Shown one piece after another: positions 1 to 64,000 of a DNA stretch of 64,000 bases (its first letter is position 1; the number at the start of each line of letters is the position of its first letter). A program made the position numbers and the translations under genes. This stretch comes from a bacterium (GTDB taxonomy: Bacteria; Patescibacteriota; Minisyncoccia; Phycocordibacterales; Zambryskibacteraceae). Where the stretch lies: assembly GCA_030650605.1 (NCBI GenBank), contig JAUSDP010000100.1, positions 16,383-80,382 of the forward strand, in the 5' to 3' direction. The notes under the pieces are model-generated. The model made no database searches. It was not told the origin of the DNA and worked only from the letters and a program-made list of their open reading frames with translations.

Positions 1-33
1 GATATAAATTAAGCTTTAAAAGAAAGTAATTTT

Positions 34-1116
34 ATGATCACTACAGAAAGTCAACAAAAAGACGATTTGAAACTTCTATACCTTTTGGTACGTATTAATC
101 GTTTTTCATCGTATCGCCAAGTGAAAGAAGCGTACGAAGCCGTAGTCAAGAAAACCGAAAAGGACTACGCGTTTATCTTCAATAAAAAGGAGCGTGAAGT
201 TGAAATTCGCAATGCTCTGAATAAGTACATTACAGAAGAAATGCGTGAGTTTGAAGACCATGCGTTGGTTAAGCAGTATTACGCGCAAAAAGATCTGGAA
301 AATGAACTGCATAGTCGTAATGATTTTGAAAAACAACGTGACGAGATAAAACGATTTGATGAAATGCAAAAGGATCGTAAGAGCGAGGACGCACGAGATA
401 AAAAGTCAGAAAGAATTAAAGAAGAAATGACTGATGAACTCAAGTCAAATCAAAATCAAAAAATCTCCAAAACCGAAATTAAAGCCCAGGACATCAAAGG
501 CTTTACAGCCGTTGTCCTAAAAAATGGAATCGAGTACAGGAATGCTGAAGATAAATCTCTAGCTTTTGTGGATTCAGGCGCTCGCATAAAAATAGTGATG
601 TCAAAGAATGAAGCATCACGCCATGCAGCATTAAAGCTGGCATCGGAGAATTTCAATGACGGCTTCGTCTTTAAAGGAAGCGATGAAAAGAAGCGTCAGC
701 TTGCGAAAGACTGTGTTGCGTTGAACCTCGAGGACAAAATTAAAAATCCAGAGCTGAAAGAATTCATTGCGCAGCAGGTTAAAGAACGTGATTTGATAAA
801 TGGAAGAGATGCAGCCAAAGCCAGCGTTCAAGAGACAGTAAAAGAAGACGCGGTAAGTGAACTGAAATCTAAAGTCGAGCAAGTAAATGAAGTCTCGAAG
901 CAAGAGCGCGAAGTTGAACAAGTCTCTGAAAAAATTTCACTACCTGAACAAAAGAAAGAGCAAATTACAGCGTCCGATTCGACCCCTGAAAACTCGACAG
1001 TGCAAACAAATGGATTTGTATTCGATACAGCCAAATTACGCGAAATGGATCCAGCGAGAACGCAAGTGCAAGAAAATCAAAAACATCGCGAACAAGAACA
1101 AGAAATTGAACGATAA
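34..1116 (+). CDS. Hypothetical Lys/Glu-rich (coiled-coil-like) protein, 360 aa
   Basis: Long ORF with highly charged K/E-rich low-complexity composition and an ATG at 34 preceded by a purine-rich stretch. No recognisable catalytic motif. Confidence 0.4.
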   Translation: MITTESQQKDDLKLLYLLVRINRFSSYRQVKEAYEAVVKKTEKDYAFIFNKKEREVEIRNALNKYITEEMREFEDHALVKQYYAQKDLENELHSRNDFEKQRDEIKRFDEMQKDRKSEDARDKKSERIKEEMTDELKSNQNQKISKTEIKAQDIKGFTAVVLKNGIEYRNAEDKSLAFVDSGARIKIVMSKNEASRHAALKLASENFNDGFVFKGSDEKKRQLAKDCVALNLEDKIKNPELKEFIAQQVKERDLINGRDAAKASVQETVKEDAVSELKSKVEQVNEVSKQEREVEQVSEKISLPEQKKEQITASDSTPENSTVQTNGFVFDTAKLREMDPARTQVQENQKHREQEQEIER

Positions 1117-1331
1117 CATCAATCTCACCAAGGAATGAAAATGAATGCAAGCGAAATCTATGGCGTTAAGGCCGCAAAAAAAGTTCAAGCGGAAAATGTA
1201 AAACTTTGGGGTACGACTCAGGTAATAGAAAACCTACGTCTTGCACCGGCCGCAATTGCCAATATTCGTGCTCTTGAAAAAGAACGTGACCTCGAATTGC
1301 AAAAAGAAAAGACACCTCAGCGAGAACTGTA

Positions 1332-1673
1332 ATGAGAAAACTCATACTCATCATTTTGTTGGCCTTGAGTTTTCAGGCGACAGCTGGCATTAAGTTATCC
1401 AAGCCTGCTGCACCGGTTACTACGCCGACTGTGGCGCCCTCTTCAGTTCCCGCTTCGGCGGTTGCAGTGTCTACGCCAGAGCCAACCACAAAGCCAGAAG
1501 TAACTCCAGAAGCAAAGACTGAGAAAACATCAAAGGCAAGTGTTCCAACTGGTGAGAAGAAAGTAAAACAAGCCGCAAGTAAGCGTACAAAATCTGCAAT
1601 CAGAAACACTACTCAATACAAAGAGCAAGTGACCTACCTGAAAGCTGGCGCAACAATTTGGGGACAACACTAA
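1332..1673 (+). CDS. Secreted Pro/Thr/Ala-rich low-complexity protein
   Basis: N-terminal signal-peptide-like hydrophobic segment (MRKLILIILLALSFQATA), followed by a PTVAPSSVPASAV...PEPTTKPEVTPE linker-like sequence. Confidence 0.35.
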   Translation: MRKLILIILLALSFQATAGIKLSKPAAPVTTPTVAPSSVPASAVAVSTPEPTTKPEVTPEAKTEKTSKASVPTGEKKVKQAASKRTKSAIRNTTQYKEQVTYLKAGATIWGQH

Positions 1674-1977
1674 TGGTTAGCAAATCCGTTCTTGCCGCCG
1701 TTAAAGCACACGACCACGAGTATCCGAATCCAATTTTGGCGGGTCTGGCAGTTGGCAACGCTTTAAGAGAAAAAGTTAGACAAAGGAACGAAAGTGAAGG
1801 TGCTCAACAGCATTCGCAACTTGTCGCCAGGTGCGAGTCGCACAACGAAAAGACCCACAACGAGGAATTGTCGAAAGGCCTTGCGATAACAACTGAGAAG
1901 AAGCAAAACGCAGAAACGCGTAGCGCTAATGCAAATCAAAAAACACAATCTACCTTCGAACCATCGCCTTAGAAAGC

Positions 1978-2595
1978 ATGATCATGTTCAAATTAACAAA
2001 ACTGATATCAGCTATGTGCGTAATTGCCACAATTACTGGCTGTGCAGAAATGAAGAACCTTCAATCTGCGGCCAGCCAACTGCCACAAACGGCATCGAAG
2101 GCTTATCGCAATATCGTACCTGCAGAACCGCCCGAGCTCATTCGATTGCGCGAGGTATCAAAGGAAGATGACTCCATTTTGAATGCGCTCAATATGGTGA
2201 ACAAAGAGCATCCTGAACTCTCAAAACAAAAACTCTTGTGCGGTGGCACTTCGGATCCAGTTGAATTCAAATCGCAATCATATTCCTGGTCACCAGTACA
2301 GAAATTTCAGCTTTTTTGTACGTTGCCTGAAGACGTTCTTCGAGAGCGTGATACCGATTTGATAGCATATTCAAAAGCCATGGCAACTTATGCTGTTAAG
2401 CGTGGATCCAGAGAGCTTACTGGATTCGCAGTTCAAGCCCGCACAAAAGAGGATGCAGCCTTTCTCGAGACCGCTGTGGCATCCATCCTCAAAAATAAAG
2501 GGGTCCATTTAAATGTATTGGTCAACCCAAATGCCATGCCAACTTTGGCCATTCTGTCGCCAGGTCTGATCAAGCGCACTGTACGAGATCAGTAA
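1978..2595 (+). CDS. Putative lipoprotein, 205 aa
   Basis: Signal peptide ending in a lipobox-like ITGC (MIMFKLTKLISAMCVIATITGC). No catalytic motif recognised. Confidence 0.4.
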   Translation: MIMFKLTKLISAMCVIATITGCAEMKNLQSAASQLPQTASKAYRNIVPAEPPELIRLREVSKEDDSILNALNMVNKEHPELSKQKLLCGGTSDPVEFKSQSYSWSPVQKFQLFCTLPEDVLRERDTDLIAYSKAMATYAVKRGSRELTGFAVQARTKEDAAFLETAVASILKNKGVHLNVLVNPNAMPTLAILSPGLIKRTVRDQ

Positions 2596-2596
2596 A

Positions 2597-3271
2597 ATGA
2601 CACCAGAAATGACGAAATCAAGAAACACGCGAACGCGCGTACAGGTGTCGCCAATGATCACTCGAGCTGGTTCCGAATCGATTCGGGATTACAAGTTCTT
2701 AGCATCGCATCCAGACGTGCATTGCAATTCGGTTAGTGAATTTTCAAATATCGTCATTCGAGAATTCATCGATGCCAAGCCGTGGATGCAAACGTCTTGG
2801 AAATGGCAGATATCTCGGGCGAGCGAACGGATGTCAGGGAATACTGGCTGCCCACAATTTAATTTCATGGTATCAAACGACATTGAATTCGCTGTAAAAA
2901 ACGTGACGTCACGATTAATCATTGAAGCCGAAAAGGCTGCATGGAAGCAGACACTCGGCAATGGGGAAATCTCTTTTAACGATATCGAGACGCGCGTGAA
3001 TGCTAAGCTGGTATTACTGCAATCGAAAAGCAATTGCTTGGACACTGAAATAGAAGCGACATCGTGGAAGTATGTGCGATTGCATGATGACACCGTTGAT
3101 GCCATCATGAACGTTACCAAGCGACGTGTCTCATCTCTTCTTTCGAGCCAACAAAAGAATGGCTATGTTTGCAAAAATATTAGTGGATTCCTGCTCAGTG
3201 CGATGACATGGGCAACTCGTGGCGACAGTAGATTTTCGAAAATACTTAAACAGAGCTTGCGACAACAATGA
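2597..3271 (+). CDS. Hypothetical protein, 224 aa, translationally coupled to the downstream HAD-like gene
   Basis: ORF overlaps the next gene by 4 nt (ATGA-type coupling). No recognisable domain. Confidence 0.4.
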   Translation: MTPEMTKSRNTRTRVQVSPMITRAGSESIRDYKFLASHPDVHCNSVSEFSNIVIREFIDAKPWMQTSWKWQISRASERMSGNTGCPQFNFMVSNDIEFAVKNVTSRLIIEAEKAAWKQTLGNGEISFNDIETRVNAKLVLLQSKSNCLDTEIEATSWKYVRLHDDTVDAIMNVTKRRVSSLLSSQQKNGYVCKNISGFLLSAMTWATRGDSRFSKILKQSLRQQ

Positions 3272-3714
3272 TTGTATTCCTTGATATTGATGGTGTGCTG
3301 CATCCGGATCCCTGCTATGACAGAGACCTGCTACTTTCATGCTTGCCGAAGTTTGAGTCCGTGATCCGTGAGTTCCCAGGAGTTGAAATCGTAATAAGTA
3401 GCACCTGGCGTGAGAAAAGATCACTCACAGAATTGAGGGATCTTTTCTCACCCGATATCGCGCAAAGAATTATAGGAGTGACGCCCAGCTGGAAGGATCA
3501 TCAGGGCATTTTTAATAGAATTGGCTACCAACGTCATGCCGAAGTCGAAGCATGGCTGCGTGGGTCCTCAGAGCCATGGCGACGATGGGTGGCAATTGAT
3601 GACAAGCCATATTTGTTTCGACCATTTTCAAATCTCGTAAAGACCAAATCTGAGGTTGGATTCGATGATTTAAGTGAAATCGCACTACGCGATAAGCTAT
3701 CTGAAGCTGATTAG
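3268..3714 (+). CDS. Small HAD-superfamily hydrolase (phosphatase/5'-nucleotidase-like), paralog of 8593..9012
   Basis: N-terminal MIVFLDIDGVLH matches HAD motif I (DxDGV). The downstream ISSTWRE segment is shared with the paralog 8593..9012 (MIIFLDFDGVLH ... VISSSWRE). Confidence 0.55.
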   Translation: MIVFLDIDGVLHPDPCYDRDLLLSCLPKFESVIREFPGVEIVISSTWREKRSLTELRDLFSPDIAQRIIGVTPSWKDHQGIFNRIGYQRHAEVEAWLRGSSEPWRRWVAIDDKPYLFRPFSNLVKTKSEVGFDDLSEIALRDKLSEAD

Positions 3715-4019
3715 TTATCCACAAATTCTGTGTATAAGTTCAGTAAAAGCCATATGGGATCTAGCTGTTATCGTTAAATTAAAAATTAAGCAAAATGGTG
3801 CTTCTTTGTGCATAAACACTCGGTATGCTAAAGTCGGGAGGATATTTAAGTGCATTGAAAATTTAATGACGTAGTGAAAGCTGTACCGATCATTTGTCAT
3901 AGCTCTTTAAATCGAATCATCTACCTTTTGGCATGAGCTCGTAAAGTGCGCATTCCTTTTTTACCTACTCGCGTCTTCTGCCAAAGAGACGGCGCTCATT
4001 CATCGGTTTCTAAAATCCA

Positions 4020-6917
4020 ATGCCAGGAATTACAACTAGAATGCAGATTGGTCGCCTTCACGAAATGAAGGGACTCCCTATAAGAACACGCAATCAGGTA
4101 AGAGCCATCCTCGCAGTCGACAGCGACGTATCATTGAAACTCCTAAATCAACTTCGGGTCGAGAAGTCGGCAGGAGAACTACTTCAAATAGAACGAGTTT
4201 TACGCTACGATTTTTTGAAAACCATCCCAATGGTCCCAGATCTCTTCCCTGAATTCCCACAGACGGGTGAAGAATATGATCGACTGGCTAAAATAGATAT
4301 TGCCAAAGAGATTGAAATACTCGATCTTTTGACGTTGCGATGGCATGAGAAACTTGTTTTGCTCCTTGCGGCTATGCGGCGCCTTGACTCGGCAATTACG
4401 ATGAGAAACTTCAACGAAGGTTCTGTTCTTGTTGGCCAGATATATGCTGAATTTGGTTACAGTCATTTTCTTATTCGTAAAGCAGCTTTACTTTATACCC
4501 ATGCTGCAGGAATTACGGCAATACCTGAAGTTGACTCGATTCTGAGCGAGGCAGGACTCGATAACAAAAATATCGCAATGTCCTCGCTTATCCATTGCTT
4601 TAAAGAGGAGCAGGACTTTCTCAGTTTGAAGCGCTCGATAATGAATTTGCCCCAAAGAGGTATTGCTAATAAATTTACGAGGGATGTGTGTCGACTCCCG
4701 TTTCATCCGTTCGCGAAGGATGCCGCTGACTTTGGTGAACTTCTACAAAGTTGGCGCCAATCGTCGCTTATCGATGCAATTATTGGTGCCAAGGTGAACG
4801 TCCATTTAGTGGAGGCTGAAAATGGACGTTCAGTAAATCTGCGGGCATTGTTCGCTCATATAGATTCAAACGCATTGTCCATCGATCGCATCTTATCTAT
4901 CTACGATCTGGAGGATCCGGATAGCGAGACAACATTCTACAAGCAATCGAGTGCTTGGCTAGAAAATGCATGCATAGTTAAGTATCGCACGCTCGTCGAC
5001 CATTTTTACAATTTTCCGGAGTCTGACTATTTTGAATTTAATCAGGAATTGATCGCAAGAATTGCCAATTGGGCTGCCCCAATTGACTTGGCGGTACTCG
5101 CTACCACTTCTAAACTTTCTCACACTGATTCTGCGAGCATGATGGCCCTTGAGAGCCTTGGAACAGTGACGCGATCAGCGATGTTTAACTTCTCAGTATT
5201 TAATGTCGAAGGGTATGCAAAAATCAGTGAGACAGAATTGTTATCATTGATGGGTAGCACTAGAGATTTGGCGAAAACAATTAACCACAAATTTCTAAGT
5301 AATATGGCAAAAATGTCAACGTCGAAGTTGTCGCGTCTGATACTCTATTTTTTAATTGCAAAAAAGAGCAAAAACGAACTCGATGATCACCAGCTAAGGC
5401 GAATTTTCCAGGGGATTGTCCTAACAGAACACAATGGAAGCATAGTAGAACTGTTTGATGCTTTAAGTAAGATGTCACGAGTTGTAGCTGAGTATGCGTA
5501 TGAGATTTGCACAGAGGACTTCATCGCAAAATTATTTCATATCATAAAAACATCTTCCGAAATCACTGAAACGCGAGCTAGTCTACATAAGTGGATGGGG
5601 AAACTTACTGGGGAAAAGGCGTACCTAGACCGTGCCAGGACTCTTTTGATCGACCACCAACTAAACAAAATTCGTAACGAGATCGATGACAACCGCATCT
5701 ATGTGGACGCAGCCCGATTTGCAGAGTGGATGAACGATGAGGTAGGGCGCGACTTGAACGGCATCTTGACAAGTATTGAACACAAAAGCGCATTACTAGA
5801 AGCTGCGGATCCTCAGCTCATGGCTATTGTGGAGCGATGCTATGTCAACTTTTGTTCAAATAAGATTTTTGGCATCGCTTCATATTTGGGGCGACGTATC
5901 CGTCATGGAACGTTCAAGGGGCACTTGTTTTCGAACGTTGTTTCCATCGAGAGAAAGAAGGAATATGAATATCTTCTTTCAGATCCAGTAGTCGCCTCGA
6001 AGTGGGTACGTTGGAAAGCCGATTACGAGAAGATTATCGATGAGATAATCGTTAGTCGCCTGCATATCGAATCGCCAGGCAAGCGCGAGGGGCTATTAAA
6101 ACCTAGCGTTAATACTGCATTGAAGCTAGAAACGCTTTCAGCGTGTGCGAGAAACATCGCCCGAGACTTTTCTGAATCAAATAGCTCGTTTGGTGCGATC
6201 CCCATCATCACCGAATATTGCTGGCGTTTGGCTGAACATGATTTGAAGGATATCAACGGGTATTTGAAGAGTAAAAAGGCGGCGTTGATAAACACTGACC
6301 TTTTAACAGATTTGAAATCGTGTGTTTACGGTTCAAACTTGGGTGTCGCTCGTGATTTTTGTCGGGAACTTGTTCGCCTTATTGACGACAAGTTATTGTC
6401 AATGTACAACTGGTTCAAAAAACCTGCGAACGTTTCGCCGCAAGCGTCATTATCACTACTATATAAAGCAGTCGTAGCAGAGGTGCGCGAGGCATTTCCC
6501 GAATTTGACACGAGCACTGATTTTGACGATGCCAGAGATATTAAACTAGTTGGTGGTGCGTACCATGTTCTGTACGACTCATTCTATGTCATTGTTTATA
6601 ACGCAGCGAAGCATGGCAAGGCAGGCGAGGAACTTGAGCGGAATTTCGAGCTCATTGATGATACCGTTGAGCGGCGAAAAATGCTGAACATTAATGTCAC
6701 GTCGCTGATTAAGGACAACGAAAGCGAGGACTATGTTAGGAGTAGACTCGTCTTGGATAGGACACAAGATCTTGATGATGCTCAGGTCTCAGAGGATCGG
6801 AGTGGAATCCGAAAATTGTATTTCCTGGAGCATTGGAATCGAGATTTTTGTATCGGTGATATTTATTGTCGAAATCGTAAAGTAACTGTGAACCTAACCC
6901 ATGCTTTGGAACACTGA
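4020..6917 (+). CDS. dtcA: Detocs DtcA-like sensor histidine-kinase-like protein, 965 aa
   Basis: Large N-terminal region without known domain. C-terminus carries a histidine-kinase ATPase N-box-like motif (VIVYNAAKHGKAGEE). Stop overlaps the start of the next gene (TGATG). The gene order matches the Detocs three-gene architecture. Confidence 0.55.
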   Translation: MPGITTRMQIGRLHEMKGLPIRTRNQVRAILAVDSDVSLKLLNQLRVEKSAGELLQIERVLRYDFLKTIPMVPDLFPEFPQTGEEYDRLAKIDIAKEIEILDLLTLRWHEKLVLLLAAMRRLDSAITMRNFNEGSVLVGQIYAEFGYSHFLIRKAALLYTHAAGITAIPEVDSILSEAGLDNKNIAMSSLIHCFKEEQDFLSLKRSIMNLPQRGIANKFTRDVCRLPFHPFAKDAADFGELLQSWRQSSLIDAIIGAKVNVHLVEAENGRSVNLRALFAHIDSNALSIDRILSIYDLEDPDSETTFYKQSSAWLENACIVKYRTLVDHFYNFPESDYFEFNQELIARIANWAAPIDLAVLATTSKLSHTDSASMMALESLGTVTRSAMFNFSVFNVEGYAKISETELLSLMGSTRDLAKTINHKFLSNMAKMSTSKLSRLILYFLIAKKSKNELDDHQLRRIFQGIVLTEHNGSIVELFDALSKMSRVVAEYAYEICTEDFIAKLFHIIKTSSEITETRASLHKWMGKLTGEKAYLDRARTLLIDHQLNKIRNEIDDNRIYVDAARFAEWMNDEVGRDLNGILTSIEHKSALLEAADPQLMAIVERCYVNFCSNKIFGIASYLGRRIRHGTFKGHLFSNVVSIERKKEYEYLLSDPVVASKWVRWKADYEKIIDEIIVSRLHIESPGKREGLLKPSVNTALKLETLSACARNIARDFSESNSSFGAIPIITEYCWRLAEHDLKDINGYLKSKKAALINTDLLTDLKSCVYGSNLGVARDFCRELVRLIDDKLLSMYNWFKKPANVSPQASLSLLYKAVVAEVREAFPEFDTSTDFDDARDIKLVGGAYHVLYDSFYVIVYNAAKHGKAGEELERNFELIDDTVERRKMLNINVTSLIKDNESEDYVRSRLVLDRTQDLDDAQVSEDRSGIRKLYFLEHWNRDFCIGDIYCRNRKVTVNLTHALEH

Positions 6918-7366
6918 TGAAAAACGTTCTGATTATTGAAGACGATAGCTTCAAAAGCGATAATCTCGCGACTTTTCTGAAGGCAAATATAGGAAATGCG
7001 AATATTTCGCTTGCTTCAGACGTTGCGAGCGGCGTTTCGGCTGTCGAACGAAAAATATTTGACCTAATAATAATTGACATGGCCTTGCCAAGCCACCCTG
7101 TGGTGTCTGGAGGAGGCGCGCCAATGTCTTTACTAAGTGGTGGGTTGGAAATTCTATTTGAACTACGCTCGCTCGATCGTACTGATTTTTGCATCATAGT
7201 CACTCAATATCCAGAAGTGGAAATCTCGGGAAATTACTTTCCGGTTGAAAAAGCAGCGGCAGCTATTAAGACTCATTTTGACTGTGATGTCGGGGCATGC
7301 ATAGAATACGCCGAAGCATCTAATGCCTGGAAATTCGAGTTAATAAACTTAATTAAAAACATATGA
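6917..7366 (+). CDS. dtcB: Detocs DtcB-like stand-alone receiver (response-regulator receiver domain only), 149 aa
   Basis: MKNVLIIEDD ... DLIIIDMALP is a CheY-like receiver with the phospho-acceptor Asp context. There is no output domain. It is coupled to both neighbouring genes. Confidence 0.6.
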   Translation: MKNVLIIEDDSFKSDNLATFLKANIGNANISLASDVASGVSAVERKIFDLIIIDMALPSHPVVSGGGAPMSLLSGGLEILFELRSLDRTDFCIIVTQYPEVEISGNYFPVEKAAAAIKTHFDCDVGACIEYAEASNAWKFELINLIKNI

Positions 7367-8580
7367 AGATTCTTGTACTCGAAGACGACTCAACTAAAAG
7401 TGAGCTCGTCAAAGCAGAGATATCCAGCGTAGACCTTGCTGTCAGCGTTGAGATTGTTAGTAATTTACGTGACTACACGATAAAGGTGGGGCAAAACGTT
7501 TACGATCTGATCATAGTTGATCTCGTCGTTCCGCAGTTTCCATTTGACGCCCAGGCGATCGACGTAACTGGTCAAATTATTGACATTACCAGAGACCAGG
7601 ACTGTCTGAATTTTCGCTCTCCGGTTCTCGCACTCACACGATACAACGAAAAGGCTGAGGCGCAATTCGAAGATCTCAACCGAAAAGACATAACGATCGT
7701 TACGTTCGATGAGGATTCTGGACGTTGGAAAGAGAGTATTCGTGAAAAGGTCCGCAGTTGCGAACCTCCGGTTCACTACCCGTTTGTGATAATTTGTGCG
7801 CTGGCCAAGGAGGCTGACGCATACGCTGCGGCCGGTTATCAAGTCGGGGAGCGCCAAACAATAAAAGGTCTAGCTTGCAGAGAGATTTCAATCGGATTAG
7901 TAGTAGGGGTAATTATTACGGCGCCAAGAATGGGATTGGTTAGCTCTGCTATAACCAGTACCCAAGCGATAGAGGCATTTAAACCTAAATTAATTTGCAT
8001 GAGTGGGATTTGTGGAGGAGTTCCGGAAAAAACAAAGATATACGATGTTGTGATACCAGATATCTGTCACCAAAACGATTCCGGAAAATGGACGAACGCT
8101 GGCTTTGAATCTGAAGGGTACAGTGTACAGCTTGAGCATGGTATGAAATTAAAGATAGACGAGCTCATATCAAAGCCTGCCTTTCTTGAAACGGTGAAGC
8201 GTGACGTGATCCTTCGACGTGCCGAATTCCCTGAAGGAGCTGACGTACTAGATTTCAAAATTATTATTGCACCTACTTCTAGTGGCAGTGCGGTCATTGC
8301 CGATAAGGAAATGGTAGAAATTCTTAAAGAGCAACACAGAAAACTATCAGCCTTCGAAATGGAATCTTTTGCTGTCTTCGAGGCTGCCCGTTTGGCGCCG
8401 ACAAAACCCCAGTATTTCAGCGCAAAGGCAGTTGTCGATGATGGATCTCCAAGCAAAGGTGATCTCTTCCATAGGGTGGCGTGTATTCTTTCTGCGAAAG
8501 TAGTCTATGAATGCATTAAGTCCGGCTTGCTTCTAAGCGGAGGGGTAAGTCTCGAAACAAAACGGGGGAACATCAGTTAA
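7363..8580 (+). CDS. dtcC: Detocs DtcC-like effector: N-terminal receiver domain fused to a purine nucleoside phosphorylase (PNP_UDP_1-like) domain, 405 aa
   Basis: N-terminus MKILVLEDD ... YDLIIVDLVVP is receiver-like. The C-terminal half has a PNP/MTA-nucleosidase-like glycine-rich loop (MSGICGGVP) and the hallmark EMES motif (SAFEMESFAVFEAA). 4-nt overlap with dtcB. Confidence 0.65.
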   Translation: MKILVLEDDSTKSELVKAEISSVDLAVSVEIVSNLRDYTIKVGQNVYDLIIVDLVVPQFPFDAQAIDVTGQIIDITRDQDCLNFRSPVLALTRYNEKAEAQFEDLNRKDITIVTFDEDSGRWKESIREKVRSCEPPVHYPFVIICALAKEADAYAAAGYQVGERQTIKGLACREISIGLVVGVIITAPRMGLVSSAITSTQAIEAFKPKLICMSGICGGVPEKTKIYDVVIPDICHQNDSGKWTNAGFESEGYSVQLEHGMKLKIDELISKPAFLETVKRDVILRRAEFPEGADVLDFKIIIAPTSSGSAVIADKEMVEILKEQHRKLSAFEMESFAVFEAARLAPTKPQYFSAKAVVDDGSPSKGDLFHRVACILSAKVVYECIKSGLLLSGGVSLETKRGNIS

Positions 8581-8592
8581 GGCGAAAGTGAT

Positions 8593-9012
8593 TTAACTTG
8601 CTAAAATTTTTCTCAGTTTAAGCTCTATGATTTCGTCAAGGCCTGAATTTGACTGACATAGCAATAAGTGTGGACATCCATCAGGAAACTCGGCATGTGC
8701 ATCATCAATAGCAAGCCAGGGTCCACCATAATGATTTAGAGTTATCCAGGCTAAAATTTCTTCATAGCGCGAATATGGTGGTTTACCGTCACCATTGGGC
8801 GTCATGCCAAGGATTCTATCCTGAATATCTTCCGAAAATAGTCCCCAAATAACTTCAGAAGGATAGGCCTCGCGCCAGGATGAGGAAATTACGACCATCA
8901 GAGAGGGAAATTCTCGAAGAATATTTTCAAACCTCGTTAAATGATAAAAATGGCCACGTTCTCCAGCTGGCGATGAATGCAAGACACCATCAAAATCCAG
9001 AAAGATGATCAT
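8593..9012 (-). CDS. Small HAD-superfamily hydrolase, paralog of 3268..3714, coupled to the hipA-like gene
   Basis: MIIFLDFDGVLH (HAD motif I) and VISSSWRE. The start overlaps the HipA-like stop by 4 nt. Confidence 0.55.
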   Translation of the reverse strand: MIIFLDFDGVLHSSPAGERGHFYHLTRFENILREFPSLMVVISSSWREAYPSEVIWGLFSEDIQDRILGMTPNGDGKPPYSRYEEILAWITLNHYGGPWLAIDDAHAEFPDGCPHLLLCQSNSGLDEIIELKLRKILAS

Positions 9013-10352
9013 CGCCGCAATTCCTTAAGCTGATTTATTTGATTCTGAATTGCATAATACCGGGCTCCAATAATATCGCTATCAACTCCTTGTTCCGCCA
9101 TCACATCCGATAGCCCTTCAATTTTGGACCCAAAAATTCGTAATGCATCGGTCACAGTCGCAAGCTCATCTGGATCCAGTTCCAATGACGCCAGCACGTC
9201 AGCCCAGTTGGTAATCTCTGTTTTGCCACGTTTCCATCTCAGTGCCCGGGCAATGCCTTCTTTATCTAGATTCATCGGGGCGAAATCAAATAATGGTGTC
9301 AGCTGCACCCGACCATTCACAATCTGGACAGCAGTATTTCTTGCATGGTTATCTGTGTTGCCCATGGCCAGATTGAGCACATCACGCTTTATGAACTCAA
9401 TGGTAGCAGCAGTTTTATCGGTGACATGCAAACGTATTGCCGCCAATAGATCATTTTGTGACGGTCTCTGATCAAAGCCAATCTGGCCAACCAACGAGGC
9501 GCCACTTTCTTGATGGCGCCGTTCTATGCCTGATTCCGTCACCAACCTATCGAAGCGCGGGATAAATAGCATATCCGCATGCCATTCGGGAAGCTCATCA
9601 ACAGCGAGCCCCAGAGCTTTCGTTGTACGCATAAATGCAGCTTCATTTTTGAGGATTTTCAAATCAGATGGGTCCCGTCCGCGCGAAAGCTTAACTAGAT
9701 AATGCTTCTTTGCGTGGGCATCAGGAATGGCACCATCAAGATAAAACAAATCATCTTTACCTAGCGTCAGCATGAATTTTGGTGCCACGCCTTGCAGGCC
9801 TGTGGTGCCGGCAGTGAGCATATTGTGACCAAAGATATTTTCAAGAAATTCATCCTTGCGCTCCAGGATGTCTTGAAGCTTGAATCCACGTTTTGTCAAC
9901 TCATCTTGACGCTCTGGATGGACCTCATAAAAACGTGCGGACTCTCTTACTCGTAACCTGCCTATTGGATTGATTGCGCCGGCACAAAGGAGCTGCCAGT
10001 CTGCTGAGGGGCCATCTTGCAGGTTGAGTTCGCCCAGGAGATATTTGCGTCCTTTGCCCTGCGGAATGAGATCAAATAGAAAAGATGGCCAGCGGTCTAA
10101 ATGTGTGGAATTCCTACTGACTGGAATGCGAAGAGATGCCGGAGAATTCTTGTAGTTGTGCACAAATTCAGAATCATAAGTTATCCGTGATGCACCGGTA
10201 CCGCCCAAGGCCGGTTTATCGATTTCGATAGTGCAGCATTCCCTCCACTGGCCATCAATATGAATTTCGAATTCGCATGTGTTCATAAACGTAGATTCAT
10301 GAATTTTGAGTTCGTGGATCAACGGAGCAGCCAACCAAAAATTAGTGTCCAT
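9009..10352 (-). CDS. hipA: HipA-family serine/threonine kinase toxin-like protein, 447 aa
   Basis: C-terminal HipA catalytic-loop signature GNTDNHARNTAV (GNxDxHxxN). The overall length and N-terminal region are consistent with full-length HipA. Confidence 0.7.
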   Translation of the reverse strand: MDTNFWLAAPLIHELKIHESTFMNTCEFEIHIDGQWRECCTIEIDKPALGGTGASRITYDSEFVHNYKNSPASLRIPVSRNSTHLDRWPSFLFDLIPQGKGRKYLLGELNLQDGPSADWQLLCAGAINPIGRLRVRESARFYEVHPERQDELTKRGFKLQDILERKDEFLENIFGHNMLTAGTTGLQGVAPKFMLTLGKDDLFYLDGAIPDAHAKKHYLVKLSRGRDPSDLKILKNEAAFMRTTKALGLAVDELPEWHADMLFIPRFDRLVTESGIERRHQESGASLVGQIGFDQRPSQNDLLAAIRLHVTDKTAATIEFIKRDVLNLAMGNTDNHARNTAVQIVNGRVQLTPLFDFAPMNLDKEGIARALRWKRGKTEITNWADVLASLELDPDELATVTDALRIFGSKIEGLSDVMAEQGVDSDIIGARYYAIQNQINQLKELRR

Positions 10353-10382
10353 TCAAATCTTCGATACACCATGAACCACATT

Positions 10383-10730
10383 TTATGTTTTGTAAGTTGC
10401 ATTGATTCCGTTGGCAGAGAGTACCAATAATATCTCAGACACATCTTTTCCCTGATCGGTATTAGGTACACTTTTCCCAAATTGTATTTTGGGATCTTGG
10501 TTTGCTTCAAGAATTACCGTGCGATTTCTCTCTGAAGTTAAATGAAGAACCAATGGGTCAGAATTTGGATCGTTGGCTTGTCTATCAACCAAATACTTTA
10601 AAGCAGAATGTACTGTTGAAATTTCAGACGTTTTCCATAATTTGATGAACACCTGTGTTTTATTGAGGCCCCTGTTCGAATCAGACAAATATTCGTATAG
10701 AGGGACATCTGGCGCCGTCGTTTTATCCAT
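10383..10730 (-). CDS. Hypothetical protein upstream of hipA-like gene (sits where HipB would be, but has no obvious HTH)
   Basis: 115-aa ORF 30 bp upstream of the HipA-like gene. No XRE-type helix-turn-helix detected. Confidence 0.35.
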   Translation of the reverse strand: MDKTTAPDVPLYEYLSDSNRGLNKTQVFIKLWKTSEISTVHSALKYLVDRQANDPNSDPLVLHLTSERNRTVILEANQDPKIQFGKSVPNTDQGKDVSEILLVLSANGINATYKT

Positions 10731-10735
10731 TATTC

Positions 10736-10936
10736 CTATCTCGGGTTGTAACCAGCTTCGACCAGTGCATTAGCGATCTTGTCGCATCCATCTCGCATTA
10801 AATATGCTTCTTCGTCATCCACTGCGTTTTGACGCCACTCCGAAAATCCGACACGCTTCAAAAATTGTGCTAGAGCTTGTGCTTCTTCGTCAGACAAAAG
10901 TGCTGTGATAGTTACCATAAGTTTTTCCTCTTTCAA
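10736..10936 (-). CDS. Small hypothetical protein, 66 aa
   Basis: Short ORF immediately upstream of and co-oriented with 10383..10730. Confidence 0.3.
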   Translation of the reverse strand: MKEEKLMVTITALLSDEEAQALAQFLKRVGFSEWRQNAVDDEEAYLMRDGCDKIANALVEAGYNPR

Positions 10937-11014
10937 TTAAATCTGCTTGCGATATTCATGGGGCATTAAGGTAGTTCATGGCTGGTTTTCTCGGCCATCA
11001 TCTACTGGGAGTAA

Positions 11015-11785
11015 TTATTGTTTAATTTTCCAGAAGACTTCAGCAACGCCTTTTGAAACACGCAATGCTACAAAGAACATTAATAAAAGAGGCCAAGTCC
11101 GGGTTCTTTGACTCCAATCTTCAGTGTCTTTTTTATCCAACATGACTGGAAGTTGAAGTACATAAGCTACTGTGTTGGCCTTCATACACCCGTAAACTCG
11201 AGTATGGCTGTAACCACTCGGCAATGCCACAGATAGGTCAATTGGAAACGGAGGGCAGGCAGCATTTAGCAGGGAAGCATCAATGATTCCATGACTCGAT
11301 AAGGCAGTGATAAGTACAGCCAATCGCCCGCATCCTTTTGCCTCTGTAGGTTGCTGCTCATTGCATTCTTCGTTTGCGGCCAATTTGAGCAGTTGAATGG
11401 CATCGTTACGGCTTTCTGACCATTGGCGTTCTATGCGCGCCCTAGATTCGTCAGCGGACACGACGAACAATTGAATAATAGCGAACACCACACCAATTGC
11501 GGATGCAGATACCCACAATAGATCGATAACTTTGAGATGAAAGGAAGTAATGCGCCTTGAAGCGATGCCCACAATCGAAGACAAGGTCACGATCGTGACA
11601 AGCATGTTTGTTGCAGCCCATTTACTTACTTGCATTACAGGGGCATCAATTCCAGGAAGACGCATGAAGCAGTAATACATTCCCGCAAGACCAATAAATG
11701 CTCCAAAGTAAGCCAGCTTTATTCTTGACGGCAATATTGACCACTGTGTAAACGATCTCTTAGCGAATTGAATTCCGTTGGCCAA
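11015..11785 (-). CDS. Integral membrane protein, 256 aa
   Basis: Several hydrophobic helices (e.g. LAYFGAFIGLAGMYYCF, NMLVTIVTLSSIVGIA, LLWVSASAIGVVFAIIQLFVV). Confidence 0.45.
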   Translation of the reverse strand: MANGIQFAKRSFTQWSILPSRIKLAYFGAFIGLAGMYYCFMRLPGIDAPVMQVSKWAATNMLVTIVTLSSIVGIASRRITSFHLKVIDLLWVSASAIGVVFAIIQLFVVSADESRARIERQWSESRNDAIQLLKLAANEECNEQQPTEAKGCGRLAVLITALSSHGIIDASLLNAACPPFPIDLSVALPSGYSHTRVYGCMKANTVAYVLQLPVMLDKKDTEDWSQRTRTWPLLLMFFVALRVSKGVAEVFWKIKQ

Positions 11786-11880
11786 CTTGGACTCCTTTGA
11801 TTTATTAAGTTACGAAAATAATTTCGCTGAGCTGAAATGTTAATCGCATTTAGAACTCTTGCGTAAGGGATTCTGAAATT

Positions 11881-14800
11881 CTACATTTCGCGACCGTAAT
11901 ACTTTTCCTTTTCTCTCTCTCTTACTGGCTCAATTTTTACGACTTCAATCTCTTTGATTTTTGTCTTCTCTACTTCTGGTTCCGCTAAATTGATTGCAAA
12001 TTCTTTGAGTGCTTCCTTATTATTTTTTGTTGCCCACAGCGTGTCCTGGAGAGCTTGTAGACCACCCTTTTCATTCGTAATCCTGATGTCCAAATTGTTT
12101 TCAACTATCAATTCGATTACCTGCTTTTTAAATTTAGGCGAGCCCATTAGGCCGATTTCGGGACCAATAGTTTCTCGGGCAGACTTCAATTGCTCAAGCA
12201 AGGAAGGTGGTTTAGAAAATTGTCCCGTTATAAGATCCTTTTCAGGCCGAATATATTCACATCGAGTTTTAGAATTCCATGCATCATTTCCATTTACAAA
12301 TGCGGACTTTAAAAGAATCGGTTTCTCGTCATTTAATCTTTTCGCTAGCTCTTCTTTTGTGGGTTCAATCGCTCGATCGTGCACAAGTTTTACGCCGACT
12401 TCCAAAAACGTTTTTTCTACATCTTCAACATTGCGAGCGTCAGTAAATAGCACAACAGATCGCGGCCCCATTACTGATCGCGTGGAGTTTGTGTATATCG
12501 AGTTGTAATCGCCCCGGTCCTTTCTTGGGACGTACATTAGAACTTGAGCGCGGTTGCTTATTGTGGGATCCTCTTTAGTCCCATCGGGATTACTAAAAAT
12601 TTTTGTTGAAGCTGTCCCGCCCTGGCTTGAGTGACCAGTTGCACTGTAGCCCCATCGAATAGAAAGTCCTCTACCTTGGTCGGGCAAAGGTACTTTGATA
12701 ATTTTACTTGTGCTCACAATTTTTACGGTAGCAATTCGCTTTTCAAAATCAATATTTTCAACGATTCCTCTATCGCCATTAAGTATTCCTAATTTTTCAT
12801 TTGCCGCAGTAAAACGAATGCGTTCACCAGGACAAATCTTAATGCGTTCCTCAACGCCCAGCGAGACACCAGCGCTTTGCGTCATCGGAGAATAGTCGTA
12901 TTCGACAGTTTTAGGGTTGAGTCCATTTTTATCAGTAATTGTGCGTGCAAGCTTAACGATGGATCCTTCTACGCGTAAAACTTCGCACGCTTCACCTTTT
13001 TGGAATGGTGAATGTGGAGAATTCATATTAAAAAATACAGTGCTGCCTGACTCGTATTGCGCAGGATTCCGCAAGTCTTGAGTCGTCAGATTTCCGAACC
13101 GTTCAAATGAATTGATTTCTAATCCACGAGTTTTTTCGATTCCAATTTTTTCACGGATGGCGATATTTAACAGTCTCCGATCTTCATTTGTTTTCGTGAT
13201 GCAGAAAGTGTTATCTCGTGCTGCTTCAGTGAGTTCGTTGTAATACGTTGCCATTTCTTTTAAGCATTCGTCTTCTGTGTTCCTCACCACAATTCGATTT
13301 TTCTCACTCATATAAACCAGTCCTTCTGCCGGACTTTTAAAGCATAAACTATGAATTTTAATTGTCTCCTGATCTTTTCCCCGTTGCATTTCGGTGAGCT
13401 CTTTAAATGCATTTTCTGATGGATTGCCTCTTATAAAATCCGAAACATGTTTTAACGGTGCTCCGGCGCCCACGGAGTGATACTGATCATAATCTCCTGA
13501 AAGAATTATTCGACACTGGTGCTCGTTTGCTTTTTCTAAAAGTTCCAACATAGATCGAGCATCAACTAAACCTGCCTCATCAATAATTACAATCGAACCC
13601 TTTTGGATATTCTCTTCCCACCATTTTTCACTGAGCGCAGCCTTTTGGGTGGTTATTACATGAGGAAAATATGTATCCATCCCTGATCCATTAGTTTTCT
13701 CCCTAAGATACACAGAGTCAGCAAGTGCTTCCTTGGCTTTCCCAGACGGTGCCTGGCCAAACACGCGAACCCGAGAGGCCTCTGCGCAGCGCTGTAAAAG
13801 ATCCATCGATGTGCTCTTGCCAGTGCCAGCGCGACCAAGAACAACTGAAATCCCAGAGGTAGTAGTGAGCGCCATGTAGGTAGCTTCCTTCTGCCCCTTA
13901 CTAAGTTTGAAACCTTTTTCTGCTTCATATTGCAACACAATGGCATCAAACAATGCCCGGTCGCAAACCGGTTTAAAACGAGCGAAATTTTCTTTTACTA
14001 GTCTCTCAATTTTTTGTTCGCACTCGACCAGCTCGCGAGTAGTGAGTGAGCGACCATCGTTTTGCATAATGAGTTCACCTGAGAGTATTTTCTCCTCAAT
14101 TTTTTGTTGGAGAATCTCTGGCTCCAGTTGATAGAGTCCTTCTTTCAACATTTGTGTAAGCAGGGCTTCTTTGCTGCGTATCGTCGAAATTCTCTCAGTG
14201 AGACCTTGAGAAGCCATTTGATAGGCCAGCTCGGGCGTTCGCTTCTCCAACCTATGTGCTCGCCCATATTCTTGTGCGAGCTCAACTCGTTTTCGAAGAT
14301 CCTCTATAAAGACTGGATGGAGTTCTTTGTTCAGCGGATTCTCAGCCTTATATTTCCACCATGCTTGAGCGGCCGCCAATCCCGTGGCGGCATCATTAAT
14401 TGGATCGTCAAACGCACTGAAATCGAAAGAATCTTTGCCGCCGCGAGAGGCAGCATTTGCGGTATCTCGATCATGCTTGCTATTTATATCGAGATAGATA
14501 CCGTGCTTAGGATGAGATGGGTCTTCTCGTAATTTGTTCTGGGAAGAGATCCATTCTGGAATTCTCAGAGAGGAGCCGTCCGCGAAGACTTCGATGTCGT
14601 TCCTGGAGAAACCAGATAATTCATAGCCGTCCTTGGTATCATAAAATACGTAACCTTTATCTTCCAGAAAGAGACGTTCGGCTGTTTTTCCGATTGCATC
14701 AAGCAAGTGCTGGTTTTCATAAACTTTACCGAATGCGATGGCCCTTAAACTGCCAGCGCAATCTACAGTGTGCGTAGCTCTAGTGGAGTGAGAATGAATT

Positions 14801-15603
14801 TGTGGATCCAAGCCTCCATCGCCCTTTTCGTTTGGCCTGGATACAGTGTGCATGCACTGCACCCACATCATATTGTCGCCTTTGACCATCCATACATCTT
14901 TTTTGGGATCCACCAATTTAAGTACAGGAACATCAACTCCTGCTTCCTGGCATGCTTTGATTTCAGTGCCTGTCATTCTGTACTCAAGCAAGTATTTCTC
15001 TGTGAATTCAGCTATAGCGGTATCGCCGGCAAGGTGGCCTTTCAAGAAGTTTTCATCGTCAAACACGAGACCTTGCACTGACAAAGACTTTGAATTCGCC
15101 CAATTTCCTTCGAAGCCAATCGTAGAATTTCGTGTTTTTTTAGCGTTTTCTTTGAACGCATTGAGGTCCTTTTTTTGTGCATCTGTGAACGATTTTAGTG
15201 CTTTCTTTTGCTGGCTTTTGAACTCAGTTTTATCGATATTGGAGAGATTTTGATTTCGCAAAAAGCGATCTTTTGTTTTCTCTTGGGCGTTCACAAACTC
15301 TGCTTTTGCTAACTTATGTATGAGCTTCTGTTTCGCCAGGTCTTCATTGGGGCCTCTTTTATAGTCGCGCCTGGTAACTTGCAGCTCCGGTGAATCACCG
15401 AATTTTCCATCGAGAATTTCTGAAAAACGCTCTTCTGAATACTTTGCAAAGCGATCTCCTCCAAGTTTTTCAAGCATTTTTCCTTTAAATTGGTTGGCAT
15501 AATCAGCATGATCTCCTTCCCGATATTTCTGTTGATAGTTATCTGATTTCCTATAACTAGCTATTTGACTCGAGTTGCCAGCAAGTGCATTTTCTGTGTA
15601 CAT
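11881..15603 (-). CDS. traI: MOBF-family conjugative relaxase-helicase (TrwC/TraI-like), 1240 aa
   Basis: N-terminal Tyr-rich relaxase motif I (SYRKSDNYQQKYREGDHADYANQFKGK...LG, matching the TrwC YY...WxG pattern). 3-His motif III (LDPQIHSHSTRATH). Internal Walker A (VVLGRAGTGKST) of the TraI/RecD-like helicase domain. A K-rich insertion separates motif I from motif III. Confidence 0.85.
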   Translation of the reverse strand: MYTENALAGNSSQIASYRKSDNYQQKYREGDHADYANQFKGKMLEKLGGDRFAKYSEERFSEILDGKFGDSPELQVTRRDYKRGPNEDLAKQKLIHKLAKAEFVNAQEKTKDRFLRNQNLSNIDKTEFKSQQKKALKSFTDAQKKDLNAFKENAKKTRNSTIGFEGNWANSKSLSVQGLVFDDENFLKGHLAGDTAIAEFTEKYLLEYRMTGTEIKACQEAGVDVPVLKLVDPKKDVWMVKGDNMMWVQCMHTVSRPNEKGDGGLDPQIHSHSTRATHTVDCAGSLRAIAFGKVYENQHLLDAIGKTAERLFLEDKGYVFYDTKDGYELSGFSRNDIEVFADGSSLRIPEWISSQNKLREDPSHPKHGIYLDINSKHDRDTANAASRGGKDSFDFSAFDDPINDAATGLAAAQAWWKYKAENPLNKELHPVFIEDLRKRVELAQEYGRAHRLEKRTPELAYQMASQGLTERISTIRSKEALLTQMLKEGLYQLEPEILQQKIEEKILSGELIMQNDGRSLTTRELVECEQKIERLVKENFARFKPVCDRALFDAIVLQYEAEKGFKLSKGQKEATYMALTTTSGISVVLGRAGTGKSTSMDLLQRCAEASRVRVFGQAPSGKAKEALADSVYLREKTNGSGMDTYFPHVITTQKAALSEKWWEENIQKGSIVIIDEAGLVDARSMLELLEKANEHQCRIILSGDYDQYHSVGAGAPLKHVSDFIRGNPSENAFKELTEMQRGKDQETIKIHSLCFKSPAEGLVYMSEKNRIVVRNTEDECLKEMATYYNELTEAARDNTFCITKTNEDRRLLNIAIREKIGIEKTRGLEINSFERFGNLTTQDLRNPAQYESGSTVFFNMNSPHSPFQKGEACEVLRVEGSIVKLARTITDKNGLNPKTVEYDYSPMTQSAGVSLGVEERIKICPGERIRFTAANEKLGILNGDRGIVENIDFEKRIATVKIVSTSKIIKVPLPDQGRGLSIRWGYSATGHSSQGGTASTKIFSNPDGTKEDPTISNRAQVLMYVPRKDRGDYNSIYTNSTRSVMGPRSVVLFTDARNVEDVEKTFLEVGVKLVHDRAIEPTKEELAKRLNDEKPILLKSAFVNGNDAWNSKTRCEYIRPEKDLITGQFSKPPSLLEQLKSARETIGPEIGLMGSPKFKKQVIELIVENNLDIRITNEKGGLQALQDTLWATKNNKEALKEFAINLAEPEVEKTKIKEIEVVKIEPVREREKEKYYGREM

Positions 15604-15655
15604 ATATATTATCCTAATTATTTTATAGCTTAAAAGCAGTAAAAAATTGACGTGA

Positions 15656-16048
15656 TTACTCTGCGTATCCGGATTCCAAAAGCAATTTTTCCAGCCGACC
15701 TACTGTGCCTTCTATTGAATTCAGACGATTTGCGAGAAGCCTTAATGTCCGATTGACCTCTCCAGTCGAGAGTTCATTAGCAACCACGATTAGCTTATCT
15801 TGCAGCTCCAATCTACTTTGTTGATTCAAATAGTCGTCTAGCATTAATGATAAAACTCGTGATGAGGCGATCCCACGAACCTCTGCTAACTGTTCAATTC
15901 TTTGCTGTTGTGGGCCCGATAATCGAACTGAAACCACCTTGCTTTCGGCGGCTCCAGTGCCTGAATTTGATCGCGTTTTCGATCTCGATACGGGCTGGGT
16001 TGGAATGGTTTCGTTTTTGGCTTGGTTTTGAGTATTCATTTTAGTCAT
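15656..16048 (-). CDS. Relaxosome accessory protein (MobC/TraJ-like ribbon-helix-helix)
   Basis: 130-aa basic protein directly upstream of the relaxase. VSVRLSGPQQQRIEQLAEVRG is RHH-like. The position is typical of nicking accessory proteins. Confidence 0.5.
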   Translation of the reverse strand: MTKMNTQNQAKNETIPTQPVSRSKTRSNSGTGAAESKVVSVRLSGPQQQRIEQLAEVRGIASSRVLSLMLDDYLNQQSRLELQDKLIVVANELSTGEVNRTLRLLANRLNSIEGTVGRLEKLLLESGYAE

Positions 16049-16189
16049 CTAAAATATTTGTTATATTTACTAAGTATTCGATTTTATTGCAATCATTCAT
16101 GTTTACAATATATTTTTTATGATTACATAGTAGTCTTTACGTTTCCGAATTGCAAGTCGCCCTACAATTCTTTTGAATTTTGGGATGCC

Positions 16190-16540
16190 TTTGACACACC
16201 GATTCCCCTATGAGGGGAAGGCATCGCGAAGCGATGCAGGTGTGTTTTACTTTAGGAGAAATTACGTAGTAATTTTGAACGGTTCTAATTATGCTCTTGA
16301 CGTTATGTTTTCATGATGATTCTCTCTATGAGAATCATCATTTTTGTGTGCTTTTGAATTCCTTTGATATGAGGTTGCTTTTGATTTTTATGGAGACTTG
16401 AATATTTTGAGAGGGTGTTACTGAAGGTGTCAGGCTAGGTGTTATCTAAGGAGTTATTGGGGTGTCATTCGGGAGTTACTCAGGTGTCATCGAGGGGTTA
16501 GCTGGGTGTTATTAGTGGTGTCACAGGGGTGTTACTCCGA
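16190..16540. promoter_or_regulatory. Candidate origin of transfer (oriT): nested palindromes plus about 11 helically phased GGTGTYA repeats
   Basis: At 16194..16245 there are two adjacent perfect hairpins (ttcccctatgaggggaa and gcatcgcgaagcgatgc) enclosed by acacacc/ggtgtgt arms. At 16413..16537 there are about 11 direct repeats of GGTGTTA/GGTGTCA/GGAGTTA with 11-12-bp periodicity. The region lies between the RHH accessory gene and the divergent + strand operon. Confidence 0.5.
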
Positions 16541-16603
16541 ATCCACACAAAATATTTCTTGCATAAACTCTTTAAACGGATACACTATAACCATTAATAT
16601 TTA

Positions 16604-16879
16604 GTGACACAAAAAAAGCACTTTATGAATCCAGAATCAAATCCAATTTCGATCGACGACTTCCTCGAGAAACTGAAAACTCGTGGCCAACGTCGTCGCC
16701 AATACAAATTGGATCCTCTGATCAAAGAAGTGGATTCGATTTTGAAAGCCGGCCATGGCGCCCTGGATGTTCATGAGTTCGCATTGGAGAGTGGTCTCGC
16801 AATAAGCAAAAGCACAGCATACAAATATGTTGCCAAAAGAAAACAAGTGACGTCGCCGAAAAAGGGATCGCCAAAATGA
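16604..16879 (+). CDS. Small basic hypothetical protein, 91 aa (possible DNA-binding)
   Basis: ORF divergent from the relaxase operon and next to the candidate oriT. Lys/Arg-rich. Confidence 0.35.
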   Translation: MTQKKHFMNPESNPISIDDFLEKLKTRGQRRRQYKLDPLIKEVDSILKAGHGALDVHEFALESGLAISKSTAYKYVAKRKQVTSPKKGSPK

Positions 16880-17406
16880 CGCCAAAAACAATTCATGAAA
16901 TCTTGCTTGATCGGCAGCGCCGAAATAAAGAAGCCAATACTAAGAAATCAAAGTTTTGGCCACATGCAAAAGAAATTTTAATGATTCTGAATGGAGATCC
17001 TGAAAGTGGTTTGCCACCAGGCTTATGGTCTGACGTATTGCAATATTTACAAGGACGTCTTATTGATCCTGGGACCGGAACTCTTGAAGAAGTATCCACT
17101 GCAAAGCATCGCAGCTTACTTTTAAAATTCGTACGGACTCATATCAAAGCACTCGACGAAAAATTTGGAACAACGGATGCTCAAAAAGCAAATCGGGTTG
17201 TTGACTTAAAAATGCCGGCATCCAAAAAAATAAGCAGCCTGGTACCAGAATCAAAGTCCACAAGAAGTTCCGGTACCGGAATTGCAGTTCCCAATATTTT
17301 AGTTACCGAAAATGAAAAGTCCAAAAATTCAAACCCAACACGCGAGGAAACCCTGGCAATAATTAATAGTGAGCGAGACCGAAGAAAAAAGGAATTGGGA
17401 TTTTAA
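16876..17406 (+). CDS. Hypothetical protein, 176 aa
   Basis: 4-nt overlap with the upstream ORF. No domain recognised. Confidence 0.35.
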   Translation: MTPKTIHEILLDRQRRNKEANTKKSKFWPHAKEILMILNGDPESGLPPGLWSDVLQYLQGRLIDPGTGTLEEVSTAKHRSLLLKFVRTHIKALDEKFGTTDAQKANRVVDLKMPASKKISSLVPESKSTRSSGTGIAVPNILVTENEKSKNSNPTREETLAIINSERDRRKKELGF

Positions 17407-17494
17407 TAAAATATTTTAAATTTAAATGCTTTTTCTTAACTGATACAATATAATCTTATATACACATATCAAAACCAACAACTTGGAGCATCAA

Positions 17495-18385
17495 ATGAGC
17501 AAGAAAAATACGGTAGCAAATGAAGCAATTGAAACAATTGAAATGAACGCAGTTTTGCGTAAGCCTGTTTTACGTGTCCTGGTCACATCTGGATCCGATA
17601 CTCGTCAAACCAAGACATCCACTGCGACACACGGCATCAAGCCCTTCCTCGAGAATTATTATGACGAAGTCGATCTCTGGGGTGTTGAGCTCGAAGCTCA
17701 CGCACGCGGCGTAGAGAGTCGTCTTTACTTGCCCTCCGACATCGAAATGTTAGCAAAAGATCTTACCTACGCTCGCCCAACTGTGCCTGGTGGTCGCCGA
17801 GCCCTGATAGTTGATTTGGGTGGCGATCTTTTCCGCGACTTGATGTCCGAAATGGAGGCGATTGATGGCGGCGGATTAAAATTCGATGTTGTCATATATC
17901 CGATCACGACGACAGCTGACGTACGTAAATTCGAGACCATGTTGCTCTCTCTAATAGATGCCGGCATTGAACTGTCCACAGTTCACGTGGTTTTCAATTT
18001 AATCAAAAAAGATGATGCTAAAAGTGGTTTCCAAGGAATTACAAAAAAATTCCAGGCTCTAGGAAACATTGCAGCGCTAGGACGCAAAATGGGCGTGAAC
18101 GTCTCAGAAGCTTTTATTCAAGAAAACGGTTTGCAAAGTCAGCTTACACAACTCGAGATGGAAGCCGATGAAAGTGGATCTCTGCAACTTAAGTATCCCG
18201 AACTTTCGTCAATGCATCGACTAGCGAATTCTGAGATCGATTATGAAGCGCTGGCAAATAAGGCTTTGGACGAAGACGACACAGAAACTTTTGATCGCAT
18301 GTCCAAAATGGCATATTGGAAAAAGACTGCGATCATCGCGTCTAAGCAGTACGCGCTCGCAATGCAAAAAGTCTTCGAGGGTTGA
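17495..18385 (+). CDS. Hypothetical protein, about 296 aa
   Basis: The ATG at 17495 is in frame with the longer ORF from 17483. It is the first gene of a translationally coupled series (the stop overlaps the next start). Confidence 0.4.
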   Translation: MSKKNTVANEAIETIEMNAVLRKPVLRVLVTSGSDTRQTKTSTATHGIKPFLENYYDEVDLWGVELEAHARGVESRLYLPSDIEMLAKDLTYARPTVPGGRRALIVDLGGDLFRDLMSEMEAIDGGGLKFDVVIYPITTTADVRKFETMLLSLIDAGIELSTVHVVFNLIKKDDAKSGFQGITKKFQALGNIAALGRKMGVNVSEAFIQENGLQSQLTQLEMEADESGSLQLKYPELSSMHRLANSEIDYEALANKALDEDDTETFDRMSKMAYWKKTAIIASKQYALAMQKVFEG

Positions 18386-19041
18386 TCATGAGCGACCACG
18401 AAGCAGATTATGAAGACGATGAGCTATCAATTGAAGACGTCAACCTCACAATTCCGGTGCGGTCGCAAAAAATTAGCGATCTCGACCTGATGGTGCATTC
18501 TGATGCGATTGAAGCTATCAAAATAATTGTGAGAAGCAACCACGACGCATCCATCAACAACAAGGAATCCGCCCTCCTCTTGTCCGATATCCCCACGCAG
18601 CTGGGGATTCACATGGAGGAGATGCAAGAAAAATTCTTTAATGAGCTCGATCGAACATTGGATCCTCGGTCTGAGGATTCAATTATCGTGCAGATGAAAT
18701 TGTTCGCTGACGCGCTCACAAAAGATGCCGACGAAAATATCAGAGAATCCAGCACTTCTCATCTCGAAAGCGTCCGTGATGAGGGTAATCGTCAATTCGG
18801 TCGCCTGGCGGCACTCAGTGACAAGATTGAATCCGAAATTGCTGGGGCGCTCAAACAGAACGCAGAGGCGACCAAGGCTATTTTCGAACTCGTGAGCTCG
18901 CTGGCCTCACGCGAAGCTGCGCTCAAAACTGCAGAATCCGCTTTTAATACTGAACGCCAAAAATTTGTTACTGAATCCGGCAATTCTGTTTCGAAACCAC
19001 GTGGATTTTGGGCTGAGCTCATTGGGACGAATCCAAAATGA
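18382..19041 (+). CDS. Hypothetical protein, 219 aa
   Basis: ATGA-type overlaps with both neighbours. Confidence 0.4.
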   Translation: MIMSDHEADYEDDELSIEDVNLTIPVRSQKISDLDLMVHSDAIEAIKIIVRSNHDASINNKESALLLSDIPTQLGIHMEEMQEKFFNELDRTLDPRSEDSIIVQMKLFADALTKDADENIRESSTSHLESVRDEGNRQFGRLAALSDKIESEIAGALKQNAEATKAIFELVSSLASREAALKTAESAFNTERQKFVTESGNSVSKPRGFWAELIGTNPK

Positions 19042-19718
19042 GCATCGACATGAGTCTGTTTGATGACATGCTCGATGTCGACGATGACACTCCTCCTGAG
19101 CCGGTAATGCCTGAGTATCCTGACGGCCCCGAGGAGCCTCCAGAACTCGAGGAGCGGCCTCGTCCAGCCCAGGTGACTGGGCTGGACTCGGTTGAAAGCA
19201 CTCAGGCTTCACCTGAGAAAATTGAGCCACTAAGCGATGAAGCCGTTGAAGCCCAAATTGCTTCCGCACGTCGGATTCTTGCTCTGTGCAGTGCTCCTGC
19301 GATACCGAGGGCACCTCGCCTGGACACAAAAAAGCTTTTTGAGATCGCATCAAAAACGGCTATTGAGCTCGTTAAAAAACGTGCTTTGGATGCTCAGAGT
19401 GCAATTCAGAATCCTGAGGAATCTCTTGATATCTTGGGTTCTGATGATGCTGATGGCCGATCCGAAAGTGACTCGCAGGCGTCAAATATTGCGATCTCAA
19501 AAAAATCTGAGGGCGCCCAAAAGCCATATGCGAAACAACTGTTCGCGCCGACTGGCGAAGACACGTATGGAGTGATGGCTGCACGGAGGGTTATTGAGCG
19601 CAATCAAAAAACCGTTACGTTCGAACCGACTGAATTCACGCTGCACGAAGTTGCACGTTTACGCATTTTGAATGATGCCACCGCGCGCGGTGAAGGCATC
19701 CCTAAAGAGTCTTCGTAA
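19038..19718 (+). CDS. Acidic Pro/Glu-rich hypothetical protein, 226 aa
   Basis: Coupled to the upstream gene. The N-terminus is DDMLDVDDDTPPEPVMPEYPDGPEEPPELEE. Confidence 0.4.
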   Translation: MSIDMSLFDDMLDVDDDTPPEPVMPEYPDGPEEPPELEERPRPAQVTGLDSVESTQASPEKIEPLSDEAVEAQIASARRILALCSAPAIPRAPRLDTKKLFEIASKTAIELVKKRALDAQSAIQNPEESLDILGSDDADGRSESDSQASNIAISKKSEGAQKPYAKQLFAPTGEDTYGVMAARRVIERNQKTVTFEPTEFTLHEVARLRILNDATARGEGIPKESS

Positions 19719-19745
19719 TCAAATTCAATATTTGGGAGAAATCAC

Positions 19746-19913
19746 ATGCTTAAGAAATTTTTACACGGCGCATTGATGTGCGCATTAACGCTTTTGGCAG
19801 CAGCCTTTTTATATTGGCTCCTTATCAAAATGGGAATTAGTTTTGAAGGCTTTGACAATAACTGCCTTTGTTTCCCTGAGTATCCTGAATATTTAAAAGG
19901 AGACATTAAATGA
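19746..19913 (+). CDS. Small membrane protein, 55 aa (not in the supplied ORF track)
   Basis: ATG at 19746. Hydrophobic N-terminus ALMCALTLLAAAFLYWLLI. The stop overlaps the ATG of the next small membrane-protein gene (ATGA). Confidence 0.3.
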   Translation: MLKKFLHGALMCALTLLAAAFLYWLLIKMGISFEGFDNNCLCFPEYPEYLKGDIK

Positions 19914-20122
19914 GCCAATCTCGTAGGGGGTCTTTTATTGAGAATCTTGTGGTCATGGCTGGAAGCCTGGTTATAAGCATCCTCGCACAAACTTTTTTGT
20001 TTCCATTGTTCGGAGTTTATGTGCCAGGCATCAGTACAAATTTGTATTTGACGTTGATTCTGGGTGTAGTCGGTTTCAGTTACAAATATATGATCCGGCG
20101 CGTCTTTAATGCGCGTGAATAA
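19910..20122 (+). CDS. Small membrane protein, 70 aa
   Basis: Two predicted TM helices (LVVMAGSLVISILAQTFLFPLF and LYLTLILGVVGFSY). Confidence 0.35.
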   Translation: MSQSRRGSFIENLVVMAGSLVISILAQTFLFPLFGVYVPGISTNLYLTLILGVVGFSYKYMIRRVFNARE

Positions 20123-20143
20123 TTAATTTCAGTAAAGGCAATC

Positions 20144-21100
20144 ATGTCACAAGCTATCGATACTTCTGCAACTCAACTATTCACAATCGAACAACTCAAG
20201 ACAGCATCTTGGACTTGGTCTAGACATGATATTTATTTAGACGACGACGATGAATACCCCATCGATGATGATGGTGAGTCGGCGTTCAGATTCGCCATTG
20301 GCAAAGCGTCTGTCTTCGCATTAATAGATGGTTTCCGCGCTGAAATCTCATATTACTTTAATCTTCACGTAGGTAATTATTTCGAGACTAATGATGACAT
20401 TGATGGAGAATCCGTAGATTTGTCGGCGGAACAAACGACTCCCATTGAGAAAAATTTTAAATTAATTTCAATAGATAGTTCAGGCGAGATCAAAGAAAGT
20501 GAATTTTGTGATTTAAGAATGTTTGTCGATAATTTGACAATTGACTTGCGTAACATGGATCGAAACACTACTGAAGAATATTTAACTTCAACAAATGATG
20601 AAGTTCAGGATGACTTGGAAGATCGAGAGCGATTGTTTAGCGAGCTTATTGAAGCGTATACATCTACTGGCTGCTCATCACTAAGAACCAGCTTCTACAA
20701 TGCCGATTTAGTTCAAAATTGTCGCAACCTTGGCGGCAGGTGGGATACAGAAGAAAAGGCGTGGATGTTCTGGGGCACTGTCGCTGACAAAATTAAGGTT
20801 CAAAGATTGGACGAAAAATACAATTCAGCGATGGTTCTAATTGAGGTTAAAGCACTTGAACAAATTGACGCTTGGTGCGCGCCAGTTTTTTTGGCGGGAT
20901 TCAAGTTTTGCACTGCAACAAGTTGCGGCTCAGGTGCAAAGTTAGCTGCTAGGATCAATTTTATTTCTGGTGAAATTACATCATCTGGATCTCCAAAAGG
21001 CTGGTACACAACGATTCGGAAAGAATCCGTTTTTAGACTTGAAGTTCCTCAAAATTGCATTGAAGATTTCGGTTCAAATGTTTTCGTTACCTTGCTTTAA
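20144..21100 (+). CDS. Hypothetical acidic protein, 318 aa
   Basis: Long ORF with an ATG start. Contains the motif NLGGRWDTEEKAWMFWG. No confident family assignment. Confidence 0.4.
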   Translation: MSQAIDTSATQLFTIEQLKTASWTWSRHDIYLDDDDEYPIDDDGESAFRFAIGKASVFALIDGFRAEISYYFNLHVGNYFETNDDIDGESVDLSAEQTTPIEKNFKLISIDSSGEIKESEFCDLRMFVDNLTIDLRNMDRNTTEEYLTSTNDEVQDDLEDRERLFSELIEAYTSTGCSSLRTSFYNADLVQNCRNLGGRWDTEEKAWMFWGTVADKIKVQRLDEKYNSAMVLIEVKALEQIDAWCAPVFLAGFKFCTATSCGSGAKLAARINFISGEITSSGSPKGWYTTIRKESVFRLEVPQNCIEDFGSNVFVTLL

Positions 21101-21134
21101 TCTAAAACATCGAATTTTGAAGATCGCTCAATTA

Positions 21135-21839
21135 ATGCTAGTTCCCTCGATGTTCATCGCTGCCTTTTCTAGCGTGATGCTATTAAAAGCAGTTAATTTG
21201 AAGTTTGAATATATTTTGGTTTTTGAAGTTATTCTTGGAGTACTGATGATGATATTAATTACTAAAGACAAAAGCGAATCCGATACAAACAAGCCTTCTG
21301 AGAGCCTGTTGAAAAACCTTACGGACCCGAATTTTGAATTCAGTATTCAAGATCCAGAAATCGCAAAACTAATTTTTCAGAATCAGGAAGACGACGATGC
21401 ATTGTGTGACGAGCGCAACCGCATCATAAATGCATGCGCACTCATCATGCAGGCCGCGGGAAAAACTGATTTCGGTCACAGAAAAATGCTTGAAAACGGC
21501 TGTCGATACAACTCAGTTTTCACACTAAATCGATTGCTATACACGCTTAGAAATGTGACCGGCGAAGCGATCTTGGCATGCCAGACGATTTTAGATGCCG
21601 AAAATATTCAGATTGGATCCGAATTGGCTGTTGCAATCGAATTCGTATTTCGAGGTAGTTTTGAAATGTCTCGATCGCTATTTTTATTACAGATCGGTTC
21701 CAGAAAATTGGCAAAGTTGGTTCATCGATGCGAAGAATTCAAAGCGAAAACTGAATGGCCACTCAGTTTTATGGACTATGCGGATTACACAGATAATTAC
21801 AGCGAAGACTCTTATCTTGAATTCATAAGTTGTATTTAG
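21135..21839 (+). CDS. Hypothetical membrane-anchored protein (internal start of the longer ORF 20970..21839)
   Basis: The ATG at 21135 gives an N-terminal TM segment (MLVPSMFIAAFSSVMLL ... VILGVLMMILI). The upstream part of the ORF overlaps the preceding gene and is probably not translated. Confidence 0.35.
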   Translation: MLVPSMFIAAFSSVMLLKAVNLKFEYILVFEVILGVLMMILITKDKSESDTNKPSESLLKNLTDPNFEFSIQDPEIAKLIFQNQEDDDALCDERNRIINACALIMQAAGKTDFGHRKMLENGCRYNSVFTLNRLLYTLRNVTGEAILACQTILDAENIQIGSELAVAIEFVFRGSFEMSRSLFLLQIGSRKLAKLVHRCEEFKAKTEWPLSFMDYADYTDNYSEDSYLEFISCI

Positions 21840-21970
21840 TTCACAATTAAAAAGATATCAAATAAACTTAAATAAATACACATATGCGCCCGAATGGGCG
21901 TATAATAAATCTATAGACACAACGCCTATATCGACACCAGACGAATTCTGGCGCTTTGAGGAGATTTAAA

Positions 21971-22309
21971 ATGCTGACCCAAGATCAACGCAACACCTTT
22001 AGGCTCGCTCTTGCATCGTTCAACGCGTATTCCGTCAAGAATGTCGAAGAACTCGACATCAACCATATGTTGTCGGATGACCAGATCGTCGAAACCCGCG
22101 AAACAATCGAAAATTTTTTTGAGGCGAAAGGCCGGAAATTGAACCGTCGGAGCGAGCGGCCAGAAGTGCCTTTTGAACAGGAAACCACTTTACTTGGCAT
22201 TATTTTTAAGTGGGACGACGTTCAAGCGCGCAAAGGCGCTCGCCGTGGCACTCTTTACGTCATGGATTTTGGTGTTGCTCGTGCCGCCTTCTTCGATGGC
22301 GAGGCATAA
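21971..22309 (+). CDS. Hypothetical protein, about 112 aa
   Basis: The ATG at 21971 is in frame with the ORF from 21956. Confidence 0.3.
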   Translation: MLTQDQRNTFRLALASFNAYSVKNVEELDINHMLSDDQIVETRETIENFFEAKGRKLNRRSERPEVPFEQETTLLGIIFKWDDVQARKGARRGTLYVMDFGVARAAFFDGEA

Positions 22310-22442
22310 CAGGCAAGCAAGCAAAATATCAATCAATTTGGAGAATTAAGATCAAAAAAGAATGCTTGCTCAATTGGAAGCGAAACGACATTTTGGCGTT
22401 GAAATATAATGTTCCCAATCAAAACCAAAGACCCCATAAAAA

Positions 22443-22676
22443 ATGAGCGATACCAATTCCAAAATCCCTACGGGCGCCGAAGTCAAAGCAATGCGAATTG
22501 CGGCCGGAATGACGCAGAAAGAGTGCGCGGAGCGTTTTGGATACCAGGTCGTGCGCAGCTGGCAAAAGAAAGAAGAGACTGGTCCCAGTGCTCGTGAGCT
22601 CACTCTGGGGGAGTGGGAGCTCCTTATGCTCTTAGCTGGCCAGCATCCAGAATTTACTCTGGAACCCAAAACTTAA
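22443..22676 (+). CDS. Small XRE-family helix-turn-helix protein, 77 aa
   Basis: AMRIAAGMTQKECAERFGYQVVRSWQKKE is a classic HTH_XRE pattern. Confidence 0.5.
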   Translation: MSDTNSKIPTGAEVKAMRIAAGMTQKECAERFGYQVVRSWQKKEETGPSARELTLGEWELLMLLAGQHPEFTLEPKT

Positions 22677-22881
22677 GTAAATTCAAGAATAATTTGGTTC
22701 CAAGTTGCGTATTTAATTATCTGAGATATCCTTTAAGCATAAAATAGAAATAATTGTAAATGATTAAAAATAATCTTAAATACTTCTTGCATAACGCCCA
22801 TTTGGGCGTATATTTTAATCATTGGGAGTTGCAAATCAGTCGCTTATATCTTCCAGTTAACGGACCACCAAGGAGAATTTC

Positions 22882-23115
22882 ATGAATGCAATAAAATCAA
22901 TCAGCACTATTAATACCACTGCAGGGTGGGCAATTCGAGTGCGACTAACGACAGGCAAAGAATTATTTAGTGGCATGACTGGTGAAAACGGACATAAGCT
23001 GACGTTACACGAAGCCGAAGCAACTGCTGTTTCACTCCGCCGCGATATCGCTCGACATGGGACAAGTCAGATTCGTGGTGATGAGCTTCCTTCCGACGTG
23101 AGAATTATTAAATAA
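22882..23115 (+). CDS. Small hypothetical protein, 77 aa
   Basis: ORF with an upstream GGAG-like ribosome-binding site (accaaggagaatttc ATG). Confidence 0.35.
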   Translation: MNAIKSISTINTTAGWAIRVRLTTGKELFSGMTGENGHKLTLHEAEATAVSLRRDIARHGTSQIRGDELPSDVRIIK

Positions 23116-23181
23116 ATTAGTTAGCATGTTTTTATGCTTATGCTCAACCGCACTAAATGAACATTAAGTGGAGAATTAAAA

Positions 23182-23601
23182 ATGACCGCCTTATCAAAAC
23201 AAGATTTCTTAACAAAAACATCATTTGAACCAGCTTTTAAATTGGTAGTTACTGATACACAAAAAAAGGCATTATTGGATTTCTACCAAGAATCTGTTTA
23301 TGAAGAATTTAGAGCTAGCTTAATTGCAAGTGGATTTTCTATCGAAGCAGCAACCGAAAGTGTTGAGGGACACAAAGAAAAGCTGACGGCAATCTTTAAT
23401 CACATGACAAAAAGAACAGACGAATTCTTCGAACTTGTATCTGCAGAAGACGGGTTTCCAAGTACTAATTTCTCAGCTCCAGAATCTAAAGAGAAAATGA
23501 TTTACCTTTTTGAAAGTATTACGCATCAAACTTATAATCCAGCAATATCTTATTACACGAGTGATAACAACGCATGGAATGAAGTGTTGCAAGCAATATA
23601 G
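23182..23601 (+). CDS. Hypothetical protein, 139 aa
   Basis: ORF with an upstream RBS (ggagaattaaaa ATG). Followed by a hairpin terminator. Confidence 0.35.
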   Translation: MTALSKQDFLTKTSFEPAFKLVVTDTQKKALLDFYQESVYEEFRASLIASGFSIEAATESVEGHKEKLTAIFNHMTKRTDEFFELVSAEDGFPSTNFSAPESKEKMIYLFESITHQTYNPAISYYTSDNNAWNEVLQAI

Positions 23602-23625
23602 AGTTCAAAACCAAAAGACAGCCTG

Positions 23626-23655
23626 GAGCCACACTTTTTCGTGTGGCTTTTTCTT
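23626..23655. terminator. Bidirectional rho-independent terminator between convergent genes
   Basis: gagccacac tttttc gtgtggctt followed by a T-run. Lies between the stop of 23182..23601 (+) and the stop of 23670..25715 (-). Confidence 0.45.
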
Positions 23656-23669
23656 GTGACACCACAAAC

Positions 23670-25715
23670 TTAATCAGAACTTTTCTTAAGCTCTTGCAAA
23701 TTGAGTAATTGCTCGTATGAGGCATAAAAGTCTCGACTGGTGATGCTAATATGAGCGGTCCTCAATAGCTCCCTAACGAAGTCGTCTGCACTCGCAGTCC
23801 GCTCCAATAGCAACAGTATTTGAAACAGCGAGAGGCTCCAGCACCGACTAAACGGAAACCGATTCGTTAAGTCGTACTCACCTGCGCGTTTTGCTGCATC
23901 CTTAAATTTGCGGAACCATTCGTGCAGCGGCTCTAGATTTTTCTGCTGCGTAGGATCGGTTGTTTCGAAATCCATTTCGCACCCAGCGAGCAAGTAGTGC
24001 CATAAATATGGGCGGTCATGGAGGCTGAGTAGTTCCCCTCTTGTTACAGAAACTTTTAGAACTTCCTTGGAGCCAAGTTCAATAACAGATAGCTCTTCGT
24101 TAAATCTCAGCTCAATCGTTTTGTGTTCTTTGAGGAATGCATGCCGCTCCATTGCTTGTGCCTGCGGACGTGCTAGCGAATCTGCGAGATCCTCTAGCGC
24201 TTTGAGGACATCGCCTGATCTTGATTGTCTGGTTAGCACCTTCCCTTTGAGTTCAAAAAAGATAATATGGGATTCTGTCTGAATGGCCAGATCGCACTCA
24301 CTTCTCTCTGAATTATTACCATAAATACCGTAATGAATCTTTACGCCTTTTGCGGAGAACTGATCGCGTACAAACTGCTCTAATGCAAGCCCGAGTGTTT
24401 CGTCGAAGCCCTTTTTATCAGGCCATGCACGACGGCACCACTCTATGACCGCATTCAGCGTGGCGCGCGCAGCGATATTTGGAGGCAAGCGTAACAACGA
24501 TCCTTGCTCATCTATGAGAAGCGGTCGAAATGCTGCATTGACTTCGCTATCTTGAAGTGGGAATGTTAGCTTTAGATTTATTTTGCCGAAGTCGTGAGCA
24601 AATATGCGAGTGAGTAAGCGCTGAGCAGAGGGGGAATCCATTCCTCCAAGTTCCGCAAGTGCCGCAGGTGGAATTCTCTGAATCCCCGTTGGGCCGCAGG
24701 ATGTCTCCTTAAGTAGAACTATTGCCGCTGCAAGAATGTGGGGCGAATTAAATCCATCCTTATCGACCAATTTTGAAAACTGCTGATAAGTGAGCAACCA
24801 ACGAACGAAGGTTTCAACATGGTTTGGTTTTGCTTGGACGAGACAAAATGTTGCATCGTAAAGCAACGATTTTCGTGTTGTCTCTAGGATGTCTCTCGAA
24901 CGCGCAAATATCATCCCCATCGTATCGTCGGCTTCCAAGTCGAGGATTCCGACAGCAAAGGTCAGCAATCCTAAGAGCCGGGTAAATTCCGCTTGTCCAG
25001 CATCGTGGGTCTGCTTACAGTGGAAGTACTTCAGTCCCAACTGGAATAGAAATGCGAATGGAACCTGTGGCGAAGCGTCAAGACGAACCTGTTGGCCATG
25101 TCTACCTAAATTGAAACGATCTGTTGTACTGCTATATGTTGGCTCTATTTCAGCCATTGCAGTAGCTACCAGTGCTTCACCACCTAGCTTTCGCGCCAGC
25201 GTGTCAATATCTTCCTGCAGGCGTGCAACCTCTGGATCAGGCATATCTAGCCCTCCAATTTCGGGAAGAAGAATCTGGTAGCCACTATCTCGTAGGCCGT
25301 TTATCGATTTTGAAACAACCTGCGCACGCACGTCGCTTACAAGCTCCTGTTCAGGAGAACGCCAAGGCGGAAAATGCAAGTGATATCGGACTGCCGCTAG
25401 TATCGCTGATTCCCAATTTATTACTTCAGCTGCGGAAGTACCATGGACTCGTAGCGCAATTTTCAGTGCTTGCGCTACGTTTCGGTAAGGCTGCAATAAT
25501 TGTTTATCGCAAAGATGTCTAATCGCCAGCTCATGAATTATGGTCCTAACTTTTGCAAGTGCCTCCGAGGATTTTACTGGCGGAAAGTAGCTCCGAATCT
25601 CTTCAAAGAGCGCGGCTTCAGTGATGCGTTGTGCGGCTTGTGTTGTTGTTTCGAGGTGAGCGTCTGTCAGCGTCCTGAATTTTATTAAATCCATCTCATT
25701 TCCTTTTAGCCGCAT
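23670..25715 (-). CDS. Large stand-alone protein (681 aa) with a PD-(D/E)XK-nuclease-like motif
   Basis: Motif ECDLAIQTESHIIFFELKGK (D ... E-x-K), typical of the restriction-endonuclease fold, in the C-terminal half. The rest has no known domain. Monocistronic and flanked by terminator-like hairpins. Confidence 0.45.
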   Translation of the reverse strand: MRLKGNEMDLIKFRTLTDAHLETTTQAAQRITEAALFEEIRSYFPPVKSSEALAKVRTIIHELAIRHLCDKQLLQPYRNVAQALKIALRVHGTSAAEVINWESAILAAVRYHLHFPPWRSPEQELVSDVRAQVVSKSINGLRDSGYQILLPEIGGLDMPDPEVARLQEDIDTLARKLGGEALVATAMAEIEPTYSSTTDRFNLGRHGQQVRLDASPQVPFAFLFQLGLKYFHCKQTHDAGQAEFTRLLGLLTFAVGILDLEADDTMGMIFARSRDILETTRKSLLYDATFCLVQAKPNHVETFVRWLLTYQQFSKLVDKDGFNSPHILAAAIVLLKETSCGPTGIQRIPPAALAELGGMDSPSAQRLLTRIFAHDFGKINLKLTFPLQDSEVNAAFRPLLIDEQGSLLRLPPNIAARATLNAVIEWCRRAWPDKKGFDETLGLALEQFVRDQFSAKGVKIHYGIYGNNSERSECDLAIQTESHIIFFELKGKVLTRQSRSGDVLKALEDLADSLARPQAQAMERHAFLKEHKTIELRFNEELSVIELGSKEVLKVSVTRGELLSLHDRPYLWHYLLAGCEMDFETTDPTQQKNLEPLHEWFRKFKDAAKRAGEYDLTNRFPFSRCWSLSLFQILLLLERTASADDFVRELLRTAHISITSRDFYASYEQLLNLQELKKSSD

Positions 25716-25901
25716 CGTTTTGATTAATGTGATTTTATCTTCGCAAGCTCTTTTCCAGTTGGAAAATTCTCTGTCTGAGCGAATGCGAGTCGAAATCTAA
25801 AAAGGTTTTTTGAATCCGCAAAATATATCTGGAGCGCCTCGAGGACTTTCTTAATGTAAAGCCAGTACAATTGCCTATAGCTCAATCTGTGAGACGGAAA
25901 A

Positions 25902-26651
25902 ATGATTAAATTGACGATAGCGACCGCTTTGGCCGCAATGGCTTCACTTGTAAGTTTTGCTGTTTATGGCCAAGATTTGAGCAACGCTCTATCTAGATCA
26001 GTAGGAGTTGAGATCTCGTATGATTTTAAAACGTTTTCCGGTGGCGGCGTTTGGCTTGGAAACGGTGAAGTGTTGAGTGCATCTCACATTTTCATGGATG
26101 CAAAGTCTTTAACGGATCCAATCTTCGTCGTGACGCATGGAAAGAAATACAAGGCCACGCCAATTTTTCATGGCAACCCGCCTCACAACGACCTAATACT
26201 GTTGAAGATTGATGCCGCATTGGTCCCTGATTTTTTAACGAAGGCACCTGCACCACAAGTTTGTGACGAATTCGAGCCGGTGGGTGCGCAGTTGTATGTG
26301 ACCGCGCGCGAAGTTATCTACAACACCTACGCGTCACCTTATGGCGCGGTTACGTATAAGGGGAAAACGTGGGCCACATCGACAACAGCTATGTTGAGCC
26401 ATGGTGTCTCAGGAAGCCCTGTTTACGATACCGAAACAAGTTGCCTTGCCGGGATTGTTAGCCTGGGTGAATGGCGACCGATCGGGAATGTAGCGGATCC
26501 GAAACGCCTCGAATGCGAAATAGCGACGCTGCAGTTGAGGGATTCAGGAGATGGGATAACGTGCGCAGCTGAAACCAAATCTGTATTCATGACTGCTGAT
26601 GTTATTCGTGTTTTTTTGAAGGCCGCCAAGGAGTACCAGCGAACTCACTGA
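25902..26651 (+). CDS. Secreted trypsin-like (S1 family) serine protease, 249 aa
   Basis: Signal peptide. Catalytic triad contexts LSASHIF (His), NDLILLKI (Asp) and GVSGSPVYD (the GDSGGP equivalent). Confidence 0.55.
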   Translation: MIKLTIATALAAMASLVSFAVYGQDLSNALSRSVGVEISYDFKTFSGGGVWLGNGEVLSASHIFMDAKSLTDPIFVVTHGKKYKATPIFHGNPPHNDLILLKIDAALVPDFLTKAPAPQVCDEFEPVGAQLYVTAREVIYNTYASPYGAVTYKGKTWATSTTAMLSHGVSGSPVYDTETSCLAGIVSLGEWRPIGNVADPKRLECEIATLQLRDSGDGITCAAETKSVFMTADVIRVFLKAAKEYQRTH

Positions 26652-26809
26652 CGCCGTATTAATAATGGGGTGTGCGGAAAATTTGATTGATTTGCTTGTG
26701 TGCACCGCACAACAAATTAATGAAAATAGTTCTTGTATGTTCGTAAAATACGAACTAATATAACTACATCGGCAGCAATTGTGCAAACCGATACTCCAGG
26801 AGATTCAAA

Positions 26810-27076
26810 ATGTCTTACTCAAAAATCACTACCATCTGCGGTCACACATCACAAAAACCTGCAAACTGGTCTGATATGACAGCTGATCAGCGTTATGAAT
26901 GGTCGAATAAAAATCCAATGGTCAGCACTCATCGCAACGGCTTCTGGAAAACAGAAACAATCTCAAAAGTTGCGCAAAAAATGGGAATTGTTAACGAAGC
27001 TTCAGCCTCGCATTGTGTCATCGACCATTCTGGAAAAGGTCGCGGATCTAGCAAGCAATTCAAAGTATCAATTTAA
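26810..27076 (+). CDS. Small hypothetical protein, 88 aa
   Basis: ORF with the RBS ggagattcaaa ATG. Confidence 0.3.
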   Translation: MSYSKITTICGHTSQKPANWSDMTADQRYEWSNKNPMVSTHRNGFWKTETISKVAQKMGIVNEASASHCVIDHSGKGRGSSKQFKVSI

Positions 27077-27115
27077 ATTTAAAACGGCGGGGCAACCCGC
27101 CTATCGAGAAAGCAC

Positions 27116-27577
27116 ATGAACGGATCAACTCTTAAGGCTCTGCGCAGCCTTTTATTTTTCACGCAAGAAGAAGCGTCCATCTTGATTGGTGGCGTTTCTC
27201 TGCGCTCCTGGCAATATTGGGAAGTCGATAAACGGACCATCCCACAGGACGTGATCGACCGCGTTACCAGCCTCATTCTATGGCGTAAGAAGGCTATAGA
27301 AACTGTTGAGCTTGCGCTTGGCGATATGCTGGCGCATATACCAGCAGACCAACCGGTAGAGCCGCTTACCATCATTGTGTACGGCTCAGTGGAAGACTGG
27401 ATGACACTGCCAGACCGTGAACCTGTCATGTGGAAGCCACATTGTTCGGCGGTTGCGAATCTGTGTGCCTCATTCGCGGCCAGATCGATTGTATTTGACG
27501 CACCGGCCTATGCGCGATGGCTAGGCAAACGCAAAGACAATGAAACCATGCGCGGTCAATGGGCTGCTTCTGTTTAA
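27116..27577 (+). CDS. Putative HTH DNA-binding protein (DUF1870/YdiL-like N-terminus), 153 aa
   Basis: LKALRSLLFFTQEEASILIGGVSLRSWQYWE resembles a phage-type HTH. Confidence 0.35.
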   Translation: MNGSTLKALRSLLFFTQEEASILIGGVSLRSWQYWEVDKRTIPQDVIDRVTSLILWRKKAIETVELALGDMLAHIPADQPVEPLTIIVYGSVEDWMTLPDREPVMWKPHCSAVANLCASFAARSIVFDAPAYARWLGKRKDNETMRGQWAASV

Positions 27578-27644
27578 TTTTTGCAGCGCAGCACAAAATA
27601 ACGTCATCAATCATAAAATCCGCATACCCTAATAATGAAAATCC

Positions 27645-28850
27645 TTATCTGGATGAACTGTTTTTTTCTAATTTCGCTGTTTTGGGATCATAAATAAATT
27701 CAGTAATCGATCCATCCCGAATCCGATGCACAGCCTCATCGATTACACTCAACGGCACCAGGAACCACTCTCTCGGTTTCACAGGATTCCCAAATCGGTC
27801 ATCAATAGTTAAATCAAGTTGGGCGCCGGCGAAGATCCGATGAAATAAGTTTTCCAAACTGATGCGGTTCAAATTGTGAAGCTTATACGTGGCCACTACG
27901 TCGACATCAGCCAACAAATAAGTGGCATCCTTCGATGCGTTTGCAATCCTGGTCTCAACCTTCCCTCCGGTCACTCCTATTTTATGGATCAGCTCGCGAT
28001 GTTCAGTAACAAATGGATGCGTTGATTTACTCTGGAGTACATAGATGGTCCCAGTCGCAATGTCTGCCGGCTCGGCAACACTACCAAACAGTGGTCCGTC
28101 ATCCTTGCGAATGAGGCGCCGTCCAACAGGCGTGTCACCATCTGGATACAGGGATCTGGAAAGAGATCTCAATAACAAGTTACCTTCAGTCCCGTTATCA
28201 AAAATAACCCGCAGCCGAGGGTTATCGCGCCCATCCTTGGTCTTATTGGCGTCGTTCATTTCGGCGACGTAAGATGTCTGGCCACTGACAATATAGAAAT
28301 CTCCCACATTGATACTGGCATCCTTAGCGAATGGCTTCGTCATCCAGGTGCCGGCTTTGAGTCCAGATATGGCTTCATCGAACAAATGTTTGAAATTATC
28401 GAAATCCGCGCACGGAGTTCGATTTGCGACTTCTTCAGCGGCCTGAATTTCAACACTGGAGCGAACATGGCGCAAAACTCGGATGTCATTTTCATCCGTG
28501 AGCTCAGTGCTAATCCCGAGCTCAGCAAGTAATGCGTCCTCGTCTAAGCTATCGACATCAACTGCATTTGCTACGACACCAGAAAGCAGCCCGGGTCCAT
28601 CCATAGCGCCCAGCAGAGATTGAGCTTCTGGTAACTTACGAATTTGATCGAGCCGAACAGCATAAATGCGCTCGAAAATATCACCGCTCTCTCCATGCAA
28701 TGGGGCTCGGCCGTGTGCCTGATGGAATCGCAGAATATCTTCGAAGCCAGCAATAATGCGTTCTTCGCGCGCAGTTCGACTTGATACCTTAATCGGAGTG
28801 GCATCAATGCCAAGCGCATCTAGAAGTTCATCATCATTCATTTCAGCCAT
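27645..28850 (-). CDS. T5orf172 / GIY-YIG-like (MUG113-type) domain protein, third gene of the MTase-helicase operon, about 401 aa
   Basis: C-terminal GIY-YIG/T5orf172 signature (GTIYVLQS ... HKIGVTGG ... REWFLV). The chosen ATG at 28850 overlaps the helicase stop (ATGGCTGA). The longer ORF from 29015 would run 170 bp into the helicase gene. Confidence 0.6.
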   Translation of the reverse strand: MAEMNDDELLDALGIDATPIKVSSRTAREERIIAGFEDILRFHQAHGRAPLHGESGDIFERIYAVRLDQIRKLPEAQSLLGAMDGPGLLSGVVANAVDVDSLDEDALLAELGISTELTDENDIRVLRHVRSSVEIQAAEEVANRTPCADFDNFKHLFDEAISGLKAGTWMTKPFAKDASINVGDFYIVSGQTSYVAEMNDANKTKDGRDNPRLRVIFDNGTEGNLLLRSLSRSLYPDGDTPVGRRLIRKDDGPLFGSVAEPADIATGTIYVLQSKSTHPFVTEHRELIHKIGVTGGKVETRIANASKDATYLLADVDVVATYKLHNLNRISLENLFHRIFAGAQLDLTIDDRFGNPVKPREWFLVPLSVIDEAVHRIRDGSITEFIYDPKTAKLEKNSSSR

Positions 28851-30954
28851 TGCTTGAATCCTTTTGCGATTGAGCTGCTTTAGCTTGGGAATATCTGGTA
28901 AAAGCAGCGACGCCTTCGGCCATACGTTTTTCCCAGGCATCCGACGAATTGATATCCGGCAGGCGGCCTCGTTCATTTTTAAACTGAACCGCTCGCCTCG
29001 CAAGGTCGCGAGCATCTTCTTCAGAAATATTTACTCTCTTAGCAGCAATTGTCGCTTGGACTTGTCTTAAAGATTTTTCGTCCATCGCCTTCGCTAAAAC
29101 AGCGTAGGCGGCATCGAAAGGGTTAATGCGATCGATCAGATCGATATCAAGATCACGAACATTAATGAATTTACGGACCCCATCAAGAAACGCTGAGTTA
29201 CCTGGTGGCGTGCCATCATTAGCATCAACTTTAGCCAACTCCAGCTTCGCTTGCTGGGTTACATTCATCGCCGCGATGGCATGTTGACGGATTGATTCCT
29301 GATCAGTATCACTTAAATCTGGGTAACGCTCCCGCACGATCTTACCCATATGGAGTTGAGTGAGTTCTTCTGGTAACGTGTTTTCTTTATCAAAGAGACC
29401 GCGCTCCAAAACTGTTTTCTCTTGTAAAAAACTGGTCACAACTTCGTTTAGGTCTTCCTTGCAGATACGTGTAGCCTCGGGGCTTTGAGGTTTTACCAGC
29501 CCATTGATCTCCACGTGGATCTGACCGGTTTCTTTGTTGACGCCAACGTTTTTACCGTCTTCCTTGTAGCCATCGTCACCGTAATCAAAACCTTCCTTCG
29601 GTCCTGCATTTTTAGGCGTGAACTCATACCGTGGTGCCAAAACTTGTTCCATCAGAAGACTGGCAGAGATTGCCTTGAGCATGTCATTCACGGCTTCAGC
29701 GACAAGTGATTGCTCGGCTGCCGGTTCTGCAATCAAGTTTGTGAAACGGGAACGCTCTTTACCCTCAGCATCACGAGTCGCACGACCAATAATCTGAACG
29801 ATTTCAGTTAAGCTGCTTCTGTAACCTACTGTCAAAGCGTGCTCACACCAAATCCAATCGAAGCCTTCTTTTGCCATGCCGAGGGCAATAATGACATCCA
29901 CGAAATCGCGGTTATTTTTTTGTTTAGGATCTTTTAACGCCGTGAGTACATTCGATCGCTTAGCTTGATCGCTGTCATCTACCAGATCGGCTACTTTCAA
30001 TATGCGGCCATCTTTAGTTTGGACCAGATGAAAACCTGTAATAGGGTCGACACCTTTCCAGTCTCCCATTCCGTGCATGATGTCATTCACTTCGCGCTGC
30101 TTGTCTTTGAGGCTTTCACGCGCATTCACGTTAGGAATGTGAACGATAGTTTTCAAAGAGGGATCTAAAACTTTGTGGATTGCATCAACATAAGGACCGG
30201 TGTAGAAAAAATAACCGATGTCCAGTGATTTGAGCCATTGATACCCATTGAGCTGCTCGTAATACGTGTATGTGATCGTTTCGAATTTGGACTCATCTGT
30301 TGGTGACATCACCGCTTCACTGTCACCACGGAAGTAGGAGCCCGTCATAGCAACCAAGTGCGCCTTATCTCGGGCGATGAGAGCACCTAATTGAGCGCCC
30401 AACTTATTGTCGGGGTTGCTGGAAACATGGTGAAATTCATCAATAGCAACCAGGCGGTCATCAAACGCTTGAATGCCTAGCTCTTCCACCGCGAACCTGA
30501 ATGTGGCATGAGTACAAACGAGAACCTTATCGGCTCCTTCCAAAAACTGTTTTACCGCGTCCACTTTTGACTTAGCCACACGTGGCTCATCGACGCCTGG
30601 TGCGTTGCACAGGTTCCATTGTGGTTCGACTTTCCAATCCCAATAGAACCCAAACTTACTCAAAGGTTCATCGGCAAAGCTGCTTCCAATGGAGCGCTCT
30701 GGTACCACGACGATTGCTTGTTTGAGACCTTGATTATTGATTTTATCGAGCGCGATGAACATGAGGGCTCGGGATTTACCAGATGCCGGAGGTGACTTGA
30801 TCAGCAGATATTGTTCACCACGTTTGGCATAAGCGCGCTCTTGCATGGTACGCATCCCCAGCTCGTTTGCTTTGCTGGATGCGCCGGTGCACGCAGTCGC
30901 AATCGATACTGATGGAACCGTGTATTTATTCGTCGGATTGCTCGATTGATCCAT
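28843..30954 (-). CDS. SF2 DEAD/DEAH-box helicase (restriction Res/HsdR-like motor without a recognisable nuclease domain), 703 aa
   Basis: Motif I KSPPASGKS, motif II VAIDEFHH and motif VI QIIGRATRD. The start codon overlaps the MTase stop (TAATG). Confidence 0.75.
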   Translation of the reverse strand: MDQSSNPTNKYTVPSVSIATACTGASSKANELGMRTMQERAYAKRGEQYLLIKSPPASGKSRALMFIALDKINNQGLKQAIVVVPERSIGSSFADEPLSKFGFYWDWKVEPQWNLCNAPGVDEPRVAKSKVDAVKQFLEGADKVLVCTHATFRFAVEELGIQAFDDRLVAIDEFHHVSSNPDNKLGAQLGALIARDKAHLVAMTGSYFRGDSEAVMSPTDESKFETITYTYYEQLNGYQWLKSLDIGYFFYTGPYVDAIHKVLDPSLKTIVHIPNVNARESLKDKQREVNDIMHGMGDWKGVDPITGFHLVQTKDGRILKVADLVDDSDQAKRSNVLTALKDPKQKNNRDFVDVIIALGMAKEGFDWIWCEHALTVGYRSSLTEIVQIIGRATRDAEGKERSRFTNLIAEPAAEQSLVAEAVNDMLKAISASLLMEQVLAPRYEFTPKNAGPKEGFDYGDDGYKEDGKNVGVNKETGQIHVEINGLVKPQSPEATRICKEDLNEVVTSFLQEKTVLERGLFDKENTLPEELTQLHMGKIVRERYPDLSDTDQESIRQHAIAAMNVTQQAKLELAKVDANDGTPPGNSAFLDGVRKFINVRDLDIDLIDRINPFDAAYAVLAKAMDEKSLRQVQATIAAKRVNISEEDARDLARRAVQFKNERGRLPDINSSDAWEKRMAEGVAAFTRYSQAKAAQSQKDSSNG

Positions 30955-33734
30955 TATGCTTTCTTCCCTTTTTTTGTAATTTTGGCGCCAACAGCTGTCA
31001 TCTTTGTGTATAGATCAAATAGTTTTTCTAATCGTTCTGTATCGTTCTTGAAGCGCCGTCCAATATAGATCCGCTCTATAACTTCGTCGTTTCGTTCATG
31101 GGCAAGACGCAGGTTTTCAGGCATCTTATCCGGATCGTACAAGTCGGCGATGGTAGATGGAAAATGTGTCTCGCGTGCCAATAAAATGTTTTCGGCGCTT
31201 GCGGTCAGGTCTGCCTTGTTCTGTTCAGTGAGAAGAGGGATGGGGAAGGTGTTCCAGCCAAGTTCGTTTGAGTAGCGAAAATCAGTCTTCAGCTGCCCAC
31301 AAATAGTTGCAATCCACGATAAATGCAGCTTTGAAACTAGAATCGCAAGTTGCCAAAGCGGGGCATCAAAAATCGCAAACGCCTCACTAGAAACTGTGCT
31401 ATCTGTTGCTATCAAACCAGCGGGTAAGTAACGGCGAGACTCTGAAGATGTTCTTGGCATCACTACCGTGTGGACGCTGGCACCACGCATTTCTCTCAAT
31501 TGATGTGCCCGCGCAGCCATTGCTCTTCCACCTGAATCGGTACTATTCAAGCGCATTTCTTTTACCGCATTCACACGAAGTCTAATGCCAGGTATTAGCA
31601 TCGCTTCTGGAAAATTTTCGTCTTCAATCCAAAGACAGTATCTACTTAATCCGTTTGTGAACTCCTTCGACCCGTAAATCCTTCGAATAAAGCTCTGACG
31701 CTGTGCTTTAGTCAGATTTAACTCGATGAGTTCATCACGGGAAAGTAGCAGGCTGCCACCGTCATACGGCATGTTGCCCAAGTCCATATTTGACAAACCG
31801 TTTATAGGTTTTGAACTCTTTTCAATGAGTACGTTTGCCCCCCCAACAAGATAGGCATTTATGAATGAAACATCCTTTGCCAGTAACTCACCTTCGTCTG
31901 TTATCGAGTAGATCTTTCGGGCAGTCCGTGCCTCTCTCGAAAGTCCGATGATTGCGACTATCACGCCAGCATTGTGGGCGGCTAAATTTTTCCACTTAAA
32001 GGACGTGTGTGCAAAGCTGATCTCATACTGATCTCCAAAAATCTGCGGCCAAATCAATGGAACTTGATGACCTCTGGAAATAGAATTTGTTGAAACAAAA
32101 GCACATGATGCGTTGGTGCTTTTACCGTAGTCAACAGCTTTAATAAACCAACATCCGACATAGTCGATATAGCCATGCTTGACACCACGTGGGCCAAAAA
32201 TATTTTCCATGTCGGAGATCTGCTGCGCTGATTTCTTACCTTTGCCCGCATATGGTGGATTGCCGCAAATGTACGTTTCCCCCCCTTCGTTCTCGAAGTC
32301 AATTTCTACCTGATTCAGCGGAGTACCAAACAAATCATCTGCCACCAGCTTCACGCCTGTTCCCGTGGGCGGGCAAATACTTAGCCAATCCAAACGAAGG
32401 GCGTTACCGCAAACAATCCAGTTTTGCGCATCGAGCGGAAGAAACTCTGCCAAGGCATCCTGTTGACCTCGATAAAGTACGTCACACTGAAACTCTGCAA
32501 TGATGAGCGCCAGGCGTGCTATCTCCGCAGGAAAGTCACATAGCTCAATTCCTCTATAGTTCGTTAGTGGAATTTCACTGCCTTGATGTTGTTCACCGCG
32601 CCGCCGATTAATTTCACCTTCGATCTCACGCATCTGCTTATAGGCGATAACTAGGAAGTTCCCGGATCCACACGCCGGATCGAAAACACGAATCCGCGCA
32701 ATACGTTTCCGCAGATTCAAAAGCTTCCGATCGTTTTCCCCGGCCTCGTCCAACTGCGCCCGCAGGTCATCAAGGAATAGAGGATTCAACACCTTCAAAA
32801 TATTGGGCACACTGGTGTAGTGCATTCCAAGAGAACCACGCATTTCCTCATTGGAAACAGCCTGGATCATGCTTCCGAATATATCCGGATTGATCTCTTT
32901 CCAATTCAATCCACCGGTATGCAGCAGGTAGGTACGCGCCATACGAGTGAATCGTGGAACATCTGTACTGCCAGAGAAGAGACCACCATTCACATAAGGA
33001 AATCCGGCAATCCAAGTAGCCAAACGAGGTTTGGCTCCAGCACGTTCGGCAACCTTAATATTCATGGATCTGAAAATTTCGGATACCACTTCATGAGTGT
33101 TCAAACCATCGCGGTCACTAATTTGCTCGACAGTTTTCGTAAAGAGGCCGTTACCTTCGAAGATATTAGTATCCTCAGCAAAAAAACAGAACACAAGGCG
33201 CGCCATAAAGTGATTCATGTCTTGGCGGCGCTCTTCTTTTGCCCACTCTGGATTCTCACGCAAGAGCTCGACATACAGCTTGTTCAGGCGCCCAGTCGCA
33301 CGTACGTCAACTGGATTGTCTTTGATCTCTTTGATCGTCGAGATGCCAGCCAGTGGCAGGAAGAAACCAAAATGGTTTGGGAAATCTTGATAAGCGCACG
33401 CGATTGTCTCGCCACCATTTAAATCTTCGGATTCCAGACTCTGACCATCGGTGGCCAAAATGAATTTGGCTTTAGCTTTTGTTGTTGTCGAGCTGGCGCG
33501 CAGCGCTTTAAGGGTTTCGCCCACACTACCGGCATCACAAACTGCGATATGGATATTATTCCGTTGGAGTACGCCGCCAGAAACATCGGAAGCGTTGTTA
33601 TTTCCCGATCGCAGACGCTGAAGTGTTGTGTCCTTATTTCCAAAGGCGGCAAGAAAGTGATACGGGAACTCAGTAGCATCAAAGGGTTGGAGCGCTAAAT
33701 TCGAAACGGCTTCTTCTATTTCTACAGCGTTCAT
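30954..33734 (-). CDS. Gamma-class N6-adenine DNA methyltransferase with a long C-terminal target-recognition region (MmeI/PglX/type IIG-like architecture), 926 aa
   Basis: AdoMet motif I VFDPACGSGNFLV and catalytic motif IV CGNPPYAG. Roughly 300 aa N-terminal to the MTase core and roughly 350 aa C-terminal to it. Confidence 0.8.
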   Translation of the reverse strand: MNAVEIEEAVSNLALQPFDATEFPYHFLAAFGNKDTTLQRLRSGNNNASDVSGGVLQRNNIHIAVCDAGSVGETLKALRASSTTTKAKAKFILATDGQSLESEDLNGGETIACAYQDFPNHFGFFLPLAGISTIKEIKDNPVDVRATGRLNKLYVELLRENPEWAKEERRQDMNHFMARLVFCFFAEDTNIFEGNGLFTKTVEQISDRDGLNTHEVVSEIFRSMNIKVAERAGAKPRLATWIAGFPYVNGGLFSGSTDVPRFTRMARTYLLHTGGLNWKEINPDIFGSMIQAVSNEEMRGSLGMHYTSVPNILKVLNPLFLDDLRAQLDEAGENDRKLLNLRKRIARIRVFDPACGSGNFLVIAYKQMREIEGEINRRRGEQHQGSEIPLTNYRGIELCDFPAEIARLALIIAEFQCDVLYRGQQDALAEFLPLDAQNWIVCGNALRLDWLSICPPTGTGVKLVADDLFGTPLNQVEIDFENEGGETYICGNPPYAGKGKKSAQQISDMENIFGPRGVKHGYIDYVGCWFIKAVDYGKSTNASCAFVSTNSISRGHQVPLIWPQIFGDQYEISFAHTSFKWKNLAAHNAGVIVAIIGLSREARTARKIYSITDEGELLAKDVSFINAYLVGGANVLIEKSSKPINGLSNMDLGNMPYDGGSLLLSRDELIELNLTKAQRQSFIRRIYGSKEFTNGLSRYCLWIEDENFPEAMLIPGIRLRVNAVKEMRLNSTDSGGRAMAARAHQLREMRGASVHTVVMPRTSSESRRYLPAGLIATDSTVSSEAFAIFDAPLWQLAILVSKLHLSWIATICGQLKTDFRYSNELGWNTFPIPLLTEQNKADLTASAENILLARETHFPSTIADLYDPDKMPENLRLAHERNDEVIERIYIGRRFKNDTERLEKLFDLYTKMTAVGAKITKKGKKA

Positions 33735-33840
33735 GCTTTCGTTACCTTAATTATTATTTTAATAGAACAGTAAGAGCAATATTATAGCTAGGGCTGCGCC
33801 AGGAGCGGATAAATAAGGATTCGAGAGTATTTTGCTTGCC

Positions 33841-33876
33841 TACGGTACATGATAATTATTATTATCATGTACCGTA
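33841..33876. promoter_or_regulatory. 36-bp perfect palindrome about 105 bp upstream of the MTase-helicase-T5orf172 operon (candidate operator)
   Basis: tacggtacatgataat tatt attatcatgtaccgta has 16-bp perfectly complementary arms. It is the only such element in the 550-bp leader. Confidence 0.45.
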
Positions 33877-34290
33877 AAAATAGCCGTCAATTCGACAAGT
33901 CTTCATTTGAGTGGCACCCAAAACCCTGCTCACATATGCTGAGAGTGACGTCCACATTGAGTTTGCGAGGCATTAAGGCGCGGAGATGGAAAGCAAACAT
34001 TATTTGTGGCTGTCTATTTGCAGAGTTATCATTGATATCTTAAATCCTAAACTATGCGAGATGATAATGAGCGATAAGAAGGTGCCTGAGGTCGCCAAAG
34101 ACCTCAATGCAAAAACGATATTGTCAACGTAGGACGCAGCCGAGTTGATGCATGAAACGCGGGGACCTAGGTAACTTAGACGATATACCGACAGGGGCAG
34201 TTCATGCGCCTCTTGAGCGATAATATCTAGGGCAGAAATGAAGAAAGCCGCCCGTAGGCGGCTTTTAGGTGTTAATTGTCGGAACGCCGA

Positions 34291-34746
34291 CTAAGCTGCT
34301 TCCTCAGTCTCTTCAATTTTAGAAATCCATTTATTTCTGGATTCTTTCACAATGATTTTTGTATTGGAAATGCGGTCCAGTAAATTCATGGTGTTGATCA
34401 TGGCTGACACTTTTTCATTGCCATTAGCGTCTGCTGAGTATAATGAGCGCAAGTAAAATTCAATCGCTTTAGGTATCTTTCCGCTTTTTTCCCATATCGC
34501 TACGGCTTGTTCTGTATAACCAAGTTTTTGACCAATTGCCTTTTGAGAAAGCAGCAACGCGCTACGAATATAGCGAAATTCCGCTCCCGTCAATTTGCTT
34601 GGTTTTTTAATTAAAGCAAGGCAAATAGCTTTGGTCAGTCCATCAGCATCATGAAAAGAAACACCTTTCCCGTACTTGGTGTCGCATTCAACGTAACCAT
34701 TCTCTAACCATACATTGCGCAAGCCACCGTCAGTATAGTGAAACAT
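34291..34746 (-). CDS. HTH (XRE-type) antitoxin-like protein, 151 aa
   Basis: LTGAEFRYIRSALLLSQKAIGQKLGYTEQAVAIWEKSGKIP is an HTH. It lies immediately downstream of, and co-oriented with, the small toxin-like gene. Confidence 0.5.
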   Translation of the reverse strand: MFHYTDGGLRNVWLENGYVECDTKYGKGVSFHDADGLTKAICLALIKKPSKLTGAEFRYIRSALLLSQKAIGQKLGYTEQAVAIWEKSGKIPKAIEFYLRSLYSADANGNEKVSAMINTMNLLDRISNTKIIVKESRNKWISKIEETEEAA

Positions 34747-34756
34747 AATAATCCTC

Positions 34757-35068
34757 TTAAAAGGCTGTAATCAGCACCAGATATGGGTCGTCGTCATCAA
34801 GCGCAACAACCATTTTTATTTCCTGCCCTGCAACAAAATATTCCATTCGACATTCAATATTTCCCTTTGCGTAATTAATCTCAGGCGTCAAATTAATTTT
34901 ACCGTTGCGCAATGTTTCAAAGGCCATACTGTTTGTAATCTTTCTTTCCTTCATTCGTTTCAGCGCATGAATAGTAAATACAACATTGACTGATTGAATG
35001 GACTCAGAGCGAATATGCGCTTGCAACTGCGGAGTTGACCATTTTAGTTTTGAATGTTTGGAAGCCAT
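34757..35068 (-). CDS. DUF4258-like small toxin-like protein, 103 aa
   Basis: FTIHALKRMKERKIT matches the conserved H..RM.ER.I segment of the DUF4258 family. The toxin-first gene order resembles HigB/HigA and MqsR/MqsA. Confidence 0.4.
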   Translation of the reverse strand: MASKHSKLKWSTPQLQAHIRSESIQSVNVVFTIHALKRMKERKITNSMAFETLRNGKINLTPEINYAKGNIECRMEYFVAGQEIKMVVALDDDDPYLVLITAF

Positions 35069-35499
35069 AATTTTTATATGTTTAGCCTATAAAAAGTATA
35101 GCTAAACAAAATTCCAAAAGCAAGGTATTTATTGAAATATCAACAGGGGTGATATCCATTCAGAGGTTGGAATTGGCATTATTTTAACCCGGCGCACCAA
35201 TACTCAAGGATTAAAAGTATTAAGAGCAATCGCAAGACAGCCCCCGTGGCTTTTCCTAAAGACTGTCAATATTGCTTACTGAAGCAATTTAACACTGAAC
35301 GATAGGGGCTGTTATACAGAATTATATTGATTATTGAAGTACGAAACGCCTGTTAAATTGGTGTTTTATTCTTCAAATCGGTGAATGAATTTGCCGCTTA
35401 TTTTGATGAAACATAATGGATAATTGCAACAATTAGCGCGGAACTTTTATAGATGCAGTTTAAGTTTTTGACTCAGTTGATCAATTTCACGAAACCAAA

Positions 35500-37569
35500 A
35501 TGACAGAGACAGAACCCAAAAAATTAGACTTCAACAATTCGGCCCCAACTACCTCCCCCACCCGAGCACGCAAACTCCATCTCGGCCACTTCGCCTTTAT
35601 GCGTGCAGTAGTTCAAGGCCTGGACGCCCAATCAAGTTGGAACCGCTACTTACGACTTGACGGTGACTATAGCGATTTAAGAATCACAAAAAAGACTATC
35701 GCTTGGATCCGAGATGAATTCGCTGCGGCCGCACGTCGGTACGATAGACATGGTACCGCCAGGCTTGTTCTCATGGATGCAACTACGATTTCCGATAAAT
35801 CAGGTGAACTACAATCCCTGGACGAATTCGTCGTTGAAATGGGGCTAGAGGATTTCTCTGAAACCGAACAGATTGAAGCCTACCAAGAAAAATTTGGAAA
35901 CAAAACTCAGCAGCAATCCAGACGCGCTAAGCTGATTTCAAAGCAACTTGAAGCTCTGAAATGGCTTGAAGAATTGGTAGCCCAACCGCCATTATCCGGA
36001 GATGCAATTGCATCCTGGTTTAACCCAGACTTGGTTACCCATTTAGAAGCGGCAGACATTTTTACTGTCCGAGCGCTCGTTGAGAGAATCAACGGATCCG
36101 GCTTACGATGGTGGTCAGGTATCAAGGCAATCGGAGCTCTCAAAGCGAAACGAATTGTTGAGTGGTTAAGTGTGCACGAGGTGACTATCGGGTTACGAAT
36201 AGGTACCCACACACTTGTTCAACGCTCAAAACTGCAGCCGGAAGAATTGGATCGAGTTGTCGCAAGAAAGACCGGAATCGTCCCATTAGAAAAGTTTGTA
36301 ATGCCGGCAGAGCTGAATGGCACCGACGGAATGTACCGGGCACCACAACGTCTCTGTTTGATGCGCGCCGATAATGACTACGATGCCATACTGACCTGGC
36401 TGAAATCGAAGCATGGGCCGTCTGAAGCGGTGATAGCTAAGAAAAAGGCATCAAGTTCTAGCCAAAAAATGGATCCATCAAATCCGCTTGCCTGGCTAAG
36501 TAGTCTTTCTAATACACAGCGTGCCTACAAGAAGGAAGCAGAACGATTCCTGCTTTGGGCCATCGTGCAGCACAAGAAACCCTTGTCTTCGATGACGTTG
36601 GAAGATTGCGAATCCTACCGTGAATTTCTGGCCAACCCGGCACCGGCTGACAGATGGTGTGGGCCTCGGTGGCGAGAGAAATGGAGCCCATTATGGAGAC
36701 CATTTGAAGGCCCTTTGGCGCCGCGCGCACAGCGACAATCCGTTACTATTTTGAAGTCAATGTATCGCTTCCTGGTCGATCAATGCTATTTGATTGGAAA
36801 CCCATGGAACGGGGTTTTGACGCCAAAATCGAATCAAAAAATCAATAAGGGTCACAGCTTCTCACGATCACAATGGAAATTCATTAACGAATATCTTTAT
36901 ACGTTGCCTGATCACTCGGCGAATATTCGAATTAGTTTCGCCATACATTTCCTGTATGCAACTGGACTAAGATTATCTGAAGCTGTCATGTCGAAGGTGG
37001 ATCATTTGAATTGGATGAGTTATCCTGCCGATGAAGAATCTGATGGCGTTGAAGGGTGGGAACTTACTGTTATTGGCAAGGGGGACAAGGAAAGAACTAT
37101 TCCGATCCCAATTGAAATCGTCGCAGAGCTTTCCCAATATTTGGAGTCCAGAGGTTTGGACTCCGATCCTACGGATCCATCGAATGTTGGAGTTTTCCTG
37201 TTTGGCAAGACCACAGACGTAGCCGAGAGAGCACCATGGTCACCGAAATCTACATTAGATGTTGACCCTAAGTCAGGGATCGTAGCGAGTACGCTCGCAG
37301 ACCAATTGAAGAGATTCTTCGCTAATTGTTCTGACGCCATGATGCTTGTTGATCCCCAAAGTGCAAGTAAGCTTGCATCTGCCAGCACTCACTGGATGCG
37401 ACACACACATGGATCCCATTCGCTTGCATCCGGAATGCCGCTTGAAATCCTTCAACAAAATCTGGGACACGCTTCGCTTAATACCACCACTGTGTATTCC
37501 TCAAGCGAAGAAAGTCGTCGGATGAAGGAAGTTCAGAAATTCTGGCAGAAGAATCGGACGGGATCGTAA
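35500..37569 (+). CDS. Tyrosine recombinase / integrase (large, 689 aa)
   Basis: C-terminal catalytic signature HWMRHTHGSHSLASGMPLEILQQNLGHASLNTTTVYS (the R ... HxxR ... H ... Y pattern). Confidence 0.8.
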   Translation: MTETEPKKLDFNNSAPTTSPTRARKLHLGHFAFMRAVVQGLDAQSSWNRYLRLDGDYSDLRITKKTIAWIRDEFAAAARRYDRHGTARLVLMDATTISDKSGELQSLDEFVVEMGLEDFSETEQIEAYQEKFGNKTQQQSRRAKLISKQLEALKWLEELVAQPPLSGDAIASWFNPDLVTHLEAADIFTVRALVERINGSGLRWWSGIKAIGALKAKRIVEWLSVHEVTIGLRIGTHTLVQRSKLQPEELDRVVARKTGIVPLEKFVMPAELNGTDGMYRAPQRLCLMRADNDYDAILTWLKSKHGPSEAVIAKKKASSSSQKMDPSNPLAWLSSLSNTQRAYKKEAERFLLWAIVQHKKPLSSMTLEDCESYREFLANPAPADRWCGPRWREKWSPLWRPFEGPLAPRAQRQSVTILKSMYRFLVDQCYLIGNPWNGVLTPKSNQKINKGHSFSRSQWKFINEYLYTLPDHSANIRISFAIHFLYATGLRLSEAVMSKVDHLNWMSYPADEESDGVEGWELTVIGKGDKERTIPIPIEIVAELSQYLESRGLDSDPTDPSNVGVFLFGKTTDVAERAPWSPKSTLDVDPKSGIVASTLADQLKRFFANCSDAMMLVDPQSASKLASASTHWMRHTHGSHSLASGMPLEILQQNLGHASLNTTTVYSSSEESRRMKEVQKFWQKNRTGS

Positions 37570-37667
37570 CTAGTAGTTACGTTGCATTTCTAACTTCAAT
37601 CAAATTCAAGTTAGCTTTTGGCAAAGTCTATTTACCTTTAAAAGAAAAAAGACAACCAATTTTGAGA

Positions 37668-38280
37668 TTATAAGCTGCTTATAATTGTTTATTTATTAGC
37701 CGATTGAACTCAAAAATATTCGTTAATATAGTCTACTTCATACACTATCTATTCTTCTTCATAGCTGAATTTTAGAACCCAATTATAAGCAGCTTATAAA
37801 CCGTAAAATATGCTCTTTGAAATTCATTCAACAATCATAGCTTTTACCGGTCCGATTAATTTCTAAAATATAAGCCGCTTATAAACCGTAAAATATGCTT
37901 TTTAAGGTTTCACTGGAATATTTGGTAACAACAAAGAAGATAAAAATTGAAAAATAGATTTTGTGATTACGTATTTGACGCAAATGTTGAAAATTTACTG
38001 AAAATCCAAACCGTAAAATATGCTCTTACATAAATTCTATATGGAAATCGTTCATATTTATGGAAGAAATTTTATAAGCAGCTTATAAACCTAAAACTAT
38101 GCTGTTTCAATTTGCAATTGCATCAAATAGAGCAGCTGAAGTATTTTAAAGAAATTGAATAAAACCACATAGCTGAATATTCTTAAGGCAATAAGTAAAA
38201 CTATAATTATTATTTCACACAATGTGAAAGTCATAATAATCAAAACAAGTCCTGAAACGAACGGTAAATGTATAACCGTA
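37668..38280. repeat. Composite repeat array: 17-bp palindromes TTATAAGCWGCTTATAA (x4) abutting 16-bp iteron-like repeats AACCGTAAAATATGCT (x5)
   Basis: Palindromes at 37668-37684, 37783-37799, about 37869-37883 (shorter arms) and 38072-38088. Iteron-like units at 37799-37814, 37884-37899, 38009-38024, 38088-38103 (variant) and 38265-38280. The reverse complement AGCATATTTTACGGTT resembles the oriV iterons AGCATAGTTTCAGGGA / AGCAGAGTTTACGGGA. Confidence 0.6.
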
Positions 38281-38324
38281 AAATATGCTATCTCATACAC
38301 TATAATTTTAAAAAAAGCATGGCC

Positions 38325-38352
38325 CGAAAAAAACCCCGCATAAAGCGGGGCA
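38325..38352 (-). terminator. Rho-independent terminator of the parAB operon
   Basis: On the minus strand, ccccgctttatgcgggg is followed by tttttttcggg, 27 bp downstream of the parB stop. Confidence 0.55.
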
Positions 38353-38378
38353 TCTTGTAAGTGAGTACTTAGTATGAA

Positions 38379-39365
38379 CTACTGATTGCTAAGAACAAGA
38401 TTTCTTAAGGCGTCAATCATTAGGCTGTTAACCACATTCTTATCTATATTTTCGTCCTTTATATCAATAACGATTTGATTATTTTTAATTTTCACAGTGA
38501 ACATAGAATCTCCCTGTAAATTTGAAACAATCGTAGGCTTAACAATCGGACTACGACTACGGTTCAATAATGCTCGTTCCACGAATGATCGTAAATCATC
38601 ACTGTTAAGTTCGTTATTATCAATAAGCTGCTCAATGCCCTGAGTTATTGTATCGATGCCTAACGGAAATTCCTTCATTAAATCTGAGACGACAACTCCA
38701 TATCGATATCCAAAAAGCCCAGGATATTTATCAAGAATATCTTTGACTTCGAGTGGCAAAGATAAAAGACTTAAACATTGCGAGACTCGAGCTTGAGTGC
38801 AACCAAATAAACGAGCAACCTCAGTTTGGTTTTTTGCAAATCCACGATCCACACTTTTGCGGTAGGCTAAACCCTTTTCATAGTCAGTAAGGTCTACCCG
38901 TCCTTCATTGCTAACTAAAGTTGCAAGCTCGGCATCGCGGTCATTTAAAACAACTATTTGGGCCTTTATGGTGCTCCAGCCAATTAACCTGGCAGCACGT
39001 ACTCGACGATGGCCTGCAATAAGCTCAAAACGCCCCGTAGGGAGTTTTCTAACGATAATTGGATCGTCTTGCCCTCGATCCTGAAGCATCTCTCCTAATG
39101 CCTGAATATAACCTTCATCGTACCTAGAACGTGGTTGCCATGGCGAGTCATCAACTAAATTGACTGCAATTGTTTCAATGTAGTTATTACCATCTTGATT
39201 TACTAATTGAGCATTTTGAGTGTCTTCGATTAAAGCCTCTAAGCTTTTCGAATTGGTAGATGGAGGCTTGGTCATTACCATGCCATTATTTTTTGTCGCC
39301 ATATCTTGCTGAAACTTCCTTCTCAGCTCATCGTTAAATTCAGCTTCGGTTTTCTTTTGATTCAT
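38379..39365 (-). CDS. parB: ParB-family partition protein, 328 aa
   Basis: ParB N-terminal box IVRKLPTGRFELIAGHRRVRAARL. 4-nt overlap with parA upstream. Confidence 0.8.
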   Translation of the reverse strand: MNQKKTEAEFNDELRRKFQQDMATKNNGMVMTKPPSTNSKSLEALIEDTQNAQLVNQDGNNYIETIAVNLVDDSPWQPRSRYDEGYIQALGEMLQDRGQDDPIIVRKLPTGRFELIAGHRRVRAARLIGWSTIKAQIVVLNDRDAELATLVSNEGRVDLTDYEKGLAYRKSVDRGFAKNQTEVARLFGCTQARVSQCLSLLSLPLEVKDILDKYPGLFGYRYGVVVSDLMKEFPLGIDTITQGIEQLIDNNELNSDDLRSFVERALLNRSRSPIVKPTIVSNLQGDSMFTVKIKNNQIVIDIKDENIDKNVVNSLMIDALRNLVLSNQ

Positions 39366-40441
39366 AAGACACCCATACGGCCAACGAGAGCCTGTGCAAC
39401 AGCACGCAACTCCACAGAAGCATTACTGCTTGGTTTCGCGACAGCTAATGGCAATTCATAATCTTCAGAAGATAGAACCTTTTTAAATTCTTCAGAGCTA
39501 CTAATCGATTTATCAACCCAAGAATCTTTATATTGATTCACCAAAGTAATAACTTGGGCGGCAACTCGCAATCTAGTCTTATCGTAGAAATTACCCAGAA
39601 TTAACAACTCAGGATACTTTCCTAAGCTACTTTCCATTTCTCCCAAAACTTTCGCTAAATAAGAAACCGATTTTGTACTGTATCTTTCCATAGATACTGG
39701 AGCTACTACATAATCACTGGCTAATAATGCACCCCTGGTCGTTTGATTTTTAGCTGGGGGAGCATCAAAAAGAATAACGTCGTAGGACGATAAATCAAGA
39801 TCAGGATTTGTTCCGTTCATACCTTCATACAAAAATTTGGCAATTGTAGTTTCAGGATTTTTACCCATGATCGTGTCAAGTGTGAAAAGTGCTTCTAGTC
39901 TGTCCAAGCTGACCTCGCTTGGTATCAGATGAGGACCGAATTCTCCGAAGGGCTTTTTGATAACATCATTTAACGGTGGAGTTGATGAAGCCTGCCATTG
40001 CGGCATCAAATGTCCGAAATGATAGTCAATACATTTATCGATTGGAATGTTGTCGTCTAGAGCTTGTTCATGCGTAAGTTCTGCGTCATAACCGAATGAC
40101 ATAGATAAATTAGCTTGAAAATCGAGATCAATAACTAAGGTTTTCAGCCCCATTAATGGGAAAAGTGTGCTTAAATTTGAAGCTACCGTAGTTTTTCCAA
40201 CCCCACCTTTTGGAGCGTAAATTGTCATAATGACTTTACGTTTTGGTGTGAGACCAATTTTCTTAGCTCTAAATCTCGCTAATTCAAAAATGTTTTCAAT
40301 ACTGAAAAGACGAGTTTTAGGACCATCACCAGTCTGTCTTTGAATAAGAATTCCTGATTCGTCTGTATCACGTCGAATGGAATCTACAGTTGTTCCGAGC
40401 AAGTTTGCAACTGCTTGAACCTTGAAAGGTTTGCGTTCCAA
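39362..40441 (-). CDS. parA: ParA-family partition ATPase (type Ia, with N-terminal HTH-like extension), 359 aa
   Basis: Deviant Walker A box TIYAPKGGVGKTTVASN. About 100-aa N-terminal extension. Confidence 0.85.
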   Translation of the reverse strand: MERKPFKVQAVANLLGTTVDSIRRDTDESGILIQRQTGDGPKTRLFSIENIFELARFRAKKIGLTPKRKVIMTIYAPKGGVGKTTVASNLSTLFPLMGLKTLVIDLDFQANLSMSFGYDAELTHEQALDDNIPIDKCIDYHFGHLMPQWQASSTPPLNDVIKKPFGEFGPHLIPSEVSLDRLEALFTLDTIMGKNPETTIAKFLYEGMNGTNPDLDLSSYDVILFDAPPAKNQTTRGALLASDYVVAPVSMERYSTKSVSYLAKVLGEMESSLGKYPELLILGNFYDKTRLRVAAQVITLVNQYKDSWVDKSISSSEEFKKVLSSEDYELPLAVAKPSSNASVELRAVAQALVGRMGVL

Positions 40442-40671
40442 GATAAGTCTCCAGTATTTAAGAGACTAAATGGTAGCCAATAAAAATTGTTTTTGCAAGG
40501 ATTTTTAGTTTTTTTTAGAAATATCCTAGCAAACAAATATTTTTCTGAATCTATAGACTAATCATTGAAAACAACAACAAGCATCTGTTGTTGTTTATTT
40601 TTAAAAACAACATCTTTAAAAACGTTTACGTTACTAAGACCCTTTATACATGCGGCTCTCAGCTTAGATAC

Positions 40672-40860
40672 AGCATAGTATCCGGGTTGAAATGACATAG
40701 TTTTAGGGAAAAAGTCGTTTCAAATAGCAGAGTTTACGGGAGGTAAAATTGTCAGAAAGCATAGTTTCAGGGATGATTTGCAAGTAAAAGCATACTTTCA
40801 GGGATGTCGCAAAAATGATACTGAAATAGCATATTTCTAAAAAATGGAATATGCTATTTC
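40672..40860. repeat. Replication origin iterons (about 5 copies of AGCATAGTTTCAGGGA-like 16-mers) plus inverted-repeat operator upstream of the rep gene
   Basis: Units begin near 40672, 40695, 40723, 40759 and 40790. The inverted repeat aaatagcatattt / aaatatgctattt at 40824-40858 contains the AGCATA half-site. An AT-rich tract with the hairpin aacaacaaca ... tgttgttgtt lies at 40572-40600. Confidence 0.6.
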
Positions 40861-40885
40861 AAAATTTATATAATTCTTAAAATTA

Positions 40886-42094
40886 ATGTCAAACGAAATT
40901 ATCCCAAAAAAAGAATTAAAAAAACACGTCGCGACCATACACACGAGCGGTGTCCTTTCGTTCACAGAGCGTAAGCTTTTAAACGTATTGTTGCTGAATG
41001 CATTCGATAATTTACTCGATAAAAGAATTCATAGTATCCCTGTAAAGTTATTGCTGCCGCTCATAGGCTGGGCCGATAGTTTGAATACGGTGGATCTCAA
41101 AAAATCTCTCTCCAAACTGACAACTACAGAAGTCAAATTTGACTTGCTTGGTGATTCAAAAGAGGAATGGGGTACTACTGCTTTTCTTGCGCACGCAAAA
41201 ATTAAAGATGGCGTTTGTACGTACGAATATAGTTCGTTTCTTTCTACAAAAATGGCGAACCCAGAAATTTATGGAACCATTAATGTGTCAATGCAAAATC
41301 AATTTTCAGGTGGCTATGCTCTGAACCTTTATGAGAACTGTAAGCGTTTCAGAAAAGTGGGTTCCACTGGGTTTATTGAAGTCAGCAAGTGGAAAGATTT
41401 ACTGGGTGCCTCTGCTCCGATGTATGACGACTTTAGACATTTCTCAAATCACGTCATCAAAAAAGCGATGAATGAGATCAATAAGGTCTCCGATATTCAT
41501 ATTGAAGTCGTATATCAAAGACACATGAGGAAAGTTACTCATTTAAAATTTTTGATTACTGATAATTCGCAGCGGTCGATCTATGAAATTGCGATGGAAA
41601 CGCAAGAAAGCGGGTTAGATTTACTCCGTGAAACTAAGGCTTATAAACGATTATTTGAACATGGTATAGGCGATAAACTTGCTCTCTCAATGATCAACGA
41701 GCAGGGTGAGAATAAGATAAATGATCTTATCGATTACGTAGAAAACAAGGACAAGAAAAAGCAAATAAAAGGATCTACCGCTGGATATATTCGGGTACTT
41801 GTTGAGTCCGGTGCGACGGTGACCACTACTGCATATGAAGCCGGAAAACGAAAGAAAGAAATCGAAGAGAATGCGGCGATTAATACGATTGAAAAATCTG
41901 AAATTTCAAAGCAAGAAACCTTTAAGAAATTATTAAAGGTAATGACACTAGAGCAGAAGATTGAATGGGCTCAGAAATATTTTTCGTTAGAAGGCGCCGG
42001 GAAAGAAGCAAATTTCAATGTTGAAAAAGGTGAGTTTTCTAAGGGGGAGCCAAACATTCATTTCATGAGTTGGATGAGAAAACAAAATATTTGA
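40886..42094 (+). CDS. Rep_3-like iteron-binding plasmid replication initiator, 402 aa
   Basis: N-terminal LSFTERKLLNVLLLNAF resembles the conserved winged-helix segment of the Rep_3 family. Sits directly downstream of the iteron cluster. Confidence 0.65.
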   Translation: MSNEIIPKKELKKHVATIHTSGVLSFTERKLLNVLLLNAFDNLLDKRIHSIPVKLLLPLIGWADSLNTVDLKKSLSKLTTTEVKFDLLGDSKEEWGTTAFLAHAKIKDGVCTYEYSSFLSTKMANPEIYGTINVSMQNQFSGGYALNLYENCKRFRKVGSTGFIEVSKWKDLLGASAPMYDDFRHFSNHVIKKAMNEINKVSDIHIEVVYQRHMRKVTHLKFLITDNSQRSIYEIAMETQESGLDLLRETKAYKRLFEHGIGDKLALSMINEQGENKINDLIDYVENKDKKKQIKGSTAGYIRVLVESGATVTTTAYEAGKRKKEIEENAAINTIEKSEISKQETFKKLLKVMTLEQKIEWAQKYFSLEGAGKEANFNVEKGEFSKGEPNIHFMSWMRKQNI

Positions 42095-42196
42095 TAAGTT
42101 TGTTCTTGTTGTTTTTATTAATCGTTATTTCGCAATATTTTGTTCAAGTGAAGTTCCATTTTATTTCCAAGAAATAGATATCTAAAAGAAAAATAC

Positions 42197-43213
42197 ATGC
42201 CACAAGCGCTGACACTAACTACAGAACTTGAAACAATATCCCAAAATTTGATTGATGCATTTGATCTCAAGTTTGAGGAAGAAGATCAAAATTTAATGGA
42301 TCCAATTATTCGATGGCTTGATTATCGATTGCGTTACATTGATCCACGACCAAGAAAGATAATGAAATCGGATGGATTTGATGCGCGCATTCCGATCGAG
42401 GCTCTACCGGTTCTAAAAGCATTTATTAAACTTGTGAAAACCGGGAAAAACCTCAATGCATTTCAAACGGAAACAATTAAGCGTAACGATACTAGCGGCA
42501 CTAAACGTCAATTGCGAACTGATGGATTGTGGGCAGATTGGGGGATACACCACGTTCACCTAACAGATGTGCCATTAAAAAGTGGTAAAGAATTTTCTGC
42601 TCGTTCTGATTGGCTGCTATTTTTCTTAGTAACGGACAATCATCTTGCTCTTATTGATGTGCGACCTCATGGTGAGCAAGGTGTATTTCAGGCCAACGAC
42701 CTGGTTGAAAAAATGATTCGAAGTTGGCCACAAATCACAAAGAGATTCGAGTTGAAGGGAGTATTGGGATTAGCTCGCTCACCGTCAACCGACGCAAATT
42801 CAATTAAAGATCTTAGAATGGGTGGAGTGACTCAAATGATAGAGGTTGATGGTAAGGTATATTGTCCACCAGGATATGGAGTAACAACGGCAGCTACTTC
42901 TACGAAGGTATCTTTAGCTCGCCTCCAAGTTAGGCGGAATGTTGAATCGATTTTGGACTTCTACAATATGCCAGAGGGCCAAATAATGAAGGCTGCTTCT
43001 CTAAAGGGGGTTACAAATCCAGTCCTCTCATTCACGTTGTCGTCGGCGGGGCGACTTGCGATTTCATGCTCTGAGACAGGCGAAAATATTCCGTTTCCAT
43101 CACGCCCTATACAAGGGGACGCGCGTTCCGAACTAGAATATTTATTATTACCTCAGTGGGCTGGTCTGAAACTATTTAAGTATCTTTCAACAAGGCCGGA
43201 TTCTGAATTATGA
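42197..43213 (+). CDS. Hypothetical protein, 338 aa
   Basis: Long ORF. No confident domain. Confidence 0.35.
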   Translation: MPQALTLTTELETISQNLIDAFDLKFEEEDQNLMDPIIRWLDYRLRYIDPRPRKIMKSDGFDARIPIEALPVLKAFIKLVKTGKNLNAFQTETIKRNDTSGTKRQLRTDGLWADWGIHHVHLTDVPLKSGKEFSARSDWLLFFLVTDNHLALIDVRPHGEQGVFQANDLVEKMIRSWPQITKRFELKGVLGLARSPSTDANSIKDLRMGGVTQMIEVDGKVYCPPGYGVTTAATSTKVSLARLQVRRNVESILDFYNMPEGQIMKAASLKGVTNPVLSFTLSSAGRLAISCSETGENIPFPSRPIQGDARSELEYLLLPQWAGLKLFKYLSTRPDSEL

Positions 43214-43311
43214 ACAAATAGTTAATGGGAAATTATCACTTTACAGTCTGTGCATTCTCAAAGTGTATCATTAAAAATAGGTCAATTGATCGTAAATAGG
43301 ATGACTGAATT

Positions 43312-43575
43312 GTGACTAACAAAAATGACGCAGCATATTGTTTGGTGCCCACTGGGTTGACGCAAACAGCTATCTTTTCACCTACATTGAAGCCGAATGA
43401 AAAGCGGAAAGTTAATGTGAAAAATTCTGCACATCCATTTGATGAAATGGTTGTAGATAGTTGGATTTCCGAAGATCAAGGATATAAGTATTTCCATTAT
43501 GAAGATGGAAAGCTTGGTGATGATATAACGATTCCATTTGATGACGCGGTTCGTCAAATGCTAAATGATGATTAA
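43312..43575 (+). CDS. Small hypothetical protein, 87 aa
   Basis: ORF only. Confidence 0.25.
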   Translation: MTNKNDAAYCLVPTGLTQTAIFSPTLKPNEKRKVNVKNSAHPFDEMVVDSWISEDQGYKYFHYEDGKLGDDITIPFDDAVRQMLNDD

Positions 43576-43623
43576 CCGGGATATCTTAGGAGAAATTTTT
43601 CTAAAAAATTCTGAGAGAATAAA

Positions 43624-43872
43624 ATGGACAATGAAAAAATCGAGACACTAAATAAGGGATTTTTAGAGCATGCCCAGGCATTGTTTGGTCCAATTCATAG
43701 TGGATGGAAATTTGTCGGAGTTGAATTCGGAGCGGGACCGCATTTGGTATATCTACCAGAGTCGAAAGAGGTCTTAATTTCGTTAAGTGATCGTGCTCGC
43801 ACAGATGATGTTCAACTTTGGTTTCAGTTGTCACATGAAATGTTGAAATTTTCAATAATTAAAACCATCTAA
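43624..43872 (+). CDS. Small hypothetical protein, 82 aa
   Basis: ORF with the RBS gagagaataaa ATG. Confidence 0.3.
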   Translation: MDNEKIETLNKGFLEHAQALFGPIHSGWKFVGVEFGAGPHLVYLPESKEVLISLSDRARTDDVQLWFQLSHEMLKFSIIKTI

Positions 43873-43882
43873 ATTACAAACC

Positions 43883-44173
43883 ATGGCGAGCAATCTCACG
43901 TCAGAGAAAAAAGTCAATATTGACGAAAGCACCAAGGTTCCTCAGTCAGGACTAAAAGAATACATTGTTAGCCTCGCATTACGGCGCGATGTGGCTTACG
44001 TTAAAACGTATTCCGATGAGTGGGCAGCTACAGTCACTAGGCTTGTGGGTGATGATGTCGAGATGGACGATATCGAATGTACACTGATCGCCTTGAGGCG
44101 GGCCGGAGTCATAAACACAAAACAGATGGGCATACTCCTCGTGGCTTATCTACGGGAGAATTTTAATGTTTGA
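43883..44173 (+). CDS. Small hypothetical protein, 96 aa
   Basis: ORF only. Confidence 0.3.
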   Translation: MASNLTSEKKVNIDESTKVPQSGLKEYIVSLALRRDVAYVKTYSDEWAATVTRLVGDDVEMDDIECTLIALRRAGVINTKQMGILLVAYLRENFNV

Positions 44174-44281
44174 GTTTGGTGATCGTATTGAAAAATACGA
44201 TCACTGATTTGTGCCGTGGCATTTACACAGAATTTCTTACAGGCTCGTCTGAAAAATTGTGTTGCTAGATAGTCGAAAAGT

Positions 44282-45088
44282 CTATTCAATCTCCAAGACT
44301 TCAATTAAGCAAGCCCACTGAAATCCCGGATTCTCAAATTTAAGTTCTTTCGTCGATGCAGCATTGTTACGATTTCTGGCATATCCGAGGGGGTTCGCTA
44401 CAACCCGGCATCCATTTACGACATAATCAAAACTATCGTGCACATGCCCGTGCAGCCATAGGCTTGTTTTCCCTAATAGCTCTTCGAGATTCCCGCTAAC
44501 GAATGCGGCATTCAACGGTTCCCCGATATAGCGCGGGTGGACCGACGATGGGTGAGGTCCGTGATGGGTTACGACAACTGTCTTGCCGTCGTAAGGGGTA
44601 TTCAATTGGTTTAGCAGCCATGCTCGTGACTTATTATGTTCTCCTAGCGCGTGGGCTGGCATAAACACACCTCCGCGTGTTTTTATAATGCGATGGTCAT
44701 TTAGGCTTAGTTCTGCCACTTCCATTAACTGTCGTTGCGTCCTATTACATGGCAGTAGGTAGTCAGTCCACATCGTGCAGCCTAAGAACCTAACGCCGCC
44801 GAAATCCACTACAGAGTTATCCATAAATCGAACAGATGTGCCCTCAGCAGCGCGGTGGAGATCTTCGCGTAGCTTTTCGAACGAATACCCATAGAATTCA
44901 TGGTTGCCAGCTAAATACAGCACAGGCACCGGCCAGTCGTGGAACAACTCTATCGCCTCGGTGCCATTCGATATATCTCCAGCGAGCACGAGTGCGTCTG
45001 CGCCAGCTGCCGGCGAAATTAGCCGTGTTCCAGGAGAATCCCTCTGAAAAAACTCGAGATGTAAATCGGATGCAAGTTGAATTTTCAT
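44282..45088 (-). CDS. Calcineurin-like metallophosphoesterase, 268 aa (paralog 1 of 4)
   Basis: The five MPP motifs in order: SDLHLE, LAGDISNG, LAGNHEFYG, VVTHHGP and HGHVHDS. Confidence 0.7.
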   Translation of the reverse strand: MKIQLASDLHLEFFQRDSPGTRLISPAAGADALVLAGDISNGTEAIELFHDWPVPVLYLAGNHEFYGYSFEKLREDLHRAAEGTSVRFMDNSVVDFGGVRFLGCTMWTDYLLPCNRTQRQLMEVAELSLNDHRIIKTRGGVFMPAHALGEHNKSRAWLLNQLNTPYDGKTVVVTHHGPHPSSVHPRYIGEPLNAAFVSGNLEELLGKTSLWLHGHVHDSFDYVVNGCRVVANPLGYARNRNNAASTKELKFENPGFQWACLIEVLEIE

Positions 45089-45483
45089 GAGATCTCTTCC
45101 ACCAAAGGATTCAAAAAATTCTTCAAGATCTCAAGCCCCCGACATTGGTCATCAATAACAGCTTGATTCTGTTTTCTCAATCCCATTTTGTGAACAATCG
45201 AAAACAAAGGTCTGTATGTTAAATTAAAATTTTTGATCTCTTTTTCATTTCGCATACGCTCTAAAATTAATTTTTGGGCATCCACAAAATCATCTTGAAA
45301 TCGATTGGCCAGGACATCGATTTGCTCATACAAAGAAAGATTCTTGATACCAAAATCAGCCTTCATTTTGCCTGCAAGAGTTTTGATCTCTTCGTGGAGC
45401 TCCGTCAATTCAGAAATTCGGTTATGGATATCAGAATGAAATATGTGATCTGAATTTGAGTCTGAGGAAAGCTGATTAATCAT
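45085..45483 (-). CDS. Hypothetical protein, 132 aa
   Basis: Coupled (4-nt overlap) to the MPP gene downstream and to the 212-aa gene upstream. Confidence 0.35.
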   Translation of the reverse strand: MINQLSSDSNSDHIFHSDIHNRISELTELHEEIKTLAGKMKADFGIKNLSLYEQIDVLANRFQDDFVDAQKLILERMRNEKEIKNFNLTYRPLFSIVHKMGLRKQNQAVIDDQCRGLEILKNFLNPLVEEIS

Positions 45484-46118
45484 TTTGAGAGAGCGCTTTC
45501 AAATATCGATTTTTCTTCAGCTGTTAGTTCAATTAAATCATTATCTTCATCGGATGCCGGAAACTTAACATGATCCATTTTGATTGAGATCGCAGAGAGC
45601 ATCTCGGCTAGCAATCTAAGATCCAAATCTGAGATATACATCTCATATTTTTCTCTGTCGTCGAGTACAAATAGGTGTGCTACATAAATGCCTGCGCTGT
45701 TATAAATCTCGACTTCAATAGCGGCATCTTCGATGAGATCAAGTAATTTATTCCGTACTCCTTCCGAAAAATGATGTGGGCATAGGGGTGAGAGATACCC
45801 ACCGATTTGAGCCGGGGAACCGCGGGATCCGCAAGCCGTGCAAGTAAAAGCCGAACGCCTGATGGCGTCGTTAATCAGATCTTCTATTATTGGGAGCCTG
45901 GTTGCTCCGAAACGAAGTCTTCCAAACTTTTCTTTAATTTGGGTAACTGAGAATTTGGCATCAGTTTCCGCTAGGGCTACCTCAATTTTTGAGCAAAGCT
46001 CATCCAAAAGATTCCCCCAACCTGTTGGAATACAGCTGCCATACAGCTCCTGGTTCCTAATGGATTGTTTAGTAAAACATCGGGGGTGTTTTTTAATGAT
46101 TTCTTCAAATGTGATCAT
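45480..46118 (-). CDS. Hypothetical Cys-rich protein, 212 aa
   Basis: Contains CTACGSRGSP and CPHH motifs suggestive of a metal-binding site. Confidence 0.35.
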   Translation of the reverse strand: MITFEEIIKKHPRCFTKQSIRNQELYGSCIPTGWGNLLDELCSKIEVALAETDAKFSVTQIKEKFGRLRFGATRLPIIEDLINDAIRRSAFTCTACGSRGSPAQIGGYLSPLCPHHFSEGVRNKLLDLIEDAAIEVEIYNSAGIYVAHLFVLDDREKYEMYISDLDLRLLAEMLSAISIKMDHVKFPASDEDNDLIELTAEEKSIFESALSK

Positions 46119-46373
46119 GATTAGTCCAGTTAGATTACTTTCTTAATAAAGCATATTAAAGCAATTTTTTGAGCGAAAACATTGACATCTTCTGTATTTC
46201 AGAGCCGAAAAGCATATGAGATATTCGATAAGCTATAACGCATTCAAATTTATTCAAATAGCAATCCTTCTATCTCATCGCCAAAATTATTTTCAAGAAT
46301 GCTAAAAATCAATATGCGCAAATGAATCATGTGATATATTATATACATATAGTATATAAAAAGGGATTCACAA

Positions 46374-47207
46374 ATGAAAAAATTAACTCAACTGGTAGCC
46401 GGCATCTCACTAATCCTCGCGGCTTCATCTGCATTTTCCCAGGAATACACAGAAGAATGGCGCGTGCTCGGACCAGCATTTTCCAAACACATGAGCAAGT
46501 CTGGAGCGCTCATTACACATAGAGCGTCGAACTACGATTGCAGGATTGGTTCCTGGATGCCTCCAGGTCAAACGGCTTCCGATCTAGAAAAGTTGGGAAT
46601 TCCATCCCAAGTTTGTTCGCTCACTTCGCACGACATGCAATCAGAGCATGACGCGGGCAGATTAGATTGGAAATGTGATTTCTTTGTGAAAGAAATCGGC
46701 ATAGCTTCTTGTAAATTCACAAAGATTGAGGACGTGCCGACTTGGTCCCAAAACAACCCAGCACTTGGTCTGCAATATAGCCGGCGTTATGGCACCCACA
46801 CTGACCAGGTGTTCGGCACTTTCGTCAAGGACTCCTACGGCACGTCCAGCTTCATGGCTGGAGCAGGGCGCCTTTGGCCAGTGGCATCTATCTCGACGTT
46901 TTCAGTTGATGCTGGCATCATTGGTGGCGCCTGGTATCGCAGTGTGCTCAACATCGAGAAGAACACACTATCAAATCGTTTGGTGCCATATGTTTTGCCG
47001 GCGTTGTCGATTACTGAATCCAGAACTGGGCTAGGTATCAATGTCGCATTCGCACCCAAAACTAGATATAAGGGGAAACATGTTGTTCCGACGAATACGT
47101 TTATGTTTCAGACAACATATTTGATAACAAGTAAGAAACATGCGACCTTGTTAAGTGTAGACGTGGGAACAGAAAAACTTGGGGCTTCAGTTAGTACGAG
47201 TTTTTGA
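46374..47207 (+). CDS. Putative outer-membrane beta-barrel protein, 277 aa
   Basis: Signal peptide (MKKLTQLVAGISLILAASSAFSQE), alternating amphipathic strands, and a C-terminal aromatic residue (SVSTSF) typical of OMPs. Confidence 0.4.
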   Translation: MKKLTQLVAGISLILAASSAFSQEYTEEWRVLGPAFSKHMSKSGALITHRASNYDCRIGSWMPPGQTASDLEKLGIPSQVCSLTSHDMQSEHDAGRLDWKCDFFVKEIGIASCKFTKIEDVPTWSQNNPALGLQYSRRYGTHTDQVFGTFVKDSYGTSSFMAGAGRLWPVASISTFSVDAGIIGGAWYRSVLNIEKNTLSNRLVPYVLPALSITESRTGLGINVAFAPKTRYKGKHVVPTNTFMFQTTYLITSKKHATLLSVDVGTEKLGASVSTSF

Positions 47208-47387
47208 AAATGTGGTACCTGTAAGGTCTCACCTTGATTCAGTTTTTCGAAATTATCAAATAACCGTCAGATAGCATAAATACGATACGAAACACTGTAT
47301 GGGCTGATGGATTTACCTGTGTCGCTTAGTATATTATTGAAATCCCAGATGGGACTTCGCTTACCAAAACACTAGGCTCCAATCACA

Positions 47388-48377
47388 ATGCTATCGCTAC
47401 CTGCTGCCTTTCTTGCTGAATTTGGAACTCCAATGGCACCGCCTTCAGCGGATCAGATAATCAGTGGAAGTGATGAGGAGATCACATTCGTACTACTTGA
47501 GCGGTGCCAAGCTTTAGTTATAAAAGCTTTAAGTGATAGCCGATATAAAGACATTCGAGTCAACGCGATATGCTTACCAAAATTTGAACCTCGGGTATTC
47601 ACTTATTGGAGGCAAGACGATCCCAATAACTATGTAATCTCATGCAACATTGGTACCGCAGCGCTCATTCGACGAATCCTGGTCGACGCGAATTTTCATG
47701 AGCTGCTCCCGAATAGCTGCGTCCTACTGCGCACGCTGCATCCCGATGATGTTTTGACCATTGCAATCTCACTGATACTTTGCACACTTCTCTACCACGA
47801 GCTGGCACACGTTGTTCGTTTTCACCTGCCCTATAAGATCTCATGTGCTGGTGAAATGAATCGAAATATGGAAGAGATAAAAGGTATGTGTGAGGTCGAT
47901 GCTGATAAGTGGTGTTCATATTTAATTGCACCAGAGATTTCATCTCAAGCAGCAGGAATTAAATGTGCAATAGCGAACGTTTTAAATATGGAACAGGAGC
48001 ATATTCTCAGAGAAGTATTGTCGTTGTATGGTCTGGTGCTTCACTTGTGGTTTAGCTTTTTTAACAAAACGATGTTCCGCATATCCTCCTTCTATCCACA
48101 TCCCCTCATAAGATCAACCAGAATTGCTGTTGGGGCCGCAGACAACATTGATCGCAAATTAATTGCTCCGCACCTCGCCATAGAGCGGGCCGCATTTGTA
48201 TTAGAGGAATTAGCAAGCATAGAGGAGTTACTACTATCGAAAGCGGGTATCGATCAGAAACCATTTGATCTGGCAGATGAAATGAGTGCGATTGAAACCC
48301 GCTTCGATGAGGTTTCACGAGTACTTGATCCTGAACTCGCAGAAATGGTTCTAAAATGGAGTAAGAGTTCTGTCTAA
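47388..48377 (+). CDS. Hypothetical protein with an HExxH motif (possible ImmA/IrrE-like zinc metallopeptidase)
   Basis: LLYHELAHVV contains HExxH. No other support. Confidence 0.3.
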   Translation: MLSLPAAFLAEFGTPMAPPSADQIISGSDEEITFVLLERCQALVIKALSDSRYKDIRVNAICLPKFEPRVFTYWRQDDPNNYVISCNIGTAALIRRILVDANFHELLPNSCVLLRTLHPDDVLTIAISLILCTLLYHELAHVVRFHLPYKISCAGEMNRNMEEIKGMCEVDADKWCSYLIAPEISSQAAGIKCAIANVLNMEQEHILREVLSLYGLVLHLWFSFFNKTMFRISSFYPHPLIRSTRIAVGAADNIDRKLIAPHLAIERAAFVLEELASIEELLLSKAGIDQKPFDLADEMSAIETRFDEVSRVLDPELAEMVLKWSKSSV

Positions 48378-48378
48378 A

Positions 48379-48729
48379 TTAAGTTGAATCGTGCACCGCA
48401 CCTTCAGCAATCGCCAGTGCGAACCCCCTTTCAATACTTCTTATTATGCGTTCTAGCTTAACTACCCGTTCTGCATCAATATCGCCGTTTTTTTGTAGTT
48501 GCTGCATTTGTGCTCGAACAAAGCCAATACCATCAACCGCGGCCGATTCGAGTATTGCATAGAAGCGCCCTTGTAGAAGCGCGTTACGCAACAGCACATC
48601 TTCTTTTGCATGGGGATTCATAGAGGCTAAGCCAAATCGCGGATGAGCCAATGCTGCAATGCTTGTCGTTGCGTTTTCAGTTGCGCCCGAGGGATGGACA
48701 TTAAGTGATTTGACGTCGATATTGGACAT
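48379..48729 (-). CDS. Hypothetical protein, 116 aa
   Basis: ORF only. Confidence 0.3.
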   Translation of the reverse strand: MSNIDVKSLNVHPSGATENATTSIAALAHPRFGLASMNPHAKEDVLLRNALLQGRFYAILESAAVDGIGFVRAQMQQLQKNGDIDAERVVKLERIIRSIERGFALAIAEGAVHDST

Positions 48730-49059
48730 GATGCATTGTCTGAAATATGCAGCGATTTGTCCAGAAAGTACTTGGACAAATCGATTTCGAGGAATTTATT
48801 AGACCAAAATTTTCCAATCTAATTAAAATTGCCACATATTTTGTGGCTAATTTCAATTGGCTTCCACAAACCTTTAACTACGTTTCCGAACTCGACTTTC
48901 GATGAGATTCAGCTTCACGACCAAATGAATGGCCAACTTACAAAACTCTTCCGGTTCAAAACCGACTGATTCGGCCGCAGCTGTCATTGAACCGAAATCA
49001 GTAGGGTGACACTCAAGAAATAAGGGAACCGATTGTGGCGGTGTTGGCAATGTCATAAA

Positions 49060-49467
49060 TCACTCTCTGGGAATCAAATCTATAATTTTTGCGGCCACGT
49101 TTTTCTGAACTCGGACAGACAGATAGTCGCAATTACTGGAAATTTCTATTGCGGGGTCATTCAGCGCTGTTCTAAGATCCGTCATTTTGTTTACTGATGC
49201 CTCGCATATGTTTCTGTATTCTTTTCGAAGGCTTCGGATAAGTGCTACATCGTCACCGTCATCGACATTAGTTATGACCGCATTTCCCAACATTTTCCCT
49301 GGAACCAAATCAGCTAGGATTTTGGAATTCTCTGCTTCACCCGCTGGCAAACGAATCACAACGGATACATATTTTTCAGATCCAGGATTGATGTTGGCCG
49401 CGCTCGAAAAATTTGGTGACATCAACAAAGTTGATAGCAAAAATAACATACATGGATTCTTAAACAT
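49060..49467 (-). CDS. Secreted hypothetical protein, 135 aa
   Basis: Signal peptide MFKNPCMLFLLSTLLMSPNFSSAAN. Confidence 0.35.
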   Translation of the reverse strand: MFKNPCMLFLLSTLLMSPNFSSAANINPGSEKYVSVVIRLPAGEAENSKILADLVPGKMLGNAVITNVDDGDDVALIRSLRKEYRNICEASVNKMTDLRTALNDPAIEISSNCDYLSVRVQKNVAAKIIDLIPRE

Positions 49468-49497
49468 TTGAAGCTCCTAATAATTACTTCGTTAAAA

Positions 49498-49836
49498 TTA
49501 AAGTGAGGCCGCGATAGAAATTGCAAGTAATGCAAGGAAAATTGCAGCAATTTTGATACCAAAAAGAACTGAAATCAGAACGACACCGGCCAGGATACAA
49601 ATGGTCTTTGGAAAAGCTTTTACGACGTCGAAACAAATGTGAGCAATCGGACGCACTATTTCTAGCGCTAGGTTCTGCAAGTTTCGAGACGTCCCGATCA
49701 TGAGAACAAAAAACAAAGTGGCAATCTGGACTGAGGGACCGAAAAATAAAGATGTGAGTGCGAAGCCCATCAAGAGGGGGATCACGTAAGGGAAATCCAG
49801 TGCAATGTCGAATGTGGATGGTCTTTTGTTTTTCAT
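49498..49836 (-). CDS. Small integral membrane protein, 112 aa
   Basis: Three hydrophobic helices. Confidence 0.35.
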   Translation of the reverse strand: MKNKRPSTFDIALDFPYVIPLLMGFALTSLFFGPSVQIATLFFVLMIGTSRNLQNLALEIVRPIAHICFDVVKAFPKTICILAGVVLISVLFGIKIAAIFLALLAISIAASL

Positions 49837-50037
49837 TTTAAATCTCCAAGTTGTTTGTCAGTAACTACAGTATAGTATAAGTTATTAATTAAGTATAGTA
49901 TAAAAACATAATAATATACATTGTTGTTGTTTGGCTTCAATAATATATTTCAGCTCCGAAAATAGCGTCCGTAAACGTCAATGTTGTGTTGTCAGGAAGC
50001 TTTTTACTATATAGACTATTAATTACTTAGTTTATAA

Positions 50038-51051
50038 ATGAAATCTATGCCACACCACACTTTTCAAATGAATCCCTTACGCGCTGCGCGCAAAGCACGG
50101 AATCTGACACTTCAATATGTTGCGGACATAATGCGCATCCGCGGACATAGGTATCCCCTAAGCGAAATCTGCAATCTAGAAAAACACACGGATACTAATG
50201 CTGAAACCAAATTTAAGATTGCTGAAATCATCGAGGCAATAGAGTCCAGCTCAAATATCAAAATGATTTCATCGGATTTCGATAACTTAAAACTCACAAA
50301 AGAGAACCTAAGAAGATTGCGACAGCATTTGGGATTCACGACAAATGAGGTTGCTCAAGTTTGCAGAGCGGTTGGGATTCGTGACGGAAAAGGTCTCTCA
50401 AATATCAGTTACGTTTTGTACGAGACCGGAAAACTGACCCCGAATCCTGAGGTGTGGGATCTTTTAAATTCATTTCTTTCGGAGCCGAAACCAGTGGCGA
50501 AACTATATAAAATGTTAGACAAAGATATCCCTGAAAATCGCCGTGGACCCAAGTCAAGCATAGGCCCAGTTAGTCTTCGTATAGTGGAAAACGTTGTCGA
50601 TCTTGATGGCACATTTGCGACGCTGATGGGACTCGGCAACATCGCAAGAATCCAAAAAGACGATTTGTACTCAATTTTTGGAAGCGTGAACTTAGGGGAA
50701 CTGGATGCAAAGAAGGATTTGAATTCAGGCCTTTCGAGACTCGATGACTTGGTAGTCCTGAGAGCTAAGAAAATAGAAGAGATCGCGGGAATGCTTCCGT
50801 CGCCAGCATCTTTAAAAGAGATCCGCGGATGGCACAAGATCACTCAAAGCGAGTTGGGCGACAAGATTTTGGCCGATGATCTCCCGAATTTAAATGCGGA
50901 CTACATTTCGCGTTTCGAGAACAATGCCGCCAAGTTTTCAGAGGAAACTTGGAGTCAAATTTTGAAAACATTAAAAAAGTTTGCACAAAAAATTGATGAT
51001 GATTACAACCAGTCTAGGTTGTCTGTGAAAGAAAAATATGGCAACAAATAA
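50038..51051 (+). CDS. Protein with three XRE-like helix-turn-helix repeats, 337 aa
   Basis: HTH-like segments LRAARKARNLTLQYVADIM, LRRLRQHLGFTTNEVAQVC and LKEIRGWHKITQSELGDKI. Confidence 0.4.
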   Translation: MKSMPHHTFQMNPLRAARKARNLTLQYVADIMRIRGHRYPLSEICNLEKHTDTNAETKFKIAEIIEAIESSSNIKMISSDFDNLKLTKENLRRLRQHLGFTTNEVAQVCRAVGIRDGKGLSNISYVLYETGKLTPNPEVWDLLNSFLSEPKPVAKLYKMLDKDIPENRRGPKSSIGPVSLRIVENVVDLDGTFATLMGLGNIARIQKDDLYSIFGSVNLGELDAKKDLNSGLSRLDDLVVLRAKKIEEIAGMLPSPASLKEIRGWHKITQSELGDKILADDLPNLNADYISRFENNAAKFSEETWSQILKTLKKFAQKIDDDYNQSRLSVKEKYGNK

Positions 51052-51399
51052 TAATAAATTTAATCCGAAATCGTTCAGTGTCCGATTGGAGAATGTTTTC
51101 AGGTTTATTCGCGAGAGACCAAAAACGGCTTTAGTTCTCTTCGTTCTGTTGTGTGCGGTTCCCTTGATTTTAATTTTTGGGTCCTCGCATCAAACAAAAG
51201 TGGAGCCTAAGAAATCTGGCCTTGGGGGCATGTATGAGCGGGCAGCGGAAACGATTGATCAGAAAAATCAATAAGGTCGGTAGATTTAGAATATTAGTTG
51301 TTGTCCATCGCAGATGCATTGATTTTCATTACACACGCGGTCTAACAATTCTAAAAATAGTGCAATAATAGTTCATACAAAGTGCATAGAGGAGCAGAT

Positions 51400-51816
51400 A
51401 TGGCTACAGCAGAAATAGCCGTCCCAGCCGGTGAGACAGTTCCTGTATTTGATCGAAATTTTGATGGGTTCATGAATTTCCTCAATTCGGAGGCGAGCCC
51501 GTCGATTTCCCCAAAACAATTCGGACTTGTTTTCAGGATTGATATGCAGACCCTCGCAGCGCAGGCACACGTTCACATGAACACCGTCAGGCTGGCACCG
51601 AACACCGAGACCATCCAGTCGCACCTGCGTGAATCGGTGCGCGTGATACGCGCTGCCGCCGATATTTCTGGCAGCATCGAAAAGGCGATTTACTGGTTCA
51701 AGAATCATCCGCTGCCGACTTTCGATTATAAGATGCCGCAGGACCTCGTTGCAGAAAAGCGCACCGAAGCACTCATCAAGTATATCCAGTCGCTCCAGGC
51801 CGGTTACACCGGATGA
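51400..51816 (+). CDS. ParS/MbcA/Xre-like antitoxin (DUF2384 C-terminal domain), apparently orphaned
   Basis: C-terminal SIEKAIYWFKNHPLPTFDYKMPQDLVAEKRTEALIKYIQSLQAGY matches the DUF2384 toxin-neutralising domain pattern. No intact RES toxin gene follows. Confidence 0.45.
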   Translation: MATAEIAVPAGETVPVFDRNFDGFMNFLNSEASPSISPKQFGLVFRIDMQTLAAQAHVHMNTVRLAPNTETIQSHLRESVRVIRAAADISGSIEKAIYWFKNHPLPTFDYKMPQDLVAEKRTEALIKYIQSLQAGYTG

Positions 51817-52322
51817 TTTTGGGTCTAAAACTAAACGACTAGGGTCTAAAACTAAACGATTCAAATTCTAATTCCCCCAAATTCGAGGGAATTAGAAATG
51901 AGGTTGGGCGAAACAGTTTCTTTATATCAGCCAAGAAATGGATAGGCGCGACCGATGCTATTGGTTTGCATGCCAAGACAGGGAGCTACGGCGGCTCTTA
52001 CGCCCATAAAGATGTCGCACAGCCGTGGTGTATGCCAGGGCGAGGACGACTTGCTCAATTCCACTGTTGCCATTCCAAATCAGGGTCTAAAACTAATACA
52101 AAACAGACTATTATTAGTGATTCACACATCCAGTATTCGCTTACTTATTATTCAACTTTTCAGCTTGGTATAAATCATATTGCAATCCCCGCAGCGCCAG
52201 TAACGACACGTTGAAGTGTAACGCGGCCTACACCAAGACGTATTGGCTGTATTATGAACTATGATCGAAGCACAATTACCCCGATGGCTTATCTAGTAAC
52301 CTCAGGGCGTTATCTAGTAACC

Positions 52323-52634
52323 TCAGATGCCTGAGGGATCATTGCTCAAAGCAAGAAGTTCGCCAACCATCAAATCAATTTGTGTTTGCGGAAGAGATGG
52401 GAACGGTAAATTGGTCCGTCCAAGTAAATCCAGTAATTGCCCGTGATATCTAAGTCGAAGCGAATCCATTGCTTCGACTGAGCTGATTTCAGCATTTGAA
52501 TATTGAACGAGAGTGTTGATCGTGTGTTTGTCGCCGGCAATCAAATTTACGACCGCTTTGCGCATGCCAGTCGGATGCGATTTCCATATTTTGTAAACTC
52601 TATATTTAGCTTTTCGATTTTTCATCTTCGGCAT
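52323..52634 (-). CDS. Hypothetical small protein (possible toxin-like partner of 52606..53112); start uncertain
   Basis: ORF 52323..52703 trimmed to the internal ATG at 52634. It overlaps the upstream gene by about 29 nt. Confidence 0.25.
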   Translation of the reverse strand: MPKMKNRKAKYRVYKIWKSHPTGMRKAVVNLIAGDKHTINTLVQYSNAEISSVEAMDSLRLRYHGQLLDLLGRTNLPFPSLPQTQIDLMVGELLALSNDPSGI

Positions 52635-53112
52635 CCAGTGCACTGTGCATCTGCGCAGAGATTGTAAGCGGCGCATCAAAATCAGCAGCAATAGAAATAG
52701 CACCCTTCAGCGAGCCAGCTCGTCTCGTTGGTTTTTTTTCATTTTGAGCGATAATTTTAAGTTTTTGAACAATAACATTGTTGCTCTCCGCTTTTAAGGC
52801 AACAGCTTCCGGAACTGGAAATCCCAAGTCCAGAAAAACATTTCCACCAACAGGCGTAACGATAGAGGATTGCACTGACGCTGCAAAATCTGATTCCTCC
52901 AAAGCAGGCTTCTTTAACGCCTCTGCCATCTTTTCGAGTACAGAACTGAGTCCATCAATTCCTTCATTGGAAAAAACGCTGACGGGATTTTCGGTATAGC
53001 CGTTTGGATGCCCATCTTTGTCATAGTAAACTTCATGAATCTGATGATAGGGTTCTCCATCTTCGTCGATGAATTTCATCACGCGGTAGTTCCAAGTCAT
53101 TGGCTTTTTCAA
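52606..53112 (-). CDS. Hypothetical protein with C-terminal AbrB/MazE-like antitoxin-type motif
   Basis: The C-terminal RRAGSLKGAISIAADFDAPL resembles the conserved swapped-hairpin (...GKIWIADDFDAPL) segment of some type II antitoxins. N-terminal domain unknown. Confidence 0.3.
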   Translation of the reverse strand: MKKPMTWNYRVMKFIDEDGEPYHQIHEVYYDKDGHPNGYTENPVSVFSNEGIDGLSSVLEKMAEALKKPALEESDFAASVQSSIVTPVGGNVFLDLGFPVPEAVALKAESNNVIVQKLKIIAQNEKKPTRRAGSLKGAISIAADFDAPLTISAQMHSALDAEDEKSKS

Positions 53113-53114
53113 GT

Positions 53115-53921
53115 TTAAATTTCTATTATAAAATTAGGATCGAAATCAACGTTTTCCCCTTGTCCACTCGATAAATGATACCCGCGCGGATTGCATACAA
53201 CCCTGCAAGAACCGATTTCATAATCGGATGACGTATGCATATGGCCGTGCATCCAAAGATCCGCCTGCGATGCCAATTCATCCAAATTGGACGCATAGGC
53301 GGCCGAGATAATGTCCGCTAAAAACCGTTCTGGAACCGATAGCATTGACGGTGCCATGTGCGTAACGACTACCGTCTTGCCGGCGAATGGTTCCGCGAGC
53401 TTGTCTCGAATCCAATTGCGCTGCTCTGCATGAAAACGTGCGGTATCTGGCGTCCTCATTTTTTTGTATCCACGACTCTCCAGGCGGATACGGTGGTAGT
53501 CGTTCATACCATTCTCGGCTTCATACATCGCGGCTTGTCTTTTATCGGCGCCAAACAAATTGAAGTCTGTCCAGAGCGTCGCGCCTAGGAACCGTACATC
53601 GCCTAGGCGCCATTCTTTGGAATTCAAAAATTGGACATTCTCAGTAAGCTGGCAGGCATCTTCAATATCTCTTTGTGCTTGCTCCAGCTTGTGTCCATAG
53701 CCTTCGTGGTTACCATGCACGTACAGCACCGGAATCCCAGAAAACGTCTGTGTTGCCCAAGGAATTGCTTTGGCGCCAGTATGAATGTCGCCAGCCAGGA
53801 TCACCACATCGGGCCGACTCAAATTGATATCGACCTGCAGTGCGGTTTTTCCCCAATGCTCCAGATGGAGATCCGATAGAACTAAGAGTCTCAATTCAGT
53901 GCTCTCCTGGGCGCCATGCAT
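53115..53921 (-). CDS. Calcineurin-like metallophosphoesterase, 268 aa (paralog 2 of 4)
   Basis: SDLHLE, LAGDIHTG, VHGNHEGYG, VVTHMAP and HGHMHTS. Confidence 0.7.
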   Translation of the reverse strand: MHGAQESTELRLLVLSDLHLEHWGKTALQVDINLSRPDVVILAGDIHTGAKAIPWATQTFSGIPVLYVHGNHEGYGHKLEQAQRDIEDACQLTENVQFLNSKEWRLGDVRFLGATLWTDFNLFGADKRQAAMYEAENGMNDYHRIRLESRGYKKMRTPDTARFHAEQRNWIRDKLAEPFAGKTVVVTHMAPSMLSVPERFLADIISAAYASNLDELASQADLWMHGHMHTSSDYEIGSCRVVCNPRGYHLSSGQGENVDFDPNFIIEI

Positions 53922-54076
53922 TCAAGTGCCATCTGCAAAGCTTTTACGATTTCTGGCTGAGTTGGTGAATACCCGTCCTGGCGTTGGACACTAATAGTCA
54001 CAGTTTCGGGATCACTGATCATGGTTTCGCGCTGCTTGCCGACGGCAATAATTTCGATTTTTAAGGTCATTATTAT

Positions 54077-54427
54077 TTACTTTTTAAGTTGCATCGATAT
54101 CGTAAAATTTGGAGAGCCTGGCTTGCTTAACCAAGAGCCCATGCGCACGATTTTTGTTTCGAAAACCAATCCTGATAACTCGATTTCAAGTTCGTAGCGG
54201 GTGTTTTGCGATGGTGAAATGGTGTTATCGGAACGGTTATCCGCAATACATATATTTTCTGTTTCCTCAATGGTCTGCACAAACGTAAGTAACAAAGCAG
54301 AGTCGAAATGATTATTCAATTTTGCTTTAACTTTTCTGTTTTCTCGATCTATGACGTATTCGACGAATAGATCTGGGATTTGGAGCCCAATGTGTTTAAA
54401 GTAAATTCGATTCCCATTCATACTCAT
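54077..54427 (-). CDS. Hypothetical protein, 116 aa, last gene of the MPP-exonuclease operon
   Basis: 4-nt overlap with the exonuclease gene upstream. Confidence 0.35.
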   Translation of the reverse strand: MSMNGNRIYFKHIGLQIPDLFVEYVIDRENRKVKAKLNNHFDSALLLTFVQTIEETENICIADNRSDNTISPSQNTRYELEIELSGLVFETKIVRMGSWLSKPGSPNFTISMQLKK

Positions 54428-54933
54428 AATTCGTCCGCGCCTTTTTTTAATAGTTGTGCAAGCAGTGTTTCAGAATCGCGCGGGCGATAAGCAAACCTAT
54501 TCGCTCTGGCATCTGACAGCGCATGGTGTTGGACCTCTGAAGGATTTTTTTTAAAATATTCGTACAAGAGCAATTCATTAAAATCTGATCCACAAAGTCT
54601 CGGCTTCACCCAACTCGGAATCCGGTATTGAATCACCTGAGAAAACAGATCCCAATCTGCTGTGTAATCAAAACAGACTATGATGTCTTCATCTTTTCTT
54701 CTTATAATTTCAAGCCATGTCTGAATCCTCCGCGGCATTTCACTGAGTGAACAAAAGGCGTTTGGTTCTCGCCCCAAGTATGGGATCACCGCCTCTCTCA
54801 CAAATGCAGTGCATTTATTGTCCGGGTACGGAACTTCGGCATAAAACTCTTCACCTGTGTCCGCGACCATGCCAATGCTGATAAGGATCGGATCCAATAG
54901 GTCGGTGAATTCAGTATCAATGAATACGTTCAT
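54424..54933 (-). CDS. DEDDh-family 3'-5' exonuclease (DnaQ/RNase T-like), 169 aa
   Basis: Exo I FIDTEFTD, Exo II CFDYTADWDLF and Exo III HHALSDARAN (H-x4-D). Confidence 0.6.
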   Translation of the reverse strand: MNVFIDTEFTDLLDPILISIGMVADTGEEFYAEVPYPDNKCTAFVREAVIPYLGREPNAFCSLSEMPRRIQTWLEIIRRKDEDIIVCFDYTADWDLFSQVIQYRIPSWVKPRLCGSDFNELLLYEYFKKNPSEVQHHALSDARANRFAYRPRDSETLLAQLLKKGADEL

Positions 54934-55682
54934 TTGGAAACCATCTTTTCTCTATGTTGTTGACGTTGTGCATCCTGTTCACCAGGCCTTATGATTTCGA
55001 TTTCCCATGTCTCGGTATCCAAAGACGTGATGCCTCGCAGACCCACGCCATAGGGCCGGAATCCTTCCTGCGCTGGATACTTTAAGCTGTCGTGTTGATG
55101 GCCGTGGAATGATTTTAGAAGCCGTTGGTTGCCGATACCTAAGTTGCGGGCGAGGTCACTGATCAAATCGGATCCATACGGATGGGCCCCTGGCGCGTCG
55201 TGCGTAATCAGGACATCCGCGCGTTCACCAATCAGGCCGAAATACTCATTTGGGAAAATGGTACTGCGATGTTTAAGCGGCAGCCCACCACGCCAATGAT
55301 TACCTTTTCCACATTTCTTAAGGTATTCGGCCGGTGATTCGAATTCAGGATTGTCCTGGGGCATCCATACCTTCGATCTGAATACTCCTCCGAGTCCAGC
55401 AATACGGATTCCGGCGATTTCGACAACGCGTGAATGTAGATTTCTATCTGAAAGTTTTGAGTGGAATAGGTTGTCGTAATCTGACTCAGAGTCCGTGTCG
55501 TGATTTCCAGGGATCCACCAGATTTCAGTTAGTGAGATGATCTCGACTAGTTCAATTTCTAGCGATCGCAGCGCCTGTTGATCACCCAATAAAATGACAG
55601 CTGCCGGCCTGTGGTCTCTCACAGCTTTGATGATGTGATTAAAGTGGCCGTGAGGATCGCCACAGAAAAAGATTGTGCCCAT
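54930..55682 (-). CDS. Calcineurin-like metallophosphoesterase, 250 aa (paralog 3 of 4)
   Basis: CGDPHGH, LLGDQ, IPGNHD, LITHDAP and HGHQHDS. Confidence 0.65.
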   Translation of the reverse strand: MGTIFFCGDPHGHFNHIIKAVRDHRPAAVILLGDQQALRSLEIELVEIISLTEIWWIPGNHDTDSESDYDNLFHSKLSDRNLHSRVVEIAGIRIAGLGGVFRSKVWMPQDNPEFESPAEYLKKCGKGNHWRGGLPLKHRSTIFPNEYFGLIGERADVLITHDAPGAHPYGSDLISDLARNLGIGNQRLLKSFHGHQHDSLKYPAQEGFRPYGVGLRGITSLDTETWEIEIIRPGEQDAQRQQHREKMVSK

Positions 55683-57280
55683 TAGAAGTCGTTGTCCCAG
55701 GTTCGAAGAAATTTCTTCGGGATGACATCGTCTCGTTTCGATTCAGCTTTCAAAAGTCTTTTCATCGATGCCAAATTTTTGGATTTGAAGAAGACAAGTC
55801 TCGATAGTATAAATTCTCTGAACTCGATTTTAAACTTGACGGCATCAGAGATTGATCCCAGAACTTCAGGATCCAGTTCCTCTTCAAAATCTGCATTTTC
55901 AAAATCTTCATATCTCCAGTAGTCATATATTTGGAACCTAAAATTTCCTTCAATATCTTTGGTATTTTCGGTTACTTCAGAATCAAAGGAGTTGACCAGG
56001 CGATCGAACTCGGTGAATTTTTCGCGAAGCTTGTCCGCAATCGTTGCAACGATTTCTGGATCATTGTTATCACAGTGTTTTGAAAGCGATTTGCATTTGT
56101 TTAAGATAGCGATTAACTGGGGTTCAAGAGATTCAATTGATCCACGAATGACGGGCGAAATACCCTCGTTTACATCTATAACAAAGTAAGGGTCGAACTC
56201 CTGGTTCTCCCCCAAATATGGGCTCAGTTCATGAGCTGCTTTGGATCGTAGAACATCGGCCTCGGTATAGCCAATACCAAATAAATTCATTGCTGCCGCA
56301 CTCTCGAGAGTGAGTGGATGAGTGTACCGACCGCGTGGATTACAGCATACTCTGATACCCTGTTCGATGTAATCCAAGCTGTCATGCAGGTGCGCACAGA
56401 GCCATGCTGTCACCATTTTTTTATGGCTTTGCTTATGCTTAGCATTAAATGAAAACGGAAAATTATTAAGATCCAGATTGCTTGCATATGCTGCGACTTT
56501 GTACATGTTATTTTCGGCCGGGCGCTTCCAGTGTGCTTCGAAGTGTTTGCTTTCGATAATTGTTTTTTCGCTTACTTCACCAGACAGCAATAAAGACTTC
56601 CAGAACGGATGATGGTGCGTGACGATTACATTTTTGATTCCGGGTTGAATTTTTACAGGGTCCCCCCATGCGTCAGTATGAATAAATTTTCGTAAAAATT
56701 TCATGGATCGACGATGGAGTACAAGCCCTACAATTGGGTTCCATCCTTTTGATTCAACAATTTGATAGCGAATCTCTTGTTGTCGAGTTAAATCGATGCG
56801 GGCATGCTCAAAATATTTTTTGAGTAATCGATCGAACTCGGCAAGCAAATCTTCATCTTCGAAGAATTCCCCGCAATGGATACAGGAATCATTCATGAAT
56901 TTTGCTTCGTCGACCAAACCGCTATTTATGGACGCTCCAGTGCTACCCAAATTCGTCCACAAGGTGCATCCTATAAATCTTACATCCCCAATAACGACTG
57001 ATTCGTTTTCTAAAAAATGTACGTTTGATCCCTCTGCAGATTTTTTGATGTCTCGGGCTATCTGGAACATGTCTACTGGGTTGTCACGAGTACTCCAAAA
57101 TTCATGATTTCCAGCGGTATATATGATTGGGACATCTGTTTTGAGCGTCTTCAACCACTCGACGCCTTTCGTGCCATTTGAGATATCACCCGCTGCGACG
57201 ATAACATCGCAATCTAAATCTGTTGGGATTTCATACGGGCCAGATTCTAAATGGAGGTCGCTAAGTAAGTGGATTCTCAT
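55682..57280 (-). CDS. Calcineurin-like metallophosphoesterase with about 250-aa C-terminal extension (paralog 4 of 4)
   Basis: The ATG at 57280 gives MRIHLLSDLHLE at the N-terminus, followed by AAGDISNG, TAGNHEFWS, VIVTHHHP and CAHLHDS. The longer upstream ORF start is less likely. The stop abuts the next MPP gene. Confidence 0.6.
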   Translation of the reverse strand: MRIHLLSDLHLESGPYEIPTDLDCDVIVAAGDISNGTKGVEWLKTLKTDVPIIYTAGNHEFWSTRDNPVDMFQIARDIKKSAEGSNVHFLENESVVIGDVRFIGCTLWTNLGSTGASINSGLVDEAKFMNDSCIHCGEFFEDEDLLAEFDRLLKKYFEHARIDLTRQQEIRYQIVESKGWNPIVGLVLHRRSMKFLRKFIHTDAWGDPVKIQPGIKNVIVTHHHPFWKSLLLSGEVSEKTIIESKHFEAHWKRPAENNMYKVAAYASNLDLNNFPFSFNAKHKQSHKKMVTAWLCAHLHDSLDYIEQGIRVCCNPRGRYTHPLTLESAAAMNLFGIGYTEADVLRSKAAHELSPYLGENQEFDPYFVIDVNEGISPVIRGSIESLEPQLIAILNKCKSLSKHCDNNDPEIVATIADKLREKFTEFDRLVNSFDSEVTENTKDIEGNFRFQIYDYWRYEDFENADFEEELDPEVLGSISDAVKFKIEFREFILSRLVFFKSKNLASMKRLLKAESKRDDVIPKKFLRTWDNDF

Positions 57281-57857
57281 GATCAATATCGATAATTCTG
57301 GAAGCAATTTTAAGTGGAATTTCAACTTATCATAGATTTCATCGGGAATTATCGATTCTAGTGTTGGAGATATCTGCAACACTATTTGAACGAAGATTTC
57401 GTTGGATTATTTAAATGGATTTAGCTTCAAGGAGGACTTGATCTCGAAATTTTTGAGGTAGATCGGCTGGCGTCTTGATGTCGACAGGAACACCTAAAAT
57501 CTCTTCGAGCTCTTCCATAGCGGCCCAGTCGCTGAGAATTGTTGGTCAGATGGCCCCATTGGAAAGGGGTGGAGCACTCCGTCAAAGTCCAAAAAAAATA
57601 ATCATGTAATTCTTAACGTTCTATCTGCTGAATCTGAAGATGCTGCTCATGCCAACCTTTCAATCTCAATCACGATTGGATTCTTCATGTGGAAACGGCC
57701 CACCAAAGCGGGCCGTCTGTATATCGATTGTCTCCAGGGGGAGGCTTTCACCCACGAAACCCAGAGCTAACGAATGAATAATACAATGAAACATTGTCTT
57801 TTGTTTTTCTATTTGTGCAGCAAGCCTCTGCACAAATTAGCAGATGGTGTGACAACT

Positions 57858-59084
57858 CTATTTCAGATGACCCAACAACGCATTTGCAAGCACGGAATTA
57901 AGGCTCCATTTGCGCTCATGCTCGCTAAGTATTGTATGCGGCGCCAGGGCGTGAATGATCTCTTCAATACGTCCCTTTGAAACGCGTATTTTGGCGCCGG
58001 CAACAACGATCTCAACACTATCATCGATCGCTATTTGAGGCTTGAGCGGAACCGGAGCAGATGCGATCGTATTTGTTTTGGCACTGAGTAAAAATTCAGT
58101 CGGATCCGGGGCTACAAATTTTCCAACACGATTTTTGAATGGACTCAGAGATTCGAATGCCTTTCCGCGATCAAAATTTGGATCTCTAATGCTCTCTGTC
58201 AGATGTCTAATATCTGAGTTCGCCGTCGTTGCAGATGGAGCCTGAATTAAACGTGACGTCACGGAATTTGATAACGGACTATCAGCAATGCTTTTGCTTG
58301 TATCCCGATCGTGTTTCAGCTTGTTTAGTGTGCCCAGCTCCATCGAGCGTGATGCCAAAATCTTTTGAGCACTAAGATCGTCGGCATAGGATACATAGAG
58401 CTTTATTTTTTTGAGATCTGTTTCTGTGTACCTGGTGCCAGTTAAATTGAATTCATCCAAAAGAATATTTTTGTGCGCGTCACTTAGGCTCCGAAATTGG
58501 GAGAGCACGTGTGGGCTGTTTCCGCAGGCCGCTAAAAATGCCCGATTTTTTGGATCGCTCAGCATCAGTATTTTCGAAATCGTTGCCTCTGATTTCCCGC
58601 TCAGTTTGGCGATTTCTTTACGGTCCACATTGGCATCAGATAGCTTTTGAATGGTGTCCGCGACGTCTGAGTCAGCTAGATCCTTCCGATGAATGTTCTC
58701 GACTAACTGGGCGATCTGTCTTTCAGTCTTGTCGTCACAAAGCTTCTTTGAAGCTATCACTGCAGGAATTGTTTTGAGTCCAGCAAGGCCGGAAGCGGTG
58801 AATCGACGTTCCCCGAAAACTATCATCCATTTAATTATTGGGCTCGATGGATCTGTGAAAGGCCTCACGGTAATTGCCTGGAGAACCCCGTTTGAGCGGA
58901 TTGAATCCACCATTTCTGAAAGCGGGTCCTTGTCGTCGGACCCATACTTTAGGCTCGCTGTCCTGAGTTTAGTTTCAGTCTCAACATCCGAATGGGGGCG
59001 CGGGTTCTCTGGGTCTACTATGATTTCCCCAAGCGGGATTTCGAGAACCGTTTTTTGATCTTCTTGCTTCATTTTTCGTTCCAT
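57858..59084 (-). CDS. ParB/KorB-like protein (second ParB-family gene), 408 aa
   Basis: ParB N-domain GVLQAITVRP ... IVFGERRFTASGLAGLKTIPAVI and VENIHRKDL. The C-terminal half is unrelated to the parB at 38379. Confidence 0.55.
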   Translation of the reverse strand: MERKMKQEDQKTVLEIPLGEIIVDPENPRPHSDVETETKLRTASLKYGSDDKDPLSEMVDSIRSNGVLQAITVRPFTDPSSPIIKWMIVFGERRFTASGLAGLKTIPAVIASKKLCDDKTERQIAQLVENIHRKDLADSDVADTIQKLSDANVDRKEIAKLSGKSEATISKILMLSDPKNRAFLAACGNSPHVLSQFRSLSDAHKNILLDEFNLTGTRYTETDLKKIKLYVSYADDLSAQKILASRSMELGTLNKLKHDRDTSKSIADSPLSNSVTSRLIQAPSATTANSDIRHLTESIRDPNFDRGKAFESLSPFKNRVGKFVAPDPTEFLLSAKTNTIASAPVPLKPQIAIDDSVEIVVAGAKIRVSKGRIEEIIHALAPHTILSEHERKWSLNSVLANALLGHLK

Positions 59085-59094
59085 TTTTATTGTT

Positions 59095-59559
59095 TTAACG
59101 ATTACCTTGTGGAGGGAACTTCTCCGTGACTAACCAGAGGATGAAGTTGTAAGCAAGCGCCCTGCCAGACATCTCTCCAAAATGGAACAGCTTAAGTTCG
59201 GGATAATCAGGGTCATCGCTGCTTATGCACATTGCAGCCGCATTCAAATTGTCTTTAATTTGCTGTGCTGTGACGATTTCACCAGAAGGAAGGGTCACAT
59301 CCTCAAGATAGATAGTGAACTGTTTGTATGGATTTTCAGGATCCTTGGACGGTGTCCCAGGTTGAATTAAATACTGCTTATTCAACGGCCTACTTGGGTC
59401 TTTTTTATAAGCCTTTTTTGATAGGTATTCGCACAAGAGAACGGAGAAGAAAGTTGTTGATTTCTGTCCATATGGCAGTGACTGTGAAGACCAGACTTCT
59501 TTAAGATATCTAACGATCGAAGGCTCGCATCCAGTAGCTATGATTGTATGTTTCCGCAT
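59095..59559 (-). CDS. Hypothetical protein, 154 aa, downstream of the second rep gene
   Basis: ORF only. Confidence 0.3.
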   Translation of the reverse strand: MRKHTIIATGCEPSIVRYLKEVWSSQSLPYGQKSTTFFSVLLCEYLSKKAYKKDPSRPLNKQYLIQPGTPSKDPENPYKQFTIYLEDVTLPSGEIVTAQQIKDNLNAAAMCISSDDPDYPELKLFHFGEMSGRALAYNFILWLVTEKFPPQGNR

Positions 59560-59660
59560 TTTTTGAATTCTAATTTTAGTGTGTGGAGATAGTTGTGTAC
59601 CTTAAACACTATTATATTAGATTTTAATAAATTATTAAGTTTTCATAGCATCTATTTTTT

Positions 59661-60680
59661 TTAAAACTCTTCACATAATTTTGTGAGTTTTTGAGCCGGT
59701 TTTAAGATCTCTTTAGTGATTTTTTTTGCACCAAACTGGTGTTTTCTGAATACAAAGCGGATGGCAACCACCTCGCGTTTTGAATTCCGTTCTGTTTCGT
59801 ATTCCAAGCCGAGATTGAGGCCTTCAGGTTTGTTGAGTTCTTTAACAGCGGCGTTGATTGTGCGCTGATTAAATTGTTTGAATGAATTCATGTCAGATGT
59901 AGAAGCATCTAAAACTGAATGCAATTGTTCTAATGTCAGCCTAAATTTTCCGAATGAATTGTTCATGGCACACACTTCCATGAGTCTCCAGGAGCCAACC
60001 TTTTTAAGGGTGCCGGCCGCTCCGATTTGATACCTGGTGAAGCCGCCCTTTTCGCGCATGTTCCTTAGCATAGGAGTTGTGAACTTAGTGAAGCGCATCG
60101 CGACCATGCCAGATCCGGGTTCGTAGTTTGAATCTGTCTCGTCAATCCATCTGCGTCTTTTGGTCTCAATTTGAATTTGGGCATCAAACAGGCCGTTGAC
60201 ACCAATTTTAAGCTGTCTGTATGCCTCTGCTTTGTCTATGTTAAATAGAGCTGCATACTCATCAGCTGAGATCGTTACGAGCGGTTCCGCGTCTGTTGTC
60301 GGGTAAAGTTTTGAGATGCCAAGGAAAAGAACTCGTTTCTCCACAAGTGAGAGCATTTGGGCTTCGAAAACCAGTGCATTTGCCATGTTCACATTGTTTT
60401 TTGCAATGGCAGTTTCGAATCCAGCAAGTTTTTCTTGTTGCCGTACTTGCTGCAATCTCTTGCTAATTGTGACCGCTGCATTCGCCAGTTTGTTTATTTT
60501 TGCTTGCTCGACGTCTTGTTGCCTGGCTGCTGCCCTTAAGGTTTCTGACTCAAAGTTGATTGTTAACTGCGCTTTTTCAGCTATCTGCTTGAGCTCATAA
60601 ATGGCATGAATTCCCGCATCAATTTTTGTTTGAATTCCAGACTTTGACTTGGGACTTTTACTTGTTATGTCGGATTGCAT
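59661..60680 (-). CDS. Second Rep_3-like iteron-binding replication initiator, 339 aa
   Basis: LSLVEKRVLFLGISKLYP matches the Rep_3 winged-helix segment. The second WH-like segment is TLEQLHSVLD ... INAAVKELNK. Four 22-bp iterons lie immediately upstream. Confidence 0.6.
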   Translation of the reverse strand: MQSDITSKSPKSKSGIQTKIDAGIHAIYELKQIAEKAQLTINFESETLRAAARQQDVEQAKINKLANAAVTISKRLQQVRQQEKLAGFETAIAKNNVNMANALVFEAQMLSLVEKRVLFLGISKLYPTTDAEPLVTISADEYAALFNIDKAEAYRQLKIGVNGLFDAQIQIETKRRRWIDETDSNYEPGSGMVAMRFTKFTTPMLRNMREKGGFTRYQIGAAGTLKKVGSWRLMEVCAMNNSFGKFRLTLEQLHSVLDASTSDMNSFKQFNQRTINAAVKELNKPEGLNLGLEYETERNSKREVVAIRFVFRKHQFGAKKITKEILKPAQKLTKLCEEF

Positions 60681-60761
60681 GATTGCTCCGTTTGTAAAAT
60701 AAATAATGTATATGTAGTATATACGAATTGTAGAATTTGTGCATAAACTTACCTAAAAACA

Positions 60762-60849
60762 ACGAGGGAAAGTGCTACTTTTGACGAGGAAAAGTGCTAC
60801 TTAAGGAGAGGAATGTTGCTACTTTGGGCGAGGATAATTGCTACCTATC
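60762..60849. repeat. Four contiguous 22-bp direct iterons (aCGAGGaaAgTGCTACtt) upstream of the second rep gene
   Basis: acgagggaaagtgctacttttg / acgaggaaaagtgctacttaag / gagaggaatgttgctactttgg / gcgaggataattgctacctatc, in head-to-tail order. Confidence 0.7.
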
Positions 60850-61323
60850 TGTCCGGAGCGTCAATATTTATGCGGCTCTACAAAATCGTAAATAAGTAAA
60901 TATTTAAATCTATCAATTCCTTATTCTGATTTCTTTAACTGCAACGTCAAAAACAAAAAAATAAATCATATTTCGGATCCGAAAAGCAAAAGACAAAGCA
61001 AATGCAAAATTTATCTAACTGGAAAGGAATGTTGACTTTTTCATTGCAAACATATCGGCCTATTAACGATTAAATTTCCTGTTCTTTTCCAGTTGAATAT
61101 TTTATGTCTGAGCGAATGCGAGTCGCCCCCAAAAAATAAGACTTTTGAATTCATATAATTGTTTGAAATATTGATCCACTTGAAAAGTTTAAGGATTTGG
61201 AATATGTGTAAAAATTACTACACATAAACTATTTTTAATTTTTTTATGCAATTTACGATTTGTTGGTATATGCTATAAATAATAAATACAAGACATTTAA
61301 AGAGCATTAACAACGGACATTAT

Positions 61324-61824
61324 ATGAAACTAAATTTCGCATTATTCGCCCTTGCAACATCTATATTCAGCTCATCTTTTGCTGCTAATACAAATGAAAG
61401 CAAGATTCAAAAACCAACTTACTTATCAAATAGTAATGTTGAAGCCGATCTGAATTCTTTCAAAATTCCTAATACTGGCATCGCCAATCAGACCTATTTG
61501 ATAGACATCAAAAATTTGAATTTTTCAGATTTCGTCATTGCAAATTTGTTGGACACGGTATTAGCACAACGACAAACGGAAATTGATCTGGTTGCTGATT
61601 TGGAATTTGTGGCATCGGTGAATACCGATCCGAACGTTCTCAAAAAGATTAGTAAGCGTCTCAAAATCATAAAAGAGGCTCAACTAAATAATTGCAATGC
61701 GTATGGGTCCATTTTCTTTTATTACAAAGCGATTCCTGAGAACACAAAATTGAGGGCACAAACAGAAATTTTGAGCACGGAGGTAAGCAACCACTGCAAT
61801 TTATTAGCTAGATCTCTGAAGTAA
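61324..61824 (+). CDS. Secreted hypothetical protein, 166 aa
   Basis: Signal peptide MKLNFALFALATSIFSSSFAANT. Confidence 0.4.
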   Translation: MKLNFALFALATSIFSSSFAANTNESKIQKPTYLSNSNVEADLNSFKIPNTGIANQTYLIDIKNLNFSDFVIANLLDTVLAQRQTEIDLVADLEFVASVNTDPNVLKKISKRLKIIKEAQLNNCNAYGSIFFYYKAIPENTKLRAQTEILSTEVSNHCNLLARSLK

Positions 61825-61866
61825 ATATTTAACTCCCATTTTTTAACTTAAGAAAGCAGGAAAATC

Positions 61867-62367
61867 ATGAAATTTAAAATCTTATCGGTAGCAATAACAA
61901 CATTAATCTCAACTGCTGCTTTTGCTGGCAACTACAACAATGGAGATCGCGCCCACGTCTACAACGCATTCGTGCAAGACGTCCAGATCAACTATCGCAA
62001 TGTCAACAGAACACAGCGTGTGTGTGACAACAATGTCACCCAACAGCGCCAGGGCTCGAACTCAAGCCCACTGGGATTGATCATTGGCGGCGTTGCCGGC
62101 GGATTACTCGGCAATCAAGTGGGCGGCGGCAACGGTCGCGTAGCAGCAACAGCAGTTGGTGCCGTGGTCGGTTCTGCAGTAGGAAACAATATGCAAAATC
62201 AGAACCAAAATAATGTCGGCTCCGAAATAAACAATAACGGATCCTGCCGCGATGTCACCGTACAAGATAGGGTCCCGACTTCGAGACAAGTTGTCCTCAT
62301 CATCAATTTGGAAGGAGATGAACAAGCGCCACAGATTGGTGCCAATTTTGTGGCCCAACGCCAATAA
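61867..62367 (+). CDS. Glycine-zipper (2TM-type) outer-membrane/surface protein, 166 aa
   Basis: Signal peptide followed by GLIIGGVAGGLLGNQVGGGNGRVAATAVGAVVGSAVGN (Gly-zipper). Confidence 0.5.
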   Translation: MKFKILSVAITTLISTAAFAGNYNNGDRAHVYNAFVQDVQINYRNVNRTQRVCDNNVTQQRQGSNSSPLGLIIGGVAGGLLGNQVGGGNGRVAATAVGAVVGSAVGNNMQNQNQNNVGSEINNNGSCRDVTVQDRVPTSRQVVLIINLEGDEQAPQIGANFVAQRQ

Positions 62368-62437
62368 CGAATTCAAACTTTTAACGCAATCTACTATATT
62401 TAGTAGCTACTATTTTCACTCCATTTAGGAATTCAAA

Positions 62438-63298
62438 ATGAAACATAAATTCAACAAAATCGCTATTGCTCTCTCTTTAGTATTTTCTGCTTCCACTGCA
62501 TTTTCTCAGCAAATTATCATTGGAAACGGAGTATCAAATCCTGCTGCGGATCCATCAACAATCGCCATTGGTGACTCAACTACCACAGCGACTGCGGGTG
62601 AGACCGGCCTTGGTCCCGCTGGTGGCGCAATTGCAATCGGAAATTCGCCAACCGGTAATCCAACGACGGCAATCAATGGTGGAGTAGCAATAGGTTATGG
62701 CGCGAAAGCCATCGGCTTTCTAAATTCAACTGCCGTGGGTCCAGCTGCAACGGCATCAGGCATTAGTTCCTCAGCTTTTGGTCAGAAATCTGAGGCCTCC
62801 GGAACCAACTCAGTTGCGATCGGTGTCTTTGCTAAATCGGCAAATTTTGGCAGCGTAGCCATCGGTTCCTTAAGCCAAACTACTCGCGATTTCGAGGTTA
62901 ACATTGGTTCCAGGCTGCTCGGTGGTGTCAACGACGGCGTATTGCAGACAGACGCGGTTAATGTCCGCCAAATGGAGGTGACAGCAGCAAAAACTCTGGC
63001 AGCGGCAAATGAATATACAGATGCCTCAGCTTATCGATTAAACTCTCGAATAGATACCGTTAGCAAAGAATCTCAGCGCGGTATCGCTGCTGCAATTGCC
63101 ATGTCCGCTGCCATACCAAGTTTGGCACCCGGCGAACGAGCTATTGCTGCCGGTGTTGCAAACTATGGCTCTCAGAGCGGATTAAGCGTCGTCGCTGCTT
63201 ACAATACACGCTCTGATATTTTGATTAGTGGTGGCGTTTCCTCTTCTATATCAGGAGGTCCGACGGCACTGAAAGCAAGCGCAGCGTTCAAGTTTTAA
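62438..63298 (+). CDS. Small YadA-like trimeric autotransporter adhesin, 286 aa
   Basis: Signal peptide. Repeated head motifs (AIAIGNS, GVAIGYGA, SVAIGVFA, SVAIGSLS). Neck-like DAVNVRQM. C-terminal anchor GIAAAIAMSAAIPSLAPGERAIAAGVANYGSQSGLSVVAAYN ... AAFKF. Confidence 0.6.
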   Translation: MKHKFNKIAIALSLVFSASTAFSQQIIIGNGVSNPAADPSTIAIGDSTTTATAGETGLGPAGGAIAIGNSPTGNPTTAINGGVAIGYGAKAIGFLNSTAVGPAATASGISSSAFGQKSEASGTNSVAIGVFAKSANFGSVAIGSLSQTTRDFEVNIGSRLLGGVNDGVLQTDAVNVRQMEVTAAKTLAAANEYTDASAYRLNSRIDTVSKESQRGIAAAIAMSAAIPSLAPGERAIAAGVANYGSQSGLSVVAAYNTRSDILISGGVSSSISGGPTALKASAAFKF

Positions 63299-63322
63299 GC
63301 ATTCAAGATTTCATATATAAAA

Positions 63323-63356
63323 GGGGAGGCATCACAAGATGCTTCCCCTTTTTTAA
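63323..63356. terminator. Bidirectional rho-independent terminator
   Basis: ggggaggcatc acaa gatgcttcccc followed by ttttttaatt, between convergent genes. Confidence 0.55.
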
Positions 63357-63367
63357 TTGCCTGCAAA

Positions 63368-63664
63368 TTATGGTTTAGGTTTTGAAGATGCATCACCAAC
63401 CCTAAATTTATCTCTACGATCCCCCATCAGAGCCCGCAATTCTTTAATACTCAAATCACTAATCTCGTGCATACGAATGAGTAGTGAGGCCCCAACAGGC
63501 AAACGACGGTGCCGAATTTTACTGATCACTGGCGGAGCTACTTCGAGAGCCCTCGACAAGGCGGCGTCATTTTTCAAGTGCAATTTTTTGACTAGTGTGT
63601 CCAACAAATTGTTGGGGTCATAATCGACGTGCTCTGAAATATCGATGTCTAATAAATTTGCCAT
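63368..63664 (-). CDS. Hypothetical protein, 98 aa
   Basis: ORF only. Confidence 0.3.
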   Translation of the reverse strand: MANLLDIDISEHVDYDPNNLLDTLVKKLHLKNDAALSRALEVAPPVISKIRHRRLPVGASLLIRMHEISDLSIKELRALMGDRRDKFRVGDASSKPKP

Positions 63665-63676
63665 TCAGTTCTCCTT

Positions 63677-64000
63677 CTATTGAATAATTTGTTTTCGTTT
63701 GTTTTTCTTGTCTTGGCGCCAATCCCACGGTGCCTGCGGATTGTCGTCTGCCCATAGTCCTAATTTGGCATCGCGGGCCTCATCTTGATCTGCATATAAG
63801 CTATTGTCGGATACGTACTTATCGTAGACCCATGCCATTCCGCGGCGTATTTGTTCTGCATTCGCATCGATTTCATCGCAGTAAATGCGTCCAAGTAATC
63901 GGCCGTATTTATCACTTTTCTTGGTAACGACAAGGGCGTCTTTCTGGAAGCATAGCTCAGATAGCGATTGCTTCGATTTTTGCCCGAATGCTTGCGATTT
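63677..64000 (-). CDS. Staphylococcal-nuclease (thermonuclease/SNase)-like protein, C-terminal part only (5' end lies beyond the window)
   Basis: Minus-strand translation ends ...DKYGRLLGRIYCDEIDANAEQIRRGMAWVYDKY ... LGLWAD ... KQIIQ, which matches the SNase DKYGR ... and LW motifs. The frame is open to the window edge. Confidence 0.5.
   Translation of the reverse strand, partial: KSQAFGQKSKQSLSELCFQKDALVVTKKSDKYGRLLGRIYCDEIDANAEQIRRGMAWVYDKYVSDNSLYADQDEARDAKLGLWADDNPQAPWDWRQDKKNKRKQIIQ

Follow-up and report, generated by a model that had tools for sequence, protein, structure and literature searches.

Gene content and layout of the plasmid region

The window analysed here is a stretch of 64,000 nucleotides of a plasmid-like replicon, which is represented by a single contig of ~81 kb. 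The plasmid location put forward in the original prediction was borne out by the presence of two Rep3 initiators, ParA/ParB and a TrwC/TraI relaxase. Four genes coding for metallophosphoesterases (MPP) were found in the list of open reading frames exactly where they had been placed, all of them on the minus strand: MPP_A (44282-45088, 268 aa), MPP_B (53115-53921, 268 aa), MPP_C (54930-55682, 250 aa) and MPP_D (55682-57280, 532 aa).

MPP_D and MPP_C had been assigned to an operon of four genes. Instead, eight co-directional genes run from position 57280 to 52323 and include MPP_B. The first gene, MPP_D, is followed by MPP_C, the exonuclease gene (EXO, 54424-54933, 169 aa), U116 (54077-54427, 116 aa), a 59-aa ORF (53891-54070), MPP_B as the sixth gene, a 168-aa ORF immediately 3' of it (52606-53112; 157 aa if the start is at 53079) and a final ORF of 126 aa with a GTG start (52323-52703), given as 100 aa in the source annotation (52323-52625). 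The expected gene contacts were recovered, since MPP_D and MPP_C are contiguous with one base shared, and 4-nt overlaps connect MPP_C with EXO and EXO with U116. The 59-aa ORF, which overlaps the start of MPP_B by 31 nt, is included in the gene calls of the source contig and of two sister plasmids (L011, L012). Considering the ORF list and the source gene calls, gaps across the block do not exceed 35 nt. Promoter and terminator scans of the array gave nothing exceeding shuffled sequence, so that its status as a single operon is proposed from spacing alone.

Four of the five hydrolases (MPP_D, MPP_C, MPP_B and the exonuclease) are encoded in this block, which adjoins the Rep3/ParB module of the plasmid. 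Sister plasmids, with a protein identity of 84-91%, keep the array beside the replication/partition module. MPP_A is located elsewhere and closes a three-gene block of its own on the minus strand. The two other genes (45480-46118, 212 aa; 45085-45483, 132 aa) show 4-nt overlaps with each other and with MPP_A, and their Pfam/PHROG search returned a single sub-threshold match at chance level. Among the small genes of the array, U116 was without match in Pfam, NCBIfam, PADLOC and PHROG, and the final ORF showed no family match in the PHROG search. The 168-aa ORF matched phrog_21321 (unknown function, 1.5e-13) and, weakly and below the cut-off, DUF2281. In the first 94 loci examined, U116 was present in only six and the 168-aa ORF in seven.

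A remnant of two further genes lies upstream of MPP_D on the minus strand (57411-57601). It is a deletion product, in which the start (5') of a HAD_SAK_2 gene runs into the 3' end of an NTP_transf_2 (MNT-like) gene in a different reading frame. An intact pair (PF18143 and PF01909) is located directly upstream of MPP_D in locus L003, the DNA of which aligns on either side of a ~590-bp gap at the remnant; tblastn with the intact proteins gave E = 6e-20 for the HAD part and 33/34 identical residues for the MNT part. An intact HAD_SAK_2 phosphatase gene is present elsewhere on the same plasmid (3268-3714, plus strand; PF18143, 1.1e-28), and seven of the first 94 loci contain homologues. It is of the same type as the phosphatases that accompany these MPPs on other elements.

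Metallophosphoesterase and exonuclease families

All four MPPs matched PF00149 (Metallophos) above the gathering score (MPP_A, 2.7e-10; MPP_B, 1e-12; MPP_C, 6.3e-8; MPP_D, 6.7e-6), and the family alignment of each type shows no variation in the predicted motif series D-x-H / G-D / G-N-H-[ED] / H / (G)H-x-H. The proposal of four paralogs holds for MPP_A, MPP_B and MPP_D, with BLASTP identities of 39% between A and B and of 27-28% between these two and D, but not for MPP_C, for which BLASTP similarity was not significant (E > 0.04). The three A/B/D-type proteins also matched phrog_1649 (1.5e-46, 1.8e-50 and 2.5e-30 for A, B and D, respectively). More than 7700 homologues of MPP_B were found; its catalytic residues are invariant in the family alignment, and its AF2 model reached a pLDDT of 92.

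MPP_D is the long form of this type, and its homologues (82 cluster representatives at E<1e-30) are mostly 500-620 aa in length. Residues D8, H10, G31-D32, G57-N58-H59-E60, H222, H297 and H299 are invariant in the family alignment. The start of the protein is the ATG at 57280, which is considered correct because the homologues start at the same MRIHLLSDLHLE. A C-terminal extension of 250 aa had been suggested; what is present is an MPP domain (aa 1-~375) carrying four insertions, which amount to ~110 aa, and a C-terminal tail of ~155 aa without match in Pfam or PDB.

MPP_C belongs to a separate MPP family with a GDPHG-type motif I and at least 1533 homologues, which are ~55-60% identical across Beta/Gammaproteobacteria. 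The catalytic residues are invariant in the family alignment, and the AF2 model (pLDDT 89) matched only the generic MPP fold. Chromosomal orthologues in a conserved context, as expected of ordinary housekeeping phosphatases, were found in part and for MPP_C only: homologues of 47-50% identity occur on human-gut metagenome contigs in a conserved chromosomal context, where they follow a regulator of the HTH-WYL-WCX type. Such a regulator directly precedes the MPP_C homologue in 29 loci, 27 of which share one conserved chromosomal context and thus count as approximately one observation. Induction by damage or infection, and with it a function on the host side, is suggested by the WYL regulators, whose position ahead of MPP_C homologues was counted against counter-defence.

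The DEDDh exonuclease was correctly recognized, as D6, E8, D89/D93, H136 and D141 are invariant columns of the family alignment. EXO falls into the Rv2179c/RNase AS-like group of 3'-5' exo(ribo)nucleases. Its scores for Rv2179c-like and RNase AS proteins stayed under the thresholds of Pfam and NCBIfam (23.7 bits against a cut-off of 27 for Pfam Rv2179c-like), while the family profile found Rv2179c in the PDB with E = 1.6e-7. It also matched phrog_2259 (7e-20). Of its 317 homologues, those with a named source come nearly all from Oxalobacteraceae.

Recurrence of the array on mobile elements

The linkage of MPP and exonuclease genes is not restricted to this plasmid. Of 80 genome loci in which the exonuclease served as anchor, 15 contain one of these MPP genes within flanks of up to 8 kb, and in all 15 the nearest one lies within 930 nt of an exonuclease gene, in differing orders and orientations. 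The A/B-type MPP family is the commonest single neighbour of the exonuclease. In the remaining 65 loci no MPP gene occurs within 8 kb, which makes the partnership a facultative one. In metagenome loci anchored on MPP_C (n=80), the exonuclease was found in nine and a HAD_SAK_2-like HAD gene in five. Combinations of A/B/D-type MPP, C-type MPP, Rv2179c-like exonuclease and "Swiss-army-knife" (HAD_SAK_2-like) HAD phosphatase are displayed by 32 loci, which derive from genomes of Burkholderiales and from environmental metagenomes. A further module, cREC, is found in five exonuclease loci and adjoins, as cREC_REC, both MPP_B and the exonuclease in L057. HAD_SAK_2 adjoins MPP_C on a Comamonas plasmid, a Variovorax plasmid and in L006. 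The expansion of MPP genes had been regarded as unusual; multi-MPP arrays also occur in L078, L162 and L187.

The order of the modules is shuffled among plasmids, transposition-gene neighbourhoods and genomic islands. The settings include TnsA/TnsB/TniB (Tn7-like) and Tn3 transposase genes, integrase islands, relaxases, LPD7, toxin-antitoxin pairs and defence genes such as Wadjet and AbiE. The arrays are accompanied by none of the known defence systems and by no SbcC partner, RNA ligase or kinase.

One alternative is that the array is a defence module given by the plasmid to its host. Upon infection, the nucleic acids of the phage would be attacked by its phosphoesterases and exonuclease, or the nucleotide pool would be exhausted. 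MPP_C homologues occur in defence islands, where BrxR-type WYL regulators, Wadjet, GmrSD, AbiE and genes for restriction-modification are their neighbours, a classical AAA+ ATPase is encoded upstream of the MPPs in three elements, and all four MPPs gave partial matches to the PADLOC candidate PDC-S10. These matches, however, reach no further than the metal-binding N-terminal half of the profile (E = 4e-10 to 1e-3), PDC-S10 has itself no more than candidate status, and the array in the window has neither sensor nor regulator. Moreover, large phages of lytic type carry the same A/B family, which fits a function useful to the invader better than one directed against it. A role in host defence is thus considered distinctly improbable.

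On phage contigs the A/B-type MPP stands alone among nucleotide-metabolism genes (ribonucleotide reductase RNR, ThyX, NAD-ligase). This was counted against counter-defence, as nucleotide salvage fits equally. The array could accordingly be ordinary accessory metabolism, that is genes for nucleotidases or phosphodiesterases which salvage nucleotides or phosphate and hitch-hike on mobile DNA without any role in conflict. The conserved chromosomal context of MPP_C on gut contigs is in line with this explanation, as are database names that go no further than 'metallophosphoesterase' or 'predicted phosphodiesterase'. It appears rather improbable, since the genes are multi-copy and occupy variable, element-borne sites, their repeated tight linkage is to exonuclease, HAD_SAK_2 and cREC and not to transporters or Pho-regulon genes, and the sister plasmids retain the array beside the replication/partition module.

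The HAD_SAK_2 and cREC families are defined by predicted roles in RNA repair or cyclic-phosphate processing (PMC7824862), which brings in healing of RNA 3' ends. Where ribotoxins have left a 2',3'-cyclic phosphate or a 3'-phosphate, MPPs, HAD and cREC would restore the 3'-OH. The exonuclease would trim damaged or aberrantly extended 3' ends (e.g. tRNA CCA), and nucleotidyltransferases and ligases of host or partner would complete the repair, shielding translation in the host of the element from RNase-type defence or toxin effectors. The binuclear MPPs CthPnkp and lambda phosphatase, which are able to hydrolyse 2',3'-cyclic phosphates, provide a precedent (PMC2190708). The NTP_transf_2/HAD_SAK_2 pair immediately upstream of MPP_D in L003, with its remnant in the window, and AbiEii-type nucleotidyltransferase toxins near MPP_C homologues point in the same direction, as does an RtcB ligase gene 2 kb downstream of the A/B-type MPP on three phage contigs (L109, L110, L112). 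The RtcB link comes from a single phage lineage, however, and RtcB does not require prior end-healing. The array is without RNA ligase or polynucleotide kinase, both of which are also absent from the 25 most frequent Pfam families among 150 neighbours of array loci, and none of the MPPs is close to the CthPnkp/lambda phosphatase subfamily, 1g5b matching MPP_C with no better than E = 9e-4 and a TM of 0.33. RNA end-healing is therefore held to be unlikely.

Proposed function and comparison with known systems

The explanation preferred here, with a probability of about 40%, is that the region exemplifies a modular hydrolase array which is borne by mobile elements and clears nucleotide or nucleic-acid ends, probably in counter-defence. 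Counted in its favour were the invariant catalytic motifs, the tight gene packing, the conservation in sister plasmids, the recurring vicinity of MPP and exonuclease genes, the partners HAD_SAK_2 and cREC, the mobile settings, the small-substrate fold of A/B, the exoribonuclease relative of EXO and the presence of A/B-type homologues in large phages. The array enzymes would act on RNA, DNA or free nucleotides. The MPPs, together with HAD and cREC where present, would hydrolyse cyclic phosphodiesters, 2',3'-cyclic phosphates or 3'-phosphates, which otherwise block the 3' end or close the ring of an oligonucleotide. The 3'-OH thereby exposed would be accessible to the DEDDh exonuclease, which requires it and may degrade the oligonucleotide to mononucleotides, and multiple MPP paralogs could cover different linkages or bases. 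The element would in this way erase immune signals, such as cyclic mono- or oligonucleotides and the cyclic-phosphate-ended products derived from them, or alternatively clear RNA fragments produced by host RNase effectors. Phage-encoded calcineurin-like, HAD-SAK, 2H and cREC enzymes have been predicted to clean up cyclic phosphates or to counter nucleotide signals (PMC7824862, PMC9503650), and phosphoesterases of this kind without ligase partner were argued to be likelier degraders of signals or RNA than repair enzymes (PMC5512222). Anti-defence genes of plasmids concentrate in the leading region (PMC11541004). The relaxase gene lies ~30-40 kb from the array, which is thus probably outside the leading region, with oriT placed by inference; this was counted against counter-defence. 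The recurrence of these enzyme types on mobile elements points to an uncharacterised end-trimming toolkit in conflicts between mobile DNA and host.

The general idea of the original prediction, processing of nucleotides or nucleic-acid ends combined with mobile-element conflict, fits these data, but its Mre11/SbcD-like part does not. Under that proposal the MPPs would be 3'-phosphodiesterases or nucleases acting on blocked DNA ends and EXO a DNA exonuclease, serving plasmid maintenance and repair or an attack on host or competitor DNA. A mycobacteriophage metallophosphoesterase that damages host DNA and thereby evades defence is a precedent (PMC12287305). The array adjoins ParB/Rep3, and distant Foldseek matches include Mre11/SbcD and viral recombination endonucleases. 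The HTH-WYL-WCX regulators ahead of MPP_C homologues share their architecture with PafBC and DriD, damage regulators that sense ssDNA, but 27 of the 29 loci amount to roughly a single observation, as stated above. MPP_C shows a faint NCBIfam similarity to PdeM, although with 15 bits it is far under the cut-off of 150. Furthermore, according to the ORF list and Pfam, none of the four MPP genes is adjoined by a gene for an SbcC/Rad50-type ATPase. DNA-end processing or a response to DNA damage is consequently regarded as improbable, and comparison with solved structures argues in the same sense. The best matches of MPP_B were PptH (6unc, TM 0.65), Rv0805 and MPPED2, and the A/B fold is nearest to phosphodiesterases of small substrates (PptH, the cNMP phosphodiesterase Rv0805, MPPED2 and GpdQ), all of them distant matches with TM <=0.65 and identity <=19%, whereas Mre11 and SbcD follow at ranks 11 and 38. 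The nearest solved relative of EXO is the small exoribonuclease Rv2179c/RNase AS.

Metallophosphoesterase genes and the array around them

The four predicted metallophosphoesterase (MPP) genes were recovered at 44282-45088 (MPP_A), 53115-53921 (MPP_B), 54930-55682 (MPP_C) and 55682-57280 (MPP_D), all on the minus strand. The Pfam family Metallophos (PF00149) is defined by five motifs, D-x-H, G-D, G-N-H-[ED], H and G-H(-x-H), on a beta-alpha-beta-alpha-beta core. All four proteins scored above its curated cut-off and their metal-binding and catalytic residues were invariant in family alignments, which confirmed the motif series of the original prediction; AF2 fold matches of MPP_B and MPP_C agree with this superfamily. 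The invariant residues are D17, H19, G44-D45, G70-N71-H72-E73, H188, G226-H227 and H229 in MPP_B, G8-D9, H11, G33-D34, G59-N60-H61-D62, H161, G194-H195 and H197 in MPP_C, and D8, H10, G31-D32, G57-N58-H59-E60, H222, H297 and H299 in MPP_D. In motif V of the MPP_D of the window, A replaces G (CAHLH) and both histidines are retained.

The four proteins had been taken for paralogs, which holds for three of them. MPP_A and MPP_B share 39% identity in BLASTP and both are 27–28% identical to MPP_D, while MPP_C showed no significant similarity to any of the three. The phage protein family phrog_1649 was strongly matched by MPP_A, MPP_B and MPP_D (1e-30 to 1e-50), but by MPP_C at 2e-8 only. MPP_C is thus a member of another MPP family. 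MPP_D is one of a subfamily of long forms, for which 82 cluster representatives, most of them of 500–620 aa, were obtained at E < 1e-30. Its supposed C-terminal extension of about 250 aa turned out to be about 110 aa distributed over four internal insertions plus a tail of about 155 aa, for which no match was obtained in Pfam or in the PDB, profile search included. MPP_D resembles A1 of phage T5 in length and in its N-terminal MPP domain, but a link to A1 was rejected, as T5-like phages were absent from the tblastn matches listed. More than 7700 homologues were found for MPP_B and at least 1500 for MPP_C, whose family extends through Beta- and Gammaproteobacteria at 55–60% identity.

The gene at 54424-54933 (minus strand) encodes a protein of 169 aa, in which D6, E8, D89, D93, H136 and D141 were invariant among 25 homologues, in line with the DEDDh 3'-5' exonuclease proposed earlier. 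The Rv2179c-like DEDDh group (PF16473) consists of small single-domain proteins with D-x-E in Exo I, D in Exo II and H-x4-D in Exo III. The exonuclease belongs to this group, with a single-sequence Pfam score of 23.7 (cut-off 27) and a family profile that retrieved Rv2179c/RNase AS from the PDB at E = 1.6e-7. RNase AS, a small DEDDh 3'-5' exoribonuclease of M. tuberculosis with specificity for polyadenylate, is the nearest solved relative and shares the size class and the DEDDh set, but the match spans the N-terminal half only, and the exonuclease reached 34.3 bits against the 200-bit cut-off of the RNase AS equivalog (NF033638). Unlike RNase AS, the exonuclease family (317 members detected) occurs in several copies per single genome and on mobile elements; its named members are nearly all from Oxalobacteraceae. 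As judged from the conserved residues, the four MPPs and the exonuclease are very probably active enzymes.

MPP_D, MPP_C, the exonuclease and a 116-aa protein (U116, 54077-54427, minus strand) are contiguous, as in the four-gene operon proposed originally, but the block is longer. It comprises eight co-directional ORFs running from 57280 to 52323 on the minus strand, in the order MPP_D, MPP_C, exonuclease, U116, a 59-aa ORF, MPP_B, a 157/168-aa ORF and a 100/126-aa ORF, with overlaps of 1–31 nt and gaps of at most 35 nt. Scans for consensus promoters and terminators did not exceed shuffled controls and were not used as evidence, so that only the spacing points to a single transcript. MPP_A ends another block, of three genes (46118 to 44282). 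A 337-aa protein encoded between this block and the array (50038-51051, plus strand) gave several weak matches to Xre-type HTH domains, spread along its length.

The window is plasmid-like, as seen from two Rep3 initiators, a ParA/ParB pair, a second ParB_N protein and a TrwC/TraI relaxase. The window derives from one contig of about 81 kb (MAG/Logan), and the replicon is otherwise known from a few sister contigs only. A megablast search of the region 44-58 kb against plasmid and phage collections gave zero matches, and a tRNA scan of the window gave zero genes. On sister plasmids (84–91% protein identity) the order is Rep3, small ORF, ParB, MPP_D, MPP_C, exonuclease, small ORFs and MPP_B. The Rep3 initiators lie at 40886-42094 (plus) and 59661-60680 (minus) and the two ParB_N proteins are encoded within 38379-42094 and 57858-60680, only one of them with a ParA partner (39362-40441), an arrangement that suggests a two-replicon cointegrate or fused plasmid.

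ParB and MPP_D are separated by 475 nt, and a gene remnant in this stretch (57411-57601, minus strand) reveals the ancestry of the array. It consists of the first 30 or so codons of a HAD_SAK_2 gene, coding for a "Swiss-army-knife" (SAK) HAD phosphatase, fused out of frame to the final 34 codons of an MNT-like NTP_transf_2 gene. Both genes are intact at the same position (3395-4183) of the sister contig L003, whose DNA matches the window on either side of a deletion of about 590 bp. The SAK HAD family is said to have been defined by Burroughs and Aravind in 2016 (NAR 44:8525). An intact HAD_SAK_2 gene is found elsewhere on the plasmid, at 3268-3714 (plus strand).

Several further loci of the plasmid were recorded. 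The intact HAD_SAK_2 gene closes a three-gene block (1978-2595, 2597-3271 and 3268-3714) that follows a protein with the polyvalent-protein domain LPD7 (34-1116, plus); LPD7 proteins also lie near hydrolase arrays at other loci. Three tightly packed genes at 4020-8580 (plus) encode a 965-aa protein that matched nothing in Pfam, one of 149 aa and one of 405 aa that ends in a PNP_UDP_1 phosphorylase domain; by its appearance the block is a candidate defence operon, with an effector of nucleoside-phosphorylase type. A HipA-family kinase toxin gene (9009-10352) is followed by a 139-aa gene (together 8593-10352, minus); homologues of the 139-aa gene were seen in 6 of an initial set of 94 loci. An Aca2/YdiL-like protein (PF08965, 1e-18) is encoded at 27116-27577 (plus); regulators of this type are often attached to anti-CRISPR or anti-defence loci. 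An MmeI-family restriction-modification fusion with all five MmeI domains, a DEAD/ResIII helicase and a T5orf172/MUG113 protein form one co-directional block at 27645-33734 (minus).

Placement among known phosphoesterases

The AF2 model of MPP_B (pLDDT 92) had PptH (Rv2795c, 6unc) of M. tuberculosis as top fold match (TM 0.65), followed by Rv0805 (E = 6e-8), MPPED2 (TM 0.57), purple acid phosphatases, Dbr1 and GpdQ. PptH, the class III cyclic-nucleotide phosphodiesterases Rv0805/CpdA, MPPED2 and GpdQ are phosphodiesterases on small substrates and have the binuclear MPP fold in common with the model, but the identity is just 12–19% and the gene context is not shared. Unlike the PptH/Rv0805 group, MPP_A, MPP_B and MPP_D possess a helical insert of their own, and MPP_D has large extra insertions and the tail. 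Against the CpdA/Icc 3',5'-cAMP phosphodiesterase profile (NF008359, cut-off 225 bits), MPP_A reached 26 bits and MPP_D 16 bits over partial stretches; there is fold-level likeness to Rv0805, which does not amount to CpdA membership. Scores for YfcE (TIGR00040), PdeM (TIGR04123) and acc_ester (TIGR03729) were 21, 15 and at most 49 bits, below cut-offs of 56, 150 and 148 bits.

For MPP_C (pLDDT 89), Foldseek searches of the PDB and BFVD returned generic MPP matches at TM 0.33–0.55, among them the YmdB-like 1t71, 5'-nucleotidases, MJ0936, SapH, Mre11 and lambda phosphatase at TM 0.33–0.49, and BFVD contributed nothing specific. Given such generic matches, MPP_C is not assignable to a subfamily. 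No close relative of solved structure emerged for MPP_C, MPP_B or the MPP_D tail when the PDB was searched by sequence, with single proteins as well as with profiles. Lambda phosphatase and the phosphoesterase domain of CthPnkp are binuclear MPPs that hydrolyse 2',3'-cyclic phosphates and 3'-phosphates (PMC2190708). MPP_C has motif I in the same form, GDxHG, and matched 1g5b weakly (TM 0.33), but PDB searches gave no sequence-level match to either enzyme and the array has no kinase or ligase domain or partner.

An Mre11/SbcD-like function, one branch of the original prediction, is not borne out. In SbcCD/Mre11-Rad50 the MPP nuclease carries a capping domain and is encoded beside an SMC-like SbcC/Rad50 ATPase. 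Neither such an ATPase gene in or beside the array nor a capping domain was detected. SbcD and Mre11 belong to the same superfamily and are found among the distant Foldseek matches, but for MPP_B they rank below the phosphodiesterases. The SbcD/Mre11 nuclease reading was rejected on these grounds. Processing of DNA ends or in a damage response is, more generally, an unlikely role of the array.

Recurrence of the module on mobile elements

In 80 genome loci anchored on the exonuclease, with 8 kb searched per side, an MPP of these types was present in 15 and absent from 65. In all 15 the nearest MPP lay at most 930 nt from an exonuclease gene, in divergent, tandem or overlapping arrangements; with order and orientation so varied, the linkage is not one inherited operon. 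A/B-type MPPs were the commonest neighbour family (13 loci), and a second RNase_T-type exonuclease (9 loci) and cREC_REC, a 'cyclic-phosphate processing' Rec domain (5 loci), were also recurrent, as were Tn3 and Mu/Tn7-type transposases and integrases among the neighbours. In Herbaspirillum, the pair of exonuclease and MPP_B adjoins a Tn7-like TnsA/TnsB/TniB module.

HAD_SAK_2 genes adjoin MPP_C on Comamonas pZM22-2 and a Variovorax plasmid, it directly follows an A/B-type MPP on a Sphaerotilus plasmid, and at a further locus (L006) a second MPP and a tandem of four HAD_SAK_2 genes come after it. On contigs of an Azospira sp. I09 homologue it has a BrxR-type WYL regulator and Wadjet on one side and GmrSD on the other. 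With MPP_C as the anchor, 80 metagenome loci were examined, of which 9 contained the exonuclease and 5 a HAD_SAK_2-like HAD. When all loci were pooled, 32 combined two or more of the four module types at short distance, for the most part with the genes on the same strand, and 150 of their neighbours were dominated in Pfam by Xre-type HTH proteins, integrases, LPD7, relaxases, RepB and transposases. These data show a modular hydrolase set of mobile elements, the members of which are intact and repeatedly adjacent, and the array is more than a single-plasmid curiosity.

A different setting was seen in human-gut metagenome contigs, where MPP_C homologues of 47–50% identity (L211, 6799-7854, and 28 further loci) are directly preceded by an HTH-WYL-WCX regulator. 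Their chromosomal setting is conserved, with FtsK, LolA and MoeA as neighbours when read by eye. Since 27 of these 29 cases share one chromosomal context, a general partnership of MPP_C with WYL regulators is treated as no more than a lead. Regulator and setting hint at a host-side, stress-induced role of the MPP_C family.

In three unrelated elements (L006, 6127-8124; L215, 10676-12523; L216, 15531-16940) a classical AAA+ ATPase (PF00004) is encoded upstream of MPPs; its N-terminal 250–400 aa or so have no Pfam match.

Homologues of A/B type were also detected in jumbo and other large phages at 24–44% identity. They are solitary and stand among genes of nucleotide metabolism (RNR, ThyX and NAD-dependent DNA ligase), a context that suits ordinary salvage, quite unlikely as this role is for the array as a whole. 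In one phage lineage only (L109, L110, L112; about 6001-10011), an RtcB RNA ligase lies 2 kb downstream of the A/B-type MPP, as healing of RNA ends would have it. In canonical RNA repair (Pnkp/Hen1, RtcAB, T4 Pnk+Rnl) an end-healing enzyme is encoded with an RNA ligase and, in most cases, with a polynucleotide kinase as well. The array contains neither ligase nor kinase domain, and neither was among the 25 most frequent Pfam families of the 150 neighbours. RNA-end healing is rather unlikely.

A proposed counter-defence role and the comparison with known systems

Processing of nucleotide signals or nucleic-acid ends, as originally proposed, fits the recurrent modular linkage once its Mre11/SbcD branch is removed. 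DEDDh exonucleases require a 3'-OH. The MPP, cREC and HAD enzymes could convert cyclic phosphodiesters, 2',3'-cyclic phosphates or 3'-phosphates to a 3'-OH, on which the exonuclease would then act; the enzymes would act one after another on 3' ends that are cyclic or blocked by a phosphate. Phosphoesterases without a ligase partner have been argued to be more probably degraders than repair enzymes (PMC5512222). By this logic, ligase-free arrays favour degradation over repair, and counter-defence, in which nucleotide immune signals or small RNA products would be degraded, is the preferred reading, with a probability of about 40%.

Several observations weigh against counter-defence. The partnership is facultative, given the 65 exonuclease loci without MPP, the phage context of A/B-type MPPs suits salvage, and MPP_C homologues occur behind HTH-WYL-WCX in a chromosomal setting. 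Anti-defence genes of plasmid leading regions lie on the first-transferred DNA beside oriT, co-oriented and expressed early from ssDNA promoters. On the roughly 81-kb replicon the array, at 52-57 kb, lies far from the relaxase gene (11881-15603) and is probably outside the leading region. A defence function of the array itself is distinctly unlikely. PADLOC-DB v2 matched no defence system, and its partial matches were to the single-gene candidate PDC-S10 (profile positions of about 4-119 of 223), none of them from the exonuclease or U116.

A more specific form of the counter-defence reading would be a modular 'eraser' array composed of A/B/D-type MPPs, C-type MPP, exonuclease, SAK-HAD and cREC, directed against the messengers of CBASS, Pycsar, type III CRISPR and Thoeris. 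The variety of phosphodiesterases would serve to open a variety of cyclic or branched messengers, phosphatase and exonuclease would destroy the linear products, and plasmids and transposon-borne islands would gain broad-spectrum protection from signalling-based immunity. Such an array is a speculative and doubtful proposal.

The superfamilies are already known and their association was partly anticipated in computational phage surveys. Iyer, Burroughs and Aravind predicted calcineurin-like, SAK-HAD, 2H and cREC phage enzymes to clean cyclic-phosphate RNA ends or to counter nucleotide signals (PMC7824862, PMC9503650). HAD_SAK_2, cREC_REC, calcineurin-like MPP and MNT-type nucleotidyltransferase co-occur on mobile carriers both there and here (PMC7824862, PMC9503650, PMC5512222). 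The neighbourhoods described there are those of phages and centre on RNA ligases, sirtuins or NAD/ADP-ribose enzymes. The present arrays showed none of these; on plasmids and transposon-borne islands they unite several MPP paralogs and an Rv2179c-like exonuclease. The combination of several MPP paralogs of two families with this exonuclease, with or without SAK-HAD or cREC, on Burkholderiales plasmids or transposon-borne islands was not found in the passages of the papers searched. The novel element would be this specific combination, with a putative function. Even if the substrates were RNA or DNA ends, the linkage of MPP, exonuclease, HAD_SAK_2 and cREC offers a concrete and cheap protein set for testing long-standing computational predictions on cyclic-phosphate processing in genetic conflicts.

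Counter-defence by an MPP has been demonstrated for gp48 of mycobacteriophage A10ZJ24, which damages host DNA (PMC12287305). It shares with the MPPs of the window that it is an MPP encoded by a mobile or invading element; no mycobacteriophage was among the matches listed or tallied in tblastn searches with MPP_D and MPP_C (E <= 1e-3), a listing that leaves aside 24 matches of MPP_D.

Acb1, Apyc1 and viral ring nucleases are invader-encoded hydrolases of cyclic-nucleotide immune signals. To our knowledge, such erasers are nearly all of phage origin and consist of one enzyme each. Their folds (2H, metallo-beta-lactamase and DUF1874) are unrelated to those of the array, so that there is no homology and the likeness is a functional conjecture only. 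If the array does erase signals, it would give a function to very large families annotated just as 'metallophosphoesterase', and would represent a plasmid- and transposon-borne, multi-enzyme and combinatorial version of the known erasers, built from different folds.
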